Shown here one piece after another: positions 1-64,000 of a stretch of 64,000 nucleotides of DNA. The notes under the pieces are model-generated. The model saw only the letters and a program-made list of their open reading frames with translations. It did no database searches and had not been told where the DNA came from. Numbering within the stretch: position 1 is the first letter of the stretch; every line of letters begins with the position of its first letter. This DNA comes from Candidatus Nomurabacteria bacterium (GTDB lineage: Bacteria; Patescibacteriota; Patescibacteriia; HK-STAS-PATE-3): positions 96,001 through 160,000 of the forward strand of contig CP060223.1 of assembly GCA_023898465.1 (NCBI GenBank). The letters run 5' to 3'. The translations under genes and the position numbers were made by a program.

Positions 1-728
1 TACTACGCCGCAAAGGCGTGGTCAGCATCGTGGTGTTATTGGCTCTGGCGATGAGCTACGGCGTGCTCTTAACTCAACCTTTTCTTTATCAGGCACGTGT
101 GGAGCTGCTTATTATTCAGCAGCAGTCAGAGAATCAAGATTTACTCTCTGCACTTCGCGCCACTGAACAGGTTGGTAAAGGCTTAGTTGATGTTATTAGC
201 ACCAGTTCATTCTTTGATAAGGTGCTGGCAACCGACTTTCCAATTACTGATGATTTCGGCACAAATCCGGAAGAGCGTCGCTTAGCTTGGCAAAAAACTG
301 CCCATGCATCTATTTCTCAGCAATCTGGAATCTTAACAGTCACCGTGCTGCACAAGAATAAAGAGCAGGCAGCGGTGATTGCCCGCGGCGTGGCGCAAGT
401 ACTTACCACCGAGAGTCAAGAGTTTCACGGTAAGGCAAATATCATTGTGAAGGTAGTAGATGATGTCTATACCAAGCAATGGCCTGTGCAACCAAACATT
501 CTTGGTACTACCGTAGCCGCGCTTTTCTTTGGCATCATTGCCGGTGTTGGAATTGTCGCCCTCCTTCCTTTGCCAAAAGCAAAAGAAGCCGCGCCAGCAA
601 TTCGTCGTACTGAAAATGATATGAGTGGAGCAGCGCCAAGTGCGCGAAAGACTTTGCATGAAATACGTATGAAGTCGACTCCGCCTCCGAGCCTACCGGG
701 CATCGATGAAGAGGAAGACGATCTCTAA
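1..728 (+). CDS. Polysaccharide chain-length determinant (Wzz/PCP-like) membrane protein, 5'-partial
   Basis: The reading frame is open to the window edge (frame 3), and the listed start at 18 is GTG. Two hydrophobic segments (VVSIVVLLALAMSYGVLL near the N-terminus, TTVAALFFGIIAGVGIVALL near the C-terminus) flank a soluble domain, as in Wzz-type proteins. The call rests on architecture only. Confidence 0.45.
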   Translation, partial: LRRKGVVSIVVLLALAMSYGVLLTQPFLYQARVELLIIQQQSENQDLLSALRATEQVGKGLVDVISTSSFFDKVLATDFPITDDFGTNPEERRLAWQKTAHASISQQSGILTVTVLHKNKEQAAVIARGVAQVLTTESQEFHGKANIIVKVVDDVYTKQWPVQPNILGTTVAALFFGIIAGVGIVALLPLPKAKEAAPAIRRTENDMSGAAPSARKTLHEIRMKSTPPPSLPGIDEEEDDL

Positions 729-746
729 CACGTCGTGCATTCTCAA

Positions 747-768
747 GGGATGGAAGAGCTTCCATCCC
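747..768 (+). terminator. Hairpin after the Wzz-like ORF (no T-run)
   Basis: A perfect 9-bp stem GGGATGGAA/TTCCATCCC with a 4-nt loop starts 19 nt after the stop codon. There is no U-tract, so terminator function is uncertain. It coincides with the left edge of the GC-rich island. Confidence 0.3.
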
Positions 769-861
769 GGAATGAGTGCGAGACCCGTACTCTGAACGTT
801 GACAATTGAACGTATCAGGACTGGTTCCTGCATACGACGAGATAAACTTGGAGGTTTCCGT

Positions 862-2085
862 ATGCGCTGTTTGACCATGGCGTTGTGCCTTTGGCTCATC
901 TTCGTGGCCAATGCGGCGCATGCAGGTGAGTATCAGAATCTCCGACCCGGTCCGCCGGTGTTGGAGCTGGGTGCGTTTTTCGCATCAACCTTTCCCGAAG
1001 CTCTACCACAGCTGCCAGCTGGCACGGTGGTAGCACACTTCCCGTGTCCGGTGCCGGCGACATTCGTGTTTGCCGATCGGAGTCTCCGCACCTACTCACT
1101 TCCGAGTGAGGCAAAGGTGGTGGCGACGGAGCTGCGTCGGGACGATGGTGGAGCGTACTACCAGTTGCTCTATCTCCTCTCGAATAAGCAGGCGAGCTAC
1201 GCGGAGCGATTCGCGTATCCGATCTGGCTGAATAGCGATCCGGTCTACGTCCCCAACAACACCAAACTCTTGGTATTGGAACGTGGTCCCGAGCAAGCGA
1301 CGGTTGTCACTTCTGCTCCTGTGACTGCGACACCGCAGCAGCAGGGTGAAGCGATCAAGACGACGCCGGTGGTGAGAAACACGCCCGTGTCCTCTGCGCC
1401 ATCGACTGGACGGGTTGAGGGTGAGCACATCATCCATCACCCCTTCATTCGCGGGCAGCTTGATTTGAGGACGGAGTTCCTCGGTGTGAAACCCGAGAAC
1501 ATCTTCACTCATCAAGTGATTCCATCGCTTTGGCTGAACCAACACCTTGGTTTGACCGGACGTTGGGAGCGGCACGAAGCGAAGGATCTCGATCCATCGC
1601 AGGGCTGGGGAGTCGGGCTCTGTTACCGGACAGCTCCTATACATCGATTGTCGGTCGAGTACGCTCGATTGACATTTGGTGAGATGAGTTCGTCCGGGCA
1701 AAGCATTCAGCTCGTGCATTTCGAATCCAGGCTACAAACCTGGTTCCTGCATCACGAGTTGGAAGCAGAGCAGCGGGATAACGACGCGAAGGAAGTTTGG
1801 ACTCGACTACGGTCGGGGCTTGCTTTCCAAGTCGGCTATCGTAGCCGGCTGCAGATGGGCGGAGAGTTAGCTAACCTGAACTACGAACTCGTAGCACAGG
1901 ACGGCTACTACTACGTGTCTGCACTTGGGACGCGCTTCAATCGATCTCACTACGGAGCATTTGCCAGCTTGGATACCCATCTGGGTGATCACTTCCCACT
2001 ACGACTTCTGGTCGGCGGCGGGAAGGGCAGTGTTCCAGAATGGAACTACATCAATGCCGAGCTGAGACTCGGAGTTGATTTCTGA
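862..2085 (+). CDS. Exported protein with C-terminal beta-barrel-like domain ending in Phe (barrel paralog 1)
   Basis: I moved the start to ATG 862 (GGAGG 7 nt upstream), which gives the signal peptide MRCLTMALCLWLIFVANAAHA. An N-terminal domain of about 150 aa is followed by a T/P/S-rich linker and about 220 aa ending ...LLVGGGKGSVPEWNYINAELRLGVDF. It is homologous to 4011..5207. Confidence 0.7.
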   Translation: MRCLTMALCLWLIFVANAAHAGEYQNLRPGPPVLELGAFFASTFPEALPQLPAGTVVAHFPCPVPATFVFADRSLRTYSLPSEAKVVATELRRDDGGAYYQLLYLLSNKQASYAERFAYPIWLNSDPVYVPNNTKLLVLERGPEQATVVTSAPVTATPQQQGEAIKTTPVVRNTPVSSAPSTGRVEGEHIIHHPFIRGQLDLRTEFLGVKPENIFTHQVIPSLWLNQHLGLTGRWERHEAKDLDPSQGWGVGLCYRTAPIHRLSVEYARLTFGEMSSSGQSIQLVHFESRLQTWFLHHELEAEQRDNDAKEVWTRLRSGLAFQVGYRSRLQMGGELANLNYELVAQDGYYYVSALGTRFNRSHYGAFASLDTHLGDHFPLRLLVGGGKGSVPEWNYINAELRLGVDF

Positions 2086-2335
2086 TGTACGAATCCTGGC
2101 CACTTGGTCAGTACTCATAACTCGTCGGGTGGTCAGGAGATCCGTAAGGATTTCTACAAAAGGACCTAAGGGTCCGCGACCTGTGCCGAACGCACACGGA
2201 GGACAACATGCGAAAGCGTGCTCCGCCGACTATCTGATGAGCTTGTGTAACTGACCATGCCCCAATCAACTTGTTTGGGGCTAGGGATTAACCTGCCCCG
2301 ACAACAAAAAATTGGGGCAAGCCAAGGAGGAAGCC

Positions 2336-3625
2336 TTGTTCAAGCTTCGCATCAGCGCGATCTTCGCGCTTCTCATCCTTCTGGGTGCCGGTCTCTATGG
2401 CTGCGCTCAGGAGCCCATCGTGTTCCAGCCCGATCAGGATGTGCCGACCGATCAGCTGCCGGGCGATGGCACAGCCACGCTCAGTCTGCAGATCGGCGGC
2501 GTACCGGCCCAGCACAATGGAGGCGCTTCGAGTGCTTTCATGGTGACCAATACGGTGCAGGTGATCGGCAACATCTTCCTCACCGGTGACCGACTGGACA
2601 CCGAGTGGAAGATGCAGAACTGGAGCAGCGGCGATGTCCAAATCCAGACCATGAACGGTCGTTGGTATTCGGTCGCTCCTTCGGTCGACGGCAACGTCCA
2701 GATCACCAACTTCCTCATCAACGACATCCAGCCGCAGCATTTCGTGCAGCTGGATGAGATGAAGGGGATCTTCGCCCAGGTCAAGCTGTTGCCGGATTCG
2801 TCTGGCTTCCAGTTGTATCAGCTCGAAGACAACCGGGATCAGCTGATGACGGTGCACTACCGAGTCTACGATCCTGCCCCGGCTGACTTCCAGGGACTCC
2901 AGATCGTGGGAACTTCCACGAACTGGAATCAGATGTATCCGGAGGCGATCTACAGCTCCGACTACGGTATCTGGGAGTGGTGGGGTCCGGCGTTGAAGGC
3001 GAGCGGCAACAAGGTCGCTTTCCGGATTCGCGGAAGTGGGGCTCTGCCGACCTCGTATTTGATCACTGCCCAAGGCGAAGTGAACGGTACGCCGGTTGGT
3101 GAAGAGGTCCAGCTCGACTGTACGGAGTTGGTGGAGAACGTGAATACGTACTTCGCCAGCACGACCTGGTTCACCGACCGCGGTTGGTTGGCTGGGAAGC
3201 GAGTCTACCGACTCATCATCCACGAAGATGGTGGTATCGAACAGGGATGCGGAGGCATCCCGATTCAGACGACCATCTCGATCACGAACAACCGCATTCC
3301 GCAGGATCACCACCTGATGTGTGTCTACGACGGCTACAACGACAATCAGCCGTTCGAGATTCCTCGGGTGAGCGGCAAGTGGGAAACCACGCAGATCACG
3401 CTCCATTCTGGTCCGGCGGCTCTGTCGGTCTGGGATACGAGTGACGGAGACAAGCCGATCATCACCACGGTGAAGATCGGCAGCCAGGAAGTGAAGCACC
3501 TCGAAGTGTTTCAGGATCCTGGTTCGGAGCCGACGGTTCACTTCACCTTCGTCCTTGGCGAGGGTCCGACCCTGCAACAGGGGACGGACAATCGCACTGG
3601 TACGATCGGAGGAGAGAACTACTAA
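2336..3625 (+). CDS. Lipoprotein, unknown family (lipoprotein paralog 1)
   Basis: The ORF-track start is TTG 2312. The in-frame TTG at 2336 has AAGGAGG (2324-2330) 5 nt upstream and gives FKLRISAIFALLILLGAGLYG|C (lipobox L-Y-G-C). The segment LQIVGTSTNWNQMYPE...FRIRG loosely recalls E-set/CBM-type glycan-binding domains (unverified). The C-terminus ...QGTDNRTGTIGGENY resembles that of 5222..6385. Confidence 0.7.
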   Translation: MFKLRISAIFALLILLGAGLYGCAQEPIVFQPDQDVPTDQLPGDGTATLSLQIGGVPAQHNGGASSAFMVTNTVQVIGNIFLTGDRLDTEWKMQNWSSGDVQIQTMNGRWYSVAPSVDGNVQITNFLINDIQPQHFVQLDEMKGIFAQVKLLPDSSGFQLYQLEDNRDQLMTVHYRVYDPAPADFQGLQIVGTSTNWNQMYPEAIYSSDYGIWEWWGPALKASGNKVAFRIRGSGALPTSYLITAQGEVNGTPVGEEVQLDCTELVENVNTYFASTTWFTDRGWLAGKRVYRLIIHEDGGIEQGCGGIPIQTTISITNNRIPQDHHLMCVYDGYNDNQPFEIPRVSGKWETTQITLHSGPAALSVWDTSDGDKPIITTVKIGSQEVKHLEVFQDPGSEPTVHFTFVLGEGPTLQQGTDNRTGTIGGENY

Positions 3626-3662
3626 TCGCCAGCCCTGGGAACGCTGACGATTGCACATTCTT

Positions 3663-3712
3663 GCCCCGCCCGCTACAACACTTTGTGTTGAAGCGCGGCG
3701 GGGCTTTCTTTT
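3663..3712 (+). terminator. Rho-independent terminator (island junction 1)
   Basis: The GC stem GCCCCGCCCGCT ... AGCGCGGCGGGGC is followed by TTTCTTTT. Confidence 0.8.
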
Positions 3713-3781
3713 ACCTTGGCAGGATGGAAATGTAACTAGTCTTCAAGTTCTGATGTTTGTTGAAGCAATGTTTCGTAGGGC

Positions 3782-3811
3782 TTGACAAAATAGCACTTTT
3801 CCTGCTAAAGT
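3782..3811 (+). promoter_or_regulatory. Sigma70-like promoter (TTGACA-18-TAAAGT)
   Basis: cTTGACAAAATAGCAC... lies 70 nt after the terminator. It has the same cTTGACAAAAT opening as the promoter at 7944. Confidence 0.5.
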
Positions 3812-4010
3812 TCGCCGTTAACCAATGCGTAAAACCATCTAAAAAACGAACATTTTTACCACAACGACCTTAGTCGTTTGTGCTACTTATGGACATGAAT
3901 GGCTTGAGAAATGCCTAGCATTCCTCAACCGATTCTGGACCGGAAGTACTGCAGTAATTGTCATTCTTTGACAATTGAATTCAGAAGTCATTCTCACAGA
4001 GGAGGGTCTC

Positions 4011-5207
4011 ATGCGGACCTGGTATGTGGTTCTTGCGCTACTGGCGCTCGTCTCCTTTGGGTCCGCTCGGGCCCAGGTCATCGAAATCCCGATCGACTAC
4101 GTCGCGACGGATTCGGTGATTGCGAACTGGCCGCATCTCAACATCGGGGGCAACCCGGTGTACAAGAGCGGCTACCCGGCTGATTCCTTGGCAGTACATG
4201 CTGCTCGGGACGGCTGGTTCAAGACGACCTTCAACTTTCCCGTCGGGATCTACTGTCTCGATAAGGATGGGAAGATCATCAAGGGACGTGTCGAACCCGG
4301 ACAAACCATGAAGAATGGTGCCCGGGCCGATACGCTGATCGTGTCTATTCTAGCTGAGACGCCGGAGCAGACGCTGTATCAGATCCACGTTATTCAGGCG
4401 TGCGGTAACCCCGTGCTCTGGTCAGGCGTCGGTGTGTTGAAAGCACCGAAGCCGACTGGCCCACTGCCGCCGCCAACCCTGACTGTTCCGAAGCCCCCAG
4501 CACCACCTCCCATTGCGGAGACGGAGCCGCCGATCGTAGTAGAGCCTGAAAAACACTTCAGGCTACCGATCGATGGTTGGGCTGGAGTGGCAGGAAGTAA
4601 GTCACTCGAGTCCAAGGCTTGGTCGCTCTTCGAGGGCGTCTACATCGACTTTCCGTTGATCGTGGACAAGCTCACGTTCAAGTTTGGGGCGGCAACGTCT
4701 CAGGCAAACTACGAGAAGCTCCGTGGTCGGACGAGTTACCGAGGTGTTGGCGGCGATATGAGTCGCTGGCAAGTCGGCCTCTTCTACCGGCCTTGGGACA
4801 ACATCCAGGTTACCGGCCTGATTGGTCAGCAGTATGACCATAAGGCTGGCGACTGGCAGGATGGCGTCCAGCTGGAAGGAGTGCTGGGTTTCCCCATCGG
4901 TCGCTGGTGGAACGATGAGGATGTCAGCTACGGCACTACGACCAAAGCACTTTGGTTCCGCACTCGACATGCCTACAAGCTGTCGGGTGAAGGAATGCAT
5001 TGGTGGTCGATCGGCGGCGAGTTTGTCTATGACTCGTTCATGGACAACGATGGTCGATTCTACACTTCGCGCGTTCACGTATTTGGGAAGCGAGAGTTTC
5101 CCGGATTCTGGAATCGCGAGGCTGTCTTCATCTTCGGTGGCGGAAGAGGGAGTAAAGACGAGGCTTGGGGCCTCATAGCAGAACTAGGGCAGCGGCTCTG
5201 GTTCTAG
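4011..5207 (+). CDS. Exported protein with C-terminal beta-barrel-like domain ending in Phe (barrel paralog 2)
   Basis: ATG 4011 follows AGGAGG. The signal peptide is MRTWYVVLALLALVSFGSARA. A Pro-rich linker (PKPTGPLPPPTLTVPKPPAPPP) precedes a C-terminus ending ...FIFGGGRGSKDEAWGLIAELGQRLWF, which aligns with the C-terminus of 862..2085. Confidence 0.7.
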   Translation: MRTWYVVLALLALVSFGSARAQVIEIPIDYVATDSVIANWPHLNIGGNPVYKSGYPADSLAVHAARDGWFKTTFNFPVGIYCLDKDGKIIKGRVEPGQTMKNGARADTLIVSILAETPEQTLYQIHVIQACGNPVLWSGVGVLKAPKPTGPLPPPTLTVPKPPAPPPIAETEPPIVVEPEKHFRLPIDGWAGVAGSKSLESKAWSLFEGVYIDFPLIVDKLTFKFGAATSQANYEKLRGRTSYRGVGGDMSRWQVGLFYRPWDNIQVTGLIGQQYDHKAGDWQDGVQLEGVLGFPIGRWWNDEDVSYGTTTKALWFRTRHAYKLSGEGMHWWSIGGEFVYDSFMDNDGRFYTSRVHVFGKREFPGFWNREAVFIFGGGRGSKDEAWGLIAELGQRLWF

Positions 5208-5221
5208 AAGGGAGATTCCTG

Positions 5222-6385
5222 ATGCGTTTTCTCCGTTTCATGGCCGCTGCGCTGTTGCTGCTCGGTGCCTTCGGGTGCCAGAAGCTCCCCAGCGAGCCGA
5301 TCGACACCGGTGGCAGTCAGCCGCCGCAGGAGTACAACGGACCTGAGTCTGGTCTCGCGCTCAACTTCGAGCGTGGCGCCGGACAATACGAATTCGTTTC
5401 CGACATGTTCATCCATCAGGGTGGCGTGACGGATTGGGCGACTGTAACAGTCAACCCGGATAACTTCTTCCTCACCACCTACGCTGGACACTGGTATAGC
5501 GACATGCTGACCAGGGACGGTGTGCCGGTGCTGGGAGACTACACTCTGGCCGGTTCGACTCCGTCCAACTACTGGATGGATGAGAACCGCGGTGTTTTCG
5601 CGAGCCACATGGTTCTCGTCAGCGACGCTGACAGTGCCTGGGTCTGGCAGTGGCCCTCCAATGCCAGCCAGTTGGTCGACCTCGACATCGAGGTGCTCAA
5701 CTGGTCATCGGCAACGGATCTTGGCGTGGTCGGTACGCCGACGTGTTACGTCGTGCACCCGGCCATGTTGAACCACTTGCATGACAACGTCTACGGACGC
5801 TCGCTACGCCTCCTGCCCGGTGATGCCAAAATCGCTGTGATGGATATGTACGAGCGAGTTGGTCTGGGTGATGCAGTCACGGTCCGTATCAACGGCACCG
5901 AGCTGGTCGCCTACGTCGATGACTTCACGCATGACAACCAGCCGACGGTACATCGTTACTTCCGCTTTCACGTGAACGCGGATGGGACGGTGAGCTCGAT
6001 CGGTACTGAGAACCGATTCTCGTATGGGAACACGGTCTCGGTCAGCAATTCCAATATCGATCCCAGCGCTACGGTGTATCTCAACGGCACAGGCCTCACC
6101 AACGGTGAGATGATGCCGATGACCTATGTCGGCAGCTGGACCTGGCAGCTCACCGGTCTCACGACCTGGGTGGGCGAGCAGGATTTGAGGGTGAGTATGG
6201 AAGACGGGACTGGTGTGTTTCGTACCGTTCGCTTGAACGGAACGGAGTTGCACCACCTGGCTGCCGTGCCGCTCGACCCGGATCCTCCGATCCAGGTCTT
6301 CCGATGCACGCCCATGCATGACCACACGGTGATGCAGGGCGAGGACAACCGGGCCGCTGACATCGGCATGGAGACCGGCGGATGA
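5222..6385 (+). CDS. Lipoprotein, unknown family (lipoprotein paralog 2)
   Basis: ATG 5222 has GGGAG upstream. The signal is MRFLRFMAAALLLLGAFG|C (lipobox). The C-terminus ...MQGEDNRAADIGMETGG resembles that of 2336..3625. Confidence 0.7.
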   Translation: MRFLRFMAAALLLLGAFGCQKLPSEPIDTGGSQPPQEYNGPESGLALNFERGAGQYEFVSDMFIHQGGVTDWATVTVNPDNFFLTTYAGHWYSDMLTRDGVPVLGDYTLAGSTPSNYWMDENRGVFASHMVLVSDADSAWVWQWPSNASQLVDLDIEVLNWSSATDLGVVGTPTCYVVHPAMLNHLHDNVYGRSLRLLPGDAKIAVMDMYERVGLGDAVTVRINGTELVAYVDDFTHDNQPTVHRYFRFHVNADGTVSSIGTENRFSYGNTVSVSNSNIDPSATVYLNGTGLTNGEMMPMTYVGSWTWQLTGLTTWVGEQDLRVSMEDGTGVFRTVRLNGTELHHLAAVPLDPDPPIQVFRCTPMHDHTVMQGEDNRAADIGMETGG

Positions 6386-7869
6386 GCGAAGAAGGTGATG
6401 CGACAAGTCGTGAGGTGCCTCCCCAAGTAAGAGAGGTACTTCGCCAAATGCAACGAGTCGCGAAGAGAGATCGCAAAAAGAAGGCGAAGCATCGAGCCCG
6501 CAGAGAGGAACGGAAAAAACAGGCAAAGGCAAGAGTGAAAGCTCGAACGGGTGAGCAGTCAACAGGTTCTCCAAGGAAAGGAGATGAACCTCGTCGTCCT
6601 GTTCCGCCGCCTCAGCCTGCACCAAGTGCTTCGCCGTCCTACGCATCTCTACTGGGAGATAAGCTTGGGGGAATTCCTCAAGTAAGACGAAATCCGAAGA
6701 GAGCAGAAACAAACCTGGGAGGCTCGCCGAGCTTCCCCCAAGATGAGGAGGGTCATGTAATGCCCGAGGTGTCCATGCGCGAAGAAGGAGGATCGAGGAA
6801 GCTTTTGATTGCCACTGTGGCGATCTTGTGCGTCCTCTTGGTCGGGGTGCTGATCTACACGCATCCCTGGAGTCCTCAGCAAGGTCTGACGGAGACCGAG
6901 GTGTCGGATATGATCAGGGAGTTCGCTGATCAGATGCCGGCTCCGGTCGCTGAAATCCCCGATGACGTGGTACGCAAGGGTGACCTTGCTTCGATGCAGC
7001 CGGCGGCGATCACTCTCAGCGCTTTCGACGAGACCTATCTCGATACGCTGTGGGCGACGGTCAAGGATCCGGTGACCGGGAAGATCGACTCGACGATGGT
7101 CGTGAAGACCCGGACGAGGAATCCCATCACTGATTTGCAGAAGGACGTGAAGAGTACCAATGCCGAGGCTCGTGCAGCCAAGGTTGCGGCACGGAATGCG
7201 GAGAAGCGTCTCAAGGAGACGCCGACCCAATTCGCCGTGACCGTGCCTTCGACTTCCACATCGACTTCGCTTCACCAGCCTGGTGGAGTGCAGTTGGGTG
7301 GTACCACGACCACGACGGCGCCTGTGCAGATGACGACTCGAACGAGTACGCAAGCCGGGCTGGTGGCTGGTACGATCGGAGGTGGTTCGCCGCCCCCGCC
7401 GCCGGCTAGCAACGTCGCTGTGTCCATGACTACCACGATGGTTCCGGCCGGTGAACAGGTGATGGGTGGGGACGGCTTGATGAAGCAGGGTCCGGCCGTT
7501 GCCTTTGTCTACAACGGTCAGACCTACGTTCGTCGGGATCTGGTGCAGCGCAACAAGTACGGCGACCCGATCAACCCCAGTCGAGCTGACCAGAACTTCT
7601 ACGTGATGGCCGGCGAGCAGGGGATGAACTGGAAGCTCGTCAATCCGGCCAAGCAGAAGATGACGGTCCAGGGCGACTATTTGGTCTGGCCTGGCGTGAT
7701 CAAAGGTCCTTTCCAGGTCGGCTGGGTGGATCCGAACGACCCGGCCTACATGCCTGAAAGTGGCGTAGTCTGGGCTCCGATCGCTGAGTTCTACTCCGGC
7801 TACGACGGGACCTTCTGTCGTGACCCCGACTATCAGTTGAGGGCTGTGGCGATCCAGCAGATGCCGTAG
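6382..7869 (+). CDS. Single-pass membrane protein with highly basic N-terminus and C-terminal domain shared with 8047..9225
   Basis: The ATG overlaps the upstream stop (ATGA). The N-terminal ~130 aa are Lys/Arg/Pro-rich (KKKAKHRARREERKKQAKARVKAR). There is one TM segment, LLIATVAILCVLLVGVLIY. A conserved C-terminal domain spans 7465-7866. Confidence 0.65.
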   Translation: MSEEGDATSREVPPQVREVLRQMQRVAKRDRKKKAKHRARREERKKQAKARVKARTGEQSTGSPRKGDEPRRPVPPPQPAPSASPSYASLLGDKLGGIPQVRRNPKRAETNLGGSPSFPQDEEGHVMPEVSMREEGGSRKLLIATVAILCVLLVGVLIYTHPWSPQQGLTETEVSDMIREFADQMPAPVAEIPDDVVRKGDLASMQPAAITLSAFDETYLDTLWATVKDPVTGKIDSTMVVKTRTRNPITDLQKDVKSTNAEARAAKVAARNAEKRLKETPTQFAVTVPSTSTSTSLHQPGGVQLGGTTTTTAPVQMTTRTSTQAGLVAGTIGGGSPPPPPASNVAVSMTTTMVPAGEQVMGGDGLMKQGPAVAFVYNGQTYVRRDLVQRNKYGDPINPSRADQNFYVMAGEQGMNWKLVNPAKQKMTVQGDYLVWPGVIKGPFQVGWVDPNDPAYMPESGVVWAPIAEFYSGYDGTFCRDPDYQLRAVAIQQMP

Positions 7870-7897
7870 TCCGCGACTGCAACGTTCTTTACTTCAA

Positions 7898-7936
7898 CCC
7901 CCGCTATATCTACGGATGTAGCGGGGCTTTCTTTTT
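7898..7936 (+). terminator. Rho-independent terminator (island junction 2)
   Basis: The stem CCCCCGCTA ... TAGCGGGG is followed by CTTTCTTTTT. Confidence 0.8.
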
Positions 7937-7943
7937 ACTATGC

Positions 7944-7972
7944 TTGACAAAATGCCAAAAATAGCATACTAT
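7944..7972 (+). promoter_or_regulatory. Sigma70-like promoter (TTGACA-17-TACTAT)
   Basis: cTTGACAAAATGCC... sits immediately after the terminator. Confidence 0.55.
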
Positions 7973-8046
7973 AGCCGGTTCTTTTTGCACCTCACAATCT
8001 AGTTACACAAGCGAGAGACACTACACATCCCAACCGGGAGGACTAC

Positions 8047-9225
8047 ATGCTCCAACGTTTCTTTGCGTGGTCTTTGCTGGCGCTCTTCGCCTTCGGCTGT
8101 GCCGGAGGTAGTGCCACGCTGAAGCAGCATCAGCAGCCCGTCGGGCAGGTCTACGTGGGCGACTGCGTGCCGTCGGATGGCATTCATCCGACTGGCTACC
8201 TTCGCCTGACCAAGCCGCCGGAGGACTTCAACTCGATGCTGTCGATGTGGCACGCTGTTCAGGCCGAGGGTTCATCCGAGCCCTCGAAGATCGAGGTCGA
8301 CTACATCCGGGTCTACGCCCACGTAGCCGGCCGCGATTCACTGCTCGACAGCGACGAGTACAACGACATGATCGGGGACGGAGGTCTCTATCTTCGTCAT
8401 CCCTCGTGGTTCTACAACGATGACCATACGAGTCTGCCCTGCGAGTTCGACATGGTCAACGGTTACTTGGTCTTGCGACCGAGCGACTACCCGGATCGAG
8501 TCTTTCACTGGTGGAATTCCTACCATCCAGCGGAGGATGTCTGGCGTGTCACTATTCCGGCCGGTGCTACCAACTGCTGGGCAGAGACTCGGATTCGGAT
8601 TACGGGTCCAGCCTATGTCCAGGGCGGCATTGACTACTGGCGTTCACTCACTGCTCCGTACGGCGGCGTCGAAGTGAACAACCGGGAAGCCTGCATGTCC
8701 AACTGGACTTGCTCGGCTGATCCGGGTTGGCAGACCATCGTGGTTGGTAAGGACAAGCCGCAGGGCGACAGCGCTGTGGTCGATGCCGATGAGAACGGGA
8801 AACCGAAAGTCGTCCAGGCTCCGGTCTACGATCCTTTCGAGAGCAAGGCCGACGGTCTCCTCAAGAAAGGCGCTGCTGTCTGTTTTGTACAAGACGGACG
8901 CACCTACTTCCCGAAGGAGATCGTGGCGACGAACAAGTACAGCGATCCGGCTCGCCCCAAGAATGGCAAGTACTACTTGCTGGGCGGGGTGAAGCCATGG
9001 GCTATCGCCGGCGACGATCAAGAGCTCCGGGAAAACGGGGATTACCTCTACTATCCCGGCGTGGTCGACAAGGTGTGTCAGGTGGGCTGGGAGGATCCGG
9101 CCGACGCTTCGGCCGATCCGTCCGGAACCGTATGGAGCGCTTCAGCGGAACTTTTCTCGGGTCGCCCGGGATCAGTTTCGAAGAACGGTCAGTACGGCTA
9201 CCTGCCAGTCAATCTCTCCAACTAG
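8047..9225 (+). CDS. Lipoprotein with jelly-roll-like N-domain and shared C-terminal domain
   Basis: ATG 8047 has GGGAGG 5 nt upstream. The signal is MLQRFFAWSLLALFAFG|C (lipobox). ...IEVDYIRVY... recalls lectin/GH16-type jelly rolls (unverified). The C-terminal domain at 8848-9222 is homologous to 7465-7866. Confidence 0.7.
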   Translation: MLQRFFAWSLLALFAFGCAGGSATLKQHQQPVGQVYVGDCVPSDGIHPTGYLRLTKPPEDFNSMLSMWHAVQAEGSSEPSKIEVDYIRVYAHVAGRDSLLDSDEYNDMIGDGGLYLRHPSWFYNDDHTSLPCEFDMVNGYLVLRPSDYPDRVFHWWNSYHPAEDVWRVTIPAGATNCWAETRIRITGPAYVQGGIDYWRSLTAPYGGVEVNNREACMSNWTCSADPGWQTIVVGKDKPQGDSAVVDADENGKPKVVQAPVYDPFESKADGLLKKGAAVCFVQDGRTYFPKEIVATNKYSDPARPKNGKYYLLGGVKPWAIAGDDQELRENGDYLYYPGVVDKVCQVGWEDPADASADPSGTVWSASAELFSGRPGSVSKNGQYGYLPVNLSN

Positions 9226-9240
9226 GAGAAGGTGATTCAC

Positions 9241-9274
9241 CCCGGTGCATGCAATGCGTGCGCCGGGTTTTCTT
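9241..9274 (+). terminator. Rho-independent terminator (island right edge)
   Basis: The stem CCCGGTGCATGC / GCGTGCGCCGGG (with G-U pairs) is followed by TTTTCTT. Confidence 0.7.
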
Positions 9275-9275
9275 A

Positions 9276-9304
9276 TTGACCATGGGCAATATTTTTGCTA
9301 TAGT
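9276..9304 (+). promoter_or_regulatory. Sigma70-like promoter (TTGACC-17-TATAGT)
   Basis: The promoter directly abuts the terminator and lies 30 nt upstream of ATG 9335. Confidence 0.55.
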
Positions 9305-9334
9305 CGCCTGTTCACTTTCTTTTACTGAGTTGTA

Positions 9335-11107
9335 ATGTTACGCAATATTCTTGTCATTCTCGGACTCGCCATTTCACTCACCAGCTTCACGCCAAAGCAG
9401 GAGAGTCGCGATGGCGTGTATGCGTTTACCACGCCTCCTTTAAGTATTGGTCAAGGAGTGGTGGTGACAAATGATGGCATTGTGATTGGCGATGGCGTGA
9501 CTGATTCCCGGCAAGGAATACAGGAGCTGCTTAGTGGTGATGACTTGGAACATTTTCTTGACCAAAGCTCTCAGCAGTTTGATGCCGTAGAGCTGCGTAT
9601 CTGGACATGGTTCCTGGGTCAAAACGATTTTACTATTGGCACGGTGAATAATTTCCTTGCCCGTGCTCATGCCCACGGCTTGCAAGTGTACTTAAATACT
9701 TGGGAATATCCTGGCACACATCCCGACCTTCTGCCTGCTGAGTATCAGGCATATAAACTTGCTGACACCGGACAACGCGTGCCGGCCCTAGTGAATGATG
9801 GACAAATCAGCGCGCAGCACATTGATAAAGCAAACCCCGCTGCACTGGAATGGATGAGTGGGCAACTGCGGAGTGCGCTGACTTCTTTTGACGTTTTCGA
9901 TGGATACCTCATTGTTGAGGATAGGGTTTCCGATTGGGTGCATGGGTCTTTCCCACAGTATGTACGTTATTGGGATTCACCGACCTATTCCGATGCAGCG
10001 CTTGATTCATTTCAACATTATCTCCTACTGCATGGTCAGGATGCAACACAGCGATTCCCAGTGGATCGTCCGGAGTTAGTTTCTCAATTCACCCAGTATG
10101 TTCCTTCAGCCCCAGAAAGTGCTTTATGGAAGTATTGGTATCAATGGCGCTTTGAACTTTTTGCTGACTATGTGGAGAGTCTGAGTAATGCGGTGAAGTC
10201 AGTGCAAAGGGTGCCAGTGCTTTACATGCCTTGGCAACGTGTGGTGGATGAATTTGATTACGCCTACGCTGATGATTGGTCAGCCAATCGTTGGGATGTT
10301 GGATACGGTCCGGGCAATCCCGAGAATGCCATCTTCGGCGTCTCGCTTCACACCCTGGCAAAACGCGGATCAATTGATGCCTACGTGCATGAATTTGGAG
10401 AGGATGGTACGCATGAGCTCTGGCCAATGTCTTTTAATGCGCTGCAGTTAGAAAAAGCCAAAATTGCTTTGTCAGATTCTTATGTTACCCTAGGCAGCTT
10501 TATTCAATTTTTTAATTACGAAGGTAGAGAAATAGTTTCCCCTGAACTACTTCAAGATGCCTTAGCCATCGGACGGCAAAACGAGGCAAAGATTTTTGTA
10601 GCTTACGATGTTGCCACACTGTATGATCGTTCAGGTCGCTATGATGCACATACCTCAGCGCTTTGGCAGCAAGCAAGAACACATGCATATGCCATTGATG
10701 AAGAGGAAATCCGAAACGCAAGTCAGCTAGCGCCAGCGCAGGTTTTTGCTCGAAAATTACCTGAACAGATTCCAGAAGGAGTGGCCGCCTGGACTGCCGA
10801 TGATGGGTATGTGTATGTGCGGACCGAGGCTCTGCCCGGTAACGGACCATACTATGTCGTATACGATCACTGGAATGCACCACTACTTGATGCGCAGCAC
10901 CTTATGGAATACTATCCAGAGCATGGTTTAGTCGCTATACATGCTGATGGGTTAAAAGGCGCTGCTTTTCAAATCATTACTCCGGGACCGCAGGGTAGCG
11001 TCGCGTGGTCAGAAATTCGTGAACAGCTTTGTGAGCTGGGGTATCAAGGGATCGTATGTAGCCCAAATAGTTGGCTTTATCAACCAGTGGGGCTTCATTC
11101 CATGTAG
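9335..11107 (+). CDS. Exported or anchored 590-aa protein, family not recognised
   Basis: This is a long ORF in host-like composition. The N-terminus is hydrophobic (MLRNILVILGLAISLTS). It is possibly glycosidase-like, but I could not verify that. Confidence 0.6.
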   Translation: MLRNILVILGLAISLTSFTPKQESRDGVYAFTTPPLSIGQGVVVTNDGIVIGDGVTDSRQGIQELLSGDDLEHFLDQSSQQFDAVELRIWTWFLGQNDFTIGTVNNFLARAHAHGLQVYLNTWEYPGTHPDLLPAEYQAYKLADTGQRVPALVNDGQISAQHIDKANPAALEWMSGQLRSALTSFDVFDGYLIVEDRVSDWVHGSFPQYVRYWDSPTYSDAALDSFQHYLLLHGQDATQRFPVDRPELVSQFTQYVPSAPESALWKYWYQWRFELFADYVESLSNAVKSVQRVPVLYMPWQRVVDEFDYAYADDWSANRWDVGYGPGNPENAIFGVSLHTLAKRGSIDAYVHEFGEDGTHELWPMSFNALQLEKAKIALSDSYVTLGSFIQFFNYEGREIVSPELLQDALAIGRQNEAKIFVAYDVATLYDRSGRYDAHTSALWQQARTHAYAIDEEEIRNASQLAPAQVFARKLPEQIPEGVAAWTADDGYVYVRTEALPGNGPYYVVYDHWNAPLLDAQHLMEYYPEHGLVAIHADGLKGAAFQIITPGPQGSVAWSEIREQLCELGYQGIVCSPNSWLYQPVGLHSM

Positions 11108-11135
11108 GGAGTTCTTTGTCAGAGGAGGAGTGAAT

Positions 11136-11600
11136 ATGCAGTGGAGGTTGTGGATCTACGTGTTGGCTTGCGTACTGTGCGCATCGCAGTCTGCGTACGG
11201 TCAGTCTGAGCAATTCCAGCCAATGTACAGCATAGCGCCAGAGTATCCACTTTCAGCGTGGATTGCTGGTGAGTCTGGGTCGGTGATGGTGGGAATGCAG
11301 ATTGACCCGGTCGGCCGTGTGGAGGAGGTCTGGGTTCAGTCTTCAACAAGCTCGTTGTTTGAGCGGTATGCGCTCGAGGCGGCGAAGCAGTGGGTTTTTG
11401 TACCGATCATGCCCATGGTGGATCTGATCGACGCGGTGGATGGCGTTATGGTCTTGCGTAGAATTCCGGAGCTTGAAACAGCGAGTTACCTGGAAACACA
11501 TCCGGGAATCATTGACAGTCTCGTCTACGAGTGGACGGAAAAACAGGACCAACCGTCCCCGGTCCGTAGCGTCAGTATCCCTTTCAATTTCAACCACTAA
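11136..11600 (+). CDS. TonB C-terminal-domain-like exported protein
   Basis: I moved the start to ATG 11136 (AGAGGAGGAG upstream). The signal peptide is MQWRLWIYVLACVLCASQSAYG. PEYPLSAWIAGESGSVMVGMQIDPVGRVEEVWVQSSTSSLFERYALEAAKQWVFVP matches the TonB_C pattern (P.YP..A...G.eG.V.v.f.id..G.v......SS....ld.aAl.A...w.F.P). Confidence 0.6.
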   Translation: MQWRLWIYVLACVLCASQSAYGQSEQFQPMYSIAPEYPLSAWIAGESGSVMVGMQIDPVGRVEEVWVQSSTSSLFERYALEAAKQWVFVPIMPMVDLIDAVDGVMVLRRIPELETASYLETHPGIIDSLVYEWTEKQDQPSPVRSVSIPFNFNH

Positions 11601-11634
11601 GTACGAGCCGCTTATCCTCTGGGTAGGCGGCTTT

Positions 11635-11832
11635 CTATATATTCAAATCAAGCGATTGAATCAAGACAGGCAGAAGAAGCAGTACGCCAATCAAGGGGAG
11701 TAAGAATAAGAGAAGGTTGGCAACTAAGGACCATAGGAAATATTTCCGCGTTTTTTCTGTTGACTGATAGATGGCCTTGAGTAAAGCATCTTGATCATCA
11801 AGTCGTTTTTTTAGTTCGTCGTCCATATGCAT
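11635..11832 (-). CDS. Small membrane protein
   Basis: This 65-aa ORF has a C-terminal TM segment (LLLFLLPLIGVLLLLPVLI). Its start abuts the stop of the upstream gene. Confidence 0.45.
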   Translation of the reverse strand: MHMDDELKKRLDDQDALLKAIYQSTEKTRKYFLWSLVANLLLFLLPLIGVLLLLPVLIQSLDLNI

Positions 11833-12221
11833 TAACTTAAGAAATCAAGGTAAATGCCAATAAGAATGGCCAGTGTTGAAGAGGTAAATATGACAATATA
11901 GTTCCAGCGTTCTTTCGATGAGCCAAGCGTTGTAAAGATATAACGCATTGCAGATCGCTCTTCCTCTGATAGGTTATCAAGTGATTGAATACGTTCAGCG
12001 AGCTTATATTCAGCAATGACACGCGCTCTTTTTTTCGCAACTTGGTAACGATGCAAAAAATAGAGCACAAAACCGACCGTACCAAAATACCAGACCACTT
12101 GCACCCAAACTGTTCCGATATTGTTCAGTACAATAATACTGCGATAGGCGATGGTGGCAAGTATGCCTATCCAAAAAAAGAGTAAGCGAAGTCCTGCCGA
12201 ATGAGGTTTCAAGGTTTCCAT
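11832..12221 (-). CDS. Membrane protein (129 aa)
   Basis: There are three hydrophobic segments. It is tightly packed with the flavodoxin gene. Confidence 0.5.
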   Translation of the reverse strand: METLKPHSAGLRLLFFWIGILATIAYRSIIVLNNIGTVWVQVVWYFGTVGFVLYFLHRYQVAKKRARVIAEYKLAERIQSLDNLSEEERSAMRYIFTTLGSSKERWNYIVIFTSSTLAILIGIYLDFLS

Positions 12222-12700
12222 TACTTGCTGTTTGCTTTATCTAGTACATGTGTAGCCCAGGCCTGTACACGCTGACGATTTTTATCCAAATCGTAGAAAT
12301 AATGAAGCAGCCGAAGTGTTGCGCCTATCTTTTTTCCACCTACATCAGTAACCAATTTTTCGAGGTGGTCAGCAGCCGCGCAAGTTTCTTGATACGATTC
12401 GTCACCTAATCCGTAGACAGCAAAATTTTGCTTATGCAAGGAGACGCCATGAAGTTTTTCAACCAGTTCCCGCATATGTTGTTGCAGTTGACCTTCTAGA
12501 CGTTTACCATCTTCAGTAATATGTTCCCAGGTACAGGAGCCTAGGAAAACAAAATCCGGCTGGCGAAGCTCCTCTGCTTGTACAGAATCGGCCCGGCGGA
12601 TATGTACGGTGTGTCCAGCTTCTTGCCAGACTGATGCGATTTGTTTGGCCACGTCCAGCGTGCCGCCGGAATTCGTGCCATAGACAATGAAAACCTCCAT
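12221..12700 (-). CDS. Flavodoxin
   Basis: I trimmed the start to ATG 12700 because the ORF-track start at 12919 reads through tRNA-Asn. MEVFIVYGTNSGGT is the flavodoxin FMN-phosphate loop. At 159 aa the size fits. Confidence 0.75.
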   Translation of the reverse strand: MEVFIVYGTNSGGTLDVAKQIASVWQEAGHTVHIRRADSVQAEELRQPDFVFLGSCTWEHITEDGKRLEGQLQQHMRELVEKLHGVSLHKQNFAVYGLGDESYQETCAAADHLEKLVTDVGGKKIGATLRLLHYFYDLDKNRQRVQAWATHVLDKANSK

Positions 12701-12792
12701 ATATATATAGTGTACGGTATTTTCTCGCATTCGGCTACTGTAGGATGTTGTAAAAAAGAAAAAGAACGGACACATAGCCCATTCTTTTTCTT

Positions 12793-12867
12793 TGGCTCCG
12801 GGGACAGGGATCGAACCTGCGACCAAGTGGTTAACAGCCACCTGCTCTACCACTGAGCTACCCCGGA
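12793..12867 (-). tRNA. tRNA-Asn(GTT)
   Basis: Read on the minus strand: TCCGGGGTAGCTCAGTGGTAGAGCAGGTGGCTGTTAACCACTTGGTCGCAGGTTCGATCCCTGTCCCCGGAGCCA. It forms a full cloverleaf with anticodon loop CTGTTAA and an encoded CCA. Confidence 0.95.
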
Positions 12868-13047
12868 ATACACCCACTTGAACGAAGCCTAGTGTAGCGT
12901 GCTCAGCCTTTCTTGGCAACTATAGGCTTGAAAGAATAAGGCATTGACAAATGTATCATATATAGTATGATGGAATTGCTTGTTAGCTCTTTGCATCAAC
13001 GAGACACGTTGTTCGGCAAAGCTGACATCTAGAAAAAGGAGTATGAG

Positions 13048-13230
13048 ATGAGTGAAGGTAGCTCTGGGGGCGGACTCGCTTCTTTGTTGGGCCTTCTTTT
13101 CGGCGCTCTGATTTGGCAAGGACTTGCTGAGCGAACGCACGCGAAGGACAAGCCGCCGCCCGTTCAGAAGCCTGAACCTGCACCAGCCCCAGCACCGCGT
13201 CCAGTCATTCCGTTTCGGGAGCACAAGTAA
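13048..13230 (+). CDS. Small membrane protein with Pro-rich tail (60 aa)
   Basis: It has its own promoter (TTGACA 12944 - 16 nt - TATGAT), an AAAGGAG RBS, the TM segment LASLLGLLFGALIW, and a strong terminator directly downstream. Confidence 0.55.
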   Translation: MSEGSSGGGLASLLGLLFGALIWQGLAERTHAKDKPPPVQKPEPAPAPAPRPVIPFREHK

Positions 13231-13258
13231 CCAAGGGGTAGGGAATGCGTGTCTTATC

Positions 13259-13296
13259 AAAGATCCGTCACAGGGATATGACGGATCTTTTCTTTT
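13259..13296 (+). terminator. Rho-independent terminator
   Basis: AAAGATCCGTCA-cagggata-TGACGGATCTTT is followed by a T-run. Confidence 0.85.
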
Positions 13297-13347
13297 ACAC
13301 AAAACGGAGCCCGTGAGCTCCGCTTTGCCTTCGCCTGAGTATTGCGA

Positions 13348-14580
13348 CTAGTAATCTTTGAGTTTACGCATGCCTTCATGTGACTGGATTTTTTCCAGTG
13401 CCTTAGCTTCAATCTGTCGGATACGCTCACGGGTCACGCCAAATTCCTGACCCACTTCCTCCAGGGTATGTGCGACACCGTCAGTTAGTCCGAAACGCAT
13501 CTCCAGGATTTTTTGCTCGCGAGGTTGTAGCTCGCGAATGATTTGCTGCACGTGATCTTTCAGTAGTTGCATCGCTGCAACACGATCCGGCGAAACCGAT
13601 TTCACATCTTCAATGAAATCGCCCAGGGTTGAGTCTTCGTCACCTTCACCCACGGAAGTTTCCAAGGAGACAGTGTCTTGGCTGATTTTGATGATTTGGT
13701 GAATTTTCTCAACCGGTTCACCCATTTCCGCGGCGATTTCTTCTGGCAGTGGTTCACGACCCAGATCTTGGATAAGCTGCCGTTCAATCTGCTGGAATTT
13801 ATTAATCGTTTCAACCATGTGTACCGGGATGCGGATAGTTCTTGATTGATCAGCGAGAGCGCGAGTAATGGCTTGGCGAATCCACCAAGTAGCATAGGTA
13901 GAGAATTTATATCCTTTACGATAATCGAATTTCTCTACTGCGCGGAAGAGTCCAATGTTACCCTCCTGAATGAGGTCAAGCAGAGAAAGTGATCGACCAG
14001 TAAACTTCTTCGCAATGGACACGACGAGACGTAGGTTTGCTTCAACCAAGCGACGGTGCGCTTCTTGCTCACCTCGTTCTTTACGTTTTGCTAAAGCCAC
14101 CTCTTCTTCAGTGGTTAACAAAGGCACCTTGCCGATTTCTCGAAGGTACATCTGGATAGAGTCGTTGGAGATATCACCCAGGTCGAAGTGTCGTTCCTCA
14201 GTGCTGAGGCCAATTTTTTCTCGAATGCTGGATTGATCGTCGTTGAGATTGAGAATGCTTTCTCCAGTTTCCACCACACTGATGCCTTGCATCTCGAAGC
14301 GATCAAGGAGCGTATCGTAGTAGTCCAGATACTCTTCTAATTCAGGTAGGGCAAAAAGAATCTCCGTTTCAGTTACAAAACCGCGAATACGTCCCTTGTG
14401 CACAAGCTGGTCTACTGCTGCAGCATCTGGTTCAATCGGCGCCTTAGCTTTTGCGCGTGGCTTCGTAGTGGTCTTTGCTTTGCCTGTAGTTTTTTTCTTT
14501 GCTACCGCTTTTGTGCTCTTTACTTTTTTTGTTTTTTTTACACTTTTGGTCGACTTCTTGGCAGGAGACTTTTTCTTCAT
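13348..14580 (-). CDS. rpoD: RNA polymerase sigma factor RpoD (sigma70) with Lys-rich N-terminal tail
   Basis: [21 protein letters not shown] and [23 protein letters not shown] are region 2-4 signatures. The gene lies downstream of dnaG. Confidence 0.95.
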
Positions 14581-14623
14581 ACGTAAAAAGTTGCGCTAGA
14601 GAGTGAGAAATGAGAGCGATGTC

Positions 14624-16411
14624 TTATTCAGACAAGGCGTTGCGGCGAGCGCTTAGCTCACTAAATTGTTCGAGCAAGTGCTGTACCTGCTCCTGATTTT
14701 GCTCTGTCTCTGCCTGACGAAGGGCTGCTTGGACTGTTGCGATGGACTGCTCGATGCTTCGTTTGAGGAGGAAATGTGCGCAAGTGCGCAGCTCTTTTGA
14801 GAGCTCTCCAGTTTGGCGTCCATCAAAATATTGTGCAGCGAATAATTGAAGCTGCGGAATCTCAGAAGCGAGTTCCGGTGCTCGGCGTGTTATTTCGCGT
14901 TGCAAATCGTCAAGACTGACAGAGTGGTTACTAGTATACTGATCTCGTAGTATCTTGTAAAGGGTGTGATAGGGGGGGTGAAGCAGCTCAGCCTGGAAGT
15001 CCGCTGGCAGCGAGTCAAGGAATTCTAGCTGATGGATGAGTAGGGCGGCGAGAAGTTGACTGACCTGCCAATGGCGACCTTGGCGTGGTTGCGCTACTTG
15101 CGCGGGATTTACTGTGCTTGCTTTTGGTCGAGGCGTTTTTCCTTTTTGCATTTGTTCTCGTAGCAACTCCTCATTCACCTGGACGGCCTGCGCAAGTTTC
15201 GAGAGATAGTGACTCTGCTCAACGGGATTTGCCACCATGGTAAGTAAAGGAAGGAGATTTTTTACTGCCTTCTTTTTATCATCAACCTTTGTCAGATCAA
15301 GCGGGGCAAAAGTGCTGCGAAGCGCATAGTCGAGATAAGGCTCTGCTTTTGCCACTGCCTCGGGCCAAGCTTTTGGATCTTGTCGAATTAATTCATCCGG
15401 GTCTTTGCCGCTTGGTACGCTGATGACCTTAATGGTAAATTCTTGCTGCAAGGCTAGCTCAATACCGCGACGGGTAGCTGATTGTCCGGCCATGTCAGTA
15501 TCAAAGCCGATGAGGAGAGTATCAGTGAAGCGTCGGATAAGCTTCAATTGATCAGTGGTAAGCGCTGTTCCACTAGCAGCGATCGCCTGCGTGACGCCAA
15601 CGCGATGTGAGGCAATCACGTCCAGATAGCCTTCCACAACAATTGCATAACCAGCACTTCGGATTGACTGCTTCGCCAGATGCAGGCCATAGAGCACTGT
15701 GCTTTTGTTATACACGTCGCTTTGCGGGGAGTTCACATACTTTGCCGCATCCTCAGGTGCTGGCGGCATTACGCGACCACCAAAGCCAATCACATTGCCG
15801 TGCACATCAGCAATTGGAAACATGAGTCGGTTGCGGAAGCGGTCATAATAGCGAGCGCTACCTTCTTTTTGCTGGAGTAGGCCAGCTCGGGCCATGTCGA
15901 GGTCCTTGATATTTTTTTTGGCTAAAGCGTTTTTTACATTTTCCCAGCCCTCTGGCGCAAAGCCGATTTGGAAGTTTTCAATGTCCTCGCTCGTAATACT
16001 CCTCTGCTCTATATACTGCCGCGCCGAGGCTGCTTCTTTCGCCCGCAGGAGGACTTGGTGATAAAAACGAGACGCAGTAGCCAGGATATCCAGCAGGTGC
16101 GTTCGTTGATCTTGCAGTTTGGGGTCAAAGCGAGGAATCTCGACATTGGCCTTCTTTGCCAGCAGGCGGAGTGTCTCAGGGAAGTCCATACCTTCCATCT
16201 CTTGGATAAAGGTAAAGAGATCACCACCTTTACCACAGCCAAAGCAGTGCCAGATGCCATTTGCTCGATCCACCATAAAGGAAGGTGTCTTTTCATGGTG
16301 AATAGGACACAGAGCCTTATGATACTTCCCGGATGGTTTGAGCGTGACGTACTCGCCAATCAGCTCAACCAGGTCCAGACGCTGCTTAATTTCATCGGTG
16401 ACTTGGGCCAT
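14624..16411 (-). CDS. dnaG: DNA primase DnaG
   Basis: The zinc finger CPIHHEKTPSFMVDRANGIWHCFGCGKGGD and the TOPRIM motif VVEGYLDV are present. The gene forms a dnaG-rpoD pair. Confidence 0.95.
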   Translation of the reverse strand: MAQVTDEIKQRLDLVELIGEYVTLKPSGKYHKALCPIHHEKTPSFMVDRANGIWHCFGCGKGGDLFTFIQEMEGMDFPETLRLLAKKANVEIPRFDPKLQDQRTHLLDILATASRFYHQVLLRAKEAASARQYIEQRSITSEDIENFQIGFAPEGWENVKNALAKKNIKDLDMARAGLLQQKEGSARYYDRFRNRLMFPIADVHGNVIGFGGRVMPPAPEDAAKYVNSPQSDVYNKSTVLYGLHLAKQSIRSAGYAIVVEGYLDVIASHRVGVTQAIAASGTALTTDQLKLIRRFTDTLLIGFDTDMAGQSATRRGIELALQQEFTIKVISVPSGKDPDELIRQDPKAWPEAVAKAEPYLDYALRSTFAPLDLTKVDDKKKAVKNLLPLLTMVANPVEQSHYLSKLAQAVQVNEELLREQMQKGKTPRPKASTVNPAQVAQPRQGRHWQVSQLLAALLIHQLEFLDSLPADFQAELLHPPYHTLYKILRDQYTSNHSVSLDDLQREITRRAPELASEIPQLQLFAAQYFDGRQTGELSKELRTCAHFLLKRSIEQSIATVQAALRQAETEQNQEQVQHLLEQFSELSARRNALSE

Positions 16412-16499
16412 ACCTGCATTCTGTCTTAGCTGAGCAAAAAGAACAAGTCAAGCTTCCTTGACAGCAGGGTGATGCTACAGTAGGCTCTGAATACGCACA

Positions 16500-16700
16500 T
16501 TAGTATCTCACTTCATAGATGAGGAACTCCGGTGAAAATCCGGGGCACTGCCGGTACGGTATCCTACCTTCGCTAAAGCTATGGTGGGGAGCCCGATACT
16601 CAGCTATGTTGTTTCAATCGTTCTTCCTCCGAGCAGAGGACAAGGCGTGCAAGTGCACTGTGCGTTATGACTTCTGCTCGAAACAGAAGTTTTATTCTTA
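16500..16700 (+). promoter_or_regulatory. Cobalamin (B12) riboswitch with terminator expression platform
   Basis: GAGGAACTCCGGTGAAAATCCGGGGCACTGCCGGTACGGTA matches the cobalamin aptamer core (compare AGGGAA..GGTG.GAA.TCC...GC...CGGTA). The B12-box-like AGCCCGATACTCAGC is at 16590-16604. The hairpin ACTTCTG-ctcgaaa-CAGAAGT plus TTTATTCTT is at 16670-16699. A weak promoter, TTGACA 16458 - 17 nt - TAGGCT, lies upstream. The downstream gene is DUF4430-like. Confidence 0.7.
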
Positions 16701-16712
16701 TCTCAAAAAAGT

Positions 16713-17555
16713 ATGCGAGTATTTCAGGTATTCTTGTTTGTCCTCATGATGAGTTTCAGTTTGCCCGTAGTGGCGCAGACGAGCGCTCCTCAAGTAAATG
16801 TAAGAGTTGAATCCGCGGATTCCACCTTGTTCAATAGTTCGGTGCTGGTCGACGCCTGTACGGTGACTGATACCAGTGGAGATGTGCATGAGTATGCTGC
16901 TGGCGCAGGAGTTTGTGCAATGGTGGCAGCGGCCGATCAAGCGGGAATCAGCTACAGTTTTCAAAATTTTGATTTTGGTCTTTTGTTGGCTGCGGTGAAT
17001 GGTGTAGATAATGGAACTGATGAAAACTGGATCTATTGGGTGAATGATAAGGCGGCAACAGTTGGGATGACAGACTATGTATTGCAAGAAGGTGATGAGT
17101 TTCTATTAGCGTACGTGCCCTGGACTGCCTCACCACTTCGCTTAACGCTTGAAGAAAGTGCAACACAGGCAGGTGAAGCTATCGCGCGGGTGACTGCGTA
17201 TTCGATTGATGATGATGCTTTTCTCCCAGTCGATGGAGCAAAGGTGAAGGTAGGAGAAGTCGAGGGTGTAAGCAACGCAGCTGGTGAAGTAACCCTGCGA
17301 GCAAGTGCAGCTGGTCGCTATATGGTGCAAGCGGAAAAAGAAGGATATGTCCGCAGCACTATGCAAGATTTTCATCCAGAGGATGTTGCGACAGATGCCG
17401 AATCTGATGAAGAAGGTGTAGTGGTGCTCAGCTCAGCCGATGCTACGGCCTCAGAGTCTGATCAATTCTCTACTACGCAAAGAACCGTGCTTTGGTTAGC
17501 CGGAATCGGCGTCCTACTTGCCTTTAGTATTGGCTTTTTCCGTCGAAACGGATAA
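16713..17555 (+). CDS. Exported DUF4430-like (transcobalamin-beta-domain-like) protein with C-terminal membrane anchor
   Basis: The signal peptide is MRVFQVFLFVLMMSFSLPVVAQT. FGLLLAAVNGVDNGTDENWIYWVNDKAATVGMTDYVLQEGDEFLLAY fits the DUF4430 signature. A carboxypeptidase-regulatory-like segment and the C-terminal TM segment VLWLAGIGVLLAFSIGFF follow. Confidence 0.65.
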   Translation: MRVFQVFLFVLMMSFSLPVVAQTSAPQVNVRVESADSTLFNSSVLVDACTVTDTSGDVHEYAAGAGVCAMVAAADQAGISYSFQNFDFGLLLAAVNGVDNGTDENWIYWVNDKAATVGMTDYVLQEGDEFLLAYVPWTASPLRLTLEESATQAGEAIARVTAYSIDDDAFLPVDGAKVKVGEVEGVSNAAGEVTLRASAAGRYMVQAEKEGYVRSTMQDFHPEDVATDAESDEEGVVVLSSADATASESDQFSTTQRTVLWLAGIGVLLAFSIGFFRRNG

Positions 17556-17600
17556 GGGTTTGGTCAGGGCAGTATCAACTTGATATACTGATACTGCCCT

Positions 17601-18599
17601 ATGACCACCTTATCAAAAAACGAACAGGGGATACTCGCCACCTTGGCATATTTTGATGTATTTGATTATCCTTTGCGTGAAGAGGAAATACTGCGCTGGT
17701 TTTACGTCACCTCTCCAAGCGAGCATTGGGAAAAGTCGACCGTCCAAGAAACCCTACGACACAGTCAGGCTTTGTCCGAGTATATTGAGCAGCGTGAGGG
17801 TTGGTATACCTTAAAACATCGAGGTCAGCTCATTGAACGTCGAGTTCAGCGAAGGAGGATAAGTATGCGAAAATGGCGAATCGCTCGTTTTGCTACTCGC
17901 TTGCTTCGGGTTATTCCTTTTATTCGCATGGTGGCGGTTTGCAACACGCTGGCTTTAAATAATGCCAGAGAAGAGAGTGACATTGATTTTTTCATTATTG
18001 CGCGTCAGGGTCGTATGTGGACCATGCGTTTCCTCACAACGACCCTGCTTGATTTTGCTCGCATACGGCGCAAGGGCGCGGCGATTAAGGATAAAATTTG
18101 TCTGAGTTTCTATGTAACTGACGCGGCTATGAATTTGGAGCCTTTGCGTTTGCAGCCGGTTGACCCGCACTTTGTGTATTGGGCTGATCAGTTTGTCCTG
18201 TTGTATGACACTGCCGCAGTGTTTCAGGACTACCAGCAGGCGAATGTCTGGGGCAAGCAATATTTGCCCTTTGCCTTTTCTCAGTCTTCCCAGCCACAGA
18301 TACGAGATACCTTATTGACCAGCATGATGAAGCAAAGCGCGGAGTGGATTTTAGGTGGGCGTATTGGCGATTGGTTTGAGAAGTTCTTCCGTCGCATTCA
18401 GCTGCGCAAGATGGATCGGAATGTGCATAGCCGAGCATGGGAGAATGACAGTCAGGTGATTATCTCTGACAACATCCTCAAATTTCATGAGCAAGATCGA
18501 CGCGAAGAATATCGCCGTCTTTTTGAAGGCCGCTTATGGGAAATTTTGCGCAAGCCACGACCCGTAGTAGGGGAAGAGCATAGACCGCCTTTGGAGTGA
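17601..18599 (+). CDS. Hypothetical protein (332 aa)
   Basis: This is a long ORF. ESDIDFFIIARQG is reminiscent of a nucleotidyltransferase-fold motif, but I do not recognise the family. Confidence 0.55.
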   Translation: MTTLSKNEQGILATLAYFDVFDYPLREEEILRWFYVTSPSEHWEKSTVQETLRHSQALSEYIEQREGWYTLKHRGQLIERRVQRRRISMRKWRIARFATRLLRVIPFIRMVAVCNTLALNNAREESDIDFFIIARQGRMWTMRFLTTTLLDFARIRRKGAAIKDKICLSFYVTDAAMNLEPLRLQPVDPHFVYWADQFVLLYDTAAVFQDYQQANVWGKQYLPFAFSQSSQPQIRDTLLTSMMKQSAEWILGGRIGDWFEKFFRRIQLRKMDRNVHSRAWENDSQVIISDNILKFHEQDRREEYRRLFEGRLWEILRKPRPVVGEEHRPPLE

Positions 18600-18619
18600 G
18601 TTTTCAATTATCTCTTAAC

Positions 18620-18648
18620 TTGACAGGGATTTTGCTTTTTCTTATACT
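18620..18648 (+). promoter_or_regulatory. groESL promoter (TTGACA-17-TATACT)
   Basis: This is a near-consensus sigma70 promoter directly upstream of CIRCE. Confidence 0.75.
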
Positions 18649-18661
18649 GCGAACGCAGTAT

Positions 18662-18688
18662 TTAGCACTCTATAAATTTGAGTGCTAA
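18662..18688 (+). promoter_or_regulatory. CIRCE operator (HrcA binding site)
   Basis: TTAGCACTC-N9-GAGTGCTAA is a perfect match to the CIRCE inverted repeat. It lies upstream of groES. Confidence 0.9.
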
Positions 18689-18734
18689 TTTACTCCCTTA
18701 GATACTTATCTCATTAGTAATACCGTAATCTACT

Positions 18735-19010
18735 ATGCAATTACGTCCTCTCGGAGATCGGATTGTAGTGAAGCCTTCCACCGAGGAAGAAGTCACTAAG
18801 TCCGGTATTGTCTTACCTGACACTGTTGAAAAAGAAAAAAAGGAGCAAGGTGAAATCGTTGCCATTGGCAGCGGTGAAAAAATTCAAAAGCTCGGCCTCA
18901 AAGTTGGTGATATGGTCGTCTTTGGTAAATATGCCGGAGATGAATTCGAGCATGAAGATGTCGAATACAAAATCCTCAAGGAAGAGGATGTCTTAGCCGT
19001 ACTAGAATAA
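18735..19010 (+). CDS. groES: Co-chaperonin GroES
   Basis: MQLRPLGDRIVVKP... gives a 91-aa protein immediately upstream of groEL. Confidence 0.95.
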   Translation: MQLRPLGDRIVVKPSTEEEVTKSGIVLPDTVEKEKKEQGEIVAIGSGEKIQKLGLKVGDMVVFGKYAGDEFEHEDVEYKILKEEDVLAVLE

Positions 19011-20678
<1,668 letters not shown>

Positions 20679-20703
20679 TTTTGCTCTGACGAATTGAATA
20701 GAC

Positions 20704-20740
20704 ATAGGCGAGGATGATCATCCTCGCCTATGTTGTATTT
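20704..20740 (+). terminator. Putative terminator after groEL
   Basis: There is a perfect 14-nt palindrome, ATAGGCGAGGATGA/TCATCCTCGCCTAT. The downstream T-tract (GTTGTATTT) is weak. Confidence 0.55.
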
Positions 20741-20786
20741 ACTCCTTCAAGCACTTCACGCTATACTGCAAGTGAAGCGGGGAAGT

Positions 20787-21266
20787 ATGGAACAAGCAAC
20801 ATCACAAAATACATCCGAGCAAGAAGTCTACGTAGCTGGTCTACGTTTGAGTGATTATTGGCGTATGGCTAGATGGCCAGTAGCCGCCGCAACGCTTGTG
20901 AACGCGGCGCTTCTCGCTGCCCAGCAGCCCTGGCCTTATCTCTGGGGAATAAATGTCCTAAGCTTTCTAGGTTTAGCCTATTGGCTGCAGCTAAAAAAGC
21001 GTCTTACTTTTGGCAGCGCCAGTGCGATGGGAATTGTCGCTGGTCTCAGTTTAGGTTTCTTTGTTGCGATATTCCGCTTAGTGATTGAGCGACACGCCTA
21101 CCTCTTCTTCAATCTGATTACCGAGCCGCTACTCACCGCGGCTGGCGGCTTTCTTTTTTCTACGCTACTCTATAGTCTCTTACATCGGAAGCCAAAAAAA
21201 CCGGCCACCGATGTCAAAATGCGAAAGGAGGTGAAAACGAATGAGCGAACCAATGACCAAGAATAA
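20787..21266 (+). CDS. Membrane protein (159 aa)
   Basis: I moved the start to ATG 20787 because the upstream part of the ORF overlaps the groEL terminator. There are four hydrophobic segments. Confidence 0.5.
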   Translation: MEQATSQNTSEQEVYVAGLRLSDYWRMARWPVAAATLVNAALLAAQQPWPYLWGINVLSFLGLAYWLQLKKRLTFGSASAMGIVAGLSLGFFVAIFRLVIERHAYLFFNLITEPLLTAAGGFLFSTLLYSLLHRKPKKPATDVKMRKEVKTNERTNDQE

Positions 21267-21540
21267 TAATGACGACCGACTGCTTGCTTTAGCTTCGTAT
21301 GTTTGGATACTCAGCGTGTTGATCTTATTGTTGAAGAAGGACAGTGACTTTGTACGTTTTCATGCGCGACAGGGTTTTGTTCTCTTTATTATCTCAGTAA
21401 TCTGCTCCATCTTGGCAATTTTCTGGTGGGTGAATCTTATTGTCGCCGTGATGGCGTTAATAGGTATGTACAAGGCCTACCAAGGCGAGAAATGGAAAAT
21501 GCCTTTAGTTGGCATGTTAGCAGAAAAAATAAATTTCTAA
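21241..21540 (+). CDS. DUF4870-like small membrane protein
   Basis: DRLLALASYVWILSVLILLLKKDSDFVRFHARQGFVLFI fits the DUF4870 pattern. Confidence 0.55.
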   Translation: MSEPMTKNNNDDRLLALASYVWILSVLILLLKKDSDFVRFHARQGFVLFIISVICSILAIFWWVNLIVAVMALIGMYKAYQGEKWKMPLVGMLAEKINF

Positions 21541-21687
21541 CCCAAGCTTTATCAAGGCAATCAGCGTCCTTATCGATTCTCTGTGTGCGTAGAATCGTTC
21601 GGGGCGCTTTGGGTTTGACTCCGTTGTTGCTCAAGCGATTTTCGCGTATACTAAGCATGTTTCTACTATTGAGATTATTAGGGGACT

Positions 21688-24099
21688 ATGGCACAACGCG
21701 CAAAAGAACACATCCTTTGGTTCAACCAGGTAAGTAATAAGGACGTAGGATTAGTTGGAGGCAAGAATGCAAGCTTGGGTGAAATGTATCGTCGTTTAAC
21801 CAAGAAGGGCGTGTATGTGCCAAATGGCTTCGCTATCACGGCTGAGGCCTACCAGCATTTTATTACCAAGGGCGGCATTAAGAAGGAAATTCGCCGCATT
21901 TTAAAGACCCTCAATACGCGAGATACTCGTAACTTGATGGCGCACGGTGAAAAAGTGCGTGCACTGTTACTAAAGACTCCAATGCCAGCTGACCTGGAGG
22001 AGGAGATTAAGCTAGCCTATGACAAGCTTTCGAAGGAGTTTGGGACGGCTAACGTGGATGTCGCCGTCCGTTCGTCGGCAACAGCTGAGGATTTGCCTGA
22101 TGCTTCTTTCGCTGGCCAACAAGAGACCTATTTGAATATTCGAGGTCATGAGGCTTTACTCGATGCCTGCCGCAAAGGTTTTGCCTCACTCTTCACTAAC
22201 CGTGCAATTTCTTATCGCGAAGATAAGGGCTTTGATCACTTCAAAATCTCCCTTTCCCTTGGCGTGCAAAAGATGGTCCGATCTGACTTGTCATCCTCTG
22301 GTGTGATGTTCTCGATTGATACCGAGTCTGGTTTCCGCGATGCTGTATTGGTCAGCGGTTCCTACGGTCTAGGTGAAAACATTGTCCAGGGCGCTGTGAC
22401 GCCAGATGAGTGGTATGTATTTAAGCCAACCCTAGCTCAAGGCTATCAGGCGATTATCTCCCGCAAGTTGGGCGATAAGAAGATTAAAATGATCTACACA
22501 AAGGATTTGAAAAATCCAACTAAGAATGTTCCTGTTCCAACGGTAGATCGTCCAAAATATTGTTTAACAGATAAAGAAGTCACGCAGTTGGCAAAGTGGG
22601 CCGTGCTCATTGAAAAGCACTATAAGAAGCCAATGGATATGGAGTGGGCTAAGGATGGTCAGACTGGTCAGCTCTATATTGTGCAGGCTCGACCGGAAAC
22701 GGTTATGAGTCAGCGTGATACCAGCGTGCTTGAGGAATACAGCATTGGCAAGCGTGGCCGTGTCCTAAGCGAAGGTACGAGCGTCGGCAGTAAGATCGGC
22801 GTGGGTAAAGTACGAGTCATTAAGGATGTTTCCCAAATTCACAGCTTCAAAGCCGGCGAGGTTTTGGTAACGCGCATGACAGATCCGGACTGGGAACCAA
22901 TTATGAAAATCGCCAGCGCGATTGTTACTGAAGAGGGTGGACGCACTTCGCACGCGGCAATTGTTTCTCGTGAGTTAGGTTTACCAGCTGTGGTTGGTAC
23001 AGGAAACGCCACCAAGAAGCTGAAGACCGGCCAAATGGTCACGATAAGCTGTGCGGAAGGTGAGCGTGGATATATTTACGCTGGCAAGCTTCCTTTCACG
23101 GTGAATACAACCAATTTGAAGAATCTCAAAAAGCCAAAGACCAAGATACAAATTATCTTTGGTACGCCGGAATTCGCCTTCCAGACCTCGCAGATTCCAA
23201 ACGATGGCGTGGGGTTGGCTCGTGAAGAAGTAATCACTGCTTCACACATTCAGGTCCACCCGCTTGCTTTGATTCACTTTGCGAAATTGAAGGACCAAGA
23301 GGCAAAGAAGAAAATTGAAGCGCTGACCGTAGGCTACGACAACAAGAAGCAATACTACGTTGATACTTTGGCGCAAGGTATTGCCATGATTGCGGCAGCC
23401 TTTTATCCCAAAGAAGTTATTCTACGTTTGGCTGACTTCCGATCAAACGAATATGCTGAGTTAATCGGTGGGCATGAATTTGAGCCGGAGGAGCGTAACC
23501 CGATGATTGGTTGGCGCGGCGCTTCCCGCTACTATGATCCAAAATACCGACCAGCCTTTGATCTGGAGTGTAAGGCAATTAAAAAAGTGCGTGATGAGAT
23601 GGGTCTGAAAAACCTCAAGATCATGGTGCCGTTCTGCCGTACCGTAGAAGAGGGTAAAAAGGTTATCGCTATTTTGAAGGAGAATGGCCTGGTCCAGCAC
23701 AAAGATGGTTTGGAAATCTTCGTCATGTGTGAAATTCCTTCCAACGTTGTTTTAGCTGATAAGTTTGCTGATATCTTTGATGGCTTCTCCATTGGTTCGA
23801 ACGACCTGACGCAGTTAACTCTAGGACTCGACCGTGACTCCGCCCTGATTGCGCACGTGGGGAATGAAAACAACGAGGCAGTGCATCGACTCCTCGCTCA
23901 GGTGATTGAAGTAGCGAAGCGCCGTAAGAAAAAGATCGGTATTTGCGGACAAGGTCCATCAGACTATCCGCAGCTAGCTCGCTTCCTGGTTGAGCAAGGT
24001 ATTGATGCGCTCTCGATTAACCCTGATACGGTTTTGAAGACCATGGTTGATATAACAAAGTTTGAGAAGCGCAAACGCGGGAAGCGCCGTAAGAAGTAA
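21688..24099 (+). CDS. ppsA: Phosphoenolpyruvate synthase
   Basis: The protein is 803 aa. It has an ATP-grasp N-domain, the phosphohistidine motif GGRTSHAAIVSRELGLPAVVG, and a PEP-utilising C-terminal TIM domain. Confidence 0.9.
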   Translation: MAQRAKEHILWFNQVSNKDVGLVGGKNASLGEMYRRLTKKGVYVPNGFAITAEAYQHFITKGGIKKEIRRILKTLNTRDTRNLMAHGEKVRALLLKTPMPADLEEEIKLAYDKLSKEFGTANVDVAVRSSATAEDLPDASFAGQQETYLNIRGHEALLDACRKGFASLFTNRAISYREDKGFDHFKISLSLGVQKMVRSDLSSSGVMFSIDTESGFRDAVLVSGSYGLGENIVQGAVTPDEWYVFKPTLAQGYQAIISRKLGDKKIKMIYTKDLKNPTKNVPVPTVDRPKYCLTDKEVTQLAKWAVLIEKHYKKPMDMEWAKDGQTGQLYIVQARPETVMSQRDTSVLEEYSIGKRGRVLSEGTSVGSKIGVGKVRVIKDVSQIHSFKAGEVLVTRMTDPDWEPIMKIASAIVTEEGGRTSHAAIVSRELGLPAVVGTGNATKKLKTGQMVTISCAEGERGYIYAGKLPFTVNTTNLKNLKKPKTKIQIIFGTPEFAFQTSQIPNDGVGLAREEVITASHIQVHPLALIHFAKLKDQEAKKKIEALTVGYDNKKQYYVDTLAQGIAMIAAAFYPKEVILRLADFRSNEYAELIGGHEFEPEERNPMIGWRGASRYYDPKYRPAFDLECKAIKKVRDEMGLKNLKIMVPFCRTVEEGKKVIAILKENGLVQHKDGLEIFVMCEIPSNVVLADKFADIFDGFSIGSNDLTQLTLGLDRDSALIAHVGNENNEAVHRLLAQVIEVAKRRKKKIGICGQGPSDYPQLARFLVEQGIDALSINPDTVLKTMVDITKFEKRKRGKRRKK

Positions 24100-24104
24100 G
24101 GGTT

Positions 24105-24809
24105 ATGCCAACTCAATCTGAACATATTCATGAGCGATACGGGGATGACTCGTATCGCTCAGTGGAATTACGAAACCCGGAAGAACTTCGAGAGTTTGCA
24201 TTAGCATTTCGTCAGTACTACGGTAAGTCTATAGCGGATGTGACACAGGAAGAGAAAGAGGTAGATGCTTTGACTGAGCGTTTACTTGAGCAGCAAAAGG
24301 ATTCGGCGGCGAGTGTGCGTTTCTATGGTATGCGATACGGCACGAAGTTGGTTGCTACTGGACGCTTAAAAGTGAGCACTGATCCAAGTACTGGAGAGCG
24401 AGTTGCTTTACTTTCGCATTTGTCAGTTGATCCAGATCATCGTGGCAAAAAAATAAGCACTCGATTAAGTGTTGAACGTATTGCAGAAGCGCAGCACCTA
24501 GGGGCAAGTCGTATCCTGGCTCATGTAGCGCAGCATAATGTTGCCTCACTAAGCTTGAAGCTGCGTGAAGGATTTCAGGTGACCGGATTTGTCTATTATG
24601 ATGCAGCGAAGCAGCACGGTCGTTTTGAGCTATCGCAAAACCTTCCCAGCAATAAGGCCGGCTCAGTTTCATTTGAACAACGTGAAGTGTTGCTGAGCGA
24701 CACAAAAACGCTTGATGAGCTATTACACTCGGACTGGGTGGGGATTGCGCTTAGGGGCACTAGAGAGGAACCAAGCCTGGAGATTCGCAAACATCTCTCT
24801 TCCCAATAG
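24105..24809 (+). CDS. GNAT-family acetyltransferase-like protein
   Basis: LSHLSVDPDHRGKKISTRLSVERIAEAQHLGASRI resembles GNAT motif A. Confidence 0.55.
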   Translation: MPTQSEHIHERYGDDSYRSVELRNPEELREFALAFRQYYGKSIADVTQEEKEVDALTERLLEQQKDSAASVRFYGMRYGTKLVATGRLKVSTDPSTGERVALLSHLSVDPDHRGKKISTRLSVERIAEAQHLGASRILAHVAQHNVASLSLKLREGFQVTGFVYYDAAKQHGRFELSQNLPSNKAGSVSFEQREVLLSDTKTLDELLHSDWVGIALRGTREEPSLEIRKHLSSQ

Positions 24810-24812
24810 ATA

Positions 24813-24902
24813 TGGCGGAGAGGGGGAGATTCGAACTCCCGAAGGGCTTTCACCCTTACTTGCTTTCCAAGCAAGCGCACTAGGCCACTATGCGACCTCT
24901 CC
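24813..24902 (-). tRNA. tRNA-Ser(GGA)
   Basis: Read on the minus strand: GGAGAGGTCGCATAGTGGCCTAGTGCGCTTGCTTGGAAAGCAAGTAAGGGTGAAAGCCCTTCGGGAGTTCGAATCTCCCCCTCTCCGCCA. It has a long variable arm, anticodon loop TTGGAAA and an encoded CCA. Confidence 0.95.
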
Positions 24903-25168
24903 ACGAATTATTTTTTTCTTATCGTGCCGTTCAGTAAGGCGTGAAATTGCACACCGCCTTTGTATTTCTTTATTCTTAACTCTGCTTTTCGTGCCTCGCT
25001 CCTTGTTCCATACTTTTCCGCATATATTATTTCCAGGGAACTCCAGACTTCGTTGATCGAACACGAGACGCATTGTGCTCAATTATTCTTGTGGATATAT
25101 TTTCACAATGGCCTATATAATACCTTCCTGTTTTTTCGCTTTGTAGAATATATGTTATAAACATACAT

Positions 25169-25242
25169 TTTGCTTTCTGCCGCGGAGCGGCATCCCGCCC
25201 CGCGGGACAAGCAAGCGCACTAGGCCACTATGCGACCTCTCC
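25169..25242 (-). pseudogene. tRNA-Ser(GGA) 5'-half fragment interrupted in the anticodon by a 30-nt GC-rich palindromic insert
   Basis: 25208-25242 is identical (35 nt) to 24868-24902, tRNA positions 1 to the first anticodon base. Next comes TCCCGCGGGGCGGGATGCCGCTCCGCGGCA (25178-25207). Then GAAAGCAAA (25169-25177) compares with GAAAGCAAG in the intact gene. There is no variable arm, T arm or 3' acceptor. Confidence 0.8.
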
Positions 25243-25267
25243 AGGTTGCGTGATTTGTAACGGGACA

Positions 25268-25296
25268 ATCCTAGCGAAAAATTACCTATTTGGCAA
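25268..25296 (-). promoter_or_regulatory. Candidate promoter (TTGCCA-17-TAGGAT) upstream of the tRNA-Ser fragment
   Basis: On the minus strand, TTGCCA and TAGGAT are separated by a 17-nt spacer. The -10 element ends 25 nt before the fragment's 5' end. Confidence 0.4.
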
Positions 25297-25346
25297 GGCG
25301 AAAATACAGAGTAAAATTCGACAAACAGGTCCCGCTCGGCTAGGAT

Positions 25347-25922
25347 ATGGATATGCGCGTAGAAGCAAGTCCAGAAACCCAGGTAGTAAAAAAGAAAAAA
25401 GGGAGCTGGCGGAAACTCGTCCTTTCGCTCTTTGTGTTGACCGCTCTAGTAGTAATCGTGCAGCAAGCTTTTGACACTTCCACATCCTCAAGCGAAACAG
25501 ACACTCAGGAGCAAAACGTCTTAGGTGAGAGTACGAGTCAACCCGAAAATACTGTTCGAGTACGTTTGAGTGAGGAAGAATTGAATAACCGTTTACAAGA
25601 ACAGATTGGACAGAGTAGTCAGGGAAATACTTTAGCTGATGCACATATAGAGATCCAAGACAGCCTCGGCATTTTACGTATGCGCTGGGAGGGAGGACAA
25701 ACTCTCGAAGCGCAAATTGTGGTAGGTGATTCTCAAAAGGAATTAGTTGTACGTAATGCGAGAGTTGAGGGTGCCGGAATTCTCAATAGCGTTTTTGAAA
25801 CGCTGGCCAAAAGTACGATTGATCAAGCATTGAAGATTATTACCAATAAGCAGGGAGATCGATTGGTTTCTCTGGCGATGGTGGATGGTGCACTTCACGC
25901 GTATTATCGCTTAGCACAATAA
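25347..25922 (+). CDS. Membrane-anchored hypothetical protein
   Basis: The protein is 191 aa with the N-terminal TM segment LVLSLFVLTALVVIV. I do not recognise the family. Confidence 0.5.
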   Translation: MDMRVEASPETQVVKKKKGSWRKLVLSLFVLTALVVIVQQAFDTSTSSSETDTQEQNVLGESTSQPENTVRVRLSEEELNNRLQEQIGQSSQGNTLADAHIEIQDSLGILRMRWEGGQTLEAQIVVGDSQKELVVRNARVEGAGILNSVFETLAKSTIDQALKIITNKQGDRLVSLAMVDGALHAYYRLAQ

Positions 25923-26185
25923 TGCCTCGCACATTGCCGAAGGACGTGTTGCTAGAAATCCCCGGTGTAGGAAAAAGTATTGCAAAGGATTTACACGAAT
26001 TAAACATCCATAAGGTAGAAGATTTGCGCCGGCAAAACCCGGAACAACTTTATGAAAACCTGCAGCGTCAGCAAGGAGCGCCAATTGATCGTTGTATACT
26101 CTATGTATTTCGTTGTGCAGTGTATTACGCGAGTCATACTCGTCACGATGTAGAAAAATTGAAATGGTGGAATTGGAAAGATTAA
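25922..26185 (+). CDS. Helix-hairpin-helix domain protein (Cdd1/pathogenicity-locus-like)
   Basis: LLEIPGVGKSIAKDLHELNIHKVEDLRRQNPEQLYENL fits an HhH motif. The protein is 87 aa. Confidence 0.45.
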   Translation: MPRTLPKDVLLEIPGVGKSIAKDLHELNIHKVEDLRRQNPEQLYENLQRQQGAPIDRCILYVFRCAVYYASHTRHDVEKLKWWNWKD

Positions 26186-26189
26186 AAAT

Positions 26190-27395
26190 ATGTGGAAGCA
26201 TTCATTTATAGTTATCCTTACCTGCCTCTTCTTCCTTTTCGGTGTAGGTTTTGCAATACAAACTTCTACCTTTAACGCCCCAGATGAGCGAGGGCATTAT
26301 TTATATGTGCAATACGTGCATGAGACCGGGTTATTGCCGGTGCTCTCGGCTGATTCACCAAATAAGGAGGCGCATCAACCACCCTTGTACTATTGGCTGA
26401 GTCAGCCAGTCTTTTCTTTGACCCAGCATTGGTCAGAGCGGGCGCAGGTACTAGCACTTCGTTTTTGGTCGCTTATACTCAGTAGTGGTGTGGTCTTGCT
26501 GACCTATGCGGCAATTCGCCGACTCCTCCCAACCCGTCGACTCCTTGCCTACCTCGCCACGGTTTTTGTGGCCCTAAATCCTCAGTTTCTTTTCATGAGC
26601 AGCGTGATTAATAATGATGCGCTCACAAATCTTCTGGGTGCAGCATGGGTCTTTGCCATTGTTTTTCTTTTTACGCGACAAAGTGTTTTATTAAAAAAAT
26701 CTACCAATGTTTGGATGGTGCTTTTAGCTGCGGCAATGTTTCTCACAAAAGCATCACTCTGGCCATTAGTCGCGCTTCTTGGTCTTGTGCATTTTTTCCG
26801 AGTGCCCATCTCAGAGCGTAAACGTGTAGCGTTGTATTGGATACCCGCCCTTCTGATTATGCTTTGGTGGCTGACTCGAAATACTCTTATCTACGGTGAT
26901 CCGACGGTACATCAAGTGCAGCATGATTTGTGGTATGCTGAGCAGCATCGAAATTTTCTTAGCCCTTCAGGTGTATGGCAGTGGCTAGTTACCCTGGTTG
27001 AAAGTTTTTGGGCGAGATTTGCCTATTTTAATATTGCCCTGCCTGGGATTTTTTATCTTTTTATCAAGCTAGGTCTCATGATGGGGGCGATTGGTTTTCT
27101 GCGCTACACCTTCCAGCATTGGAGTGAAAAATGGCAGCCTCGAATGCAAGCGATCTGGATACTTTGTTTGGGCGCGCTGAGTGTTTTTGTCGGTGTGTTC
27201 TGGTATAGCTTGAGTTTTTATCAGCCACAAGGGCGTTATCTCTTTGCTGTCCTGCCCGTTTTTAGTGCGCTGCTTAGTCTGGGTCTCCTGGTATGGTTGC
27301 CAAAAAAACTTCAATGGTTAGTATTTGCTCTTATCGTTGTTGCTCTCGTCCTGGCTGATGTGAAGAGCTATGCATTGCTCAGTAAGTACGGATAA
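26190..27395 (+). CDS. GT-C-fold glycosyltransferase-like polytopic membrane protein (ArnT/PMT-like)
   Basis: There are many TM helices and an N-terminal loop motif (APDERGHY...HQPPLYYW) typical of the GT39/83 families. Confidence 0.55.
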   Translation: MWKHSFIVILTCLFFLFGVGFAIQTSTFNAPDERGHYLYVQYVHETGLLPVLSADSPNKEAHQPPLYYWLSQPVFSLTQHWSERAQVLALRFWSLILSSGVVLLTYAAIRRLLPTRRLLAYLATVFVALNPQFLFMSSVINNDALTNLLGAAWVFAIVFLFTRQSVLLKKSTNVWMVLLAAAMFLTKASLWPLVALLGLVHFFRVPISERKRVALYWIPALLIMLWWLTRNTLIYGDPTVHQVQHDLWYAEQHRNFLSPSGVWQWLVTLVESFWARFAYFNIALPGIFYLFIKLGLMMGAIGFLRYTFQHWSEKWQPRMQAIWILCLGALSVFVGVFWYSLSFYQPQGRYLFAVLPVFSALLSLGLLVWLPKKLQWLVFALIVVALVLADVKSYALLSKYG

Positions 27396-27423
27396 ACTTC
27401 GAAACCTCAATACCGAAATACTA

Positions 27424-27520
27424 AGCAAATTCTAAATAAGAACTTCAAAATACGCCAAATTACTTTGGGAAGCATGTTTAGATATAGTTTTTGTTTCGAG
27501 ATTCGAACTTAGAATTTAGG
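27424..27520. repeat. AT-rich intergenic element with 9-bp terminal inverted repeat (copy 1)
   Basis: AAATTCTAA (27427-27435) pairs with TTAGAATTT (27509-27517). The element shares AAATAAGAAcTTcAAAAtacg and TTTGTTT..GA.TTCGA words with 48961-49055. It lies between convergent genes. Confidence 0.35.
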
Positions 27521-27525
27521 AATTA

Positions 27526-28725
27526 TTATTCGCATTCCGGATCGTCGTAGCGATGTACGATTCCATGAATAACTTGTCCCAGCATGAGTAGGCTAAGTGC
27601 GAGAAGGAAGAAAGTGGCACCAAGTCGTGGAGCAAAAGTTCCTACGAGGATAATAAGCAGTGCGCCACCAAAGCGAATGCCGCGATCGCTTTTTTTATGC
27701 TCAACATCGTGTTGGTCAGGCACCAGAGTCAGCTCTAGTAAGCCATTAAAGAGGAGAGTAATAGCTGCTCCGCCACAGAGGAGCCATATGATTTCGCTGC
27801 GCAGGAGATTAGCCCCATTTGCAATGATGGCTAACATGGCAGCTCCAATTGCGCCAGTGCCGATATGCAAGGGCAAATGTCCATAGCCCCAAGCTGCCTT
27901 AACCCATTCGTTCTGTCTCACTCGGCGTACCGGTATGGTATTGAAGTAGAGCCACCATAATCCAAATGCGAGTAACATTCCTAGACCGCCAATGAGGAGA
28001 GAGTGAGTAGTCATAACAGGAAGGTCAGCAATTTTTTCTGCTGTTGCGATAATGGTCTCACCTAGGACAATAATCACTAATAAACCAAAACGTTCAGGTA
28101 GATGAGAGTTGCTGAAGCGTGGAAGCTTGCTTTGCTCTCCAAAGGTAAGCGCTGGAGTAAACAGGTCGATAGCGAGTCCAAGTCCTCGTAATATAAGTTG
28201 GAGTGGGGCTGGGACAAAGAGTGAAATGGTCCACAGGATAACTGAGGTGCTGAAGCCAATGGAATAGATACCGGTAGTTTTTCGGATTTCTGGATTATGA
28301 TATCCGCCCCGTATCCAAAGGAAGATGAGTACAAGTCGGGCAAGAATATATGAGACCCCGAAGCCAAATGCGGTACTATCGAGTCCATCGCGTGCAAATA
28401 TTGCCAATCCAGCGATCGGCAGCATCATCAGGAAGGTCAGGAGCTTGTGACTCACATCGTCTGTCTCAAAGCGATCGTTGTAGAGCGTGTGTCCAATCCA
28501 AACCCACCAGATTGGGATAAAGAGTAAAACAAAGCGAAGTACGCCGCTCCAGTCTGGCTGGTCAGCGAGAGCATGGATAAGCTCTCTGATTGCCGCAACA
28601 AAAACAAGGTCAAAAAATAGCTCTAATCACGTTGCTCGACGCTCTTGATTTTCATCTTCATCACGCCGTAAAACCGGATGTTGCCACCAGTGTTTGTGAG
28701 GATTCCATTCGTGTCCCGTATGCAT
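27526..28725 (-). pseudogene. LtrA-like (low temperature requirement A family) membrane protein with in-frame TGA at codon 33
   Basis: From ATG 28725 the frame reads MHTGHEWNPHKHWWQHPVLRRDEDENQERRAT-TGA(28627-28629)-LELFFDLVFVAAIRELI... and continues in the same frame into ORF 27526..28455. ELFFDLVFV is the LtrA N-terminal signature. A promoter-like ATGACA-17-TACAAT lies just upstream. Confidence 0.6.
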
Positions 28726-28807
28726 TGCGCGCCGATTGTAGCACATATTTTTAAGCTTGTCATGGCTGGCCTGAGCGATAAAAATGTGTTAAAGTTGTGA
28801 TGAAAAT

Positions 28808-29194
28808 ATGCCACGAGTCATTCATTTTGAAATTCATGCCAGTGATCCAGAACGAGCTGCGCAGTTTTATGCACGCGTTTTTGATTGGGATATACAGAAG
28901 TGGGATGGTCCAGAAGAGTACTGGCTAGTAAACACCGGTGCAGATACGCAAGCCGGTATCAATGGCGCAATTTTTAGGCGTCAGGGTGAATTAAGCCAGC
29001 ATGATGCGGTGATCGCCTTTGTGTGTACTATTGATGTGCCGAATGTTGATGCGTATATAGAGAAAGTGAAGCAACATGGTGGACATGTCGAATTGCAAAA
29101 AATGGCCGTGCCCGGAGTGGGCTGGATGGCATATTGCAAAGACACCGAAGGAAATATTTTTGGGATGATGCAAGCTGACCCGGAGGCAGTTTAA
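28808..29194 (+). CDS. VOC (glyoxalase/bleomycin-resistance) family protein
   Basis: MPRVIHFEIHASDPERAAQFYARVFDW... gives 128 aa with a typical VOC fold pattern. Confidence 0.7.
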   Translation: MPRVIHFEIHASDPERAAQFYARVFDWDIQKWDGPEEYWLVNTGADTQAGINGAIFRRQGELSQHDAVIAFVCTIDVPNVDAYIEKVKQHGGHVELQKMAVPGVGWMAYCKDTEGNIFGMMQADPEAV

Positions 29195-29195
29195 G

Positions 29196-29659
29196 ATGCA
29201 ACACGAACTACTCGATATTATCAATGAAGAGGACGAGGTAATAGGCCAAGCAACTCGGCAAGAGTTGTATGATAAGGGCCTTACTTGTCGCATCGTGCAT
29301 GTGTTTGTGCAAAATAGCCAAGGCCAGTTTGCCATTCAGAAACGCAGTGAAGTGGTGAGCTTTCTCCCGGGCCACTGGAGCTCCTCGGCCAGTGGACATG
29401 TCAAAAAAGGCGAGTCATATGACGAAGCGGCTGCACGTGAACTGCAAGAAGAGTTAGGCATTGAAGCACCTTTAGAAAATGCCTTAACAACTTGGTACAC
29501 CGTGCCAGACCGAAATATCCGCCGTCGTATTGGCGTTTACCTTGCTAAGCACGAGGGACCTTTTGAGCTTGAGGCAATTGAAGTGGCTGAAGTTGTTTGG
29601 CATGAGCCTGAAGAAGTCTTAGCAATGGCCAAGAAAGGCGAGCCATTCCAACCGGAATT
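29196..29659 (+). repeat. Direct repeat, copy 1 (464 nt) of the Nudix gene
   Basis: It aligns with 30597-31061. It starts at the ATG and ends at ...GAGCCATTCCAACC(G/A)GAATT. Confidence 0.9.
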
Positions 29660-29774
29660 GGCAATTAGGAAATCATATTCACCCTATCGAAAGAGTATCT
29701 GGTCATTACATTGCTTTATTGCTCGTAATTGTCAGAAGGCAGGCGAACCACAATTGGACGGGGGAGAAAAATAG
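29196..29774 (+). CDS. Nudix hydrolase (copy 1, intact Nudix box, C-terminus replaced by insert-derived sequence)
   Basis: The Nudix box GHVKKGESYDEAAARELQEELGI fits GX5EX7REUXEEXGU. Homology with copy 2 ends at 29659, and the last ~38 codons read into the AT-rich insert. Confidence 0.75.
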   Translation: MQHELLDIINEEDEVIGQATRQELYDKGLTCRIVHVFVQNSQGQFAIQKRSEVVSFLPGHWSSSASGHVKKGESYDEAAARELQEELGIEAPLENALTTWYTVPDRNIRRRIGVYLAKHEGPFELEAIEVAEVVWHEPEEVLAMAKKGEPFQPELAIRKSYSPYRKSIWSLHCFIARNCQKAGEPQLDGGEK

Positions 29775-30596
29775 AAGACCAGCTTATTACTTTTGAAGAC
29801 TTCTCGCGTGTAATGATTATGTTTACTGAGCGCGAGACTTGTTCCAGGTTTTACCAGATGCGACTGGATCCACAGAAGAAGAAAGAATTCTATAAGATTC
29901 TTTTAATACCTAAAATGGAAGAATCCGGAAATATTAAAATATTCGGCATGGATTGGCTGAAATTTGCACGATCTTTTAATTTTCACTTGCAGGGGCTGGG
30001 TGTGATGTTATTTTACAATCAAAAACTCATAAAGATAAACGATTGAATATTGATTTTTATCTCCATCAATTCTTTTTAACATTAAACATTCATTAGAGTT
30101 GTTTGTAAAAATGACAATGGAGATATTAGATCAAAAAGTTAAAAGACAACACAATACATTAAGCAATTTAATAATAGTCGAAGGTGTTATAAGGAAGTTG
30201 GATAATATCGTTTGTAGATATTTGGCTTCAAAGCAGACTAAGTAAATCAAAAGGTAAGTATGATACGTATTATCTAGACACATGGAGGAACGGATGGAGG
30301 GAAATTCGAGTGATGGTGGAGTACTACAGCAATTTAAACTTTTGAAAGATCGTGGACTTTCTCAAAAATTATTAAAAGATACTGAGAACACCTTATTTCG
30401 ATATCCTGATTCCAGCATGATAAAGAAGTTGAAGTATAATGAGGTTTTTGCAAAAATTAATATTCTTGACGTTAAAAACTTTAAGAAAGACGTTAATAAT
30501 TCCGGAACACTATTTACAGATCTTTTTCTCATACTTTTATTTTTTCGATACGAGATAGTCGAAGGTGTTGATTAGAGAGTTATTATATAAATATGT
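29660..30596. other. AT-rich 937-bp segment inserted between the Nudix repeats
   Basis: The composition drops abruptly to strongly AT-rich. The segment is bounded exactly by the two repeat copies. No terminal inverted repeats or recombinase gene were seen. Confidence 0.6.
30282..30575 (+). CDS. Hypothetical 97-aa ORF inside the AT-rich insert
   Basis: An uninterrupted ORF in very AT-rich DNA is unusual in itself. GGAGGA precedes the second in-frame ATG (30294). I recognise no family. Confidence 0.3.
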   Translation: MEERMEGNSSDGGVLQQFKLLKDRGLSQKLLKDTENTLFRYPDSSMIKKLKYNEVFAKINILDVKNFKKDVNNSGTLFTDLFLILLFFRYEIVEGVD

Positions 30597-31110
30597 ATGC
30601 AACATGAACTACTCGATATTATCAACGAAAGGACGAAATGTCAGGCCAAACAACTCGGCAAGAGTTGTATGATAAGGAGCCTTACTTGTCGTATCGTGCA
30701 TGTGTTTGTGCAAAATAGCCAAGGCCAGTTTGCCATTCAGAAACGCAGTGAAGTGGTGAGAGCTTTCTCCCGGGCCACTGGAGCTCCTCGGCCAGTGGAC
30801 AGTCAAAAAGGCGAGTCATATGACGATGCGGCTGCACGTGGAGTGCAAGAAAGAGCTAGGCATTGAAGCACCTTTAGAAAATGCCTTAACAACTTGGTAC
30901 ACCGTGCCAGATCGAGATATTCGTCGTCGTATTGGTGTTTATCTTGCCAAGCACGAGGGACCATTTGAGCTTGAGGCAATTGAAGTGGCCGAAGTTGTTT
31001 GGCATAAGCCCGAAGAAGTCTTAGCAATGGCTAAGAAAGGTGAGCCATTCCAACCAGAATTTCTCGACATGTTTAAGCTTGTTATTGAGAGGGACACCAA
31101 TGAAAATTAA
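30597..31110 (+). pseudogene. Nudix hydrolase copy 2, frameshifted 5' half with native 3' end
   Basis: It is the same gene as 29196. It carries several indels relative to copy 1 (for example aagggcctt versus aaggagcctt, and ggacatgtcaaaaaagg versus ggacagtcaaaaagg) that destroy the Nudix box. From ELGIEAP onward the frame is intact through the native end ...FLDMFKLVIERDTNEN. Confidence 0.8.
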
Positions 31111-31750
31111 AAAGTATCTTCATTCCTGTCTCCTCATTGAAGAAAATGGAAAGCGCTTGTTGATTGATCCGGGCAAGTTTTCTTTTGGAGATGAGGGGAT
31201 AAAAGCTGAAGAAGTAGGTGCAGTGGATGCAATACTAATCACGCACGAACATCAGGATCATTACTTTCCCGAAGCACTACGCGCTTTTAAAAACCTAGGC
31301 GATTGCGAGATTATCACCCATGCAGCAATTGGTAAGCTGCTTGATGAGGAAGGAATCGCTCATACACTTCTACAGGATGGTGAAGAAAGGGAGGTGGTTG
31401 GTTTTCATGTAAAGGGCTTTGCACGAAGTCACGGTCCTCTACCTTTACCTGTGCCAGACAACTTTGCATATCTTATTAATAGTAGATTATTGCATCCAGG
31501 TGATTCCTATGAGGCAAGTGATATTAGCTGCGAAGTGCTCGCCTTACCAGTCGTCGCGCCCTGGGCCAAGCTGACCGAAACAGTGGAATATGCAAAAGCG
31601 GTTGGCGCAAAAACAGTTATTCCAATTCACGACGCCTTTCTCAAAGACTTTATGCGTCACGGCGTGTACTACAATGTAGCAAAGATGAAGCTTGAGGAGC
31701 AGCATATTGCTTTTCAGGTTTTAGAAAGCGGCGACGAATTCGAGATCTAA
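31100..31750 (+). CDS. MBL-fold metallo-hydrolase
   Basis: I moved the start to ATG 31100 (MKIKKYLHSCLLIE). ITHEHQDH is the HxHxDH motif. Confidence 0.75.
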   Translation: MKIKKYLHSCLLIEENGKRLLIDPGKFSFGDEGIKAEEVGAVDAILITHEHQDHYFPEALRAFKNLGDCEIITHAAIGKLLDEEGIAHTLLQDGEEREVVGFHVKGFARSHGPLPLPVPDNFAYLINSRLLHPGDSYEASDISCEVLALPVVAPWAKLTETVEYAKAVGAKTVIPIHDAFLKDFMRHGVYYNVAKMKLEEQHIAFQVLESGDEFEI

Positions 31751-32042
31751 AATGAGTTAAAAAGACGGCAGTTGAGACAAGCCCAACTGCCGCGTGGACG
31801 CCTTCTCTGTGTTTCAGAGATGGTGTGGACCTGTTTGGTCCAACTCGACTGTAGTACAGTTGAGGGGATTTGTATAGCGGCATTTTTATTAGAAAAAGTC
31901 CCATACCACACTGGAATGTAAGGTATCTTTTTAAGCGGGACAGGAAACGCTGACATTTTTGCTTGACGACTTCCTTCTTAAGGAGTATGTAAAGAAGGCT
32001 AGTTTTTTGTTCTTTGCATTTCAGAGTAACAGGAGGTTGGGG

Positions 32043-32369
32043 ATGCATATATGTGGGGTACGTCCGGCAGCTCAAGTTGTGAGAGAGGCTCCTGGAGCAC
32101 GAGTGCCTGTTGGTCGGAGCGTTTACTACTATTCTCAGCTGAAAGTAGCGGCGCTTTCCTTGGATCCAGGTGCTATGGTCAAGGTTGGTGATGTGATCGA
32201 ATTCGAGGCGAGCAGGAGACGAAGGTTGTGTATTGTGGTTGGAGAAATGGAGGTCAACGGAAGACGTGTCGAGGAAGTTTCAGGCCCTTGCGAGGTCGGT
32301 GTCCAGGTCGGAAGGTGGATTCGCTGGGGTCAGCATCCGATTTACCGTATCGATGCTCCCTCCGCATGA
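32043..32369 (+). CDS. Small GC-rich ORF, EF-Tu-domain-2-like beta-barrel pattern (108 aa)
   Basis: ATG 32043 is preceded by AGGAGG (32031-32036). KVGDVIEFE...IVVGEMEVNGRRVEEVSGPCEVGVQV resembles translation-factor domain 2 barrels (unverified). A terminator-like hairpin plus T-run follows at about 32380-32410. Confidence 0.4.
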   Translation: MHICGVRPAAQVVREAPGARVPVGRSVYYYSQLKVAALSLDPGAMVKVGDVIEFEASRRRRLCIVVGEMEVNGRRVEEVSGPCEVGVQVGRWIRWGQHPIYRIDAPSA

Positions 32370-32446
32370 AGCGCGTACGAGCCGTCAGCATTTTGTTGGC
32401 GGCTTTTTCATTGACTAAGCTTAGGGAAAACTGCTAGCGTGCACAT

Positions 32447-34192
32447 ATGGAAATTTTCTTTCGTGCCCTCAAACAATACAAAAAGATTGCTATTAGCGCG
32501 CTTGTGCTTGCAGCTATTAATCAGGTTTTTTCCTTACTTGATCCCCAGATATTCAGAATCCTAGTTGATCGCTATGCCAGTCGACCAGAGGAATATAGTT
32601 CACCTGACTTTTTCCGAGGAGCTTTCCTGTGGGCGCTCGGCATTATCGGCGTTGCGTTTATTTCTCTAGTCGCGAGAAGCTTCCAGGATTATTACGTCAA
32701 TGTTATTAGTCAGAGAGTAAGTACCAATCTTTACGCACAGAGTGTAGGATATGCCTTTGCATTGCCTTTTGCCGTGTTTGAGGACCAGCGTTCCGGTGAG
32801 CTGCTTCAAAAGATGCAGAAGGCAAAGACCGACATTGAAAAGGTGATTCGTAGTTTTGTAAATGTGGTTTTCTTGTCAGTCATCGGAATGCTCTTTGTAC
32901 TTGTCTATGCCTTTTTTGTGCATTGGCTGGTTGGTTTGGTCTATACGCTCATTATTCCGACGATTGCTTTCTCTGTGTTAACGCTTAGTCGTCGTATTAA
33001 GAAGGCGCAGTCAGCTATTGTGACAGAGACCGCCGCATTATCTGGGTCCACCACGGAAACATTGCGCAATGTTGAGTTAGTAAAGAGCTTGGGATTGGAA
33101 GAGCAAGAAGTGAGTCGATTGAATCAAGTGAATGATCGCATTCTTGATTTGGAGCTTAAAAAAGTGCGCCTCGTCCGAGCGCTGAGTTTTGTGCAAGGCA
33201 CTTTATTGAATGCTTTACGATCCGGACTCATCCTGCTTATGCTTTGGCTTATCTACCAAGGCAACATTTCCATTGGCGAATTTCTAAGTTTATTTATTTA
33301 TTCCTTCTTTGTATTTCAACCGTTGACTGAGCTTGGCACTGTTATAACTGATTTCCAAGAAGCTCGGGCCAGCAGTGAAAAGCTGCAGGAGATTCTAGCC
33401 ATGCCCGAGGCGCCTAAGCCCGAGCAGCCGGTTTCACTGAATGCGCTGCAGTCAATTATTTTTGACAATGTAGTATTTCAATATCAATCTAATAGCGTGA
33501 GTTCAGTCGAGCATATTCACGCGGAGGTTCACTCGGGTGAAACCATTGCTTTTGTCGGTCCGTCTGGCTCGGGTAAGACGACGCTCATGAAATTAGTCTT
33601 GGGTTTATACCAACCAAGCCAAGGACAACTTCGTTATAATGATATACCCGGATCGGCTATTCAGATTGATGAGCTGCGGAAGAAAATTGGTTTTGTCGGG
33701 CAGGAGACGCAACTTTTTGCCGGGACCATCCGTGAGAATTTGCAGTTTGTCCAGCCCGAGGCTGATGAGGTTACGTGTTTGGAGGCGCTTAAAAAAGCCG
33801 CGGCCATGAATATTATTGAGCGAGGCAAGCAAGGGCTAGACACAAAGATCGGCGAAGGTGGTTTGAAACTTTCCGGTGGCGAGCGTCAACGTCTAGCCAT
33901 TGCACGGGCACTGTTGCGTAATCCAGAGCTCCTCATTTTTGATGAAGCTACCAGCAGCCTTGATTCCCTGACTGAAAAAGAAATCACCCAGACTATCCAG
34001 GAGCTCGGAAAAGAAAATAATCAGCGCATGACTTTATTGATTGCGCATCGACTCTCAACAGTTGCTCACGCTGATCGCATTTATGTTTTAGAGAAGGGGA
34101 AGATTGTTGAGCAGGGTAAGCATGAGGAATTGGTCCAAGCTGGCGGATTGTATGCAGCGTTGTGGCGTCAGCAAAGCGGCGCGACTGAATAA
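32447..34192 (+). CDS. ABC transporter, fused permease/ATPase (exporter type)
   Basis: An N-terminal domain of six TM helices is followed by Walker A GPSGSGKTT, the signature LSGGERQR and Walker B LLIFDEATSSLD. Confidence 0.9.
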   Translation: MEIFFRALKQYKKIAISALVLAAINQVFSLLDPQIFRILVDRYASRPEEYSSPDFFRGAFLWALGIIGVAFISLVARSFQDYYVNVISQRVSTNLYAQSVGYAFALPFAVFEDQRSGELLQKMQKAKTDIEKVIRSFVNVVFLSVIGMLFVLVYAFFVHWLVGLVYTLIIPTIAFSVLTLSRRIKKAQSAIVTETAALSGSTTETLRNVELVKSLGLEEQEVSRLNQVNDRILDLELKKVRLVRALSFVQGTLLNALRSGLILLMLWLIYQGNISIGEFLSLFIYSFFVFQPLTELGTVITDFQEARASSEKLQEILAMPEAPKPEQPVSLNALQSIIFDNVVFQYQSNSVSSVEHIHAEVHSGETIAFVGPSGSGKTTLMKLVLGLYQPSQGQLRYNDIPGSAIQIDELRKKIGFVGQETQLFAGTIRENLQFVQPEADEVTCLEALKKAAAMNIIERGKQGLDTKIGEGGLKLSGGERQRLAIARALLRNPELLIFDEATSSLDSLTEKEITQTIQELGKENNQRMTLLIAHRLSTVAHADRIYVLEKGKIVEQGKHEELVQAGGLYAALWRQQSGATE

Positions 34193-34314
34193 GCTTGCCT
34201 CACTATAGGTATCTTGCTAGGCTCTAGATACCGTTCTTTCGTATTGAGTGATGATCAGCTCAGATTCTGGCTTTCTTCCCCGAGCCGTTCAGAGTCAGCT
34301 TATCATTACTCATA

Positions 34315-34387
34315 CCGCGCAGTCTCAACTTGCACCTCCTCATGCGGCTCCCGCCCATGTCGCAAGAACCAGACTGCGCGGTTTTTT
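34315..34387 (+). repeat. Terminator-like extended hairpin with CCGCGCAG/CTGCGCGG arms (copy 1)
   Basis: CCGCGCAGTCT (34315-34325) pairs perfectly with AGACTGCGCGG (34371-34381) and is followed by TTTTTT. The inner CTTGC/GCAAG pairing extends the rod. Confidence 0.5.
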
Positions 34388-34686
34388 CATACACCAAAGA
34401 AGAAGAGGCGGCTGAATCTAGGAGATCCAGCCGCCGAGAGAAGCTCGCACAGATCTGCGCGAGCGCCATTGTTCCCCGTACGTAGGGGAGTTAGGCGCTA
34501 TTGCAGAACCGACGAGCCAGTTTCGGGATCTTCATCGTGCGTCTCCTTGTGGATTGCATCGAGTCTTGTCCCTCGCTTTTGTTCAGAGAACGCAAGCGGT
34601 AGTGCCTAAGGTACACTGCATAAAAGTAGGTGTCAAGTGTGGGTGTGTTTCTTGACTACACCTCTTTTTTCAACTAGAGTAGCACA

Positions 34687-34855
34687 GCACATTAATCAAC
34701 GTGGGACTGCGTCATGGTGGAACGGGTGTTGAGTCCACTGCCGCCAGCTCAGCGCCTTGTTACGCAGTCCCACCCCTTTCCCGCCGCGCAGCTTGTTGTG
34801 AGTCTACCTACCGACACGCTCCTTAGACTCATGACACTGCGCGGCTTTTTCTTTT
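34687..34855 (+). ncRNA. Candidate structured small RNA or 5' leader
   Basis: The promoter is TTGACT (34652) - 17 nt - TAGAGT (34675-34680). A perfect 12-bp helix pairs GTGGGACTGCGT (34701-34712) with ACGCAGTCCCAC (34762-34773). A terminator hairpin follows: CCGCGCAG (34784-34791) ... TGAGTCTA/TAGACTCA ... CTGCGCGG (34837-34844) plus a T-run. I recognise no known RNA family. Confidence 0.4.
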
Positions 34856-34907
34856 CCACTTGAATTATTGCGTCGGAGTGCTATACCAAAAGAGTTAGGA
34901 AAACATT

Positions 34908-35975
34908 ATGCGCCAAGTACTACTTCTCCTCACTTTGATTTTATTATGTACAGGAGGATTGTATCTAGCGAATACTGCGCAAGCCCAGGAAAAGCCCGAG
35001 CTGTTGTTTTTTTACGGCCAAGGTTGTCCGCACTGCGCTGTAGTTGAGCAATATATTGAGGATGAAAATCTTGACGAGCGTTTTCGTATTATAGCGAAAG
35101 AGGTGTATGGAGACCCGGAAAATGCTCGCGACCTTACCCAGCAGTTTCAAGTTTTTCACGTGCCAGAGTCAAAGCAAGGAGTTCCCTTTATGGTGCTTGG
35201 GGCTAAATATTATGTTGGGGACGTGTATATTATTGAGGCAATAGAAAACTATGCGGATTCGGAAATTATTCATACCGAAGCGCCGAATGTTGCTGAAGAG
35301 CAAGGAGACGATCAGCTTCATTTTTTTCCGGTAGTTGGCGCCGCCTTGGTTGATGCTATCAATCCATGCGCTTTTGCTGTTCTGATTATTCTTATGGCTA
35401 CAGTGATTGCCTCGCAAGACAGGCGACGAGCCTTGCTGGCTGGCTTAAGTTTTTCTTTCGCTATATTCCTTTCATATTTGGCAATGGGCTTTGGTCTGTA
35501 TTCAGCAATTGCCGCAGCCAGTGCGACGACTTGGGTCACAAAGCTGGCCGCCGGGATGGCAATCTTGCTCGGGTTATTCAATCTCAAAGATGCGCTTTGG
35601 TATGGAAAAGGTGTGTTGATGGAAGTGCCAATGTCATGGCGACCTCGGATGAAAAAATTAATTCGCTCAGTCACGCATCCGCTGAGCGCCTTTGGAGCAG
35701 GCATTTTGGTAAGCTTATTTCTCTTACCCTGCACCTCTGGTCCCTACATTGTTATTATTGGTATGTTGAGCTCTACGGAATCAATAAACGCGGCAGTCCT
35801 TTGGTTGATACTCTACAATGTTATTTTTATCTTACCGATGTTGGGATTAACCTTAGCAGTATATTTCGGATTACAACCGAGTCGGCTTGAAGAAATACGG
35901 CAAAGTCGCCTGCGCCTACTTCATGCCATTGCCGGAATCATTTTACTAAGCTTAGGTTTGTATTTGTTGTTGTAG
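34908..35975 (+). CDS. Thioredoxin-like domain fused to CcdA/DsbD-type thiol-disulfide transporter
   Basis: A signal/TM segment is followed by FFYGQGCPHCAVV (CPHC). The polytopic domain carries DAINPCAFAVLI and LLPCTSGPY, the conserved Cys motifs of the CcdA/DsbD family. Confidence 0.75.
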   Translation: MRQVLLLLTLILLCTGGLYLANTAQAQEKPELLFFYGQGCPHCAVVEQYIEDENLDERFRIIAKEVYGDPENARDLTQQFQVFHVPESKQGVPFMVLGAKYYVGDVYIIEAIENYADSEIIHTEAPNVAEEQGDDQLHFFPVVGAALVDAINPCAFAVLIILMATVIASQDRRRALLAGLSFSFAIFLSYLAMGFGLYSAIAAASATTWVTKLAAGMAILLGLFNLKDALWYGKGVLMEVPMSWRPRMKKLIRSVTHPLSAFGAGILVSLFLLPCTSGPYIVIIGMLSSTESINAAVLWLILYNVIFILPMLGLTLAVYFGLQPSRLEEIRQSRLRLLHAIAGIILLSLGLYLLL

Positions 35976-36023
35976 ATAAACCAAAACCGACCTGAGCGGC
36001 CGGCTTTAGTTTTGACGCGAGAC

Positions 36024-36203
36024 TTAGTAGAGCCCAGCCAAATGGAGCAGGAGGATGAAGACTCCGATAGAGATCAGAAAGAGTCCGAGCCCCGTGGCTG
36101 ATCCCCAACTGTACCAGGAGCCCCAGGCGCGCCAGGGGAGTTGCGGGTAAGCCTCTCGGTAGCGCTTCCAGTCCTCGAGTTGCTCTTCTTGTTTTTTATC
36201 CAT
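36024..36203 (-). CDS. Small Trp-rich membrane protein
   Basis: The ORF-track start is TTG 36212, and the first ATG is at 36203. The C-terminal TM segment is GLGLFLISIGVFILLLHLAGL. There is no clear RBS. Confidence 0.35.
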   Translation of the reverse strand: MDKKQEEQLEDWKRYREAYPQLPWRAWGSWYSWGSATGLGLFLISIGVFILLLHLAGLY

Positions 36204-36393
36204 AGTTGCCAATGTTTGCTTGATAAGTCGACCTTTGGCAACCCATCTGTGCGGAATGATGTGCCCGTCTGTATGTTCAGGGTTGGAGAACGCGGGCGTG
36301 GTGTCAGTTCGCGCATTCGGAGTATAGCGGATGGCAATATTCTGTCAAAAAAGGATAGTAGCGCAGAAGGGGAAATAAGGCTATGCTTCAATC

Positions 36394-37086
36394 ATGAGCT
36401 ACTATGCTGAGCAAAAAAAGGCTTTTGAAAGGGTAGAAAATGCTGTAAAAAAAGGAAAGGCAGAAGGATCGGTAGTTGACCCGGTACAAGACTATGTTCA
36501 GGATAAGCGCTTATCGCTTACGAGCTTGAGTTTTTTGCCTCCGGCAGTGCAGCAAAAAATCTATCATACACTCATTATTCCGCTTCAGGTGGTAGACTCG
36601 CAGCAGGCGTATTTTGAAGCACGTAGTCTCCATGTCACGGTGCAAAATATTCGGACAGTCGCTGATCCGCCTCTGTATACTTCAGCTGACATAGAAAAAG
36701 CACGCGAGATATTTCATAACATAGTTCCTAAATACCCATTGCTAAAATGTCGACTTGAAGGTTTAAATATCTTTCCTGCAAGCGTTGCGATCCGTGCATT
36801 CGTGAGCGAGGAGTTTCGGGATCTGGTGCTTGAGCTGCGCGAAGCTCTACGACGTAATGGTGTGCCAGATAATAAAGTGTATGCTTCTGGAAATGTTATT
36901 TTTGGTAATGTTACTTTTGTTCGTTTTACGACTACTCCTAACAAGGATTTTTTTGCCAAAGTCGAGGAGTTAAAAGAGTGTTCATTTGGCGAAGTGCATT
37001 TAGAAAAAGTTTCCCTCATGGAGGTCAATGCGCTGTGTCATCCGAGCAGTATGCGGGTCATTGATACTTATTCTTTCCAGAAATAA
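36394..37086 (+). CDS. Hypothetical protein, possibly 2H-phosphoesterase-like
   Basis: The protein is 230 aa. One HxTx motif (LHVTVQ) is present, but I could not find a second canonical HxTx. Confidence 0.45.
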   Translation: MSYYAEQKKAFERVENAVKKGKAEGSVVDPVQDYVQDKRLSLTSLSFLPPAVQQKIYHTLIIPLQVVDSQQAYFEARSLHVTVQNIRTVADPPLYTSADIEKAREIFHNIVPKYPLLKCRLEGLNIFPASVAIRAFVSEEFRDLVLELREALRRNGVPDNKVYASGNVIFGNVTFVRFTTTPNKDFFAKVEELKECSFGEVHLEKVSLMEVNALCHPSSMRVIDTYSFQK

Positions 37087-37090
37087 ATAC

Positions 37091-37624
37091 ATGCTATATA
37101 TCACATACTTTGTTCATGGCACCACAACTGACAATGAGCATGATCTTTGTATGGGTTGGGCGCCGGGTCAACTGTCTGAATTAGGGAAGCGGCAAGCAAA
37201 AGATCTTGGAGAGCAGGTTGACGCGTCACAGTTTGCAGTCATGTTTTGTTCTGATTTGCAACGGGCAGTTGATTCAGCTGAGCTAGGTTTTGGAGGGATG
37301 TTGAAGATAATTCAAGATCAGCGTTTGCGTGAATGCAACTATGGTGACTTAACACAGAGGTCTGAGGATCTTGTGGACTACGCCAAGCATATTGCAGAAC
37401 CATTTCCAAATGGTGAGAGCTTACATGACGTTGAGCAGCGGATGCGGGAATTTTTAGAAATGCTTAACACTGGCTATGCAGATAAACATGTGGCCCTTAT
37501 GGCCCACAAGGCACCTCAACTTGCGCTCGAAGTGCTCCTGAATGGAAAAACGTGGGAGCAAGCGATTACGGAAGACTGGCGTAAAAAGAAAGCTTGGCAA
37601 CCGGGGTGGAGCTATTTGTTTTAG
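37091..37624 (+). CDS. Histidine phosphatase (PGAM-like) family protein
   Basis: I moved the start to ATG 37091. YITYFVHGTTTDNE has VHG where RHG is canonical. SDLQRAVDSAE and the distal ALMAHKAP fit the family pattern. Confidence 0.5.
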   Translation: MLYITYFVHGTTTDNEHDLCMGWAPGQLSELGKRQAKDLGEQVDASQFAVMFCSDLQRAVDSAELGFGGMLKIIQDQRLRECNYGDLTQRSEDLVDYAKHIAEPFPNGESLHDVEQRMREFLEMLNTGYADKHVALMAHKAPQLALEVLLNGKTWEQAITEDWRKKKAWQPGWSYLF

Positions 37625-37672
37625 TTGCTATTTTTTTCATAGAGCGCATAATAACATAAGGAGGAAAATTAT

Positions 37673-38026
37673 ATGGAAAAAATATTTGGGGTCGACCCGA
37701 AAAGTAAGTTCACAGCAGAAGATGTTCGAGACGCTATTGTGGAGTGTTTCTATCAAGCCCATAAAGAGGTGGCTGAGAAGCAATTCCAATTTGCAGGCGA
37801 GGATTTTGGTGAAGAAGCATTGAAGAAGATGACCTCTAATTTCACTGAAGGCATAGTACGCCGCGCGTTTACAGAAACAAGTGGTGACTTTTCCCAGCCT
37901 ACTAAGGCATCTCTACAGAAGGCCATAGATTATATGAAGGAGTTTGCTATGGAATTTCGCACTAAGGAAATTATTGACGCGAATTATCAACAGATTAAAA
38001 GCTTGATAGACGGGTTGTCGGAGTAG
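37673..38026 (+). CDS. Hypothetical protein (117 aa)
   Basis: There is a strong AAGGAGG RBS. I recognise no family. Confidence 0.55.
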   Translation: MEKIFGVDPKSKFTAEDVRDAIVECFYQAHKEVAEKQFQFAGEDFGEEALKKMTSNFTEGIVRRAFTETSGDFSQPTKASLQKAIDYMKEFAMEFRTKEIIDANYQQIKSLIDGLSE

Positions 38027-38091
38027 CCTTGGGAGCTTGCGAAAAAAGGAAAAACAAGTATACTTCGCATACGTAGTGTTCTGATTTTGCT

Positions 38092-39075
38092 ATGCCATAT
38101 TTTTTCCGTGGACCATTTCTCATAATGATTGCGGCTATGCTGTGGGCCTTAGACGGTTTACTGCGCTCACAGCTTACTGCGTCAATTCCCTCCACCGCCA
38201 TTGTTTTTTATGAGCACCTGGTAGGCTTTGTCCTTCTTCTCCCTTTTTTCTGGAGAGCTCTACCTAAAGTAAAAACATTGCATCGAGCTGATTGGTTTCG
38301 ACTCATTTTACTTACCATAGTGAGTAGTGTGCTTGGCACTATTCTTTTTACCGAGGCATTTGCCCGGAGCGCTGTTTCTTATGACTTCATCACTCCAACC
38401 TTACTGCAAAAACTCCAACCAGTTTTTGTGGTGCTACTCTCAGCTATTCTCTTACGCGAGCGAGTGACATGGCGTTTCATTGGTTTAGCCATACTCGCTT
38501 TAGTAGGTAGCTATATGGTTACTTTTGGATCCGAATCTGTTTCGCTAAGCTGGAGCGGTAAAGAGATAGTGTTTCTCTTATCTATCGGCGCTGCCTTAGC
38601 CTGGGGATCGGGTACTATTTTGAGCAAGAAGATTTTAGAGAAGCTTTCATTTAGCGAGGCGACTTCCTTGCGTTTCTTATTAGCCATTCCTATTAGTGCT
38701 ATCGCGATGCTAACACTTAATCATGGCTATAGTCCGGTGGAAATTTCCGGGGCTTCTTGGCTCCGCTTCGTCGCTATTGGTTTGACTACTGGAGCAGCGG
38801 CGATTCTTATCTACTACCGTGGCTTGCGAATTACACCAGCGAAAGTCTCCACTTTTGCTGAGTTGATGTTTCCCGTCACAAGTATTCTCATAGCCGTGAC
38901 AGCGCTTAATCCCTTTGGCGCGCCGCAGCCCATTAGCTTTGGCCAGGGCCTAGGTATTCTTATCCTCATCGTTTCCATTTTACTTATTGGAACGAGTGAG
39001 CTACCCGCGCCTAAAGTAAAAGAGAGTGAAGCATATGAAGGAGCTACCCAGTCCGAGCCAGTATCTACAACATAA
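38092..39075 (+). CDS. EamA/DMT-family transporter
   Basis: There are ten hydrophobic helices in two EamA-like halves. Confidence 0.7.
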   Translation: MPYFFRGPFLIMIAAMLWALDGLLRSQLTASIPSTAIVFYEHLVGFVLLLPFFWRALPKVKTLHRADWFRLILLTIVSSVLGTILFTEAFARSAVSYDFITPTLLQKLQPVFVVLLSAILLRERVTWRFIGLAILALVGSYMVTFGSESVSLSWSGKEIVFLLSIGAALAWGSGTILSKKILEKLSFSEATSLRFLLAIPISAIAMLTLNHGYSPVEISGASWLRFVAIGLTTGAAAILIYYRGLRITPAKVSTFAELMFPVTSILIAVTALNPFGAPQPISFGQGLGILILIVSILLIGTSELPAPKVKESEAYEGATQSEPVSTT

Positions 39076-40078
39076 ACTTGAAACCTGCGGTCAGTATACA
39101 TTGACCGAGTCTGATCACGCTCTTCTCAAAGAAAAAGGCATGGAGGAGTTTTTGTACGCAAAACTTACTTCCAAGAAATTTCGGAAGTGGAGAATAACTC
39201 AAAAAGCAGAAGACCGCATCCGTAATGCACTTTCTGTCACGGTGCCAAAGAATAAGCCACTACAGTTACGTTTTCCCTTTGGGGCATATAAACTTTGGCG
39301 CTTGCCATCAAGTCCAGAAGTGGACTGGGCTGAGTTTTTTACCTTGGCGTATTTCTCAGAGTTCCTCGCACCAATTTTAGCCGCATATCAACCGGGGGTG
39401 GAGTTGTATTTTTCTTCAGATGAGGTAATTGTCGAACCTATGAACAATGTATCTCGAGAAGAAACAGATGCATACCAAGAATCATTCAGGCGTTTGTTGG
39501 CAGAATTTAAAAAGTATTGGCCAAATAATTTCATTGTTGATATTCGACCTGTGCGCAATCTCTATAACAATGCAGAAGAAATTTTCAATGAAGCTCAGCA
39601 AATGATTCCGATAATTGAAGAAAGATATGCGGCCATGTCAAAAGAGGAAGTCGCTTCTGCTGAAAAAACCTCAGCCATGAATATTCGCTGGGATGGAGTT
39701 CAGGATTGGCAGAAGCTTACTGAGGATGAAAAGAAGGAAAAAATTCACTACGGCACAATATTACACGATGCCTATTGCGCGATTAGCAAACGACAACAAT
39801 TCATGCGTAGTGACGATACGATTTTACTTTTTGTAAATAGACAAGTTTCTGATGGTATTCCACTAGGTAGCACTAAGAATTCAATTGCGAAGTTTTGGCC
39901 GGGCTACGGAGTGTTGGAACAAAAAGAAGCAGGCTATATAGAGAGAGTGCTGACCCCGCAACAACTTACTTCATTGCAGCATGAGAAAGCTCAAATTGAA
40001 GCAATCGATTGGCTGCCAATGAAAAACTTTCACGAGATCCAAGTGTATCCTGAGCTGAATTTTACGCTTACTAAATAG
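39035..40078 (+). CDS. Conserved hypothetical protein, tandem paralog A
   Basis: The ORF-track start is GTG 39026. ATG 39035 gives MKELPSPSQYLQ..., colinear with paralog B (MSHFSPSQYLQ...). The pair is homologous throughout. I do not recognise the family. Confidence 0.7.
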   Translation: MKELPSPSQYLQHKLETCGQYTLTESDHALLKEKGMEEFLYAKLTSKKFRKWRITQKAEDRIRNALSVTVPKNKPLQLRFPFGAYKLWRLPSSPEVDWAEFFTLAYFSEFLAPILAAYQPGVELYFSSDEVIVEPMNNVSREETDAYQESFRRLLAEFKKYWPNNFIVDIRPVRNLYNNAEEIFNEAQQMIPIIEERYAAMSKEEVASAEKTSAMNIRWDGVQDWQKLTEDEKKEKIHYGTILHDAYCAISKRQQFMRSDDTILLFVNRQVSDGIPLGSTKNSIAKFWPGYGVLEQKEAGYIERVLTPQQLTSLQHEKAQIEAIDWLPMKNFHEIQVYPELNFTLTK

Positions 40079-40140
40079 TTCTAGACAGGATCCATCAGAA
40101 CACTTAGTATGCACTAGGAGAACTTTCTTATTGCAGTCGT

Positions 40141-41181
40141 ATGTCACATTTTAGTCCGAGTCAGTATTTACAACATAGACTCGAAAGTTGTGGTCACTAC
40201 GAGTTGACCGCGTCAGACCATGTTCTACTCAAAGAAAAAGGCATGGAAGAGTTCTTGTACGCCAAGCTTACTTCCAAGAAATTTCGGAAGTGGAGAATTC
40301 AAGAAAGTTACCAAAAAGAGATTCGTGAACAGATTCGCTATTGTGTAGAAAAAAATATTCCAATAGAGCCAACTTGGTTTTTTGGTGGATATAAATTATG
40401 GAGCTTACCCGGCTCGCCTGAACCAAACTGGGCTGAGTTTTTTACTATCGCATATTTTCTACAATTTATTTCTCCAATCGCGGCGGCTTATTCTCCCGGT
40501 GTGACTTTCAAATTTTGGGTTGCTCATGCTTCAATTATGCTGCAGCAAAGCAATATACCCATTAAAGAGTGTATAAAATATAGAGAGGAATTTAATCGAT
40601 TGCTTTCCTTTTTTAGAAAGTACCTTCCCTCAAATATTGTTGTAGAGCTTCATGACTATTCTGAACTTTATCCAGATCAAAACGAATACGAGCAAGAATT
40701 AGAGCAATGTATCCTAAATACAGAAAGAAAATATCACGAAGAATGGACTGAGGATAGAAAAAGAATTAAGAGAACAACTTCAGAATTAAATATACAGTGG
40801 TCTGGAGCAGAGGATTGGACCAAGTTGGGTGAAAGTGAAAGAGAAGAAAAGATTTTTCGTGGACCATTGGTTCATGATGGGTATTGTGCTTTATCAAGAG
40901 TGAACGAAGCATTACGCGGGTCAGGTAAACTTGACTTGAGTGCTACGCCTTTGCCTTCAGGATCAATTCCAGTTGGCACAAGTGCAAGTTCCGTGACTAA
41001 ATTCTGGACCGGAGTTGGTGTGCTTGAAAAACATGATAGTCGCTATGTGGAGCGAATTTTATCCCCTCAGCAATGGAATGCTGTTCAGGGTCTATCTGTT
41101 CAAATTGAAGCAATCGATTGGCTGCCAATGAAAAACTTTCACGAGATCCAAGTGTATCCTGAGCTGAATTTTTCTCGCTAG
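40141..41181 (+). CDS. Conserved hypothetical protein, tandem paralog B
   Basis: The protein is 346 aa. It shares GxYKLWxLPxSPEPxWAEFFTxAYF, AAYxPGV, HDxYCAxS and KFWxGxGVLE with paralog A. Confidence 0.7.
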   Translation: MSHFSPSQYLQHRLESCGHYELTASDHVLLKEKGMEEFLYAKLTSKKFRKWRIQESYQKEIREQIRYCVEKNIPIEPTWFFGGYKLWSLPGSPEPNWAEFFTIAYFLQFISPIAAAYSPGVTFKFWVAHASIMLQQSNIPIKECIKYREEFNRLLSFFRKYLPSNIVVELHDYSELYPDQNEYEQELEQCILNTERKYHEEWTEDRKRIKRTTSELNIQWSGAEDWTKLGESEREEKIFRGPLVHDGYCALSRVNEALRGSGKLDLSATPLPSGSIPVGTSASSVTKFWTGVGVLEKHDSRYVERILSPQQWNAVQGLSVQIEAIDWLPMKNFHEIQVYPELNFSR

Positions 41182-41237
41182 ATAAGACTGGACAATTTTA
41201 TCCTCTCTACGTACTATGCAAGTAGTCCGTCTTCAGA

Positions 41238-41966
41238 ATGGCTGTACACAATATTAAGGGGCATAGCATGTTTTCTCGTAATATCTTGATCGCCCTTTCT
41301 CAACCTGAGGATGGGGACATGCGGGCGCAAGCGTCCGATGGAAACGGCCTAGAACGCCGTAGGATTTTTTTGGAGTCCGAGGGCTTTAGGTCTGATCAGG
41401 CTGTCTACGCTGGACTTGATCATGGCACGAATGTGATTGCAGTCCGCGGGACAGACGCTGGTCAAACTGTTCCAGACGTGGACGGTTTAGTAACGAACGA
41501 AGCAGGTCTAGTCCTGGGTCTGACCGTAGCTGATTGTTTGCCAGTTTATTTGTATGACCCAAGGACCGAGGCGATTGGACTCCTCCATGCCGGGTGGCGC
41601 GGCTTGGAGCAAGGTGTGCTGAGGCAGGGGATTGAACGAATGCAGCAAAGCTTCCGAGTGCACCCAGAGGATGTATTCGCAGCAATTGGTCCGAGTATCC
41701 GATCCTGCCACTATCAAGTAGGCGAGGAAGTGGCGAGACGATTTCGGGCACGCTATTCACTAGCTTTGGAACAGCGGGGACTCGAAACAAGACTGGATCT
41801 TACCAGGGTTGCTCGTATGCAGCTCGGTGAGGTAGGAGTCATTGCGCGTCACATCGAGGTTCATCCTCATTGCACCTACTGTCGGCCGGGTTTGTACTTT
41901 TCTCGTCGGAGGCAGGGCACAGGCTTTGGTCTGATGCTTGCTACAATCGCACGCTTACCAAGTTAG
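41238..41966 (+). CDS. pgeF: YfiH/PgeF-family (DUF152, purine nucleoside phosphorylase/laccase-domain) protein
   Basis: VADCLPVYLYD and LLHAGWRGL are hallmark motifs. An alternative start is ATG 41268. Confidence 0.8.
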   Translation: MAVHNIKGHSMFSRNILIALSQPEDGDMRAQASDGNGLERRRIFLESEGFRSDQAVYAGLDHGTNVIAVRGTDAGQTVPDVDGLVTNEAGLVLGLTVADCLPVYLYDPRTEAIGLLHAGWRGLEQGVLRQGIERMQQSFRVHPEDVFAAIGPSIRSCHYQVGEEVARRFRARYSLALEQRGLETRLDLTRVARMQLGEVGVIARHIEVHPHCTYCRPGLYFSRRRQGTGFGLMLATIARLPS

Positions 41967-41977
41967 TCCACCTCAGG

Positions 41978-42005
41978 TAAAAGCAATCCTTCGGGATTGC
42001 TTTTC
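41978..42005 (+). terminator. Rho-independent terminator
   Basis: AAAAGCAATCC-ttcg-GGATTGCTTTT. Confidence 0.8.
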
Positions 42006-42188
42006 GCTAATCCTAGCAGAATTTTTTTGGCGTCTTTTCCATTTTGCTCTTTTATTTTTGCACTCTCTTGACAAAGTTTCGTACCGTAGAGGGGCTGTGG
42101 ATGATTTTACCCCTATAAACATTGGCGGAAATTAACTTTTCGGTTATACTATCTCAAGAACTTTCGATAATTAATTTAAGGAGATGCT

Positions 42189-42470
42189 ATGGCAAAAATG
42201 ACCAAATCTCAACTCCTCACCATGTTGGCTGAAAAGAGCAACATGTCAAAGAAGGATGTTGGCGAGTTTCTCGACATGCTGGCCCAGATGGCCTATGACG
42301 AGACCAAGCGAAATGGCGAGTTTACCCTCCCAGGTCTTGGTAAGCTGGTGAAGAAGCACCGTGCTGCTCGTTCCGGTCGTAACCCTGCTACTGGCGAAAC
42401 GATCCAGATCCCGGCCAAGACCGTGGTGAAGTTCCGTGTTGCCAAGGCAGCCAAAGAAGCAATTCTGTAA
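42189..42470 (+). CDS. hup: HU/IHF-family DNA-binding protein
   Basis: SGRNPATGETIQIPAKTVVKF is the HU arm motif. The protein is 93 aa with an AAGGAG RBS. Confidence 0.9.
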   Translation: MAKMTKSQLLTMLAEKSNMSKKDVGEFLDMLAQMAYDETKRNGEFTLPGLGKLVKKHRAARSGRNPATGETIQIPAKTVVKFRVAKAAKEAIL

Positions 42471-42496
42471 TTTCAACAAGATAGTTTCTGATCAAG

Positions 42497-42515
42497 ATCC
42501 CCGCGAGGGGATTTT
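42497..42515 (+). terminator. Rho-independent terminator after hup
   Basis: ATCCCC-gcga-GGGGAT is followed by TTT. Confidence 0.65.
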
Positions 42516-42532
42516 GGTTATGTAGAATAAAC

Positions 42533-42561
42533 TTGATACAAAGGAATTTTTGTGGTATACT
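42533..42561 (+). promoter_or_regulatory. Sigma70 promoter (TTGATA-17-TATACT, TG-extended)
   Basis: The spacing is good, and a TGn lies immediately 5' of the -10 element. Confidence 0.6.
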
Positions 42562-42659
42562 TTATGTGAAATAAAAATATGCGGGGGATTTGCAGCTAAC
42601 AATCAAAACTTCCGAACTCACCAAATGGTGGGGTTTTCGTTCTGTGATAGTAATTTTTT

Positions 42660-44894
42660 ATGCCAAATAAATCATTAAAAAAATCTATGCCAAGTACAAA
42701 AGGATCACGCACGGAGGAGGTTGGAGTAAAGACTCGCACTCGAGTTGATACCGCATTTGGTTTGTTGTTGATAGGTGGAGCACTTAGCGTTGGTATGTTT
42801 GCCTTTTTCTTCTTTAGCCAGGGATTCTCAAAGGAAGCTACTTCATTTGGCAATAAGGTGAACGAGCAACATCGCGCATCAAGCCTTTGGCCACATGTGA
42901 GAACGGCGATTCACTTCAATCATCGGCCTGTAAATAGCACAACAGAGGCAAATTTCTTAGCCACGCACTTTGACTATTATGTTGGTCAAGTCGGTACTTA
43001 TGCAAATTATTTACGTCAGGTTAATCCAAACATCAATCTGGCCTTTATGCGCAGCGTACGAGCTATTAACAGCGTGCCGGAATTAGAAACTTGGCTGGCA
43101 GATCATCCTGAATATGATGAGGAAGAATTTTTCTTGCACTACACCCAAGATACCTTGGTTGGACCTAGTGGAAATCAGATTCTCGTAAAGGGTTGGCGAG
43201 AGGAGTGCTCACCAAATTGTGAGCCAGCCGCAACGGCAACTACACGTGAAGAGAGTCGAGTGCCAGATTCTGGTGAGTTTGCCCGGGGTTGGTATGTGCC
43301 AAATCCAAACTATGAAGGTCTGCCTGTTTTTCAAGCTGACATGCTTGCTTTGCGACAAAGTTGGTACGGAATTGATGGCACTTTCTTTGATTGGTGTGCT
43401 GGAGCATCTGTACAAAGCGAGAATCACCTGAGTCGCACTGCTGAGTATGCCGACATAGATGATTCAGATAATTTTCGCCATCCTTTTGTAGGTGATTCAA
43501 TCGCTATCATGGATAAGGTTTTGGATCGCTATAACGAGGAATATGCCGATCAGTATGGATCAATTGATTGGATTCCTTGTAACACGGTAGCTGGATATTG
43601 GACCTATGATCACGGCAACATTGAAAACAATGACTACCGAGACGCTTTACTTGCCAGCGAGTCAAACAGCGAGTTTTTCTGGGAAGTGTGGATGCAATAT
43701 AATGATACTTATCCACTTACCTCAGGGCCAAGTCGAGATGTGCATTTGAAGTATCTCAAAGATACCATTGCGCTATCAAACCAGAAACAAACTGGACTCG
43801 AATTGGTTGCCCTGGGTGATCAGGCTAGCGATCGAACAAACACCTTCTTACTCGGCTTAGCGTATCTCGTCCAAACACCTGATCGCTCGGTAGTGTCATA
43901 TCGACTTGATGTGCCAGCTCATAATTCAGATGAGCATCTACAAAATTGGGCCTGGTTACCACAGTTAGCTTACGACATTGGCCAACCTGCTCAGAACCCA
44001 GCTGGTATTCGAGATGTCTTTGGCAATCAAAACACCAGTGAATTCTATGAATGGGCGACCGGAGCTGATCCGGGAAATTCAGGACATACCTATTCGATTT
44101 ATGCTCGACAATACGAGAATGCATTGGTGCTTACCAAAATGCGTCAGGCTCGTGAGGATGCTTGGGGAGATGCAACCGCGACCACGCATGAGCTTGATCA
44201 GCCATATCGAGTCTTACGGGCAGATGGAAGTGTAGGAGATGAAGTGAGTCAAGTTACTTTGCGTGATAACGAAGCAGTTATCCTCATTCGTACAGAAGCT
44301 CCATTAATCCAAAATGTGCAGACCGACCGTGTCTGGAGCACCCGAGCTTTAATTAGCGCTAAGGTGCAGGACGCACAATCAGTTGTTGTGCAGTACGGTA
44401 AGACCACCCAGTATGGCAATGAACTGGTTTTGAAGCGCTCACGGGTTGATGGTACTTACTCCGTCAATATTAATCGCCTCACTCAAGGCACGCTCTATCA
44501 CTATCGAATAAAGGCAACGGGTCAAAACGGCGCGACAGTGTATTCAAACGATTACAACTTCCGCACGCTGCAGAATTCCTTATCTTTGAAAGATGTTATT
44601 CATGTTTTACGAGATGATGGGACCATCGATGTCACCGTGGAATCGCCAAATGCGGATTTAGTCCAGCTGACGTATAACTCAAAGAAAACACCAAACGTTA
44701 CTGTTACCCTTGAGGAAGCGAGTGAGGGCGTCTTCACCACAACACTTTCTGGATTATTGCCTAATGAGCAATATACCTACAAGGTGCTCACACAACAGGG
44801 AAAAACAAAAGCGTATGCCTCGGGCAGTTTTACCCCTCGGAAGATAGATGAAGATATGTTCCCCAGCATCACACGCACGACAGTAGAAGAATAA
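42660..44894 (+). CDS. Membrane-anchored 744-aa extracellular protein with two C-terminal FN3-like domains
   Basis: The N-terminal TM segment is FGLLLIGGALSVGMFAFFFF. VQYGKTTQYGNE...GTLYHYRIKATG... fits an FN3/PAP-N-type domain pattern. I do not recognise the catalytic-looking central domain. Confidence 0.6.
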   Translation: MPNKSLKKSMPSTKGSRTEEVGVKTRTRVDTAFGLLLIGGALSVGMFAFFFFSQGFSKEATSFGNKVNEQHRASSLWPHVRTAIHFNHRPVNSTTEANFLATHFDYYVGQVGTYANYLRQVNPNINLAFMRSVRAINSVPELETWLADHPEYDEEEFFLHYTQDTLVGPSGNQILVKGWREECSPNCEPAATATTREESRVPDSGEFARGWYVPNPNYEGLPVFQADMLALRQSWYGIDGTFFDWCAGASVQSENHLSRTAEYADIDDSDNFRHPFVGDSIAIMDKVLDRYNEEYADQYGSIDWIPCNTVAGYWTYDHGNIENNDYRDALLASESNSEFFWEVWMQYNDTYPLTSGPSRDVHLKYLKDTIALSNQKQTGLELVALGDQASDRTNTFLLGLAYLVQTPDRSVVSYRLDVPAHNSDEHLQNWAWLPQLAYDIGQPAQNPAGIRDVFGNQNTSEFYEWATGADPGNSGHTYSIYARQYENALVLTKMRQAREDAWGDATATTHELDQPYRVLRADGSVGDEVSQVTLRDNEAVILIRTEAPLIQNVQTDRVWSTRALISAKVQDAQSVVVQYGKTTQYGNELVLKRSRVDGTYSVNINRLTQGTLYHYRIKATGQNGATVYSNDYNFRTLQNSLSLKDVIHVLRDDGTIDVTVESPNADLVQLTYNSKKTPNVTVTLEEASEGVFTTTLSGLLPNEQYTYKVLTQQGKTKAYASGSFTPRKIDEDMFPSITRTTVEE

Positions 44895-44901
44895 GCTAAT
44901 C

Positions 44902-44934
44902 AAAAAAACGCCTCGGTCATCCGGGGCGTTTTTC
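44902..44934. terminator. Bidirectional terminator between convergent genes
   Basis: AAAAAACGCCTCGG-tcat-CCGGGGCGTTTTT has an A-run on the 5' side and a T-run on the 3' side. Confidence 0.8.
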
Positions 44935-44937
44935 GTA

Positions 44938-45465
44938 TCAAACTTTGGGAAGAATGCGTAGAGCGAGTAATACTAAACCTAGACTCAGACTTACAAAAAG
45001 CAATTGATCAATGAACCCACCAGTACGAATCCGCAGCATTTTTGGTGGACGCACCCGTAACTTCCATGGATAAAAAAGTGGAATGCCTGATGGCGTAACT
45101 CCATCAAGAAGTAGGTGGCTTGCATATCCTATGGCAACCGCAATGATGATAGCAATGGGTGGCTGCCAGAGGCTTGTCAGCGCGATAACTATGCCGAGGG
45201 CGAGAAGTGAATGCAGTAGGCCACGATGACCAAAAAGCGCATGGAGGAGCATTCCAAGAGGTCGCAAAAGTGGCAGACGTGGTCCTCGTCGACCAAGCTG
45301 AATACTGCTTTGTTGGAGCATTGAATTCGAGGCATCGAGATCAGGCAGGAGTGCGGCCACCCCTCCTATCAGCGTAATGAGAGCGACCTCCTGGCCAGGA
45401 AGGCTTGCAGCAAAAGTCCAGGCCGCTGCATTCGCGCCAGCTAAGAAGTGCGTTTTACCGGTCAT
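44938..45465 (-). CDS. Membrane-bound metal-dependent hydrolase-like protein (DUF457/YdjM-like)
   Basis: MTGKTHFLAGA..., DLD and HRGLLHS lie within a polytopic membrane protein. Confidence 0.5.
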   Translation of the reverse strand: MTGKTHFLAGANAAAWTFAASLPGQEVALITLIGGVAALLPDLDASNSMLQQSSIQLGRRGPRLPLLRPLGMLLHALFGHRGLLHSLLALGIVIALTSLWQPPIAIIIAVAIGYASHLLLDGVTPSGIPLFYPWKLRVRPPKMLRIRTGGFIDQLLFVSLSLGLVLLALRILPKV

Positions 45466-45467
45466 AC

Positions 45468-46412
45468 TTATTCGTGAGAAAGATTGTTGAGGTAACTCAC
45501 GGCTGAGAGGGCGGCGGCAACTCCTTGACCAACTGCCACGCCGATTTGCTTGTACGGAGTATTTGTTACATCACCAGCAGCAAAAATGCCAGGCACGCTT
45601 GTTTTCGCAGCCATGTCGGTGATAATCTCTCCGGCCTTATTTTTCTCAATATCCTGGATAAAGTCAGCATTAGGAATAGTGCCGATGTGAATAAAGACGC
45701 CATCAGCCTCAACGGTTTTTTCCTCACCACTTGCACTGTCTGTATAGCGTACACTTTTTACCTGAGCGTCACCTTCAATTGCCTGAGTAAGTGCGTTATA
45801 GCGAATATCTACATTTTGACATTTACTAAGCTTATCAATGAGGACTTGCTCACCTTTAAAGTGGTCGTTCTTATTAATAACAGTAACCTGACTGGCTAGT
45901 TCGCTCATCATCAGTCCTGACTCAAGGGCTGAGTTGCCGCCGCCAATAGTTACGACGCGCTTACCTTTAAACAGTGGGCCATCGCAGGTGGTGCAATAGG
46001 TTACCCCTTTGCCGCGCAGTTCAGTTTCACCTGCCACACCGAGATGCCGTGGATGAGCTCCTGTGGCAATAATAATTGCTTTGACTTGCCACTGAGCTGG
46101 GCCCTGTAGAGTGTCTGCTTCAACTAGGAATCCTTTATCCTGTTTTTGGATGGATTTCACTGTCACGCCTTCTTGTACAGGAATATTGTTATGCTGCAGC
46201 TGTTTACGAAATTGTTCAGTCAGAGTGAATCCGTCTGTCGAAGGGAATCCGGTATAGTTTTCAATCTCGCCACTAGTAAAAACCTCACCGCCAATATCCA
46301 AACTGACATGAGTGAATTTTAGAGAACGTCGAGCAGCATAGACTGCCGCGGTCACGCCGGCGGCTGATCCGCCAATAATCAAAAGGTCGCTTTGGGTTGG
46401 GGTTGAGCTCAT
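45468..46412 (-). CDS. trxB: Thioredoxin reductase
   Basis: The FAD motif IIGGSAAG, the redox-active CTTC within VTYCTTCDG, and the NADPH motif GGGNSA are all present. Confidence 0.9.
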   Translation of the reverse strand: MSSTPTQSDLLIIGGSAAGVTAAVYAARRSLKFTHVSLDIGGEVFTSGEIENYTGFPSTDGFTLTEQFRKQLQHNNIPVQEGVTVKSIQKQDKGFLVEADTLQGPAQWQVKAIIIATGAHPRHLGVAGETELRGKGVTYCTTCDGPLFKGKRVVTIGGGNSALESGLMMSELASQVTVINKNDHFKGEQVLIDKLSKCQNVDIRYNALTQAIEGDAQVKSVRYTDSASGEEKTVEADGVFIHIGTIPNADFIQDIEKNKAGEIITDMAAKTSVPGIFAAGDVTNTPYKQIGVAVGQGVAAALSAVSYLNNLSHE

Positions 46413-46558
46413 ACAGGGTAAAACTAAGGAATGAAGCAGTAGGAGTATAGCAGATACTTCCCACCTAATCGAGCGAAAGCAGCACTTTCACTAGTAAAGT
46501 AAGGCTTTTTCTGCTATACTACTTATATCAATCATTGATTTTAAAGGTAAGGAACGAT

Positions 46559-46918
46559 ATGGACAGCGCAACTCTTGAACAAATCAAAGCCAAATTATTG
46601 CAACAAAAGGAGCAGCTACAATCTGAGTTACAGCGAGAATCTTCGCCAACTCCGGATGAGGTAGATGGTCGCACCGCATCTTTCCCTGACTATGGCGATC
46701 ATGATGATGAAAACGCCTCTGAGGTAGCAGATTATGCGACCAATATGCAGGTGGAGGAAAACCGGGAGGAATTGCTTGCTTCGATAGAAAAAAGCTTGAC
46801 CGAAATTGAGCAGGGTAGCTATGGGAAGTGTCAGAGCTGCGGCAAAGAAATTGCAGCTGAACGGCTCTTAGCAAATCCAACCGCGCAAACGTGTCTGAGC
46901 TGCGCCAATCAAGCTTAA
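46559..46918 (+). CDS. DksA/TraR-family C4 zinc-finger protein
   Basis: I moved the start to ATG 46559. A coiled-coil N-terminal region is followed by CQSCGKEIAAERLLANPTAQTCLSC. Confidence 0.75.
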   Translation: MDSATLEQIKAKLLQQKEQLQSELQRESSPTPDEVDGRTASFPDYGDHDDENASEVADYATNMQVEENREELLASIEKSLTEIEQGSYGKCQSCGKEIAAERLLANPTAQTCLSCANQA

Positions 46919-47376
46919 GTCTCTTTAGCAGCACACATCGGTTTAGCATAGTACTAGGCCTTTGCCTTTTGGTGCTTGATCGTTTTTTTAAAGCCCTAGT
47001 GCTGCATGGGTTTACTTGGCCAAACCCTGATGCTTGGTTAAGTATTGGATATTATCCAAATCCAAATTTTTTTGCAGATACTAATTTAGCTTACCCGCTC
47101 ATCATTGGTATTACCACAGTTGTTCTCTTGTTCGTCATTGGACTATTTGTGTATGGCATACGCTATCGTTATCCAGGGATTGTGGCAGCTGGTGTGTGGA
47201 TTATTCTGGGAGGAATGAGCAATTTTTGGGATCGACTCAAGTATCAGCACGTGCTTGATTATGTTGGTGTCGCACATTGGCCGGTATTTAACATTGCCGA
47301 TATCCTTATTTTTATCGGCGTGATTTGGTATGGTGTGATTATCCTACGTAGTTGGAAAAGTCAGGGGATGCGTTGA
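46891..47376 (+). CDS. lspA: Lipoprotein signal peptidase (signal peptidase II)
   Basis: GGMSNFWDRL...LDYV...WPVFNIADILIFIGV matches the LspA motifs. The start is GTG and overlaps the upstream gene by 28 nt, so it is uncertain. Confidence 0.8.
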   Translation: MSELRQSSLSLFSSTHRFSIVLGLCLLVLDRFFKALVLHGFTWPNPDAWLSIGYYPNPNFFADTNLAYPLIIGITTVVLLFVIGLFVYGIRYRYPGIVAAGVWIILGGMSNFWDRLKYQHVLDYVGVAHWPVFNIADILIFIGVIWYGVIILRSWKSQGMR

Positions 47377-47442
47377 CATCCTCGCCAAGTTAAGGTTAAT
47401 GTATAGACAGACAAGACGGTGGCGCAAAAAGGCCATCGTATT

Positions 47443-48957
47443 ATGTTTCAGAGGATTCGTAGCGCCGCGGTCTATGGTTTAGACGCAGAGTTGGTTGAGG
47501 TAGAAGCGTATATTGCGGCAGGGTTGCCGAAATTTTTAGTTGTGGGCTTGCCTGATGCCGCGGTGCAGGAAGCTCGTGAGCGAGTCCGATCAGCAATACT
47601 GAGCTCGGGTTTTGATTTTCCCAATCATCATGTGATTGTGAATTTGGCGCCGGCTGATATGCGTAAGGCAGGACCGGCCTATGATTTACCGATTGCTCTG
47701 GCTATTCTCTTAGCCTCAGGTCAGATTCCAGCACCTGAGGGTGAGTTGTGCTTTATAGGTGAGCTTGCGCTGGATGGTAGTCTCCGCTCAGTACGAGGCG
47801 CTTTACCGATTGCTGAACATATATCTCGCTCAGGTATTCGTGAATTGTTTTTACCAGCTTGTAATGCCCGAGAGGCATCAATCATCTCCGGTTTTGCTAT
47901 CCGGCCGGTTACAACACTTCAAGACATTGTCGCACATATTCGTGGACAAAAAGAGCTTCCGGTACTACGCGAGCATCTCGACTTTGCTCAGATTCGGAGT
48001 GAAGAAAGTTTCCCAGTTGACTTTAGTGAAATACGCGGTCAGCAATTTGGTAAACGAGCCCTAGAGGTCGCGGCAGCCGGCGGCCACAATGTGCTCTTCA
48101 CCGGTCCACCAGGGTCTGGAAAAACTATGTTGGCCCGCGCTTTACCGAGCATCCTCCCGCCCTTAGAATTTACCGAAGCACTGGAAGTAACCAAGCTCTA
48201 TAGCGTTGCCGGATTACTCGACGAAAAAGAGCCGCTCAAAATTACCCGGCCATTTCGCCAACCGCATCATACGGCTTCCTCAGCAGCAATTGTAGGTGGA
48301 GGGAGGATTCCTAAGCCCGGTGAGATTTCCTTAGCGCATCGGGGAGTGTTATTTCTTGACGAGTTGCCTGAATTTCCTCGACCCGTTTTAGAAACTTTGC
48401 GACAGCCCCTAGAAGAAGGTCGAGTTACTATTGCACGTGTTTCAGCGACCTTACAATATCCAGCTGCACATATCTTCTTAGCAGCTCGTAATCCTTGTCC
48501 CTGCGGTTTTGCCGGTGATCCTGAGCGTGCGTGTACTTGTCATCCTAGTGCTCGTGTACGATATGCCAAGAGAATTTCCGGCCCATTACTCGATAGGATA
48601 GATTTGCACGTGACTATTCCCCGCTTACCAGTTGAGGAGCTTCTCCACACTGAAAAAGGTGAGTCATCGTCAATTATTCGTTCGAGGGTAATAAATGCCC
48701 GGAAACGGCAGCTTCATCGGGCTGCGCGCACGCAGGTACAAACAAACAGTGAGCTTCGAAACCGACAGCTAGAAAAGCTCGTGCAGGTAGATGCAGATGC
48801 TCGCGCTTTACTTGAAACGGCGGTACAGCGTTTCCAACTATCAGCTCGGGCTTATTACCGCCTCTTAAAAGTAGCACTCACCATTGCAGATTTAGCCAGC
48901 AGTGATGAAATAAAAAGTGAACACGTAGCAGAAGCGGTGCAATATAGAGGAAATTAA
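47443..48957 (+). CDS. YifB/ComM-family Mg-chelatase-like ATPase
   Basis: I moved the start to ATG 47443, which is colinear with YifB N-termini. A Lon-like N-domain is followed by Walker A GPPGSGKT and GVLFLDEL. Confidence 0.85.
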   Translation: MFQRIRSAAVYGLDAELVEVEAYIAAGLPKFLVVGLPDAAVQEARERVRSAILSSGFDFPNHHVIVNLAPADMRKAGPAYDLPIALAILLASGQIPAPEGELCFIGELALDGSLRSVRGALPIAEHISRSGIRELFLPACNAREASIISGFAIRPVTTLQDIVAHIRGQKELPVLREHLDFAQIRSEESFPVDFSEIRGQQFGKRALEVAAAGGHNVLFTGPPGSGKTMLARALPSILPPLEFTEALEVTKLYSVAGLLDEKEPLKITRPFRQPHHTASSAAIVGGGRIPKPGEISLAHRGVLFLDELPEFPRPVLETLRQPLEEGRVTIARVSATLQYPAAHIFLAARNPCPCGFAGDPERACTCHPSARVRYAKRISGPLLDRIDLHVTIPRLPVEELLHTEKGESSSIIRSRVINARKRQLHRAARTQVQTNSELRNRQLEKLVQVDADARALLETAVQRFQLSARAYYRLLKVALTIADLASSDEIKSEHVAEAVQYRGN

Positions 48958-48960
48958 ATG

Positions 48961-49055
48961 AGAAATAAGAATTTACAAATGCGAAACAAGCACTAATGAC
49001 ACAATCACTAAATTCAAAACTCCTATTTGTTTAGGAATTCGATTTTCTTATTTAG
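48961..49055. repeat. AT-rich intergenic element with 9-bp terminal inverted repeat (copy 2)
   Basis: AAATAAGAA (48963-48971) pairs with TTCTTATTT (49045-49053). The element is related to 27424-27520. It lies between convergent genes. Confidence 0.35.
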
Positions 49056-49058
49056 AGC

Positions 49059-50402
49059 TTAGAAGTAGTTGAACGGATTGGTGCGTCGGCCGTTTACCCA
49101 GACTTCGAAGTGCAGGTGGTCGCCAGTACACCAGCCAGTACAACCGGAAATGCCGATAGTTTCGCCCTTGCTCACTGTTTGGCCTACGCTGACATAGGAC
49201 TTGCTTAGGTGAGCATAGAGGGTTTGCAGACCATTACCGTGGTCGATGATGATGTTATTGCCGTAGCCAGTTCCCCAGTTTGTGCGGACAACTCGTCCTC
49301 CATCTGATGCATAAATAGGTGAGGTGCGAGTATGAATATCAATACCGGTGTGACGTGCGCTATAACCCTGGTTAATTTTGTGACTGACCGTAGGCCAGAA
49401 CATTCCAGCACCAACGTTGGTGGCGGAGGCTGGTCGAGGACCACTGCTGACGCTGCTGGCAACTTGAGTGGAACTAACAGTTGTTTTAGGCGCTGGAGGA
49501 GGTTCAATTTTACCGCCCGGAATGATGAGTTGCTGCCCAACTTCAATAGCACTTGCATCAGCCAATTGGTTAAACTCTAGGATATCATCAGCGTTTGCTT
49601 CGTACTTCTTTGCGAGCGATGCAATGGTATCGCCGCTTTGTACTGAGTGGACAACACCGCTGACCGGAGGGATTTTTAATGTTTGACCAGGCTTAATGAC
49701 TGAGGAGTCGTTAAGGTTATTTGCCCAGAGGAGCGTGTTGGTGCTGACAGAAAATTGTGAGGCAATGATACTGATAGTATCGCCACCCTCAACGACATAT
49801 TCACGGACCTGGTCGCGGGGCACTCCTAATTCGCTGGTGCTTGGGATATTTGCCTTGGCTAGCGCTTCACCACTTCCTTCATTTCGGGCGATAGCTAAGA
49901 GCTGACGCTGCTGTTCAGATTCCTCGGTATTTCGATGATAGCGGTCAATTGCTCCGTCGCGGGTGATTGAGCTCAGTGCAGAATTCGGCGCCACCACCGC
50001 GTACTCGACATATTCTTCGTCAGTTTCTTGATTATGCAGAATAGTATTTACTAAAGTGCCACTGGCAAAGTCTTCAATAGCGGCTTCTCGAGCTAATACA
50101 TTATTAGTAAGTACTCCGAAGATTACGACAATAACGACCACGTGAAGCAAATAGCGCGTGGTGATTGGATACCACCATGAGGACTTACTTCCGGCAAGAG
50201 ATTTCTCAAGCCGTTGGGTTACACGTAAATATTGTCGATAGATTGGAACTGCCAATACCATAAAGGTGGCATTCCAAAACCACGCCAGAGGTTTAAAAAT
50301 TCCGTAGATAACAATAAGCACGACCAACTTCCAAAGATAGCGGACGAGATGGTAGACGCCAAAAGCTAATTTGAGTACCTGCGATTTGAGCTGTAAACTC
50401 AC
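49059..50402 (-). CDS. LysM-domain M23 peptidase (murein endopeptidase-like)
   Basis: The start is GTG. An N-terminal TM region is followed by two LysM repeats (YVVEGGDTISIIASQFSV..., HSVQSGDTIASLAKKYEA...). The M23 motifs HTGIDI and GDHLHFEV are present. Confidence 0.9.
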   Translation of the reverse strand: MSLQLKSQVLKLAFGVYHLVRYLWKLVVLIVIYGIFKPLAWFWNATFMVLAVPIYRQYLRVTQRLEKSLAGSKSSWWYPITTRYLLHVVVIVVIFGVLTNNVLAREAAIEDFASGTLVNTILHNQETDEEYVEYAVVAPNSALSSITRDGAIDRYHRNTEESEQQRQLLAIARNEGSGEALAKANIPSTSELGVPRDQVREYVVEGGDTISIIASQFSVSTNTLLWANNLNDSSVIKPGQTLKIPPVSGVVHSVQSGDTIASLAKKYEANADDILEFNQLADASAIEVGQQLIIPGGKIEPPPAPKTTVSSTQVASSVSSGPRPASATNVGAGMFWPTVSHKINQGYSARHTGIDIHTRTSPIYASDGGRVVRTNWGTGYGNNIIIDHGNGLQTLYAHLSKSYVSVGQTVSKGETIGISGCTGWCTGDHLHFEVWVNGRRTNPFNYF

Positions 50403-50613
50403 GCGGGGCCTATGTGCCGATCCAGTGTCGACTTGCTTGCAACCGTTTTTTTTCTGCGCAAGGATTAAGGGAACAGCTTACGGGAAAACGCAAAGAACTA
50501 TACCAGTCTAGGCAATAACTGTCAATCGTATATCGTATGACCTTTTTCCTAAGTTTAGCAGCCGTACTATATAGTTGCGAAAACAGGGGATTTTCAGGTA
50601 GACTGAGCCTAGT

Positions 50614-53600
50614 ATGAGTATGAAAAACGTTGTACCGGAAGGGGAATACAACCCAGCAAGTATTGAAGCAAAATGGCAGGAGCACTGGAACAAAAAACCA
50701 GATCAGGCTAAGGATTTTGCGCATGATCCAAAGCGCTATCTTCTCATTGAATTTCCTTACCCCTCAGGTGATGGACTGCATGTGGGGCATGTGCGAAGCT
50801 ATGCCGCTCTCGATGTGTTGGCGCGTTATTCTCGCTTAAAGGGTTTTAATGTGCTTTACCCCATCGGCTGGGATGCTTTTGGTTTACCCACCGAGAATTA
50901 TGCGATTAAGACTGGCGTACACCCACGTGTTGCGACTGATAAGAATATTGCCACCTTTCGCCGCCAGCTTAAGGCGCTAGGCCTTTCATTTGATTGGTCT
51001 CGAGAAGTGGATACAACAGATCCAAAATACTATCGATGGACACAGTGGATTTTTTTGCAGTTCTATAAGGCAGGCTTAGCCTATCAGGCAGAGATTCCTA
51101 TTAACTGGTGTCCAAAAGATAAAATCGGTTTGGCCAATGAAGAAGTGGTTGATGGCAAATGCGAACGCTGCGGCACTGAAGTAACGCGTAAAATGCAAAA
51201 GCAGTGGATGTTAAAAATCACCGCCTATGCAGATCGCTTACTACGTGATCTCGATACAGTTGAGTACGTTGAAAAAATTAAAACACAGCAGAAAAACTGG
51301 ATAGGTAAGAGCGAGGGTGCTGAAATATCTTTTCAAATAGCTAGTAAGGAGTCGCAAAAACCTCGCTTCGTACTTCTCCATGGTTTTCAGGGCTCAGCTA
51401 AAGGTAACTTTTTCCCATGGCTAAAAGATGAGTTGGTCGCAAAGGGCTATGAGGTGGAAGTACCTGAATTACCAAACAGCGCTCATCCGACTGAAGAGGA
51501 ACAGGTAAGTTATGTACTTGAACATTGTCGCTTTGATGAAAACACCATCGTGTTTGGTCATTCGCTTGGTACAGTCGTGGCCATGAAGGTTATAGAAAAG
51601 CTTCCCACAAAAGTAGCTGGCTTGGTTATGGCCGGTGGATTTACCCAGGCTGATTTTTCTGATCACGATCGACCATTCCGCGATACCTTTACATGGAATT
51701 TTGATTTCCAGGCGATTCGAGATAAAGCAGGTTTTATAAAAGTGCTACATGACGTGCATGATGATGCCGTGCCCGAGGGAGCTGGAGAGGCTTTAGCAAA
51801 AGCGCTCGAAGTGCCGTGCTACAAGGTGACCGCAAATGAAGAGCATTTCTGCGCAAAGCAAGAGCCTTATCTATTAGCGCATCTCATGCCAAACACACTT
51901 TTGGTTGGTACGCAAAATCAGGCAAAGGTGGAAATGCTTCGACGAGCATTGGCCCCTTACCCAAATATTCACCTCATCAGTTTAAGTGATATTGGTAAGG
52001 TCGATGATCAGGCTTTAGTAGAGGGCGATGACTTTCGTGCTAATGCAAAAATGAAAGCAGATTTTTATCACCGAGCCACAGGTTTACCAACCATATCGAC
52101 GGATCATATTCTTTGGATAGAGAAATGGCCTGAGGATAATGGCTTCATTACGCATATTCGCAAATTAGCAAATCCGAAATCTGGACGAGCAACAGATGAA
52201 GAACTAGCAGAATGGATAAAAAAATTTATCGATAAAAATGGTGAGTCGCGTACAGCCTTTCATTATGCTATTGGTTATGCCGATGAGAAGGGAGTGCAGG
52301 GCTTTGTGAGTATTCAGCGCGAATACATGTTGAAGGCTAATCCGGCTAAAGCACGATGGGAAGGCTATGCGGTCGGTGCATTTTTGCGTGACCCCGTGAC
52401 TGATGCGTATCGAGAAGAGATGCCCGCAGAGATCGCTTTTGATCGCTTCTTCGCCACAGTGCGCAATGAAATTGTGCCGCAGGTTTTCGATATGAGCACC
52501 TTGACGGTCTTTACCACACGACCCGATACCATCTTCGGTGTCACGTATATGGTTGTAGCCCCTGAACATGAACTCCTTGCCAAGTATCAATCACACATTA
52601 CAAATTGGGATGAAGTTCAAAAGTATGTGCGAGAGGCCGCCAAGAAATCCGATATGGAGCGGACCGAGTTGGCCAAAGAAAAAAGTGGCGTTGAGCTCAA
52701 AGGTATTCAGGCAGTAAATCCGGCAAATGGTGAAGTAATCCCGATTTGGGTAGCTGACTATGTGCTGAGTTCTTATGGCACCGGAGCGATAATGGCTGTG
52801 CCGGCGCATGATCAGCGAGACAATGAGTTTGCAAAAAAGTACTCCCTGCAAATAAGAGAAGTAGTAAGAGGTTTTAATCGTGTAGGAGAGAAAAAAGATA
52901 TTGTATATTCTGGCGAGGGGGTCCTAGTAAATTCTCAGGACTTTGATGGAGAAAAAAGCGAAGACGCAAAAAAGAACATTGTAAGGTGGTTAGAAGAAAA
53001 AGGACTCGGTCATTCAGCAGTCAATTTTAAACTTCGCGACTGGGTATTTTCACGTCAGCACTACTGGGGCGAGCCGATTCCGATTATTCATTGTCCTAAG
53101 TGCGGAGCTGTTCCAGTGCCGGAGAAAGACCTACCAGTGGAATTGCCTCATGTAGAAAAATACCAACCCACTAATACTGGGGCTTCACCATTAGCTGCGA
53201 TCGAGGATTGGGTGCAGGTGAAATGTCCGAAGTGTAAGGGCGAAGCGAGTCGAGAAACCGACACCATGCCGAATTGGGCCGGGAGCTCGTGGTATTTCCT
53301 GCGCTATTCGGATCCGCACAATAGTAAAGCCTTTGCTGATAAGAAAAAGCTAGAGTATTGGCTGCCGGTGGATATTTACAATGGTGGCAATGAGCACACC
53401 ACCCTCCATTTACTCTACTCGCGTTTCTGGCATAAGTTTTTATTTGATCAGGGCTTGGTACCAACTCCAGAACCATACCAGCATCGTCATTCGCATGGGA
53501 TTGTGTTAGCTGAGGATAATCGCAAGATGTCAAAGAGTTGGGGGAACGTGGTCAATCCGGATGATTATGTGCAGGAGTACGGTGCAGATAGCGTGCGCAT

Positions 53601-54198
53601 GTACGAGTTATTTATGGGACCATTTGAGGATATGATTCCGTGGTCAACCAAGGGTATCGTGGGTGTGCATCGCTTCTTAAATCGTGTGTGGGAACTTTAT
53701 CGTAAAGTTACAGAAGAGACGGCCCAAGTAACAGAAGAGAGGGACATTCACAAAGCTGTGAAAAAGGTTGGGGAAGACCTCGAGGCTTTTCGTTTCAACA
53801 CCGCGGTGAGCACTTTGATGGAATATTTTAATCACTTCCGTGATGAAGTGCAGCAGGGTAGGCTCGATAAAGAAGCAGCAGAAAAGTTTCTCGTGATCCT
53901 TTTCCCATTTGCGCCGCACCTTGCCTCAGAGCTCTGGGAGCAGTTAGGAAAGAAGAGCGATATTCGCGAACAATCATGGCCAAACTTTGATCCAAACGCT
54001 TTACAAGCGGAGACCGTCACGATCGGTGTGCAGATTAATGGCAAAGTGCGCGCCTCCATAAGCCTTTCACCAGAAGCAAGCGAAGCAGAAGCGCTGGAGC
54101 TAGCCTTAGCCGAAGAAAATATTCAACGCTATCTTCAAAAGGGACAGCCCAAGAAGGTTATTTATCGTGCAGGAAAAATTCTCAATCTGATCGCCTGA
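50614..54198 (+). CDS. leuS: Leucyl-tRNA synthetase with ~387-aa two-domain insertion before CP1
   Basis: HIGH (HVGH), KMSKS, the Zn-knuckle CPKD...CERCG, the CP1 start TTRPDT and AHDQRDNEFA are all present. At 1194 aa it is far longer than E. coli LeuRS (860 aa). Confidence 0.95.
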   Translation: MSMKNVVPEGEYNPASIEAKWQEHWNKKPDQAKDFAHDPKRYLLIEFPYPSGDGLHVGHVRSYAALDVLARYSRLKGFNVLYPIGWDAFGLPTENYAIKTGVHPRVATDKNIATFRRQLKALGLSFDWSREVDTTDPKYYRWTQWIFLQFYKAGLAYQAEIPINWCPKDKIGLANEEVVDGKCERCGTEVTRKMQKQWMLKITAYADRLLRDLDTVEYVEKIKTQQKNWIGKSEGAEISFQIASKESQKPRFVLLHGFQGSAKGNFFPWLKDELVAKGYEVEVPELPNSAHPTEEEQVSYVLEHCRFDENTIVFGHSLGTVVAMKVIEKLPTKVAGLVMAGGFTQADFSDHDRPFRDTFTWNFDFQAIRDKAGFIKVLHDVHDDAVPEGAGEALAKALEVPCYKVTANEEHFCAKQEPYLLAHLMPNTLLVGTQNQAKVEMLRRALAPYPNIHLISLSDIGKVDDQALVEGDDFRANAKMKADFYHRATGLPTISTDHILWIEKWPEDNGFITHIRKLANPKSGRATDEELAEWIKKFIDKNGESRTAFHYAIGYADEKGVQGFVSIQREYMLKANPAKARWEGYAVGAFLRDPVTDAYREEMPAEIAFDRFFATVRNEIVPQVFDMSTLTVFTTRPDTIFGVTYMVVAPEHELLAKYQSHITNWDEVQKYVREAAKKSDMERTELAKEKSGVELKGIQAVNPANGEVIPIWVADYVLSSYGTGAIMAVPAHDQRDNEFAKKYSLQIREVVRGFNRVGEKKDIVYSGEGVLVNSQDFDGEKSEDAKKNIVRWLEEKGLGHSAVNFKLRDWVFSRQHYWGEPIPIIHCPKCGAVPVPEKDLPVELPHVEKYQPTNTGASPLAAIEDWVQVKCPKCKGEASRETDTMPNWAGSSWYFLRYSDPHNSKAFADKKKLEYWLPVDIYNGGNEHTTLHLLYSRFWHKFLFDQGLVPTPEPYQHRHSHGIVLAEDNRKMSKSWGNVVNPDDYVQEYGADSVRMYELFMGPFEDMIPWSTKGIVGVHRFLNRVWELYRKVTEETAQVTEERDIHKAVKKVGEDLEAFRFNTAVSTLMEYFNHFRDEVQQGRLDKEAAEKFLVILFPFAPHLASELWEQLGKKSDIREQSWPNFDPNALQAETVTIGVQINGKVRASISLSPEASEAEALELALAEENIQRYLQKGQPKKVIYRAGKILNLIA

Positions 54199-55385
54199 TG
54201 TCACATCATTTTCCACATACGCAAAGTTTAGAGTATTCGCTTCGACGAGAAGTGACCGAAATTTATCTCAGCGTGACAATCAAGCACTTTGGCTTGGCGC
54301 TTTTGTCAGTCTTCGAGGTCATTTATCTTTTCGAGTGGTTTGGATCTTCTCTAGCTTTATTGCTCTTATTCTACGGCATGAATTATGTGCTGCACGCGCT
54401 TTTTACTCCTTTTGCTGCCATGCTCGTAAATCGGATTGGCGTGAAAAAGAGTATCCTCCTGGCCAATCCATTTATTATACTGTTTTTCGTTTCATTACTT
54501 TTTCTACCTAGCTGGCCCTGGTTAATTATTCCTGCATTACTCAGTATCGCGATTTATCACGCGATTTTTTGGTTGGCCTTTCACATTGATTTTTCGCGAT
54601 TTGCCAATCCAGAGCACCGAGGTCGGCAGACGAGCATGCTCCTTGCTATACCAATGATTGCGCACGCCATTGGGCCTTTGCTCGGGGGCTTTCTTATTAC
54701 AGAGTTCGGCTTCTCAGTGCTTTTTCTCGTTGTCATTATTTGTTTAGGAGTTTCCGTTCTTCCGCTTTTCTTTTCTCGAGAGGTACATGAGCCATTTCAC
54801 TTACACTGGCGACAGACTTTTCACTACGCTTTTTCTTTTCGTCATTGGCGCCGGAATCTTGTTTTTATAGGCGATGGCATTAGCGGAAAGATTAGCGTTG
54901 TTGTGTGGCCGGTTTTTCTTTTTCTCGCCATTACAAATTTTGTTGACTTAGGTGTTATTAATTCCGTAGCCTTTTTACTCACGCTATTGATGGGTTTATA
55001 TATTGGACATTTGACTGATTCGCCACGTCGCCGAGTGGTTTTGACTCTTGGGGCAATTTTTACTTCCTTTGGCTGGCTTGCCCGAATTTTACTCAAAACA
55101 CCTTGGCAACTTTTTGCCTTTGACGCATATGGTCGGGTTTCTCGCCGGATCATTGATGTACCCTATAATGCACTTTTTTATAAAAGCGCCTATGAACATG
55201 GCGAAAATAAAGCAGCTTTTATTGCTTCCTACGAAATAGTAACAAATCTTTTCGGTGGATTTTTCCTTATTCTCCTCGCGGCATTAGCAAATATGGTGGA
55301 TCCCTTTATTGCCGCTTTTGTTACCGCTGGTATTTTTACGGCCTTTTTCCCAATTATGCCTGACAGTAATAAGAAGGAAAAATAA
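54198..55385 (+). CDS. MFS-like polytopic transporter
   Basis: There are about 11-12 hydrophobic helices. The ATG overlaps the leuS stop (TGATG). Confidence 0.55.
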   Translation: MSHHFPHTQSLEYSLRREVTEIYLSVTIKHFGLALLSVFEVIYLFEWFGSSLALLLLFYGMNYVLHALFTPFAAMLVNRIGVKKSILLANPFIILFFVSLLFLPSWPWLIIPALLSIAIYHAIFWLAFHIDFSRFANPEHRGRQTSMLLAIPMIAHAIGPLLGGFLITEFGFSVLFLVVIICLGVSVLPLFFSREVHEPFHLHWRQTFHYAFSFRHWRRNLVFIGDGISGKISVVVWPVFLFLAITNFVDLGVINSVAFLLTLLMGLYIGHLTDSPRRRVVLTLGAIFTSFGWLARILLKTPWQLFAFDAYGRVSRRIIDVPYNALFYKSAYEHGENKAAFIASYEIVTNLFGGFFLILLAALANMVDPFIAAFVTAGIFTAFFPIMPDSNKKEK

Positions 55386-55999
55386 TGCGACGCTTGCTAA
55401 TCCATGACCCAGAAGCATTATCTACTGCTGTTCGTGCGCTCAAAAACGGACAACTTATTATCTATCCTACTGACACTGCCTATGCTATTGGCGCAGATGC
55501 GACAAATGCGGCGGCTGTCCGGGCAGTCCAACAAGTGAAACAGCGTAGCGAGGCAAAACCACTTCCATTAATTGCTGCTGATAGTGCCCAAGTTGCTCAG
55601 GTGGCTATTTTACACCCTGATGAAGAGCTGCTGGCGAAGAAACATTGGCCCGGTCCGCTCAGCCTCTTACTTGACCGGAAAGGTGGATTACCAGAAGAAG
55701 TCACGTTAGGCCTGCCAAAAGTAGCCATTCGAGTACCACATATGCCGTTTGCTCGTGAGTTAGCCTTGCGACTCGGTCATCCAGTTGTGGCAACTTCAGC
55801 AAATATGGCTGGCATGGGCCCAAAGTATGATCCTGATGAGGTGCTGCATGAGCTAGTAAATAATAACCACAGCCCGGTCGTACTGATAGACGGAGGAGTA
55901 TTAGCAGAAGTACCGCCCTCAACCATTGCGGAGTGCCATAACGGAGAAGTGAAGATACATCGTCAGGGGCCAATTGTGATCCCGGGCGCCACAATATGA
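55385..55999 (+). CDS. tsaC: L-threonylcarbamoyladenylate synthase (YrdC/Sua5 domain)
   Basis: IIYPTDTAYAIGADA and ATSAN are YrdC-domain motifs. The protein is 204 aa. Confidence 0.85.
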   Translation: MRRLLIHDPEALSTAVRALKNGQLIIYPTDTAYAIGADATNAAAVRAVQQVKQRSEAKPLPLIAADSAQVAQVAILHPDEELLAKKHWPGPLSLLLDRKGGLPEEVTLGLPKVAIRVPHMPFARELALRLGHPVVATSANMAGMGPKYDPDEVLHELVNNNHSPVVLIDGGVLAEVPPSTIAECHNGEVKIHRQGPIVIPGATI

Positions 56000-56823
56000 G
56001 CGTGTATTCGCCAACTCAGTTGCAAGCCCTTTGCCGTCAATTTGGCATACGGCCTCAGCGACGTCGCGGGCAAAACTTTGTTATTGATCAACATTTGATT
56101 GATCGTATGCTGCAAGCGGCTGAAATAGACTCCGAGCATCCGATATTAGAAATTGGGCCGGGTTTTGGCGTTTTAACAGAAGCATTAGTGCAAAAAGCGT
56201 CTCAGGTAATAGCAATTGAACTAGAAAAAAAGCTAGCTGAACATTTGCAAAAGCGTTTTTCTTCCCAAAAAAATTTGACCATAGTGCAGAATGATTTTCG
56301 TTTTACTGATCTTGCTGCGCTGGGTCTCCAAGAGGCGGCATATGATGTAGTGGCTAATTTGCCGTATCAAATAACCTCCTTAGTTATTCGGCGTTTATGT
56401 AGCACGCATCCTCGTCCACGTCGTATCACCCTGCTCGTGCAAAAAGAAGTAGCTGAAAGGATTATTGCGCCATCAGGAGAGGCAAGCACGTTAAGTATTG
56501 CGGTGGCTTTTTATGCTCAGGCAAAGCTGGTCAGAACCGTTTCTCCGGCAGCTTTTTGGCCGCGGCCTCAGGTGAAATCAGCTATTCTGCGTCTTGATTT
56601 GCATAGTACCATTCCAAATGTTGACGAAAAACGCTTTTTCTCCATTGTGCGTTCGGCCTTTCAAGGTAAGCGCAAAAAATTGCGCAATTCACTTGCTTCA
56701 GTACTCGGAGTTGAACCAATAAAAGTCGAGGAAATATTGAGAAAACAGGGTATAAATCCAGAAGTACGAGCTCAAGATCTCTCACTTGAGAACTGGTTGA
56801 CAATCGCACAAGAAAAGCTTTGA
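55996..56823 (+). CDS. rsmA: 16S rRNA (adenine1518/1519-N6)-dimethyltransferase
   Basis: RRGQNFV, the SAM motif EIGPGFGVLT, and ANLPYQITS are present. Confidence 0.9.
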   Translation: MSVYSPTQLQALCRQFGIRPQRRRGQNFVIDQHLIDRMLQAAEIDSEHPILEIGPGFGVLTEALVQKASQVIAIELEKKLAEHLQKRFSSQKNLTIVQNDFRFTDLAALGLQEAAYDVVANLPYQITSLVIRRLCSTHPRPRRITLLVQKEVAERIIAPSGEASTLSIAVAFYAQAKLVRTVSPAAFWPRPQVKSAILRLDLHSTIPNVDEKRFFSIVRSAFQGKRKKLRNSLASVLGVEPIKVEEILRKQGINPEVRAQDLSLENWLTIAQEKL

Positions 56824-56839
56824 CGTAGCGGGACGAAAG

Positions 56840-56848
56840 TGCTATAAT
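56840..56848 (+). promoter_or_regulatory. Extended -10 promoter element (TGCTATAAT)
   Basis: A TGn plus perfect TATAAT lies 17 nt after the rsmA stop and about 40 nt upstream of the next ORF. Confidence 0.5.
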
Positions 56849-56886
56849 GATGGGGATTTCAAAAGGATTTTTTTCACTACACGATT

Positions 56887-57759
56887 TTGGCTTTTCAGGG
56901 GGAACAACCAGGGGAGAATGACAATACAAAGCTTTTCAATAATGCCCCAGAGCAAGGTAATCAGGTTCCGCCTGAGCAAAGTGGCTCGCGGGGCTTTTTT
57001 ATTGCGTTAATTTCCTTTGGCGCAGTTGGGCTTTTGCTCGGAATTGTGAGCTTGGCAAAGAATATTCAGTCACCTTTTGTACCAAATGCCAACCTCATTG
57101 CGGTGCAGCAGGACACCAATCAAGAAAACATCTCTGATTTGCAGCAAAGAGACACGGATGGAGATGGGTTAAGTGATTACGAAGAACTTTATCAATACAA
57201 CACTAGCCCGTATTTAGCTGATTCTGACTCGGATACCATTGATGATAAGAAAGAAATCGAGAGTGGAAACGATCCGAATTGTCCAAGTGGCCAGGATTGT
57301 ACCGGATTAGGCGTAAATACAAACACGAGTACAGTTGACGATGCATTGGGGCTTACTAATAGCTCCACCAATACATCCGCGACAAATACCAGTACGAGCA
57401 CGAGTGCGGTTGATATGGCACAGTTGCGTGAAGTGTTAAAGGCCTCGGGTGCTCCTGCCTACGTCGTGGATTCAACCGATGATGCTACTTTGCTTGAGCT
57501 TTACAACGAATTAGTAGCTGAGCAGGGTGGTGACTCGCTTGATACCAACTCGACAGATACAAATGCGAGTAACACGTCGACTGTTGATGACGCTACCACC
57601 TTACAACTTCTGCAAAGCTTATCAGCCAGCGAGATACGCGCACTTCTCATTCAAAGTGGCGTTGATCAATCATTAATCGATCAAGTAGACGATTCTGAGC
57701 TGCAGCAAATATTCCTTGATGCAGTGCAATCCGAGTTTTCCTCTGACTCCTCATCATGA
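56887..57759 (+). CDS. Membrane-anchored protein with thrombospondin-type-3-like Ca-binding repeats and S/T/N-rich tail
   Basis: The start is TTG (uncertain). The TM segment is FFIALISFGAVGLLLGIVSL. DTDGDGLSDYEE and DSDSDTIDDKKE are TSP3-like aspartate repeats. Confidence 0.6.
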   Translation: MAFQGEQPGENDNTKLFNNAPEQGNQVPPEQSGSRGFFIALISFGAVGLLLGIVSLAKNIQSPFVPNANLIAVQQDTNQENISDLQQRDTDGDGLSDYEELYQYNTSPYLADSDSDTIDDKKEIESGNDPNCPSGQDCTGLGVNTNTSTVDDALGLTNSSTNTSATNTSTSTSAVDMAQLREVLKASGAPAYVVDSTDDATLLELYNELVAEQGGDSLDTNSTDTNASNTSTVDDATTLQLLQSLSASEIRALLIQSGVDQSLIDQVDDSELQQIFLDAVQSEFSSDSSS

Positions 57760-60700
57760 TTCTGCCTTCTGAGCAATCAAAGAAGAAAAAGAGCGTGCGA
57801 GCAATCGCTAGTTTTCTGTTGCCAATGGTTTTACTGGTGACAGTGTTGGGAGTTGCCTTACCACGAGAAAGCAAAGCTCAAATTGGCGCAGTTGGCAGTT
57901 TGGCGGGATTTATTTGGAAGGAAGTAAAAGATTCAGCCCGTTATATTGCCACGCAGGCAAAAGCTGCTTTTGAAAAAGCTCAGGATACCAGTTACGCCAT
58001 TGCGTTTAAGAATAGCTTACGAGTTTTCTTAGGTAAGGTGGCAGAAGATACCGCCGTGTGGGTTTCCAGTGCCGGGACGGGCCAAAAGCCGCTCTTCATC
58101 ACTGATCCGCATTATTGGCGAAATTTGACCGATGCGGCTGGCGGCGACTTTTTGGATTCTATTTCCAAAGATGTTTTTGGAGTAAGTCTGTGTGAGCCGC
58201 TCGATGTGCAAAAGAAGGTTCAACTAGAAATTGCCACCCGCAATCTTATCAATCCTTTAAACGTGTGTGAGAACAGTTGTAACACGACATACAACAATAC
58301 AGCCGAGCAGCTAGGGAACATGAAATCGTATCTTGATCTTCAAGAACGTAAATCACAAGCAAGTCCGAATGCGCTTACCTATTGTCCTGATGAAGAGTTT
58401 CTGCTTGGCATTAGCACTCCAGACAATCCGAATGATCCCTCAACCTATGGCACACAGATGTCAGAGCTTGAGTGTTTTCAACTCATCTCAAACAACTACA
58501 ATCGTCGAAGGCAGCAGGCGACTTCAGAATTGACCTCATGTTTGCAAGATTGTAATCGCGGATCTCGTAAGTCATCCTGTACCGCAACCGCAGTATGGGG
58601 AAACATTCGAGACATTCAGGATTTCTCAGTAGAATTTCAAACTTACTTTAAGCCTGAGCAAAATGATATTGGTCAGATTCTTACCCTTTTCGGCTTGACT
58701 CAGCAAGCAGAAGAAGAGGCGAAGATTGCCGAAGAGACAATTCAGAATAGTAAGTTAGGCGCGGTAACTTCAACGCTTCGTACAGACATCCTTACCCCGG
58801 CCAGCTTGGTAGAAGAAAAAGCAGCCCAGCCTATTCGAGAGTCTTCAACAATTGATACTACGCAAACCGGATCCTTACTCGCTGATGTGGGTAATATTTT
58901 TGCGAACACCTTAACGCAGCGTTTAATGGAGAGATTCTTCCGCAGTAAGTGTGGATTAAATCCAAGCGCATGCGAGGGCCCAGGCCAAACAGACTCCAAA
59001 CTCGGCTCCTTACTCTTTAGCACACGGACTCCAAGCGGTCTGGCAGCTGCGCGACTCCAGTTCGCCAGCTTAGCTCGAATCGATTACACAACAGGAGATC
59101 CAGGTCGTTCACAAATAGCAGTATCAAATCAATTAGAAGCGCAAGGTATAATTAATTCCGGTTTCCGACAGGCTATTGATGAGCACATGACAGTGCGAGA
59201 AGCGTTGAACGCCGGCTTGCTAAATGCCAGCGCAACCTTTGGCTACGACGAAACAGACAATGAAGCGGAAAATGGAATTCCATACCGCTCCATCCTTTAT
59301 CTGCGTAAATATCGAGTCGTCCCTGTTGGCTGGGAGTTGGCCGCTGTGTATATCGGTTCAGATGCAGATAGACAGTCACATGGCTTAGGCGAACTCGTCG
59401 ACCTCTATGATTGGTGTGGACAGGACGCTGCACATGGTTTACCAAATCCAGATGATCCAGAGACACCATTGCCTTCACCATTCTGCGGATTGGTTGACCC
59501 GAGTTGGGTATTAAAAGCTCCTGACACGTACTGTCGACGTCAGGGCGCTGGTGATGAAATTATCCAACGTCGCTATGTGTGTGACACTGATACCAATGGC
59601 GATGGTCGAATTAATTGTAGCCTGAGCGATTTGGGTGGAGGGGATATTGGCTCCTGGATTATTTCACGAAATCAAGATACCTGCGTTGATGAGCCTAGCT
59701 GTGTGGCCGAAGATAGTGATGGGAATTGTCTCGCCTATGGATATTGCTATGAAGAAAAGCCGATTTGGCGTTTCGGCGGTGAAACCTGTAACGGGTACTA
59801 TGCTTCTTGTCGATCTTATACAAATTCAAGTGGCATTCAACTCGCTTACTTAAAAGATACCCTTGATGAGGGCGATTGTAATCCAGAGAATGCCGGTTGT
59901 CGCGCGTACTGCAGCGATGGCGAATACAATGCCGTAAATCAGACCTGGAGTTGTCGCTCTGATTCAGGTGATACTATATACTTTGATCGGGACGCGAGCT
60001 CATGTCCAGATGGTGCGGTTGGATGTACTGAATTAATTCGCACCGAAGCTGGATCAAACGTTTTAGCAAACGCTGGATTTGAATACTATACAGGTACCAG
60101 CGATGACGGCACTCGAGATACTTTTGGCTTCTGCAGTAATAATGGCGCTGCCTGTCAAACCAATGGAGACTGTGGACTCGGGGCAAGTTGTGAAGGTTGG
60201 AAAACTGATAACGGTGCCGTCCAACTACAAGCAGTCAGCGATGATGTGAGTGGCGTTGGTTCACCAGACACCATTGCAGTGCAAATGAGCGCCGGGGTTG
60301 GCAAGCTCATTCACGAAGCTGATGCCTATCAAGATTTGAGCGGCATGCAGATGACTTTCTCATACTACGCAAAAGCGCTTGGAGCAAGTTGTAGCGGCAC
60401 CTTTGGCGTACAAAGCGCTGATGCAATTTATGTGCCAGCCGCTGATGAAGAGGGTAGCGCTGAGTACACCGATCTCTGGCAGCAATATGCTGGAGTCTTC
60501 ACCTTCCCAGAATCAGCTTATACTAAGAGTAAGGTGCAGGCGTACATAAATAATCCGGGCTGCGGTATTTTGGTTGACTCAGCTAAATTAGAATTTAGTG
60601 CTGCGCAAACAGTGTACTCGGATTATCAGACGGTGAATGAAATTTCCATGCAAGTTCCACAGACCACTCTGCTGTCCAACGGAGACTTCAGCTTAGATGA

Positions 60701-63700
60701 TGGAACTGACTTCTTTAGCTACCCAGCCCCAGTTGATGGAGATAACTCTACCGCAGATGACAATATTCCAGACGGCTGGACACCACGAGCAGTAGGAAGT
60801 ATCGCAATTGATCGCACGCAAGGCCACTTTGATGATGAATCACTTCGGATTGACGCTAGTGGAGTGCGTAGCTATGCGGGCCAGCTTGTTCCAGTTGAAC
60901 AAGGTAAAACCTATGAAGTGAGCGGTTGGGTAAAGAGTCAATTGACTCCAAGTGGTGGTGATACTCCATTTGGCGCACTCATGACCGAATGTGTGTACAG
61001 TGCCAGCCATCCAAATGCTTACGAAACATTTAATCCTTCGGCTGATGAGCCAAGCGAGTGTCTCTTGTCTAACTTCGAAACCTACATTCGTCCTTCAGTT
61101 GAAGACGGTAACAATTATTATGTAACAACTGGGACGAGCGACTGGACTTATCTCCGCTATACCGTGACCGCAAATAATCCTGATATCGGCTTTATGCGAG
61201 TTGCTTGTACAAATGTGTCTCAGGATACAGGAGGCATTCAAGCTGATGGTTCTGGTACGGTTTGGTGTGATGATGTGAAGGTGGTGGAAACTCCACTAAG
61301 TTGTGACCGCGAAGAAGTTGGTTGTCAAAAATATCGACCAGTTGGGGCTGGTGATGCCGTAAATGGCGTAGTGCGTTCCAGCGACATTTGTCCGCTTGAT
61401 CAGGTTGGTTGCCGCCAATTCCGTGAAATGCCGATTGAACATGTGCCTCAGCGTGATGGCATTGATCCAGTCTACATTATTGAAAGTTCGGGAAACCAAT
61501 GTACAGCTGCCAGTGTGGGTTGTGAGGAATACACTAACCTTGACCTGGGTGAGTCAGGCGGAGAAGCCTTAGCGTACTTCTCACAAATTAAACAGTGTGT
61601 GAAGCCGACAGATCCAAACGCAGGTAACTTCTATACTTGGGAAGGTAGCGAACAAGCTGGTTATAACCTTCGTGCATACAAACTTCTCACGAGTAATGTT
61701 GATCAAGGTCCATGTACAAATCTTTCGGTCGGTACAACTACCAGCGATCCAATCTGTGAAGACGATAGCAATCCAATCGCTGAGTGTAGTGTGGATGACC
61801 TAGGCGTGAACCCTGATTGTACTGAATACTTTAACGATTCCGGCGAAGTCTTTTATCGCTTGAAGAGTCGAACAGTCACCGTCTCCAATGATTGTCACCC
61901 ATTCCGTAATTCAATTGACGCAGCTGCAGGTGAGGATAGTGTGTATCACGTGATTCCGAGCGAAGCAGTCACTTGTTCCGCCGCTGCAGCTGGTTGTCGT
62001 CAGTACAAGGGAACAACTGCAGATAGTAGCCGTACCGTCTACAATGAGAATTTTGAAAACGGCTCGGTGAACGGTTGGAGTGGGGGCGTGACCTATTCAA
62101 ATGAGTCAGTTAACTTAGGCGGTCACTCCATGCGCACGAGCGACGACACTCTTTTCTCAATCGATCTCTCAAACACCATTACTAACGGCCGAACCTACAG
62201 TATTCAGTTCTCCTATAAGGCTCGGCAGACCGGTGACCTAGCCTTTCAAATTCGCGATGAGCTAGGCGAGAGCTTTGGCAGCACGGTAGCTATTCGGCCG
62301 GGTGAAGAATGGGCGCAGTATGAGCTCGGACCAGTCTTTGTGAATTCAACCGGCGACCCGACCGAGTTTATCTTAGAATTTACCACTCCTTCAAGCCTAC
62401 CAGGCGGGTGGATCGATAATATTAAATTACGCGAATCAGTTGACAGTATTTATCGTATCAAGGGTACGACCTCGTCCTGTGATCCAGCAAATGCCGGATG
62501 TCGCCTCTATGTTGATAGCGCAAATAGCCCGGTGGCAGTTACCTCATTTAGTCATCTCTGCTCTGATCGGGCAGTCGGCTGTGAGGCAATGACAGTGACG
62601 CAAAATTCAGATTATCCTTTTGTGCAGGATGTACAAGATAATCCTGATAAGTTTATTCAAGGTGATCTGACTCTCGCGTATGTAAACTCCTCAAGCGCTT
62701 ATTGTCGGGCAGAGTACCAGGGCTGTACTGAGTATGGCGTTGCTTCCTATGATCAAAATAATGAAGTACTTGCATGGTCAAGCACGAATTTGATTAATGA
62801 TCCAGACACTTATCCGGTAGCACTTTGTCATCCGAGTCAGAATCGCTGTGAAGAGTACACCGAGAGTATTAGTGGCAGTAAGGCCTATTTCCGCGATCCA
62901 GGCAATCAAACCTGTGAATATCGTGAATCAGCTGCCTATGCTGGATTATTAGTAGACGGTTGGTTTATCACGGGCACAAATGAGCCATGTCCATCACAGT
63001 CGTTGACTTGCTTCGGCGGCACTCTGGCTGGTGAACCGTGTATGACGTCGGATCAGCAGCAAGCTTGTCTAAACAATAATGGCTACTGTATCGCCTATCC
63101 ATTAGACGGAGAAGTGAAAGAGGTAAATCTTATCTGTGGTTCAACCTGTTCAACTGGTGGATCAGTTGGTCAGGCTTGTGTGAATAATGGTCAATGCTCG
63201 AATGTGTGTGTAGGCGGCACGAATGCTGGTGCATCTTGTCTACGCAATGATGATTGTGGTGGAGGTGGTACCTGTGAGATAGGGCAGTGCGGTGATGGTG
63301 GTGTGCGGCCTTTCTGTGATGGTCGTCAAACCGGATCAACTCGACAAGATCAGGAAAATTGTTTGGCTGATGATGGGCTCTGTACGGCCATTCCTCAGGT
63401 AGGTCAGCCAGGGCGAACCTGTCAGGGTGGTCCAAACGACGGCCTGTCTTGTGCCAATGATGCATACTGTTCCAGTGTTTGTGCTGGTGGTACAAATGCT
63501 GATAACGCTTGCTTTAACGATAGCGATTGTCCAGGGAGTACCTGTGGCGTGGAAGCGAGTTGTGCAAATTACTGGGTTGGCACCTGCGAGCCGGCCGCTG
63601 CGGGATGTACGGAATTCCGTGACCCTCTTGATCCGCCGCAACAAGGAGCCTATCCAAATGGTTGTCAGGTGAATTGTACGCTGGCCACTGACCGTAATGA

Positions 63701-63896
63701 TAATCTCATTGAGGTAGATGCTGAGTGTCGACCTGGCTCAACAGCAGCGTCACAACCTGGCTGTCAGCCTTACTACATCTTGCGGCAAAGTATTACTTCG
63801 CAAGTTTCCGAATGTAATTCAACTATTGATTTCACTACCGGGTGTCAGCCATTCTATGACACCGCTAATCCAAATGCTAATTTTATAGGGGGTTAA
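57756..63896 (+). CDS. Giant (2046 aa) Cys-rich surface protein with three CBM/jelly-roll-like modules
   Basis: The ATG overlaps the upstream stop (ATGA). The N-terminal TM segment is AIASFLLPMVLLVTVLGVAL. There are at least 12 copies of a GC-x-x-[YF] motif. The jelly-roll-like modules lie at about 60055-60600, 60669-61292 and 62040-62440. A duplicated C-terminal Cys module lies at about 63195-63275 and 63468-63546. Confidence 0.85.
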   Translation: MILPSEQSKKKKSVRAIASFLLPMVLLVTVLGVALPRESKAQIGAVGSLAGFIWKEVKDSARYIATQAKAAFEKAQDTSYAIAFKNSLRVFLGKVAEDTAVWVSSAGTGQKPLFITDPHYWRNLTDAAGGDFLDSISKDVFGVSLCEPLDVQKKVQLEIATRNLINPLNVCENSCNTTYNNTAEQLGNMKSYLDLQERKSQASPNALTYCPDEEFLLGISTPDNPNDPSTYGTQMSELECFQLISNNYNRRRQQATSELTSCLQDCNRGSRKSSCTATAVWGNIRDIQDFSVEFQTYFKPEQNDIGQILTLFGLTQQAEEEAKIAEETIQNSKLGAVTSTLRTDILTPASLVEEKAAQPIRESSTIDTTQTGSLLADVGNIFANTLTQRLMERFFRSKCGLNPSACEGPGQTDSKLGSLLFSTRTPSGLAAARLQFASLARIDYTTGDPGRSQIAVSNQLEAQGIINSGFRQAIDEHMTVREALNAGLLNASATFGYDETDNEAENGIPYRSILYLRKYRVVPVGWELAAVYIGSDADRQSHGLGELVDLYDWCGQDAAHGLPNPDDPETPLPSPFCGLVDPSWVLKAPDTYCRRQGAGDEIIQRRYVCDTDTNGDGRINCSLSDLGGGDIGSWIISRNQDTCVDEPSCVAEDSDGNCLAYGYCYEEKPIWRFGGETCNGYYASCRSYTNSSGIQLAYLKDTLDEGDCNPENAGCRAYCSDGEYNAVNQTWSCRSDSGDTIYFDRDASSCPDGAVGCTELIRTEAGSNVLANAGFEYYTGTSDDGTRDTFGFCSNNGAACQTNGDCGLGASCEGWKTDNGAVQLQAVSDDVSGVGSPDTIAVQMSAGVGKLIHEADAYQDLSGMQMTFSYYAKALGASCSGTFGVQSADAIYVPAADEEGSAEYTDLWQQYAGVFTFPESAYTKSKVQAYINNPGCGILVDSAKLEFSAAQTVYSDYQTVNEISMQVPQTTLLSNGDFSLDDGTDFFSYPAPVDGDNSTADDNIPDGWTPRAVGSIAIDRTQGHFDDESLRIDASGVRSYAGQLVPVEQGKTYEVSGWVKSQLTPSGGDTPFGALMTECVYSASHPNAYETFNPSADEPSECLLSNFETYIRPSVEDGNNYYVTTGTSDWTYLRYTVTANNPDIGFMRVACTNVSQDTGGIQADGSGTVWCDDVKVVETPLSCDREEVGCQKYRPVGAGDAVNGVVRSSDICPLDQVGCRQFREMPIEHVPQRDGIDPVYIIESSGNQCTAASVGCEEYTNLDLGESGGEALAYFSQIKQCVKPTDPNAGNFYTWEGSEQAGYNLRAYKLLTSNVDQGPCTNLSVGTTTSDPICEDDSNPIAECSVDDLGVNPDCTEYFNDSGEVFYRLKSRTVTVSNDCHPFRNSIDAAAGEDSVYHVIPSEAVTCSAAAAGCRQYKGTTADSSRTVYNENFENGSVNGWSGGVTYSNESVNLGGHSMRTSDDTLFSIDLSNTITNGRTYSIQFSYKARQTGDLAFQIRDELGESFGSTVAIRPGEEWAQYELGPVFVNSTGDPTEFILEFTTPSSLPGGWIDNIKLRESVDSIYRIKGTTSSCDPANAGCRLYVDSANSPVAVTSFSHLCSDRAVGCEAMTVTQNSDYPFVQDVQDNPDKFIQGDLTLAYVNSSSAYCRAEYQGCTEYGVASYDQNNEVLAWSSTNLINDPDTYPVALCHPSQNRCEEYTESISGSKAYFRDPGNQTCEYRESAAYAGLLVDGWFITGTNEPCPSQSLTCFGGTLAGEPCMTSDQQQACLNNNGYCIAYPLDGEVKEVNLICGSTCSTGGSVGQACVNNGQCSNVCVGGTNAGASCLRNDDCGGGGTCEIGQCGDGGVRPFCDGRQTGSTRQDQENCLADDGLCTAIPQVGQPGRTCQGGPNDGLSCANDAYCSSVCAGGTNADNACFNDSDCPGSTCGVEASCANYWVGTCEPAAAGCTEFRDPLDPPQQGAYPNGCQVNCTLATDRNDNLIEVDAECRPGSTAASQPGCQPYYILRQSITSQVSECNSTIDFTTGCQPFYDTANPNANFIGG

Positions 63897-63897
63897 T

Positions 63898-64000
63898 ATG
63901 CATAATGCGCAGAAAGGAATTTTTACTCGATTCTCGATAAGCTTGGTTGCGGTTGCTACCCTCGCATTATTTGGAATTATAGGGTGGAGTGCGCCTACGC
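63898..64000 (+). CDS. Membrane-anchored protein, 3'-partial
   Basis: The ATG lies 1 nt after the giant gene's stop. MHNAQKGIFTRFSISLVAVATLALFGIIGW is an N-terminal TM segment. The ORF runs off the window. Confidence 0.45.
   Translation, partial: MHNAQKGIFTRFSISLVAVATLALFGIIGWSAPT

Follow-up and report, generated by a model that had tools for sequence, protein, structure and literature searches.

Between the stop codon of an ABC transporter gene (32447-34192) and the ATG of a Trx-CcdA gene (34908), the window, by which we mean the whole 64,000-nt stretch of DNA that was analysed, contains a spacer of 715 nt (34193-34907). On a rough ORF map this spacer is the longest gap of the window, as the preliminary description of this DNA had stated; the second-longest gap (41967-42659, 693 nt) contains a 93-aa ORF. 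The same description had called the spacer GC-rich, which holds to the extent that its GC content is slightly above that of the window (51.6% vs 47.9%), but several coding stretches reach 55%.

We found that the spacer is non-coding. Three independent strain assemblies carry indels of 1 nt and 2 nt that shift the frame of its 131-aa ORF (34214..34609), which had looked non-coding from the outset, and of a 49-aa ORF. None of the ten spacer ORFs scanned had a meaningful Pfam match (best E 0.14), and a search of the 131-aa ORF against 1.8 billion representative proteins returned a single match, made up of 10 stretches in one 3020-aa protein, which we read as low-complexity. Gene callers annotated no gene in the spacer in any assembly. 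Similarly, no remnant of DUF134, DUF5320 or a Y1 transposase was detectable in the spacer by tblastn or by Pfam on its ORFs: tblastn with the proteins encoded upstream in relatives (DUF134, DUF5320 and others) and with a Y1_Tnp fragment from the closest relative, L107, gave chance matches alone. The strain frameshifts, the lack of a Pfam match and the lack of a real homologue of the longest ORF led us to reject a coding region or pseudogene.

The spacer carries hairpins and promoter-like sites, as follows.

34195..34223, plus strand: weak promoter-like site TTGCCT-17-TAGGCT, adjoining the ABC stop; below the scan threshold, read from the sequence
34245..34312, plus strand: hairpin A, 68 nt, 26 pairs, apical loop UCUUCCCC; absent from the earlier list
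34314..34387, plus strand: H1, compound 69-nt hairpin with a perfect 11-12-bp base CCGCGCAGTCT/AGACTGCGCGG, then T6
34396..34435, minus strand: hairpin GGCGGCTG/CAGCCGCC with 13 pairs (34435..34407), then UCUUCUUCUUU
34436..34524, minus strand: long hairpin of 89 nt (75-89 nt) containing a near-palindrome (34443-34464); absent from the earlier list
34525-34572 and 34573-34599, no strand assigned: two smaller hairpins, whose fold is retained in both strain variants
34608..34636, minus strand: possible promoter TTGACA (34636..34631)-17-TACCTT (34613..34608); below the scan threshold, read from the sequence
34652-34680, plus strand: promoter-like site TTGACT-17-TAGAGT for unit B; 9/12 matches in the scan
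34701..34773, plus strand: H2, a perfect 12-bp helix (34701-34712/34762-34773) enclosing 49 nt
34774..34782, plus strand: unpaired, C/U-rich linker CCCUUUCCC, joining H2 and H3
34783..34855, plus strand: H3, 63-nt hairpin (34783-34845) of 22-24 pairs with base GCCGCGCAG/CTGCGCGGC, then TTTTTCTTTT
34860..34887, plus strand: promoter-like site TTGAAT-16-TATACC, 20 nt 5' of the Trx-CcdA ATG; not in the scan list, read from the sequence

When inverted-repeat output was read against the sequence, every hairpin of the preliminary description was recovered, give or take 1-3 nt. The near-palindrome is likewise present, about 3 nt from where it had been placed, and the hairpin at 34407-34435 is longer than the 8 bp first listed, extending to 13 pairs.

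The hairpins differ in the strand that they favour. Hairpin A, which has 3 G-U pairs, folds to -29.2 kcal/mol on the plus strand vs -19.1 on the minus strand. H2, in which the 12-bp helix is followed by an 8-nt bulge (CAUGGUGG), a G-U-rich 14-bp helix and a 12-nt loop (CCACUGCCGCCA), folds to -37.7 on the plus strand vs -32.5 on the minus strand, with 4 G-U pairs; H3, with 2 G-U pairs and a T5 run at 34846-34850, also favours the plus strand. The reverse holds for the hairpin at 34435-34407 (-22.5 minus vs -18.5 plus) and for the 89-nt hairpin (-41.8 minus vs -38.1 plus). These strand preferences and the placement of the T-runs agree with a plus/minus/plus layout. H1, with arms at 34315-34325/34371-34381, an extra A-T pair (34314/34382), an internal loop ACCUCCU and a T6 run at 34382-34387, probably serves as intrinsic terminator either for the ABC transporter gene or for a plus-strand unit that we call unit A. 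H3 would be the terminator of a putative unit B. The hairpin at 34435..34407, which the scan lists as a minus-strand terminator, could with its U-rich tail plausibly form the terminator-like end of a putative minus-strand transcript, unit M, whose core would be the 89-nt hairpin. The ordinary terminators of the window are short, simple hairpins of 20-30 nt; at 63-69 nt, H1 and H3 thus appear to be more than generic terminators.

The spacer folds far better than its shuffles, with z scores of -7.8 on the plus strand and -9.5 on the minus strand; its sub-units gave -7.4, -7.0 and -6.7 (the last being unit M, 34604..34396). The excess structure is limited to 34230-34600 and 34700-34860, and the stretch 34550-34749 has a z score near 0, as does a neighbouring 418-nt gap. 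In a per-gap scan, four other gaps in the window reached -5 or lower, indicating that structured spacers are a habit of the source genome. For unit B, the MFE and centroid structures are one and the same two-hairpin fold (H2 + H3).

The two terminator-like hairpins share their arms. The CCGCGCAG-N-CTGCGCGG pair occurs twice in the window, both times in the spacer, and in none of 100 shuffles; the shared arms of H1 and H3 are not due to chance. For the loose 8-mer CTGCGCGG, the window shows no enrichment. H1 and H3 carry this stem base in direct orientation, 469 nt apart, around unrelated interiors. Beyond the terminators, units A and B show no similarity by pairwise alignment, and a covariance model of unit B misses unit A; thus, to call them paralogous sRNAs would be to argue from the terminator bases, and we rejected them as paralogues. 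The preliminary description had proposed shared arms, recurrence of the core in H2, and alternative pairings. The first two stand, in that CUGCG/CGCAG cores recur in H2 and H3, but the alternative pairings span only about 6 bp, where the helices have 12 and 22 bp.

Several promoter-like sites fit this layout. TTGCCT-17-TAGGCT might start unit A, which would otherwise be the 3' UTR of the ABC gene; it has a common TTGnCT-17-TAGnnT form with the site that lies 20 nt ahead of H2 (TTGACT-17-TAGAGT). Unit B (34688-34851) presents a promoter-like site, two plus-favouring hairpins and a U-tailed terminator in a non-coding, structured segment, much as first described; in shuffles, however, matches of this promoter's quality turn up about twice in every 2 kb, and being so common by chance the match is in itself weak evidence for a unit B promoter. 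Back to back with it, in the unstructured centre of the spacer, the motif pair TTGACA-17-TACCTT would be a possible minus-strand promoter. The site proposed earlier for the Trx-CcdA gene (TTGAAT-16-TATACC) is present at 34860-34887, 1 nt from its first coordinates.

The sole relatives carrying the spacer are strains about 99% identical. Between strains we counted 13 differences in the 715 nt of the spacer and 8 in the 1746 coding nt of the ABC gene (4 of them synonymous); the spacer diverges at about the rate of the adjacent gene, and therefore gives no sign of strong sequence constraint. Nine of 12 strain-level events in the spacer fall at unpaired positions. Two events turn a stem pair to or from G-U, which is workable on the plus strand alone; one of these changes, C34309T in hairpin A, converts G-C to G-U on the plus strand and creates a mismatch on the minus strand. 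Fold energies are retained in both strain variants. Almost half of the differences (6/13) lie in a hot spot at 34525..34600, and the apical loop of H3 is also strain-variable (a 2-nt indel and 2 substitutions).

The spacer matches no known RNA family. A gathering-threshold scan of the whole window against Rfam 15 returned two tRNAs elsewhere and nothing in the spacer, a whole-window scan at E <= 1 gave no match within the spacer, and a scan of 34100-35000 at E <= 10 gave two C/D snoRNA models alone, at 17 and 12 bits vs a gathering threshold of 36. As none of the three scans placed a family in the spacer at its gathering threshold, we rejected a known riboswitch, sRNA, ribozyme, RNase P, tmRNA, SRP or 6S RNA. 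A box C/D RNA was also rejected: the match at 34258-34310 is non-significant (E 1.8) and lies on the disfavoured minus strand. By synteny we found no orthologous spacer, with CcdA homologues at <=61% identity and ABC homologues at <=72%. The preliminary description would have counted a lack of conservation in relatives against the locus; no conservation was seen, because the databases hold no close relative, and no loss of the element was seen in any relative.

Judging from these features, the spacer most likely comprises between one and three small RNA units whose terminators are unusually long, and we tentatively favour the reading that it is a lineage-specific block of non-coding transcription units, rather than a decayed gene or a known RNA family. 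The ABC transcript, or a short unit started at 34195-34223, would pass hairpin A and stop at the U-tailed H1, and the unit A region would act as the 3' UTR and terminator module of the ABC gene. The unstructured, slightly lower-GC centre (about 34600-34700) would bear the back-to-back promoters. From the minus-strand one, an RNA of about 200 nt (from about 34601 to 34396) with four hairpins would end at the 34435-34407 hairpin with its U-rich tail; from the plus-strand one (34652-34680), an sRNA of about 165 nt would begin with a 15-nt leader and continue through H2 and the linker CCCUUUCCC to H3 and its U-run. The Trx-CcdA gene would start from its own promoter-like site (34860-34887), and H1 and H3 may insulate the flanking genes from read-through. 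We propose that either H1 or H3 arose as a copy of the other, hence their common base (CCGCGCAG / ACTGCGCGGYTTTTTC), and that only the base of the stem and the U-tail have persisted while the interiors diverged. Of the earlier suggestions, that of one or two novel sRNAs fits best, unit B and the minus-strand unit being plausible in sequence but unproven.

As to what such RNAs might do, the plus-strand units would expose C/U-rich, G-poor loops and linkers (UCUUCCCC, ACCUCCU, CCCUUUCCC, CUCCU), which we infer could pair, as in RsaE/RoxS-type sRNAs, with purine-rich ribosome-binding regions on mRNAs. The linker CCCUUUCCC would be the candidate seed for Shine-Dalgarno pairing. In unit B, C+U make up 71% of the unpaired bases and G 10%, and C/U motifs are enriched by about 2 sd; none of the 56 translation-initiation regions of the window stood out as an sRNA target. 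The likeness to RsaE/RoxS-type sRNAs lies in an intergenic promoter-to-terminator unit of about 165 nt with a U-tailed terminator hairpin, and in stable hairpins with C/U-rich, G-poor single strands between them (CCCUUUCCC, ACCUCCU, UCUUCCCC), potential partners for Shine-Dalgarno regions. In contrast to those sRNAs, the spacer has no Rfam match, its hairpins are much longer (63-73 nt), its host is a CPR bacterium and its motif enrichment is weak.

The strongest rival, which we consider unlikely, is that the spacer derives from palindromic or mobile DNA (IS200/IS605-type ends, REPIN- or MITE-like elements), as its relic or its landing pad, without a dedicated RNA, its hairpins having arrived by insertion or template switching and being at most incidental terminators now. 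The closest relative, L107, speaks for this: its ABC transporter is 72% identical, and a truncated IS200-like Y1 transposase (Pfam E 2.6e-7) lies directly after the ABC stop, where the contig breaks and the sequence ends 143 nt past that stop. This fragment suggests that the junction is an insertion site in the lineage. The arrangement of H1 and H3 as direct copies of one stem base, 469 nt apart around unrelated interiors, would also suit mobile DNA, as would divergence at about the rate of the ABC gene with clustered multi-nucleotide loop changes, typical of quasi-palindrome mutagenesis, and the lack of conserved synteny around the CcdA gene. Against this reading, the spacer resembles neither the L107 fragment nor Y1_Tnp at the DNA or protein level, and the ORFs scanned vs Pfam at 27.5-40 kb yielded no transposase or integrase. 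The hairpins all differ from one another, unlike a repeat family, and at 63-89 nt they exceed the IS200/IS605 end hairpins, which are about 20 nt long. For an IS200/IS605 element or its non-autonomous derivative (PATE), no tnpA/tnpB remnant was found in the spacer, the shared stems of H1 and H3 belong to U-tailed hairpins of 63-69 nt, and the sole link is the Y1_Tnp fragment at this junction in L107.

Searches for further copies also tell against mobile DNA. No second copy of any hairpin occurs in the window's other 63 kb (about 6% of the 1.08-Mb contig), a coverage just sufficient to exclude a family with upwards of about 50 copies. Exact-arm scans found 97 stretches in the GTDB species genomes (source MAG not included), none from Patescibacteria, and 3 matches in JGI metagenomes, all unrelated and GC-rich; in IMG/VR, an arm-pattern scan gave 2 raw, uninspected matches, and a scan for the H2 arms gave 1, inside a 1144-aa ORF and due to chance. 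REP, BIME and REPIN elements form many near-identical copies at unrelated intergenic loci of one genome. The spacer resembles them in its clustered, imperfect, G+C-rich intergenic palindromes, in two hairpins with the same stem, and in the Y1 (IS200/RAYT-type) fragment at the same junction in L107, but we found no dispersion, the interiors are unrelated, and the hairpins measure 63-89 nt vs the 20-40 nt of REP. No RAYT/Y1_Tnp gene was present among the ORFs at 27.5-40 kb or in the spacer, and tblastn on the window gave chance matches alone. The REP-like cluster first suggested is not supported by the other 63 kb or by the GTDB, JGI and IMG/VR arm scans, a scope with which a low-copy family is compatible.

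Less probable again is that the spacer holds terminators and insulators only, with H1 ending the ABC transcript, H3 and the minus-strand hairpin blocking stray or antisense transcription, and the rest functionless. The U-tailed hairpins do stand in the expected orientations, other gaps of the source genome are strongly structured too, and no conservation is demonstrable. This account nevertheless leaves H2, hairpin A and the 89-nt minus-strand hairpin unexplained, which are very stable and strand-biased and have no T-run, and it sits poorly with ordinary terminators of 20-30 nt. Moreover, the two terminators of the plus strand are 469 nt apart and no gene separates them, which implies a transcript of some kind in between.

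We regard as improbable a cis-acting leader of the Trx-CcdA gene, in which a transcript from 34652-34680 would use H2 as a protein or ligand sensor and stop or read through at H3. The order of promoter, structured domain, U-tailed terminator, 57 nt and ATG is that of attenuators and riboswitch leaders, and the cores recurring in H2 and H3 (CUGCG/CGCAG) might swap partners. The closest CcdA homologues that we examined (n=5-6; P0002, P0003, P0005, P0006, P0007) are 57-61% identical, and none of these five has a spacer-like leader upstream, with 10-44-nt gaps or DUF5320-DUF134 genes in its place. The unit B covariance model had no real match in these loci, its best being the end of a response-regulator gene with a generic terminator, judged chance. 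There is no Rfam match or known aptamer, and H2, a simple hairpin, lacks a junction and any obvious pocket. The anti-terminator pairings found by eye (CUGCGU/GCGCAG, CGCAGU/ACUGCG) span about 6 bp vs perfect 12- and 22-bp helices, and a separate, independent promoter-like site lies 3' of H3. For these reasons the riboswitch or attenuator first considered is disfavoured.

More speculative still, and to us very improbable, is that H1 and H3 represent a class of hairpins with conserved stems and variable interiors, the spacer being an 'RNA island' of a CPR lineage with three regulatory or guide-like RNAs and an unrecognised partner. If so, the clustered strain differences (H3 loop, 34550-34573) would reflect diversification of functional loops, not neutral decay, and the spacer would be, as far as we know, among the first sRNA loci described in Patescibacteria. 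Least probable are genes for small proteins or a type I toxin-antitoxin pair. One candidate, the 33-aa ORF 34501-34602, starts MQNRRASFGIFIVRLLV, is partly hydrophobic, is preceded by a GGGGAG motif and runs antisense to the putative minus-strand RNA, but a 1-nt indel in three independent strain assemblies alters all its residues past 17; the Pfam, homologue and gene-caller results given above count against any such protein.

Other systems built on stem-loops were compared and rejected. TIGR-Tas stem-loop arrays are enriched in CPR bacteria and phages (PMC12045711). The spacer shares with them a CPR host, palindromic stems around about 45-49 nt, the same stem with different contents in H1 and H3, and the non-significant C/D-box snoRNA match on the minus strand (34258-34310, E 1.8). 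Its units, however, are not tandem by direct-repeat output, its hairpin interiors are base-paired rather than open spacers, and it has no box C/D-like (UG...CCA) motifs at fixed spacing, none being positioned by eye in H1, H2 or H3; sequence profiles (Pfam/NCBIfam) matched no Tas (Nop-domain) gene among the ORFs at 27.5-40 kb. Integron attC sites resemble the spacer in two direct imperfect palindromes with conserved outer stems and variable centres that bracket about 400 nt. The arms here are CCGCGCAG/CTGCGCGG, with no RYYYAAC/GTTRRRY core sites, no ORF cassette between them, T-runs that mark terminators, and no integrase among the neighbours scanned. An IS110 bridge RNA was set aside, as no recombinase was found among the neighbours scanned.

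To our knowledge, almost nothing is known of post-transcriptional control in the reduced, episymbiotic Patescibacteria. Should the units of the favoured transcription-unit reading prove to be transcribed, they would provide a CPR/Patescibacteria genome with rare examples of stand-alone regulatory RNAs, adjoining a thiol-disulfide (Trx-CcdA) gene that in relatives neighbours DUF134 and DUF5320 genes. At present the spacer, confined to one species-level lineage, has its value as a candidate for metatranscriptome mapping rather than as a discovery. Two minor observations concern its surroundings: a 22-nt match to L113 (E 0.01), whose structural context differs, was judged chance, and a neighbouring 230-aa ORF has a weak match to 2H phosphoesterases (Pfam/NCBIfam profiles).

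The 715-nt spacer at 34193-34907 lies in a metagenome-assembled genome of the CPR/Patescibacteria, between an ABC-transporter gene and a gene for a thioredoxin-like/CcdA membrane protein (Trx-CcdA). It had been described as GC-rich; its GC content is indeed above that of the window, by a small margin only (51.6% vs 47.9%). We found every element listed in the preliminary description, with coordinates off by at most 1-3 nt, and added one hairpin, hairpin A. The listed near-palindrome is the base of a larger hairpin of 75-89 nt.

Features of the spacer, its flanking genes and the proposed RNA units (A, M and B)
32447-34192, plus: ABC-transporter gene (ABC_membrane and ABC_tran domains)
34245-34312, plus favoured: hairpin A, 68 nt, added here
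34315-34325/34371-34381, plus: H1 helix, with T6 at 34382-34387
34407-34435, minus favoured: hairpin
34443-34464: near-palindrome
34636..34608, minus: promoter-like TTGACA-17-TACCTT, read from sequence, below scan threshold
34652-34680, plus: promoter-like TTGACT-17-TAGAGT
34701-34712/34762-34773, plus: H2, perfect 12-bp helix
34783-34845, plus: H3, followed by T5
34908-35975, plus: Trx-CcdA gene
Hairpin A and H1, plus: putative unit A, z -7.4
~34601 to 34396, minus: putative unit M, z -6.7
~34688 to 34851, plus: putative unit B, z -7.0

Compared with dinucleotide shuffles, the spacer folds with z-scores of -7.8 (plus strand) and -9.5 (minus strand), and the excess is limited to 34230-34600 and 34700-34860; the centre is unstructured. 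The downstream gap 35976-36393, which contains a small minus-strand membrane ORF, has a z-score of ~0 and was therefore used as a control. Four other gaps of the window reach z -5 or lower, indicating that spacers of this genome are often structured. Elsewhere in the window, ordinary terminators measure 20-30 nt and are simple hairpins, beside which the 63-69 nt of H1 and H3 stand out as unusual. The arms CCGCGCAG...CTGCGCGG, common to the stem bases of H1 and H3, occur exactly twice in the 64-kb window and in none of 100 shuffles.

Strand preference was judged by fold energy, computed for each hairpin on both strands. The plus strand was favoured for hairpin A (-29.2 vs -19.1 kcal/mol), for H2 (-37.7 vs -32.5 kcal/mol, with 4 G-U pairs) and, only marginally, for H3 (-34.3 vs -33.0 kcal/mol), and the minus strand for the hairpins at 34407-34435 (-22.5 vs -18.5 kcal/mol) and 34436-34524. 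On the plus strand, H1 and H3 are each followed by a T-run; on the minus strand, hairpin 34435..34407 has a U-rich tail; and two promoter-like sites (34652-34680, plus; 34636..34608, minus) stand back to back in the unstructured centre. From these strand preferences, T-run placements and central sites, three units are the most economical reading. Unit A would be either the 3' UTR of the ABC gene or a unit of its own from TTGCCT-17-TAGGCT (34195-34223). In the plus-strand units, C+U makes up 71-80% and G 5-10% of the unpaired segments (UCUUCCCC, ACCUCCU, CCCUUUCCC, CUCCU), with UCCC/CUCC enrichment only ~2 sd over the window background.

We tentatively favour, at somewhat less than even chances, stand-alone putative small RNA units together with a 3' UTR and terminator module. 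That reading explains why promoter, hairpin and terminator follow in that order, why the hairpins differ in strand preference, why two plus-strand terminators occur without an intervening gene and why there are stable hairpins lacking a T-run. The spacer is real, unusually structured, non-coding and confined to one lineage, with no relative in the searches made. It most likely comprises one to three putative small RNA units whose terminators are elaborate, and is not a new kind of system.

The same species is represented by three independent short-read assemblies (L001-L003), which are ~99.7% identical to the window and agree among themselves against it. All 21 positions that differ from L001 fall within a 2.2-kb tract covering the ABC gene and spacer (32634-34824), which also holds the differences from the other two, and the 5.7 kb to either side is free of them; this suggests either that the tract recombined or that the MAG consensus has local errors. 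The ABC gene carries 8 of the differences (4 synonymous, and 4 nt that change 3 amino acids) and the spacer 13, so the spacer differs at about the adjacent gene's rate. Among the 12 strain events in the spacer, 9 affect loops or linkers (some of them clustered in the apical loop of H3 and at 34550-34573), 2 turn a pair to or from G-U and keep the plus-strand helices, and 1 makes a minor stem weaker; the two variants do not differ in how well they fold. This pattern is weakly consistent with structural constraint, and quasi-palindrome mutagenesis would give the same pattern.

The nearest homologue of the ABC transporter (L107; 72% identical) lies on a contig that stops 143 nt past the stop codon. 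Right after that stop, at 10056-10198 (GCA_043805615.1, JAZDHT010000043.1), is an N-terminally truncated IS200-like Y1 transposase (Pfam, 2.6e-7), inside which the contig breaks off; the same gene junction is thus an insertion site in the lineage. That fragment, the arms common to H1 and H3 and the lack of evident sequence constraint make a relic of palindromic or mobile DNA the next candidate, a rather unlikely one. The spacer showed no detectable similarity to the L107 Y1 fragment, nor to DUF134/DUF5320 or any retrieved locus. A few kb upstream, at 30000-30500, a patch with GC of 0.25-0.35 (0.48 for the window) adjoins several short ORFs without family matches and may be foreign DNA.

A spacer made up of terminators only is improbable, as H2, hairpin A and the 89-nt hairpin would then have no explanation. 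Scans for the exact arms gave 97 stretches in the GTDB species genomes (a collection without the source MAG), 0 of them from Patescibacteria, three unrelated GC-rich contigs in JGI metagenomes and 2 matches in IMG/VR; the single IMG/VR match to the H2 arms, inside a 1144-aa ORF, was judged to be chance. The Acidobacteriota MAGs VAR_78_concoct_211 and GFS_12827 hold many copies of a ~72-nt hairpin with CCGCGCAG...CTGCGCGG arms (loci L013, L018, L021, L023, L031, L034, L037, L041, L043, L070, L076, L083, L088, L094). Many fit a terminator pattern on both strands, and by sequence they look like a dispersed bidirectional-terminator-like repeat family, assumed to be unrelated to the window.

A cis-regulatory leader of Trx-CcdA is more doubtful still: the conservation test failed, there is no credible anti-terminator, and a promoter-like site downstream of H3 would have to be reconciled with it. 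The nearest CcdA homologues reach no more than 61% identity, and in their contigs the five examined have tiny upstream gaps or DUF5320-DUF134 genes, with the spacer RNA in 0 of 5. A covariance model of unit B matched itself alone, its best other match being a response-regulator gene end plus a generic terminator; unit A was not found. In L113, a relative's CcdA locus, 1.36 kb without a called gene (3009-4369) separates a NUDIX gene from a 192-aa ORF; the weak match of the unit B model there (E 0.15) is probably chance. The spacer is real, unusually structured, non-coding and confined to one lineage, with no relative in the searches made.

A coding or type I toxin function is highly improbable, since indels of 1 nt at 34550 and 2 nt at 34815 in L001-L003 frameshift the 131-aa, 33-aa and 49-aa spacer ORFs. 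The view that the ORF at 34214..34609 is non-coding is borne out by these frameshifts, by the lack of Pfam matches for the spacer ORFs and by the only match of the 131-aa ORF among 1.8 billion representative proteins (one 3020-aa protein, matched in 10 stretches), which we read as low-complexity. Gene callers placed no gene in the spacer in any assembly, and ARAGORN found no tRNA or tmRNA there. The Rfam comparison proposed earlier was run with Rfam 15 (on the window at gathering thresholds and at E <= 1, on the spacer at E <= 10); in all three scans the spacer gave no known family, only two C/D snoRNA matches, both non-significant.

Since CPR bacteria are a group in which TIGR-Tas stem-loop arrays are enriched (PMC12045711), the spacer was checked for their features. 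It lacks tandem organisation and box motifs, and the ORFs scanned between 27.5 and 40 kb gave no Nop-domain match; the 230-aa neighbour is weakly 2H phosphoesterase-like. An attC site was rejected, as the arms fail on core sequences. The 230-aa ORF (36394-37086, plus) weakly resembles 2H phosphoesterases/RNA 2',3'-cyclic phosphodiesterase (PDB 1vdx, E 0.018; TIGR02258, E 0.047) and overlaps a histidine-phosphatase gene (37028-37624, plus), with which it may form an RNA-end-processing pair. An unannotated 62-aa ORF (36024-36212, minus) with a C-terminal hydrophobic helix (MDKKQEEQLEDWKRYREAYPQLPW...LLLHLAGLY) shares a bidirectional terminator (~35981-36011) with the Trx-CcdA gene.

Elsewhere in the window, 16497-16650 (plus) matches the AdoCbl (cobalamin) riboswitch aptamer over the full model length, below threshold (43.5 bits; gathering score 50; E 1e-4). 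The matching stretch lies immediately upstream of ORF 16713-17555 and, from its sequence, is probably a divergent B12 riboswitch. At 2086-2287 (plus; core 2096-2262), a long helix closes a multi-branched RNA-like fold of ~165 nt, within which four hairpins carry the loops GUAA, CUAAGG, CGAAC and GAAA. Even at E <= 1 the fold matched no Rfam family, and its flanking ORFs gave no Pfam match. Its z-scores are -7.0 to -8.3 on the plus strand vs -2.2 on the minus, and it may be a better candidate structured ncRNA than the 34193-34907 spacer.

Follow-up and report, generated by a model that had tools for sequence, protein, structure and literature searches.

Short homogenised ends around two old core types: probable segmental gene conversion in a tandem pair of PvcA/IsnA-fold genes of Candidatus Nomurabacteria

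Introduction

How can two neighbouring genes be nearly the same at their ends and clearly different in the middle? The question is raised by a tandem pair, here called gene A and gene B, in a 64,000-nucleotide stretch of Candidatus Nomurabacteria DNA (the whole stretch is referred to as the window). A sequence-only reading of this DNA had proposed that the copies recombine or undergo gene conversion, or else a nucleotide-level constraint such as an RNA structure, in a family that it could not recognise.

The locus and its flanks

Both genes are complete open reading frames in tandem on the same strand. The coordinates are those of the window.

38092..39075, + strand: EamA/DMT transporter gene, upstream syntenic flank (Pfam EamA, E 1e-32)
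39035..40078, + strand: gene A, ORF of 347 aa, A-type, Patescibacteria branch of the PvcA/IsnA/Dit1 (PF05141) fold
40082..40110, + strand: candidate promoter-like site in the A-B spacer, TAGACA-17-TAGTAT, a consensus match only
40141..41181, + strand: gene B, ORF of 346 aa, B-type of the PvcA/IsnA/Dit1-fold family, a rare monophyletic subtype
41189..41217, + strand: candidate promoter-like site 3′ of B, TGGACA-17-TACTAT, a consensus match only
41238..41966, + strand: Cu-oxidase_4 (YfiH/PgeF-like) gene, downstream syntenic flank (Pfam PF02578, E 9e-58)

The start of gene A overlaps the end of the EamA gene, and a GTG at 39026 offers an alternative start that would give a protein of 350 aa. In the protein alignment A and B are identical at 174 of 352 positions, about 50%, a level that would be reached only because the ends have been converted. 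They are identical to proteins P0001 (A) and P0002 (B), both of which are known from one contig in one assembly of the genome. The two promoter-like sites are paralogous, standing at homologous positions after A and after B.

Much of this neighbourhood is shared with relatives. The EamA gene of the window is 69% identical to the EamA gene adjoining the single B-type gene of locus L001, and the Cu-oxidase_4 gene also lies 3′ of B-type genes in L001, L084, L086 and L088. The order EamA-B-YfiH-HU with a single B gene is found in L001 and L088. The ten genes flanking A and B in the window (EamA, His_Phos_1, Cu-oxidase_4, HU, thioredoxin reductase-like and similar) include no IsnB/PvcB-type Fe(II)/2-oxoglutarate dioxygenase and no isonitrile-cluster gene. 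Clustering of the ORFs of 84 family loci revealed no recurrent operon partner except an ABC transporter, present at 14 of the 84.

Family and fold

The family proves to be a recognisable one. Gene A scores 29.6 bits against Pfam PF05141, above the gathering threshold of 26.4, with residues 99-226 matching profile positions 33-164 of 273, and NCBI names P0001 an 'L-tyrosine/L-tryptophan isonitrile synthase family protein'. Gene B matches no Pfam family at E<=1 in the HMM search, P0002 is annotated as hypothetical, and B is tied to the PF05141 family only through its A-type relatives and its fold. Against the PvcA equivalog model NF045653 of NCBIfam, A scores 11.9 bits with a cut-off of 600 and B has no match.

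The AF2 models have pLDDT values of 91.9 (A) and 91.4 (B), and both termini are well-ordered elements with pLDDT above 90. In Foldseek the A model matches PIsnA (9dhm_B, E 9.5e-10, TM 0.62/0.69) and PvcA (3e59_B, E 3e-9). The B model matches PIsnA 9dhm_B at E 6.7e-9 (TM 0.62/0.68), its PIsnA and PvcA matches ranging from 7e-9 to 1e-6. By their models both proteins have the isonitrile-synthase fold of PvcA and PIsnA, and they belong to a Patescibacteria-wide branch of the PvcA/IsnA-fold family that holds two old core types.

PMC7949033 describes the chemistry of the family as the formation of an isonitrile (or an N-formyl amino acid) from Tyr or Trp and ribulose-5-phosphate. The likeness of A and B to the IsnA/PvcA/Dit1 isonitrile synthases (PvcA 3E59, PIsnA 9DH4/9DHM) extends over the full length of the fold (TM 0.55-0.69, E 1e-9 to 1e-6), a comparable size of about 310-350 aa, and the aligned residues K86 (FGGYK vs PTKS), D-x-A-E and G121, together with the S-D of 'SDG' in A-types. 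Unlike these enzymes, however, A and B have hosts that are genome-reduced Patescibacteria and a locus with no IsnB/PvcB-type dioxygenase or other conserved partner nearby. They are only 13-16% identical to them, A falls far below the NF045653 cut-off and B gives no Pfam match, and the B-type carries Ala-His for Ser-Asp and an added Trp. The isonitrile-synthase activity of A and B is putative. A literature search found nothing usable on the catalytic residues of IsnA, PvcA or PIsnA, including the role of Ser-Asp, and no paper linking Patescibacteria with isonitrile.

Two core types

The cores of A and B differ at a motif that is close to invariant within each type, and the pairing of the two signatures made from the letters alone is correct.

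39413..39427, + strand: A-type signature SSDEV; at least 98% of A-types keep S128 and D129, which in the alignment match the S-D of CSDGH in PIsnA
40516..40533, + strand: B-type signature WVAHAS, with an inserted Trp and with Ala-His in place of Ser-Asp

The A-type motif reads F-SSDD...ERMDN and the B-type motif FW-x-AH-x-S...QSN. Ala-His replaces Ser-Asp, and a Trp is inserted, in B and in all 17 B-types, which have a mean column identity of 63% and form a monophyletic clade in every bootstrap of the neighbour-joining (NJ) tree of the core (60/60, 100%). Conservation in the family is highest in the core, with a mean pairwise identity of 0.52, whereas A and B share only 0.40 there. The B-type occurs alone in many genomes, and most genomes hold a single copy of either type. 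The A-type and B-type cores are two discrete, old and well conserved types, each apparently under purifying selection. GC3 is 0.29 in the B core, against 0.375 in the A core and 0.49 in the N-terminal block of B, and the neighbouring genes also lie above the B core. Such a low value would also suit a B core acquired from elsewhere.

The homogenised ends

Two pairs of segments, one at each end of the genes, carry the unusual similarity.

39050..39195, + strand: N-terminal homogenised block of A, 146 nt, 85% identical to the B copy, holding the exact run 39164-39195
40153..40298, + strand: N-terminal homogenised block of B, holding the exact run 40267-40298
39991..40063, + strand: C-terminal tract of A, a putative conversion tract of 73 nt, exact, with pS = 0 throughout
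41100..41172, + strand: C-terminal tract of B, a 73-nt exact direct repeat of the A copy

The C-terminal repeat, which encodes QIEAIDWLPMKNFHEIQVYPELNF, was found again as the sequence-only reading had described it, with a mismatch at either edge. It occurs only in these two copies in the 64-kb window, where none would be expected by chance, and at 73 nt it is longer than any exact A/B run in 5000 codon-shuffled alignments, the longest of which reached 39 nt. Among degenerate codons for identical amino acids, all 22 in the tract are identical between the genes, and the core has 47/100 identical (Fisher p=6e-7). The pS profile falls to 0.00 over the last 24 codons from a core saturated at 0.6-1.0, its borders are sharp, and the identity ends 13 nt before the stop codon of A. 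No other segment is as poorly conserved in the family as this tract (mean pairwise identity 0.33, 99th percentile 0.65), and only N331 and F332 are conserved across it, while A and B agree at 24/24 residues. To judge from these comparisons, the C-terminal similarity of A and B goes beyond what constraint on the protein can account for.

The N-terminal block is of another kind. Its 32-nt exact match (39164-39195 = 40267-40298) is real, but it lies in a block of 146 nt with 22 mismatches; a run of that length is unremarkable in DNA that is 85% identical, and with synonymous sites only marginally below the core it was set aside as evidence by itself. Of the degenerate codons for identical amino acids, 14/41 differ (p=0.03 against the core), with pS of 0.48-0.61, dS of about 0.8-1.0 and dN of 0.03-0.18. 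The protein identity of A and B in the block is nevertheless 0.86, above the family's 99th percentile of 0.72. An event at this end would have to be older, because 14 of the 41 synonymous codons differ there. The notion that synonymous sites are frozen at the termini thus holds for the C-terminal tract and fails for the N-terminal block.

Segment trees and recurrence

The history of the pair depends on the segment from which it is read. A and B are paired in none of the 60 bootstraps of the core NJ tree, in 60/60 of the N-terminal trees and in 51/60 of the C-terminal trees, so that the cores cluster by type, the termini by genome, and the segment trees are discordant. Clustering of the termini by genome is seen in three independent cases. 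At locus L007, from another MAG of another study, the tandem pair has the reverse order, B then A. Over roughly 220 nt at the C-terminal end its two genes show 90-99% identity and pS of 0-0.19, the longest exact run there being 91 nt, and its core is saturated. This is an independent recurrence of the same mosaic. The shared C-terminus is weakly B-like in the window and clearly B-like in L007.

In related organisms, L081 (B-type) and L082 (A-type) both lie upstream of the same Peptidase_C39_2 gene, and their DNA is similar (73-78%) only in the gene ends and the flank and not at all in the core. A proposed tandem pair of P0005 and P0108 was rejected, these being single genes from different samples at a syntenic locus. 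The A-type partners of B lineages (P0001, P0136, P0005) cluster together as sister to the B clade, with weak support in the core NJ tree (19/60 and 13/60). The idea that all go back to one ancestral A-B tandem is therefore weakly supported; the gene order of one retained pair is also the reverse of the other, and A would have to have been lost independently several times. In L149 and L157, two further tandem pairs, homogenisation is absent or limited to 29 identical nt at the 5′ end, so terminal conversion is not universal among tandem copies of the family.

Origin of the mosaic

Non-reciprocal copying that leads to concerted evolution of bacterial paralogs is well known from tufA/tufB and the rRNA operons. 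Segmental gene conversion between ancient tandem paralogs probably produced the A/B mosaic as well. The sequence-only reading had chosen the right class of process: dS computed along the genes is not uniform and drops from a saturated core to zero with sharp borders in the least conserved tract of the family, and the segment trees disagree. A and B are old paralogs whose cores belong to two long-separated types, differing at a near-invariant motif in the active-site region (Ser-Asp in the A-type, Trp-x-Ala-His in the B-type). Lying one after the other on the same strand, the genes would have allowed homologous recombination to copy short stretches between them repeatedly and non-reciprocally. 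At least two events would be needed, a very recent one of 73 nt at the 3′ ends and an older one of about 146 nt at the 5′ ends, where 22 differences have since accumulated. The cores were probably kept apart by their divergence, as about 45-55% nucleotide identity is likely to be too little for recombination, and by the likely outcome that chimeric cores would mix two active-site solutions. Direct repeats at both ends would make the pair prone to deletion to an A-only or B-only gene, which would explain why the locus holds just one gene, of either type, in relatives. As to direction, the B-like C-termini give weak hints of copying from B to A.

The same process in tufA/tufB and the rRNA operons is alike in its non-reciprocal homogenisation within one genome, its discordant trees and its local dS near zero. 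In A and B, by contrast, it is confined to short terminal tracts of anciently diverged, functionally distinct genes, and the newest tract falls where the protein is least conserved.

Selection on the protein might instead keep the termini alike, for example if N-terminal helices and C-terminal strands docked the two enzymes to one another or to a common partner. This is unlikely as the explanation of the mosaic, but in a form in which terminal conversions are favoured and fixed and core conversions are purged it complements gene conversion. It draws on the genome-wise clustering of the termini in three cases, on the very low N-terminal dN (0.03-0.18) at appreciable dS and on the order of both termini in the models. 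In the N-terminal block the synonymous contrast with the core is marginal in the window (p=0.03) and not significant in L007, which counts against conversion there, and the grouping of this block by genome could come partly from protein-level co-evolution. Yet most genomes manage with a single copy, so an A-B interaction is not required for function; no conserved neighbour appears across the 84 loci, and the interaction itself is hypothetical. A constraint on the nucleotides, such as an RNA structure, a site for an sRNA or a protein, or a regulatory element within the coding sequence, would account for zero synonymous change over 73 nt and is nonetheless very improbable. The tract has an MFE of -5.7 kcal/mol and folds worse than its shuffles (z=+2.17), it has no Rfam family at E<=1, its protein and therefore its DNA are unconserved in other family members, and the identical stretch of L007 differs in sequence and extent. 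The suggestion of an RNA-level element accordingly finds no support. That reads of one copy built or corrected the other during assembly or polishing might be suspected from the presence of the exact proteins on only one contig; it is equally far-fetched, since a 73-nt repeat with strongly diverged flanks is short enough for reads of normal length to map uniquely, both frames are intact across it, the older N-terminal block with its 22 scattered differences is impossible from read collapse, and the pattern returns in the independent MAG of L007.

A further scenario starts from a recent tandem duplication, probably of a resident B-type gene, after which one core was replaced by a foreign core of the other type through homologous recombination in the conserved edges; the identical ends would be leftovers of the duplication and the core an imported cassette. 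Several observations suit it: the same-synteny relatives L001 and L088 carry B only, the termini of A are weakly B-like (clearly so in L007), GC3 is discontinuous within B, the shared locus of L081 and L082 has A and B cores set between similar ends, and the promoter-like element common to the spacers after A and B is what a duplicated unit would leave. It is nonetheless an unlikely account. The ends differ in age (dS about 0 against about 0.8-1.0) and a single duplication cannot cover both, the A cores of B lineages cluster beside the B clade and are not scattered among A-types, and foreign DNA would offer only short and imperfect homology at the edges.

The arrangement had also been likened to a cassette system with a variable core between constant ends. 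The presence of A and B cores between similar ends in L081 and L082 agrees with this in part, but there are only two core types, both conserved and old, and the 64-kb window has neither a third copy nor a silent donor cassette. On an evolutionary scale the cores have thus been exchanged, or lost in different lineages, between conserved ends; as a running mechanism this is hypothetical. The pair resembles pilE/pilS, vlsE and the DGRs in having conserved ends around a region that differs between copies, with recombination implied. It differs from them in consisting of two full-length, expressed-looking genes with no silent cassettes, in having cores that are conserved enzyme types and not hypervariable, in coding for cytoplasmic enzymes and in the lack of a reverse transcriptase or invertase among the ten flanking genes.

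Significance

The A/B pair is a compact case of mosaic concerted evolution, statistically clean and otherwise ordinary, and the phenomenon is of a known kind. It indicates that long-separated enzyme genes go on trading their ends in two or more unrelated genomes, and that direct repeats plausibly drive the repeated loss of one copy. Mosaics of this sort mislead whole-gene phylogenies and orthology calls.

A more far-reaching view, speculative and of little probability, sees in the end repeats not just scars but a possible built-in recombination switch for an enzyme whose active site has a Ser-Asp and a Trp/Ala-His solution. Lineages, perhaps even cells within a population, could shift at the locus between having both genes, A alone or B alone, by conversion and repeat-mediated deletion or re-duplication, and selection could keep the ends exchangeable. 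In a related view, isonitrile or N-formyl-amino-acid chemistry would possibly be widespread among ultra-small bacterial episymbionts, unless the fold serves a new reaction in them, and the B-type would stand for a second chemistry within the PvcA/IsnA-fold family. The rare B-subtype of this Patescibacteria-wide family, with its altered signature motif, is newly defined here, and A and B provide a protein pair for testing the role of the fold in organisms of minimal metabolism.

Genes A and B and their repeats

The proteins encoded by the tandem paralogs A and B can be aligned over their full length, with 174 of 352 columns identical.

39035-40078 (+): gene A, open reading frame with ATG start (alternative GTG at 39026)
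40141-41181 (+): gene B, open reading frame on the same strand as A
39991-40063 and 41100-41172 (+): 73-nt exact direct repeat (repeat finder), the C-terminal tract
39050-39195 and 40153-40298 (+): N-terminal block pair, 146 nt, 85% identity with 22 mismatches (repeat finder)
39164-39195 and 40267-40298 (+): 32-nt exact run inside the N-terminal block

Mismatches border both exact runs on either side, and the 73-mer has two copies in the 64-kb window where chance would give none. At the 3′ ends, identity sets in at TCAAATTGA and stops 13 nt ahead of the stop codon of A, and the 5′ block runs from codon 6-9 to just past ...KWRI, each with a sharp border. In the core between them, SSDEV of A (39413-39427) pairs in the alignment with (W)VAHAS of B (40516-40533). 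The open reading frames, exact matches and motif pair described in the sequence-only reading are therefore correct by ORF, repeat and alignment checks. The first ~40-50 nt of A (39026-39075) are shared with the end of the upstream EamA transporter gene, an overlap that suggests co-transcription or translational coupling. The spacers after A (40082-40110) and B (41189-41217) carry, at homologous positions, a promoter-like T[AG]GACA-17-TA[GC]TAT followed by GCA; these are consensus matches, and their corresponding positions suggest that a putative downstream promoter was part of the duplicated unit.

Protein family and fold

The family, first taken as unrecognised, has a known fold. A clears the gathering score of Pfam PF05141 (DIT1_PvcA), with 29.6 bits against 26.4; B matches no Pfam family, and scores against the NCBIfam PvcA equivalog fall far short of its cut-off. 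The AlphaFold models (pLDDT 91.9 for A and 91.4 for B) have a common topology, and Foldseek against the PDB returns PIsnA (9DHM/9DH4) and PvcA (3E59) as top matches for both, over the full length, with E 1e-9 to 1e-6, TM 0.55-0.69 and 13-16% identity. The family profile aligns FGGYK with PTKS, D-W-A-E with D-M-A-E, G121 with G and S-D with the S-D of CSDGH in PIsnA. Together with the fold and Pfam matches, this alignment assigns the family to the isonitrile-synthase fold, as a remote branch centred on Patescibacteria. As outlined in PMC7949033, isonitrile synthases join a carbon of ribulose-5-phosphate to the amino nitrogen of Tyr or Trp; we infer the biochemical function of the A/B family from its predicted fold. 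The next structural neighbours of the models, weaker than PvcA/PIsnA, are tyrosyl/tryptophanyl-tRNA synthetases and cyclodipeptide synthases (TM ~0.3-0.4, probability up to 1.0). They would fit a class-I aaRS-like Rossmann core, perhaps with a pocket for an aromatic amino acid.

Out of 1.84 billion cluster representatives, an exhaustive profile search recovers 481 at E<=1e-3, the named matches coming from Saccharibacteria, Levy-, Gottesman-, Kerfeld-, Dojka-, Nomura-, Paceibacteria and similar groups. No IsnB/PvcB-like partner or conserved neighbour gene was found in the window flanks or at the family loci. In public data, a single contig of 1,082,586 bp from a Candidatus Nomurabacteria MAG encodes the exact A and B proteins, annotated as 'L-tyrosine/L-tryptophan isonitrile synthase family protein' (A) and 'hypothetical protein H6760_00600' (B).

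Two core types

A-type cores, the majority in alignments, carry F-SSDD-x-IIERMDNIP. The rare B-type, 17 of the 153 full-length proteins collected, carries WFFGGYKLW, FW-x-AH-x-SIM-xx-QSNIP, NIQW, HDGYC and RG-x-GK-x-DL-TATPLP; the separating columns are P81F, an inserted W126, S128A, D129H, M136Q, T144C and A246G. B-types form a clade in 60/60 bootstraps of the core NJ tree (residues 60-300) and a single cluster of the 50%-identity library, whose representative scores 592 bits against 415 for the next. A B-subtype defined by Ser-Asp to Ala-His plus Trp is a result worth keeping. At most loci the B-type gene is single (L001-L006, L016, L081, L084-L095), and no second family locus appears in assemblies with a lone B-type gene among the best 80 of 143 genome matches; very likely, therefore, B works by itself and is no dead partner of A. 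GC3 of the B core (40300-41097) is 0.29, below the A core (39197-39990; 0.375), the B N-terminal block (0.49) and neighbouring genes (0.38-0.61), which could hint at foreign origin or gene-specific codon bias.

Synonymous divergence and mosaic pattern

Whole-gene dS between A and B is 1.71 and dN 0.47. The Nei-Gojobori sliding-window profile, a check proposed at the outset, is non-uniform: pS is 0.6-1.0 (saturated) in the core, ~0.5 with very low dN in the N-terminal block and 0.00 over the last 24 codons. A codon test was restricted to degenerate codons where A and B have the same amino acid.

Degenerate codons at identical amino acids in A and B
C-terminal tract: 22 same, 0 different; Fisher vs core p=6e-7
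Core: 47 same, 53 different; reference
N-terminal block: 27 same, 14 different; Fisher vs core p=0.03

The 73-nt run exceeds the maximum of 39 in 5000 codon-shuffled alignments; the terminal identity is real and far beyond chance. From codon counts and pS, the description of synonymous sites as frozen at both termini fits the C-terminal tract (22/22 same) but not the N-terminal block, where 14/41 differ. The N-terminal block is an event older than, or different from, the C-terminal one.

Protein identity by segment
N-terminal block: A vs B 0.80-0.86; nearest non-partner relatives at most ~0.59; family mean 0.46 (99th percentile 0.72)
Core: A vs B 0.40; best for A, A-types 0.51, and for B, B-types 0.60; family mean 0.52 (99th percentile 0.81)
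C-terminal tract: A vs B 24/24; nearest non-partner relatives ~0.5; family mean 0.33 (99th percentile 0.65)

Across the family the C-terminal tract is least and the core most conserved, so that the A-vs-B pattern is the inverse of that expected under purifying selection. Segment trees agree with these identities, pairing A with B in 0/60 bootstraps for the core, 60/60 for the N-terminal and 51/60 for the C-terminal segment.

Recurrence in other genomes

A marine Patescibacteria MAG from a different project (JAHIZJ010000109, locus L007) has the tandem in opposite order, B at 5010-6041 and then A at 6083-7105. Over the last ~220 nt the two genes reach 90-99% identity, pS is 0-0.19 and one exact run spans 91 nt; their cores are saturated. 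Protein sequences of the N-terminus group by genome, with synonymous sites not significant. In this pair the shared termini are clearly similar to those of other B-types, suggesting a transfer of termini from B to A.

Similar mosaics join single genes from different samples. The B-type P0108 (L081) and the A-type P0005 (L082/L083) each lie upstream of a Peptidase_C39_2 gene; by BLASTN they share 73% identity over the first ~150 nt and 78% over the last ~200 nt plus the downstream gene, with no similarity in the core, and their termini pair in 53/60 and 28/60 bootstraps. Just downstream on the P0108 contig (Patescibacteria, L081 8001-10224) are a Y1 transposase, a ferric-reductase-like protein and a heliorhodopsin. 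In the NJ tree of the core, the B-linked A-types (A itself, P0001, with P0136 and P0005) form one cluster adjoining the B clade, with weak bootstraps (19/60 and 13/60).

Two syntenic relatives have one B gene, with EamA upstream, where the window has A and B: L001 (EamA 69% amino acid identity, B 56%, YfiH 44%, HU 77%) and L088 (EamA, B, YfiH). Also worth keeping as a result is that a syntenic locus occurs in A-only, B-only and A+B states. Among distant family members, one tandem pair (L149, 3010-3984 and 3988-5010) has ends that are not homogenised; in another (L157, 1912-2916 and 2962-3966) the copies are identical only over 29 nt at the 5′ start, and one of them carries a third motif variant, F-SQD...ESLNN.

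Origin of the mosaic

Gene conversion between the copies, among the original proposals, is supported by the pS collapse, the codon test and the discordant segment trees. The simplest account is an old duplication, tandem co-residence and recurrent short terminal conversion. The duplication would have occurred in the lineage ancestral to the B-type, A-type and B-type copies would have stayed long together in tandem, and short conversion tracts would recur at the ends, where similarity persists; divergence, together with selection on two distinct motif solutions, would protect the cores. With direct repeats at either end, deletion should be easy: recombination between C-terminal tracts would leave an A-only gene, and between N-terminal blocks a B-only gene. 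Such deletion would fit the A/B 'alleles' at one locus and the large number of relatives with a single copy.

The main alternative holds that the duplication was recent and that one copy then took in a foreign core. It draws on the syntenic relatives with B only, the GC3 discontinuity within B and the paralogous promoter-like elements, but leaves the differing ages of the two ends and the clustering of A-type partner cores without explanation. A nucleotide-level element such as an RNA structure, also proposed originally, is disfavoured as what keeps the tract identical, since the 73-nt tract folds poorly (z=+2.17), has no Rfam match and, in L007, has another sequence and extent. The shortness of the repeat, the diverged sequence on both its flanks and the same pattern arising independently in the L007 MAG make an assembly artefact unlikely. 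The cassette reading finds no support; the pair is a further instance of a well-known evolutionary process in members of a known fold family.

Other features of the window

GC is 0.53-0.58 in window 1-11100 and 0.44-0.49 in the remainder. Seven consecutive ORFs there (390-590 aa) have no Pfam match; the region may represent an island or a cluster of lineage-specific surface proteins. A 1194-aa LeuRS at 50614-54198 (+) has catalytic, editing and anticodon-binding domains; residues ~250-450, within the catalytic core, match Abhydrolase_1/6 and Ser_hydrolase, so that it appears to carry an alpha/beta-hydrolase domain, unusual for a LeuRS.

Follow-up and report, generated by a model that had tools for sequence, protein, structure and literature searches.

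A serine hydrolase and a Ham1-like domain nested at the entrance to the CP1 editing domain of a patescibacterial leucyl-tRNA synthetase

The leuS gene described here, from Candidatus Nomurabacteria, a very small and uncultivated bacterium, encodes a complete bacterial-type leucyl-tRNA synthetase (LeuRS), recognized by profile and motifs, that carries a cassette of two enzyme domains. The insertion is genuine and selectively maintained, and the cassette forms part of a broader set of LeuRS-linked domains in Patescibacteria. Few proteins are as well catalogued as the aminoacyl-tRNA synthetases, and here one of them has taken up entire enzymes that look functional, just ahead of its editing domain. 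The most likely reading is that the two domains are accessory hydrolases that act together with LeuRS on small molecules of an aminoacyl or nucleotide type, with a chemistry that we infer. We put the probability that the two domains are functionally coupled to LeuRS in some form at roughly 60%.

LeuRS is complete on both sides of the insert

Within the window (the whole stretch of DNA analysed, 64,000 nucleotides), the complete leuS ORF lies at 50614..54198 on the forward strand, as do all of the features located below, and encodes 1194 residues including the insert. This assignment draws on the ORF list, an AlphaFold model and the leuS_bact profile TIGR00396, which scores 1014.3 bits against a cut-off of 548.4 and matches in two stretches split by the insert. 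As had been claimed from the sequence, the synthetase is intact on either side. The HIGH signature (HVGH, aa 56-59; 50779..50790) and the KMSKS signature (aa 971-975; 53524..53538) are kept, as is the CP1 editing domain (aa 628-810; 52495..53043; PF13603, 205 bits) with its FTTRPDT (aa 633; 52510-52530) and PAHDQRD (aa 730; 52801-52821) motifs. Because the CP1 motifs are intact, the cassette would add to editing and not replace CP1.

The insert comprises 387 in-frame residues (aa 241-627; 51334..52494) between ...NWIGKSEGAEISF and TLTVFTTRPDT, and the limits originally given for it are exact. The LeuRS flank on its 5' side ends ...SEGAEISF; the insert itself starts with QIASK and ends with ...FDMS before TLTV, without a His-Asn pair. 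It is located on the strand that leads from the LeuRS catalytic core into CP1. LeuRS minus the insert aligns contiguously to the Thermus thermophilus and Escherichia coli enzymes, which have 6-7 residues at this point; in loci L012 and L015 the corresponding linker is 6-9 residues long. The AlphaFold model of the full-length protein (ma9bdedc55de1) has a mean pLDDT of 91.2 and superimposes on solved bacterial LeuRS structures with a target-normalized TM-score (TMt) of ∼0.8, leaving ∼390 residues unmatched. The protein thus shares with bacterial-type LeuRS (T.thermophilus 2bte/1h3n, E.coli 4aq7) the catalytic core with HIGH and KMSKS, CP1 with its T-rich and AHDxRD motifs, and the anticodon-binding and C-terminal domains. 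It differs in that ∼390 extra residues form two folded enzyme domains where the solved structures have only a linker.

The chance that this architecture is an artefact, whether a misassembly, a frameshift fusion, an intein or another mobile element, is negligible. One ORF spans the whole region, base composition does not shift at either junction, and the full-length model is confident. The same junctions are found in independent assemblies (loci L017 and L018) and in many representative proteins; misassembly is ruled out by these independent loci together with the even base composition. A search of the insert with Hint/intein profiles gave no match, there is no junction pattern of Cys/Ser/Thr...His-Asn, and no direct or inverted repeats beyond chance-sized matches flank the insert, which rules out an intein or mobile element and agrees with the earlier statement that intein junction residues are lacking. 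We also considered a split LeuRS starting at the hydrolase, where many database proteins begin, and rejected it because L017 and L018 are each one continuous ORF.

The first half of the insert is a YdeN/RBBP9-type serine hydrolase

The first half of the insert had been read as a YdeN/RBBP9-type serine hydrolase with a nucleophile elbow, an acid and a histidine, and this assignment is well supported. The predicted alpha/beta hydrolase domain spans aa 247-425 (51352..51888), with limits set by hmmsearch and by the secondary structure of the model. It scores 32.6 bits against PF06821 (Ser_hydrolase) when the insert is searched alone and 31.5 bits in the full protein, above the gathering score of 22, and matches Bacillus subtilis YdeN (1uxo) with an E-value of 8e-16 and human RBBP9 with an E-value of 4e-7. 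In the AlphaFold model, residues 251-424 have pLDDT values >90 and alternate between strand and helix. The nucleophile, Ser317 (51562..51564), lies in a GHSLG elbow, is a serine in 117 of the 119 aligned domain copies, and belongs to the FGHSLG stretch at 51553-51570, just where the original prediction had placed it. The triad is completed by Asp383 in VHDDAVP (51760..51762; Asp in 97/119 copies and Glu in 11/119) and His411 in NEEHF (51844..51846; His in 116/119). All three residues align with those of YdeN and follow the order of the PF06821 family. Like YdeN (1uxo) and RBBP9 (2qs9, 7oex), the domain appears to be a minimal alpha/beta hydrolase of ∼180 residues, and it has the GHSxG elbow and the Ser-Asp-His triad; unlike them, it is nested inside another enzyme.

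RBBP9, the only characterized member of the PF06821 family that we found, acts as an aminopeptidase on hydrophobic and aromatic residues (PMC8866121), and chemistry of this type requires a free alpha-amine on a hydrophobic aminoacyl group (PMC8866121). In the alignment, from which this correspondence is read off, the alpha-amine anchor Glu108 of RBBP9 falls on Arg353 of the LeuRS hydrolase, so that specificity may differ. One could imagine from the RBBP9 activity that the hydrolase supplies substrate, clipping Leu, or another hydrophobic residue, from the N-terminus of scavenged peptides beside the synthetase of an amino acid auxotroph, while the second domain cleans the local ATP pool. Patescibacteria lack most biosynthetic pathways, which would fit such a role, as would the presence of the hydrolase in ValRS and AlaRS (see below). 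We nevertheless consider it very unlikely, because it leaves unexplained both the occurrence of the hydrolase in UvrA, SecA and TsaD and the association with NUDIX and Ham1-like domains, and because leucine diffuses freely, which would give tethering little obvious value.

The second half is a Ham1-like domain of a LeuRS-associated clade

The second domain (aa 426-627; 51889..52494) has a complete Ham1/ITPase fold and belongs to a LeuRS-associated subfamily. Colinearity with Ham1 had been proposed for this half of the insert and is upheld by PF01725, albeit as a marginal pass: the insert alone scores 27.4 bits against a gathering score of 22.5 over profile positions 2-124 of 186, and the family is not listed when the whole 1194-residue protein is scanned. 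The phosphate-binding motif TxNxxK (T433-Q434-N435-Q436-A437-K438; 51910..51927) has its T, N and K invariant in 47/47 clade members. Gln434 occurs in the window's LeuRS only, the other 46 of the 47 having Arg at this position. The acidic DDSGL-type motif reads STDHIL, as had been noticed: the first residue of the pair is Thr496, and the second Asp of the canonical (D/E)D motif is retained as Asp497 (52102..52104), which corresponds in the alignment to the D of DDGG and NDSG in canonical relatives. In all, of the residues expected to bind triphosphate and metal (TxNxxK, Glu, ENAxxK and the acidic pair), the domain keeps T433, N435, K438, E470, N477, K481 and D497, each invariant across the clade (47/47), and has a clade-specific block consisting of W-x-E-K-W-P and H-x-R.

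Comparison with the Ham1/RdgB/ITPA non-canonical purine NTP pyrophosphatases (1vp2, 4bnq, 1v7r, 2i5d) brings out further differences. Thr replaces the first acidic residue of (D/E)D; the (S/N)HR base-recognition motif, present in the aligned canonical relatives, is absent throughout the LeuRS-associated clade; and nearly every clade member seen sits inside or beside leuS. Scores against the NCBIfam RdgB equivalogs are 19-31 bits, far below cut-offs of 145-272, so that the RdgB/ITPA equivalogs are not reached (TIGR00042, 19.3 bits versus 145.35; NF011397, 30.9 bits versus 234). Given these scores and the lack of (S/N)HR, the domain is not to be filed as an ITP/XTP pyrophosphatase.

A domain of this kind might instead act as a regulatory sensor that binds nucleotide without turnover, as does the HAM-like KomB of the Kongming defence system, and modulates CP1 movement or LeuRS activity with the hydrolase as a structural or regulatory partner. 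The similarity of the Ham1-like domain to KomB is at the level of the fold only. We regard a sensor as highly improbable, since working enzymes would be expected to show just the near-invariance seen in the hydrolase triad and in the catalytic residues that remain, and the free-standing versions described below argue for self-contained activities.

The cassette is conserved in a related genome

A related, independent genome carries the cassette at an identical position in the syntenic locus (L017), again within one ORF. Amino acid identity between the window and L017 is 56% for the hydrolase, 65% for the Ham1-like domain, 63% for CP1 and 61% for the C-terminal part of LeuRS; the corresponding dN values are 0.42, 0.25, 0.25 and 0.32, with dS saturated. 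By this pairwise comparison, the cassette appears as conserved as CP1, which points to purifying selection.

Distribution across Patescibacteria

We surveyed the distribution of the two domains by an exhaustive HMMER search and a metagenome scan, word-indexed homologue searches being insensitive (2, 23 and 34 matches). The hydrolase and/or the Ham1-like domain is found in dozens of 50%-identity clusters of Patescibacteria LeuRS and at several sites. In other Patescibacteria, the domains are inserted singly, in reverse order, beyond CP1 or within CP1, and the pair occurs in five different arrangements. Among metagenomic relatives of the Ham1-like domain, 30 of 34 lie inside a LeuRS ORF. The original prediction of a LeuRS with extra domains was right about the architecture, but the window's protein is not a one-off.

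Both domains also exist as separate genes upstream of leuS, and sister genomes show the two states, separate gene and inserted domain. Two free hydrolases (P0008, P0173) end 5-7 nt before a leuS gene of 808-809 codons, and three free Ham1-like genes (P0154, P0159, P0024) are directly upstream of leuS. A free hydrolase+Ham1-like fusion (P0004) precedes, by 40 nt, a leuS that lacks the insert; in its N-terminal part, the product of this leuS is 78% identical to the window's LeuRS. The Ham1-like domain of P0004 groups as sister to those of the window and L017. Across the Ham1-like clade, there have been at least three switches between the separate upstream gene and the inserted state. Not every free copy adjoins leuS: one Ham1-like gene (L021) and several distant hydrolases (P0177, P0179 and L001) do not, the last of these, from Uhrbacteria, being the only locus obtained from the contig scan.

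The hydrolase is not exclusive to LeuRS, a second point on which the scope of the original prediction needs correcting. It is also embedded in ValRS, AlaRS, UvrA, SecA and TsaD and fused to Adk, which argues for a host-independent function or an insertion-tolerant domain. A LeuRS that carries one of the two domains usually lacks the other, so they may occur together by coincidence. Further guests occur in related LeuRS: NUDIX, HAD and GNAT domains are found at similar sites, an IS200-like Y1 transposase domain is also among them, and in one protein (P0073) a GNAT domain stands beside the hydrolase.

These observations bear on the possibility that LeuRS is a carrier only. The guests would then be independent house-cleaning enzymes, unrelated to leucylation, that in very small genomes became co-transcribed with an essential, constitutive gene and were later nested at a permissive surface linker of its product. 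The range of other hosts of the hydrolase, the generic small-enzyme look of the LeuRS guests (NUDIX, HAD, Ham1-like, GNAT and the Y1 transposase) and the free hydrolases away from leuS are all in keeping with such piggy-backing. On the other hand, the Ham1-like clade has stayed with LeuRS almost without exception over at least three switches between separate gene and insert, and no simple read-through fusions to the LeuRS N-terminus were seen in the survey despite the adjacent genes; the domains are found repeatedly around CP1. We therefore treat piggy-backing as a serious alternative, although an unlikely one.

Proposed function

Functional coupling to LeuRS is supported by the conserved catalytic residues, by purifying selection, by fusion to leuS and the leuS gene neighbourhood, and by the census; that other LeuRS guests are small-molecule hydrolases or transferases (NUDIX, HAD, GNAT) also supports it. 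The two domains would be independently folding accessory hydrolases, either tethered to LeuRS or encoded beside it. By analogy with RBBP9, the serine hydrolase may release a hydrophobic aminoacyl group with a free amine from a leaving group to which it is joined as an ester, anhydride or amide. LeuRS has Leu, Ile and Met as its cognate and near-cognate amino acids. Candidate substrates are aminoacyl-adenylates that are mis-activated or have escaped, and aminoacyl esters, among them the ends of mischarged tRNAs. A nucleoside polyphosphate-type by-product or contaminant other than ITP or XTP would be bound, and probably cleaved, by the Ham1-like domain; any connection between a domain of the ITPase fold and a product of the LeuRS reaction is a matter of conjecture. 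Together, the domains would provide extra clean-up at the synthetase on top of an intact CP1. The specific chemistry is proposed tentatively, with odds somewhat below even. Extra proofreading and nucleotide sanitation, both suggested when the insert was first noticed, are plausible but hypothetical roles.

The cassette might also protect LeuRS from inhibitors. MccE and MccF are microcin C immunity enzymes, and agrocin 84 is a LeuRS inhibitor; the LeuRS-TM84 structure is among the fold matches of the LeuRS model. The guests could provide on-board immunity by detoxifying antibiotics that mimic aminoacyl-adenylates and target LeuRS (aminoacyl-sulfamoyl or phosphoramidate nucleosides of the microcin C or agrocin 84 type), with the hydrolase cleaving the aminoacyl moiety as MccF does, GNAT domains acetylating as MccE does, and Ham1-like, NUDIX and HAD domains destroying the nucleotide part. 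Such a function would suit the patchy, fast-shuffling distribution with variable combinations of exactly these enzyme classes, the free-amine requirement of RBBP9-type chemistry and the existence of an NCBI-curated IleRS with a GNAT domain (NF040702). We judge it quite unlikely. The case for it is circumstantial throughout, neither a toxin nor a producer context was seen, and the hydrolase does not belong to the MccF (S66) family. Neither domain matched a family among the PADLOC defence models at E ≤ 0.01, a result on which we rejected membership of a known defence system.

A broader and more speculative proposal, which we also think unlikely, is that the LeuRS of Patescibacteria is a scaffold for exchangeable guests (the YdeN-type hydrolase, the LeuRS-specific Ham1-like clade, NUDIX, HAD and GNAT) carried in cis around the CP1 hinge or in trans from an upstream gene. 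Together, these would make up an unrecognized layer of synthetase quality control or self-protection. Examples would be a third editing site, of the serine-hydrolase type, that acts on aminoacyl-adenylates or aminoacyl-tRNA, or immunity to antibiotics that mimic aminoacyl-adenylates; the nucleotide hydrolases would dispose of the nucleotide moiety.

Should the guests work on substrates or inhibitors of LeuRS, they would represent a new way of achieving translational fidelity or antibiotic tolerance, in a bacterial radiation that is very large and poorly understood, and would give the orphan YdeN family and the LeuRS-specific Ham1 clade their first cellular context. If they are only passengers, they offer a clean natural example of reduced genomes nesting enzymes inside essential genes, and they identify permissive insertion sites in LeuRS for engineering.

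Relation to known synthetases and editing factors

The original prediction that no LeuRS with this two-domain insert had been described holds for the literature searched, in which we found no account of a LeuRS joined to hydrolase and Ham1-like domains. The 2024 AARS Online domain catalogue contains no hydrolase, Ham1 or NUDIX module. The IleRS with an N-acetyltransferase domain (NCBIfam NF040702, ileS_w_GNAT) is a curated class Ia synthetase that likewise has an extra small-molecule enzyme domain, but host, guest and position all differ, and the window's LeuRS has no GNAT domain. With CP1 and the trans-editing factors AlaX, YbaK and DTD, the cassette shares the idea of a hydrolytic module in or beside the synthetase that clears wrong products, and it exists both in cis, as an insert, and in trans, encoded by an upstream gene. 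It differs from them in having no relationship to them in sequence or fold, and we know of no aminoacyl-tRNA synthetase editing factor that uses serine-hydrolase chemistry. In public gene calls, some LeuRS proteins of this architecture are truncated, an internal Met where the hydrolase begins being taken as their start.

An insert of two enzyme-like domains ahead of an intact editing domain

The leuS gene of the window is an uninterrupted ORF (50614..54198, + strand) encoding a bacterial-type leucyl-tRNA synthetase (LeuRS) of 1194 aa. The protein scores 1014 bits against TIGR00396 (cut-off 548), with the match divided into two stretches, and contains the Pfam class I catalytic, editing (PF13603, 205 bits) and anticodon-binding domains. 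The original prediction of an in-frame insert at 51334-52494 (+ strand), with the synthetase signatures retained around it, is exact: these positions correspond to aa 241-627, and when they are removed the flanks align unbroken to the T. thermophilus and E. coli enzymes. HVGH (aa 56) represents the HIGH signature, KMSKS begins at aa 971, and the editing domain (CP1), with FTTRPDT at aa 633 and PAHDQRD at aa 730, is intact. The linker between ...EI(L/T)F and ...V(F/Y)TTRPDT is indeed short in E. coli, where the original prediction put it at about 10 residues: there and in T. thermophilus it comprises just 6-7 residues. The LeuRS of the window has 387 aa at this pre-CP1 site. GC content is level across both junctions and no meaningful flanking repeats were found around the insert. 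A model of the full-length LeuRS (mean pLDDT 91.2, pTM 0.74; insert blocks 88-98) superposes on solved LeuRS structures with a target-normalised TM-score of ~0.8, leaving ~390 residues unmatched, and none of the solved structures has such an insert.

The insert comprises two folded domains whose catalytic residues are conserved. As proposed, the first (aa ~247-425) is a YdeN/RBBP9-family serine hydrolase, matching PF06821 at 32.6 bits (gathering score 22), B. subtilis YdeN (1uxo) at E 8e-16 across 160 residues, and human RBBP9 at E 4e-7. Its triad is conserved in 119 aligned related copies: Ser317 (GHSLG) is retained in 117 and His411 in 116, while position 383 is Asp in 97, as in the window, and Glu in a further 11. 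The second domain (aa ~426-627) passes Pfam Ham1p_like narrowly (27.4 bits vs 22.5), and does so only in a scan of the insert by itself. The counterparts of the phosphate/metal-binding residues of canonical relatives are conserved, with T433, N435, K438, N477, K481 and D497 invariant in all 47 distinct clade members and E470 in 46. Unlike canonical Ham1 enzymes, the domain has Thr at the leading position of its acidic pair, an alteration already recognised in the original prediction, and lacks the C-terminal (S/N)HR motif; its scores against RdgB equivalog models are far under cut-off. Together these features indicate a Ham1-fold domain whose phosphate site is probably working, but which should not be labelled an ITP/XTP pyrophosphatase. 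Within the phosphate-binding motif G-T-R-N-x-A-K, the window has Gln434 (51913-51915) in place of the Arg found in 46 of 47 relatives.

Conservation in a related genome

A related genome, L017 (GCA_030699685.1), has a LeuRS in which the hydrolase and Ham1-like domains lie at the same site in a single continuous ORF, ruling out an artefact. With synonymous sites saturated in this comparison, identity to the window and nonsynonymous divergence (dN) are 79% and 0.16 for the N-terminal part, 56% and 0.42 for the hydrolase, 65% and 0.25 for the Ham1-like domain, 63% and 0.25 for CP1, and 61% and 0.32 for the C-terminal part. The guest domains are therefore under constraint roughly equal to that on the domains of the synthetase itself, and the insert is under purifying selection.

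Gene order is also shared. In the window, a LysM/M23 peptidase gene (49059-50402, - strand) precedes leuS, which is followed by genes for an MFS-like membrane protein (54198-55385), YrdC/Sua5 (55385-55999) and RsmA (55996-56823) and by a very large ORF of 2046 aa (57756-63896); L017 shares this order, apart from having a second MFS gene after YrdC and before RsmA. The window's YrdC-like protein is identical to USN53669.1, from a Candidatus Nomurabacteria MAG. The only Rfam matches within the window are two tRNA genes, 12796-12867 (-) and 24816-24902 (-). The LeuRS ORFs of L017 (4251-8015) and of another related locus, L018 (4167-7694), are recorded as 5001-8015 and 5001-7694; these starts are internal Met codons at the start of the hydrolase, and the first 240-280 catalytic-core residues are lost.

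Free forms of the guest domains beside leuS

The free hydrolases closest to that of the window (P0008 and P0173, ~50% identity) end 5-7 nt ahead of an ordinary leuS of 808-809 aa, and one of these loci further resembles the window in having YrdC and MFS genes downstream. Free Ham1-like genes (P0154, P0159 and P0024) each lie directly upstream of leuS; at locus L012, which has this arrangement, the LeuRS is insert-less. The gene for a free two-domain protein, P0004, lies 40 nt ahead of an insert-less leuS; the product of this leuS is 78% identical to the window's LeuRS in its N-terminal part. In a rough neighbour-joining tree the Ham1-like domain of P0004 is sister to those of the window and L017. 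Because free leuS-adjacent forms are both basal in this tree and nested among inserted ones, it implies at least three switches between separate upstream gene and inserted domain. The cassette domains are linked to leuS by both fusion and gene neighbourhood. There are counter-examples: in Saccharibacteria and Uhrbacteria, free hydrolases that are more distant do not adjoin leuS, nor does one free Ham1-like gene (L021). At L021 (393-758 and 770-1408 for the two genes), the Ham1-like gene adjoins one whose product, from reading its translation, we take to resemble archaeal initiation factor aIF-1A, so the Ham1-like clade may reach beyond Patescibacteria.

Distribution of guest domains

Searching 1.84 billion representatives exhaustively with HMMER yielded 1695 matches at E <= 1e-3, the best 150 of which were classified against parts of the window LeuRS. 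Among these 150, ~39 LeuRS proteins have the hydrolase pre-CP1, at the site used in the window, ~12 have it directly after CP1 (past ...WGEPIPII, ahead of the Zn ribbon) and several have the Ham1-like domain alone; P0004 is the one free two-domain protein. Further guests in related LeuRS include NUDIX, GNAT, HAD and even IS200-like Y1 transposase domains. NUDIX is nested inside CP1 or ahead of the hydrolase in many (L018, L005 5639-9154, P0009, P0010, P0021, P0046, P0056), and L018 (3479-4150 and 4167-7694) also has a separate NUDIX gene directly upstream of leuS. A GNAT domain precedes the hydrolase in P0073 (aa 306-394), and P0019 contains a HAD-like hydrolase in its C-terminal half (aa 428-583). 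The transposase domain (PF01797, 52.8 bits) occurs in frame at the pre-CP1 site of P0084 (998 aa; aa 269-374), which also bears the hydrolase after CP1, and might hint at how guests arrive there.

Metagenomes scanned for members of the Ham1-like clade yielded 34 loci, 30 of them within a LeuRS ORF, either pre-CP1 or, in a monophyletic group, ~25 residues further upstream; of the other four, one is the free hydrolase+Ham1-like gene and three are free or unassigned in position. The pair occurs in five arrangements: hydrolase then Ham1-like, pre-CP1 (seen in only two genomes, those of the window and L017); the reverse order, pre-CP1 (L037, L038); Ham1-like pre-CP1 with the hydrolase post-CP1 (L023, L033, L039) or within CP1 (L019); and a free hydrolase+Ham1-like protein (L015).

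The literature searched and the AARS Online domain catalogue contain no description of this architecture, and in public records such proteins carry no more specific name than leucine-tRNA ligase or class I tRNA ligase family protein. The original prediction of an undescribed architecture holds to that extent, but the window's LeuRS is not a one-off: synthetases with accessory domains are a known kind, the nearest curated precedent being the NCBI model of IleRS with a GNAT guest, and guest-bearing LeuRS is common in Patescibacteria sequence data yet undescribed.

Proposed role of the cassette

We infer that both domains work with LeuRS, and consider functional coupling of some kind reasonably probable. 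RBBP9, the sole characterised member found for the hydrolase family, captures single hydrophobic amino acids (Leu/Ile, Met, Phe, Tyr, Trp) in acyl-enzyme intermediates and requires a free alpha-amine; its authors conclude that it cleaves such residues from amide, ester or thioester linkages (PMC8866121). Hydrolysis of an aminoacyl-adenylate would call for this chemistry, as would that of an aminoacyl ester (a mischarged tRNA end, for example) or of an aminoacyl-nucleotide analogue. LeuRS deals, correctly or in error, with Leu, Ile and Met. The recurrent nucleotide hydrolases (Ham1-like, NUDIX) suggest a nucleotide-linked substrate or by-product. By analogy with RBBP9, and given this overlap and recurring company, we tentatively favor a clean-up module acting at the synthetase through aminoacyl-cleaving chemistry (probability roughly 0.4).

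The main rival, in which a reduced genome uses LeuRS as a mere carrier for house-cleaning enzymes that act independently, draws support from the hydrolase being housed elsewhere too: it is nested in ValRS, AlaRS, UvrA, SecA and TsaD, and adenylate kinase bears it as a C-terminal fusion (P0041, P0063, P0086, P0033, P0074, P0118). Every one of these non-LeuRS hosts binds ATP or an adenylate. We regard this rival as less likely than the clean-up module. Lesser alternatives are immunity to antibiotics that mimic adenylates, an aminopeptidase that supplies amino acids, and the sensing of nucleotides.

A subgroup of Ham1-like-bearing LeuRS (L025, L026, L029, L032, L033, L034) has a divergent CP1, 30-36% identical to the window's and without the threonine-rich TTRxDT, and canonical editing may be altered in it. 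L006 (4669-7775), on a contig of 372 kb, has a LeuRS with the hydrolase that is fragmented over different reading frames as three or four ORFs, representing either a pseudogene or uncorrected sequencing frameshifts.
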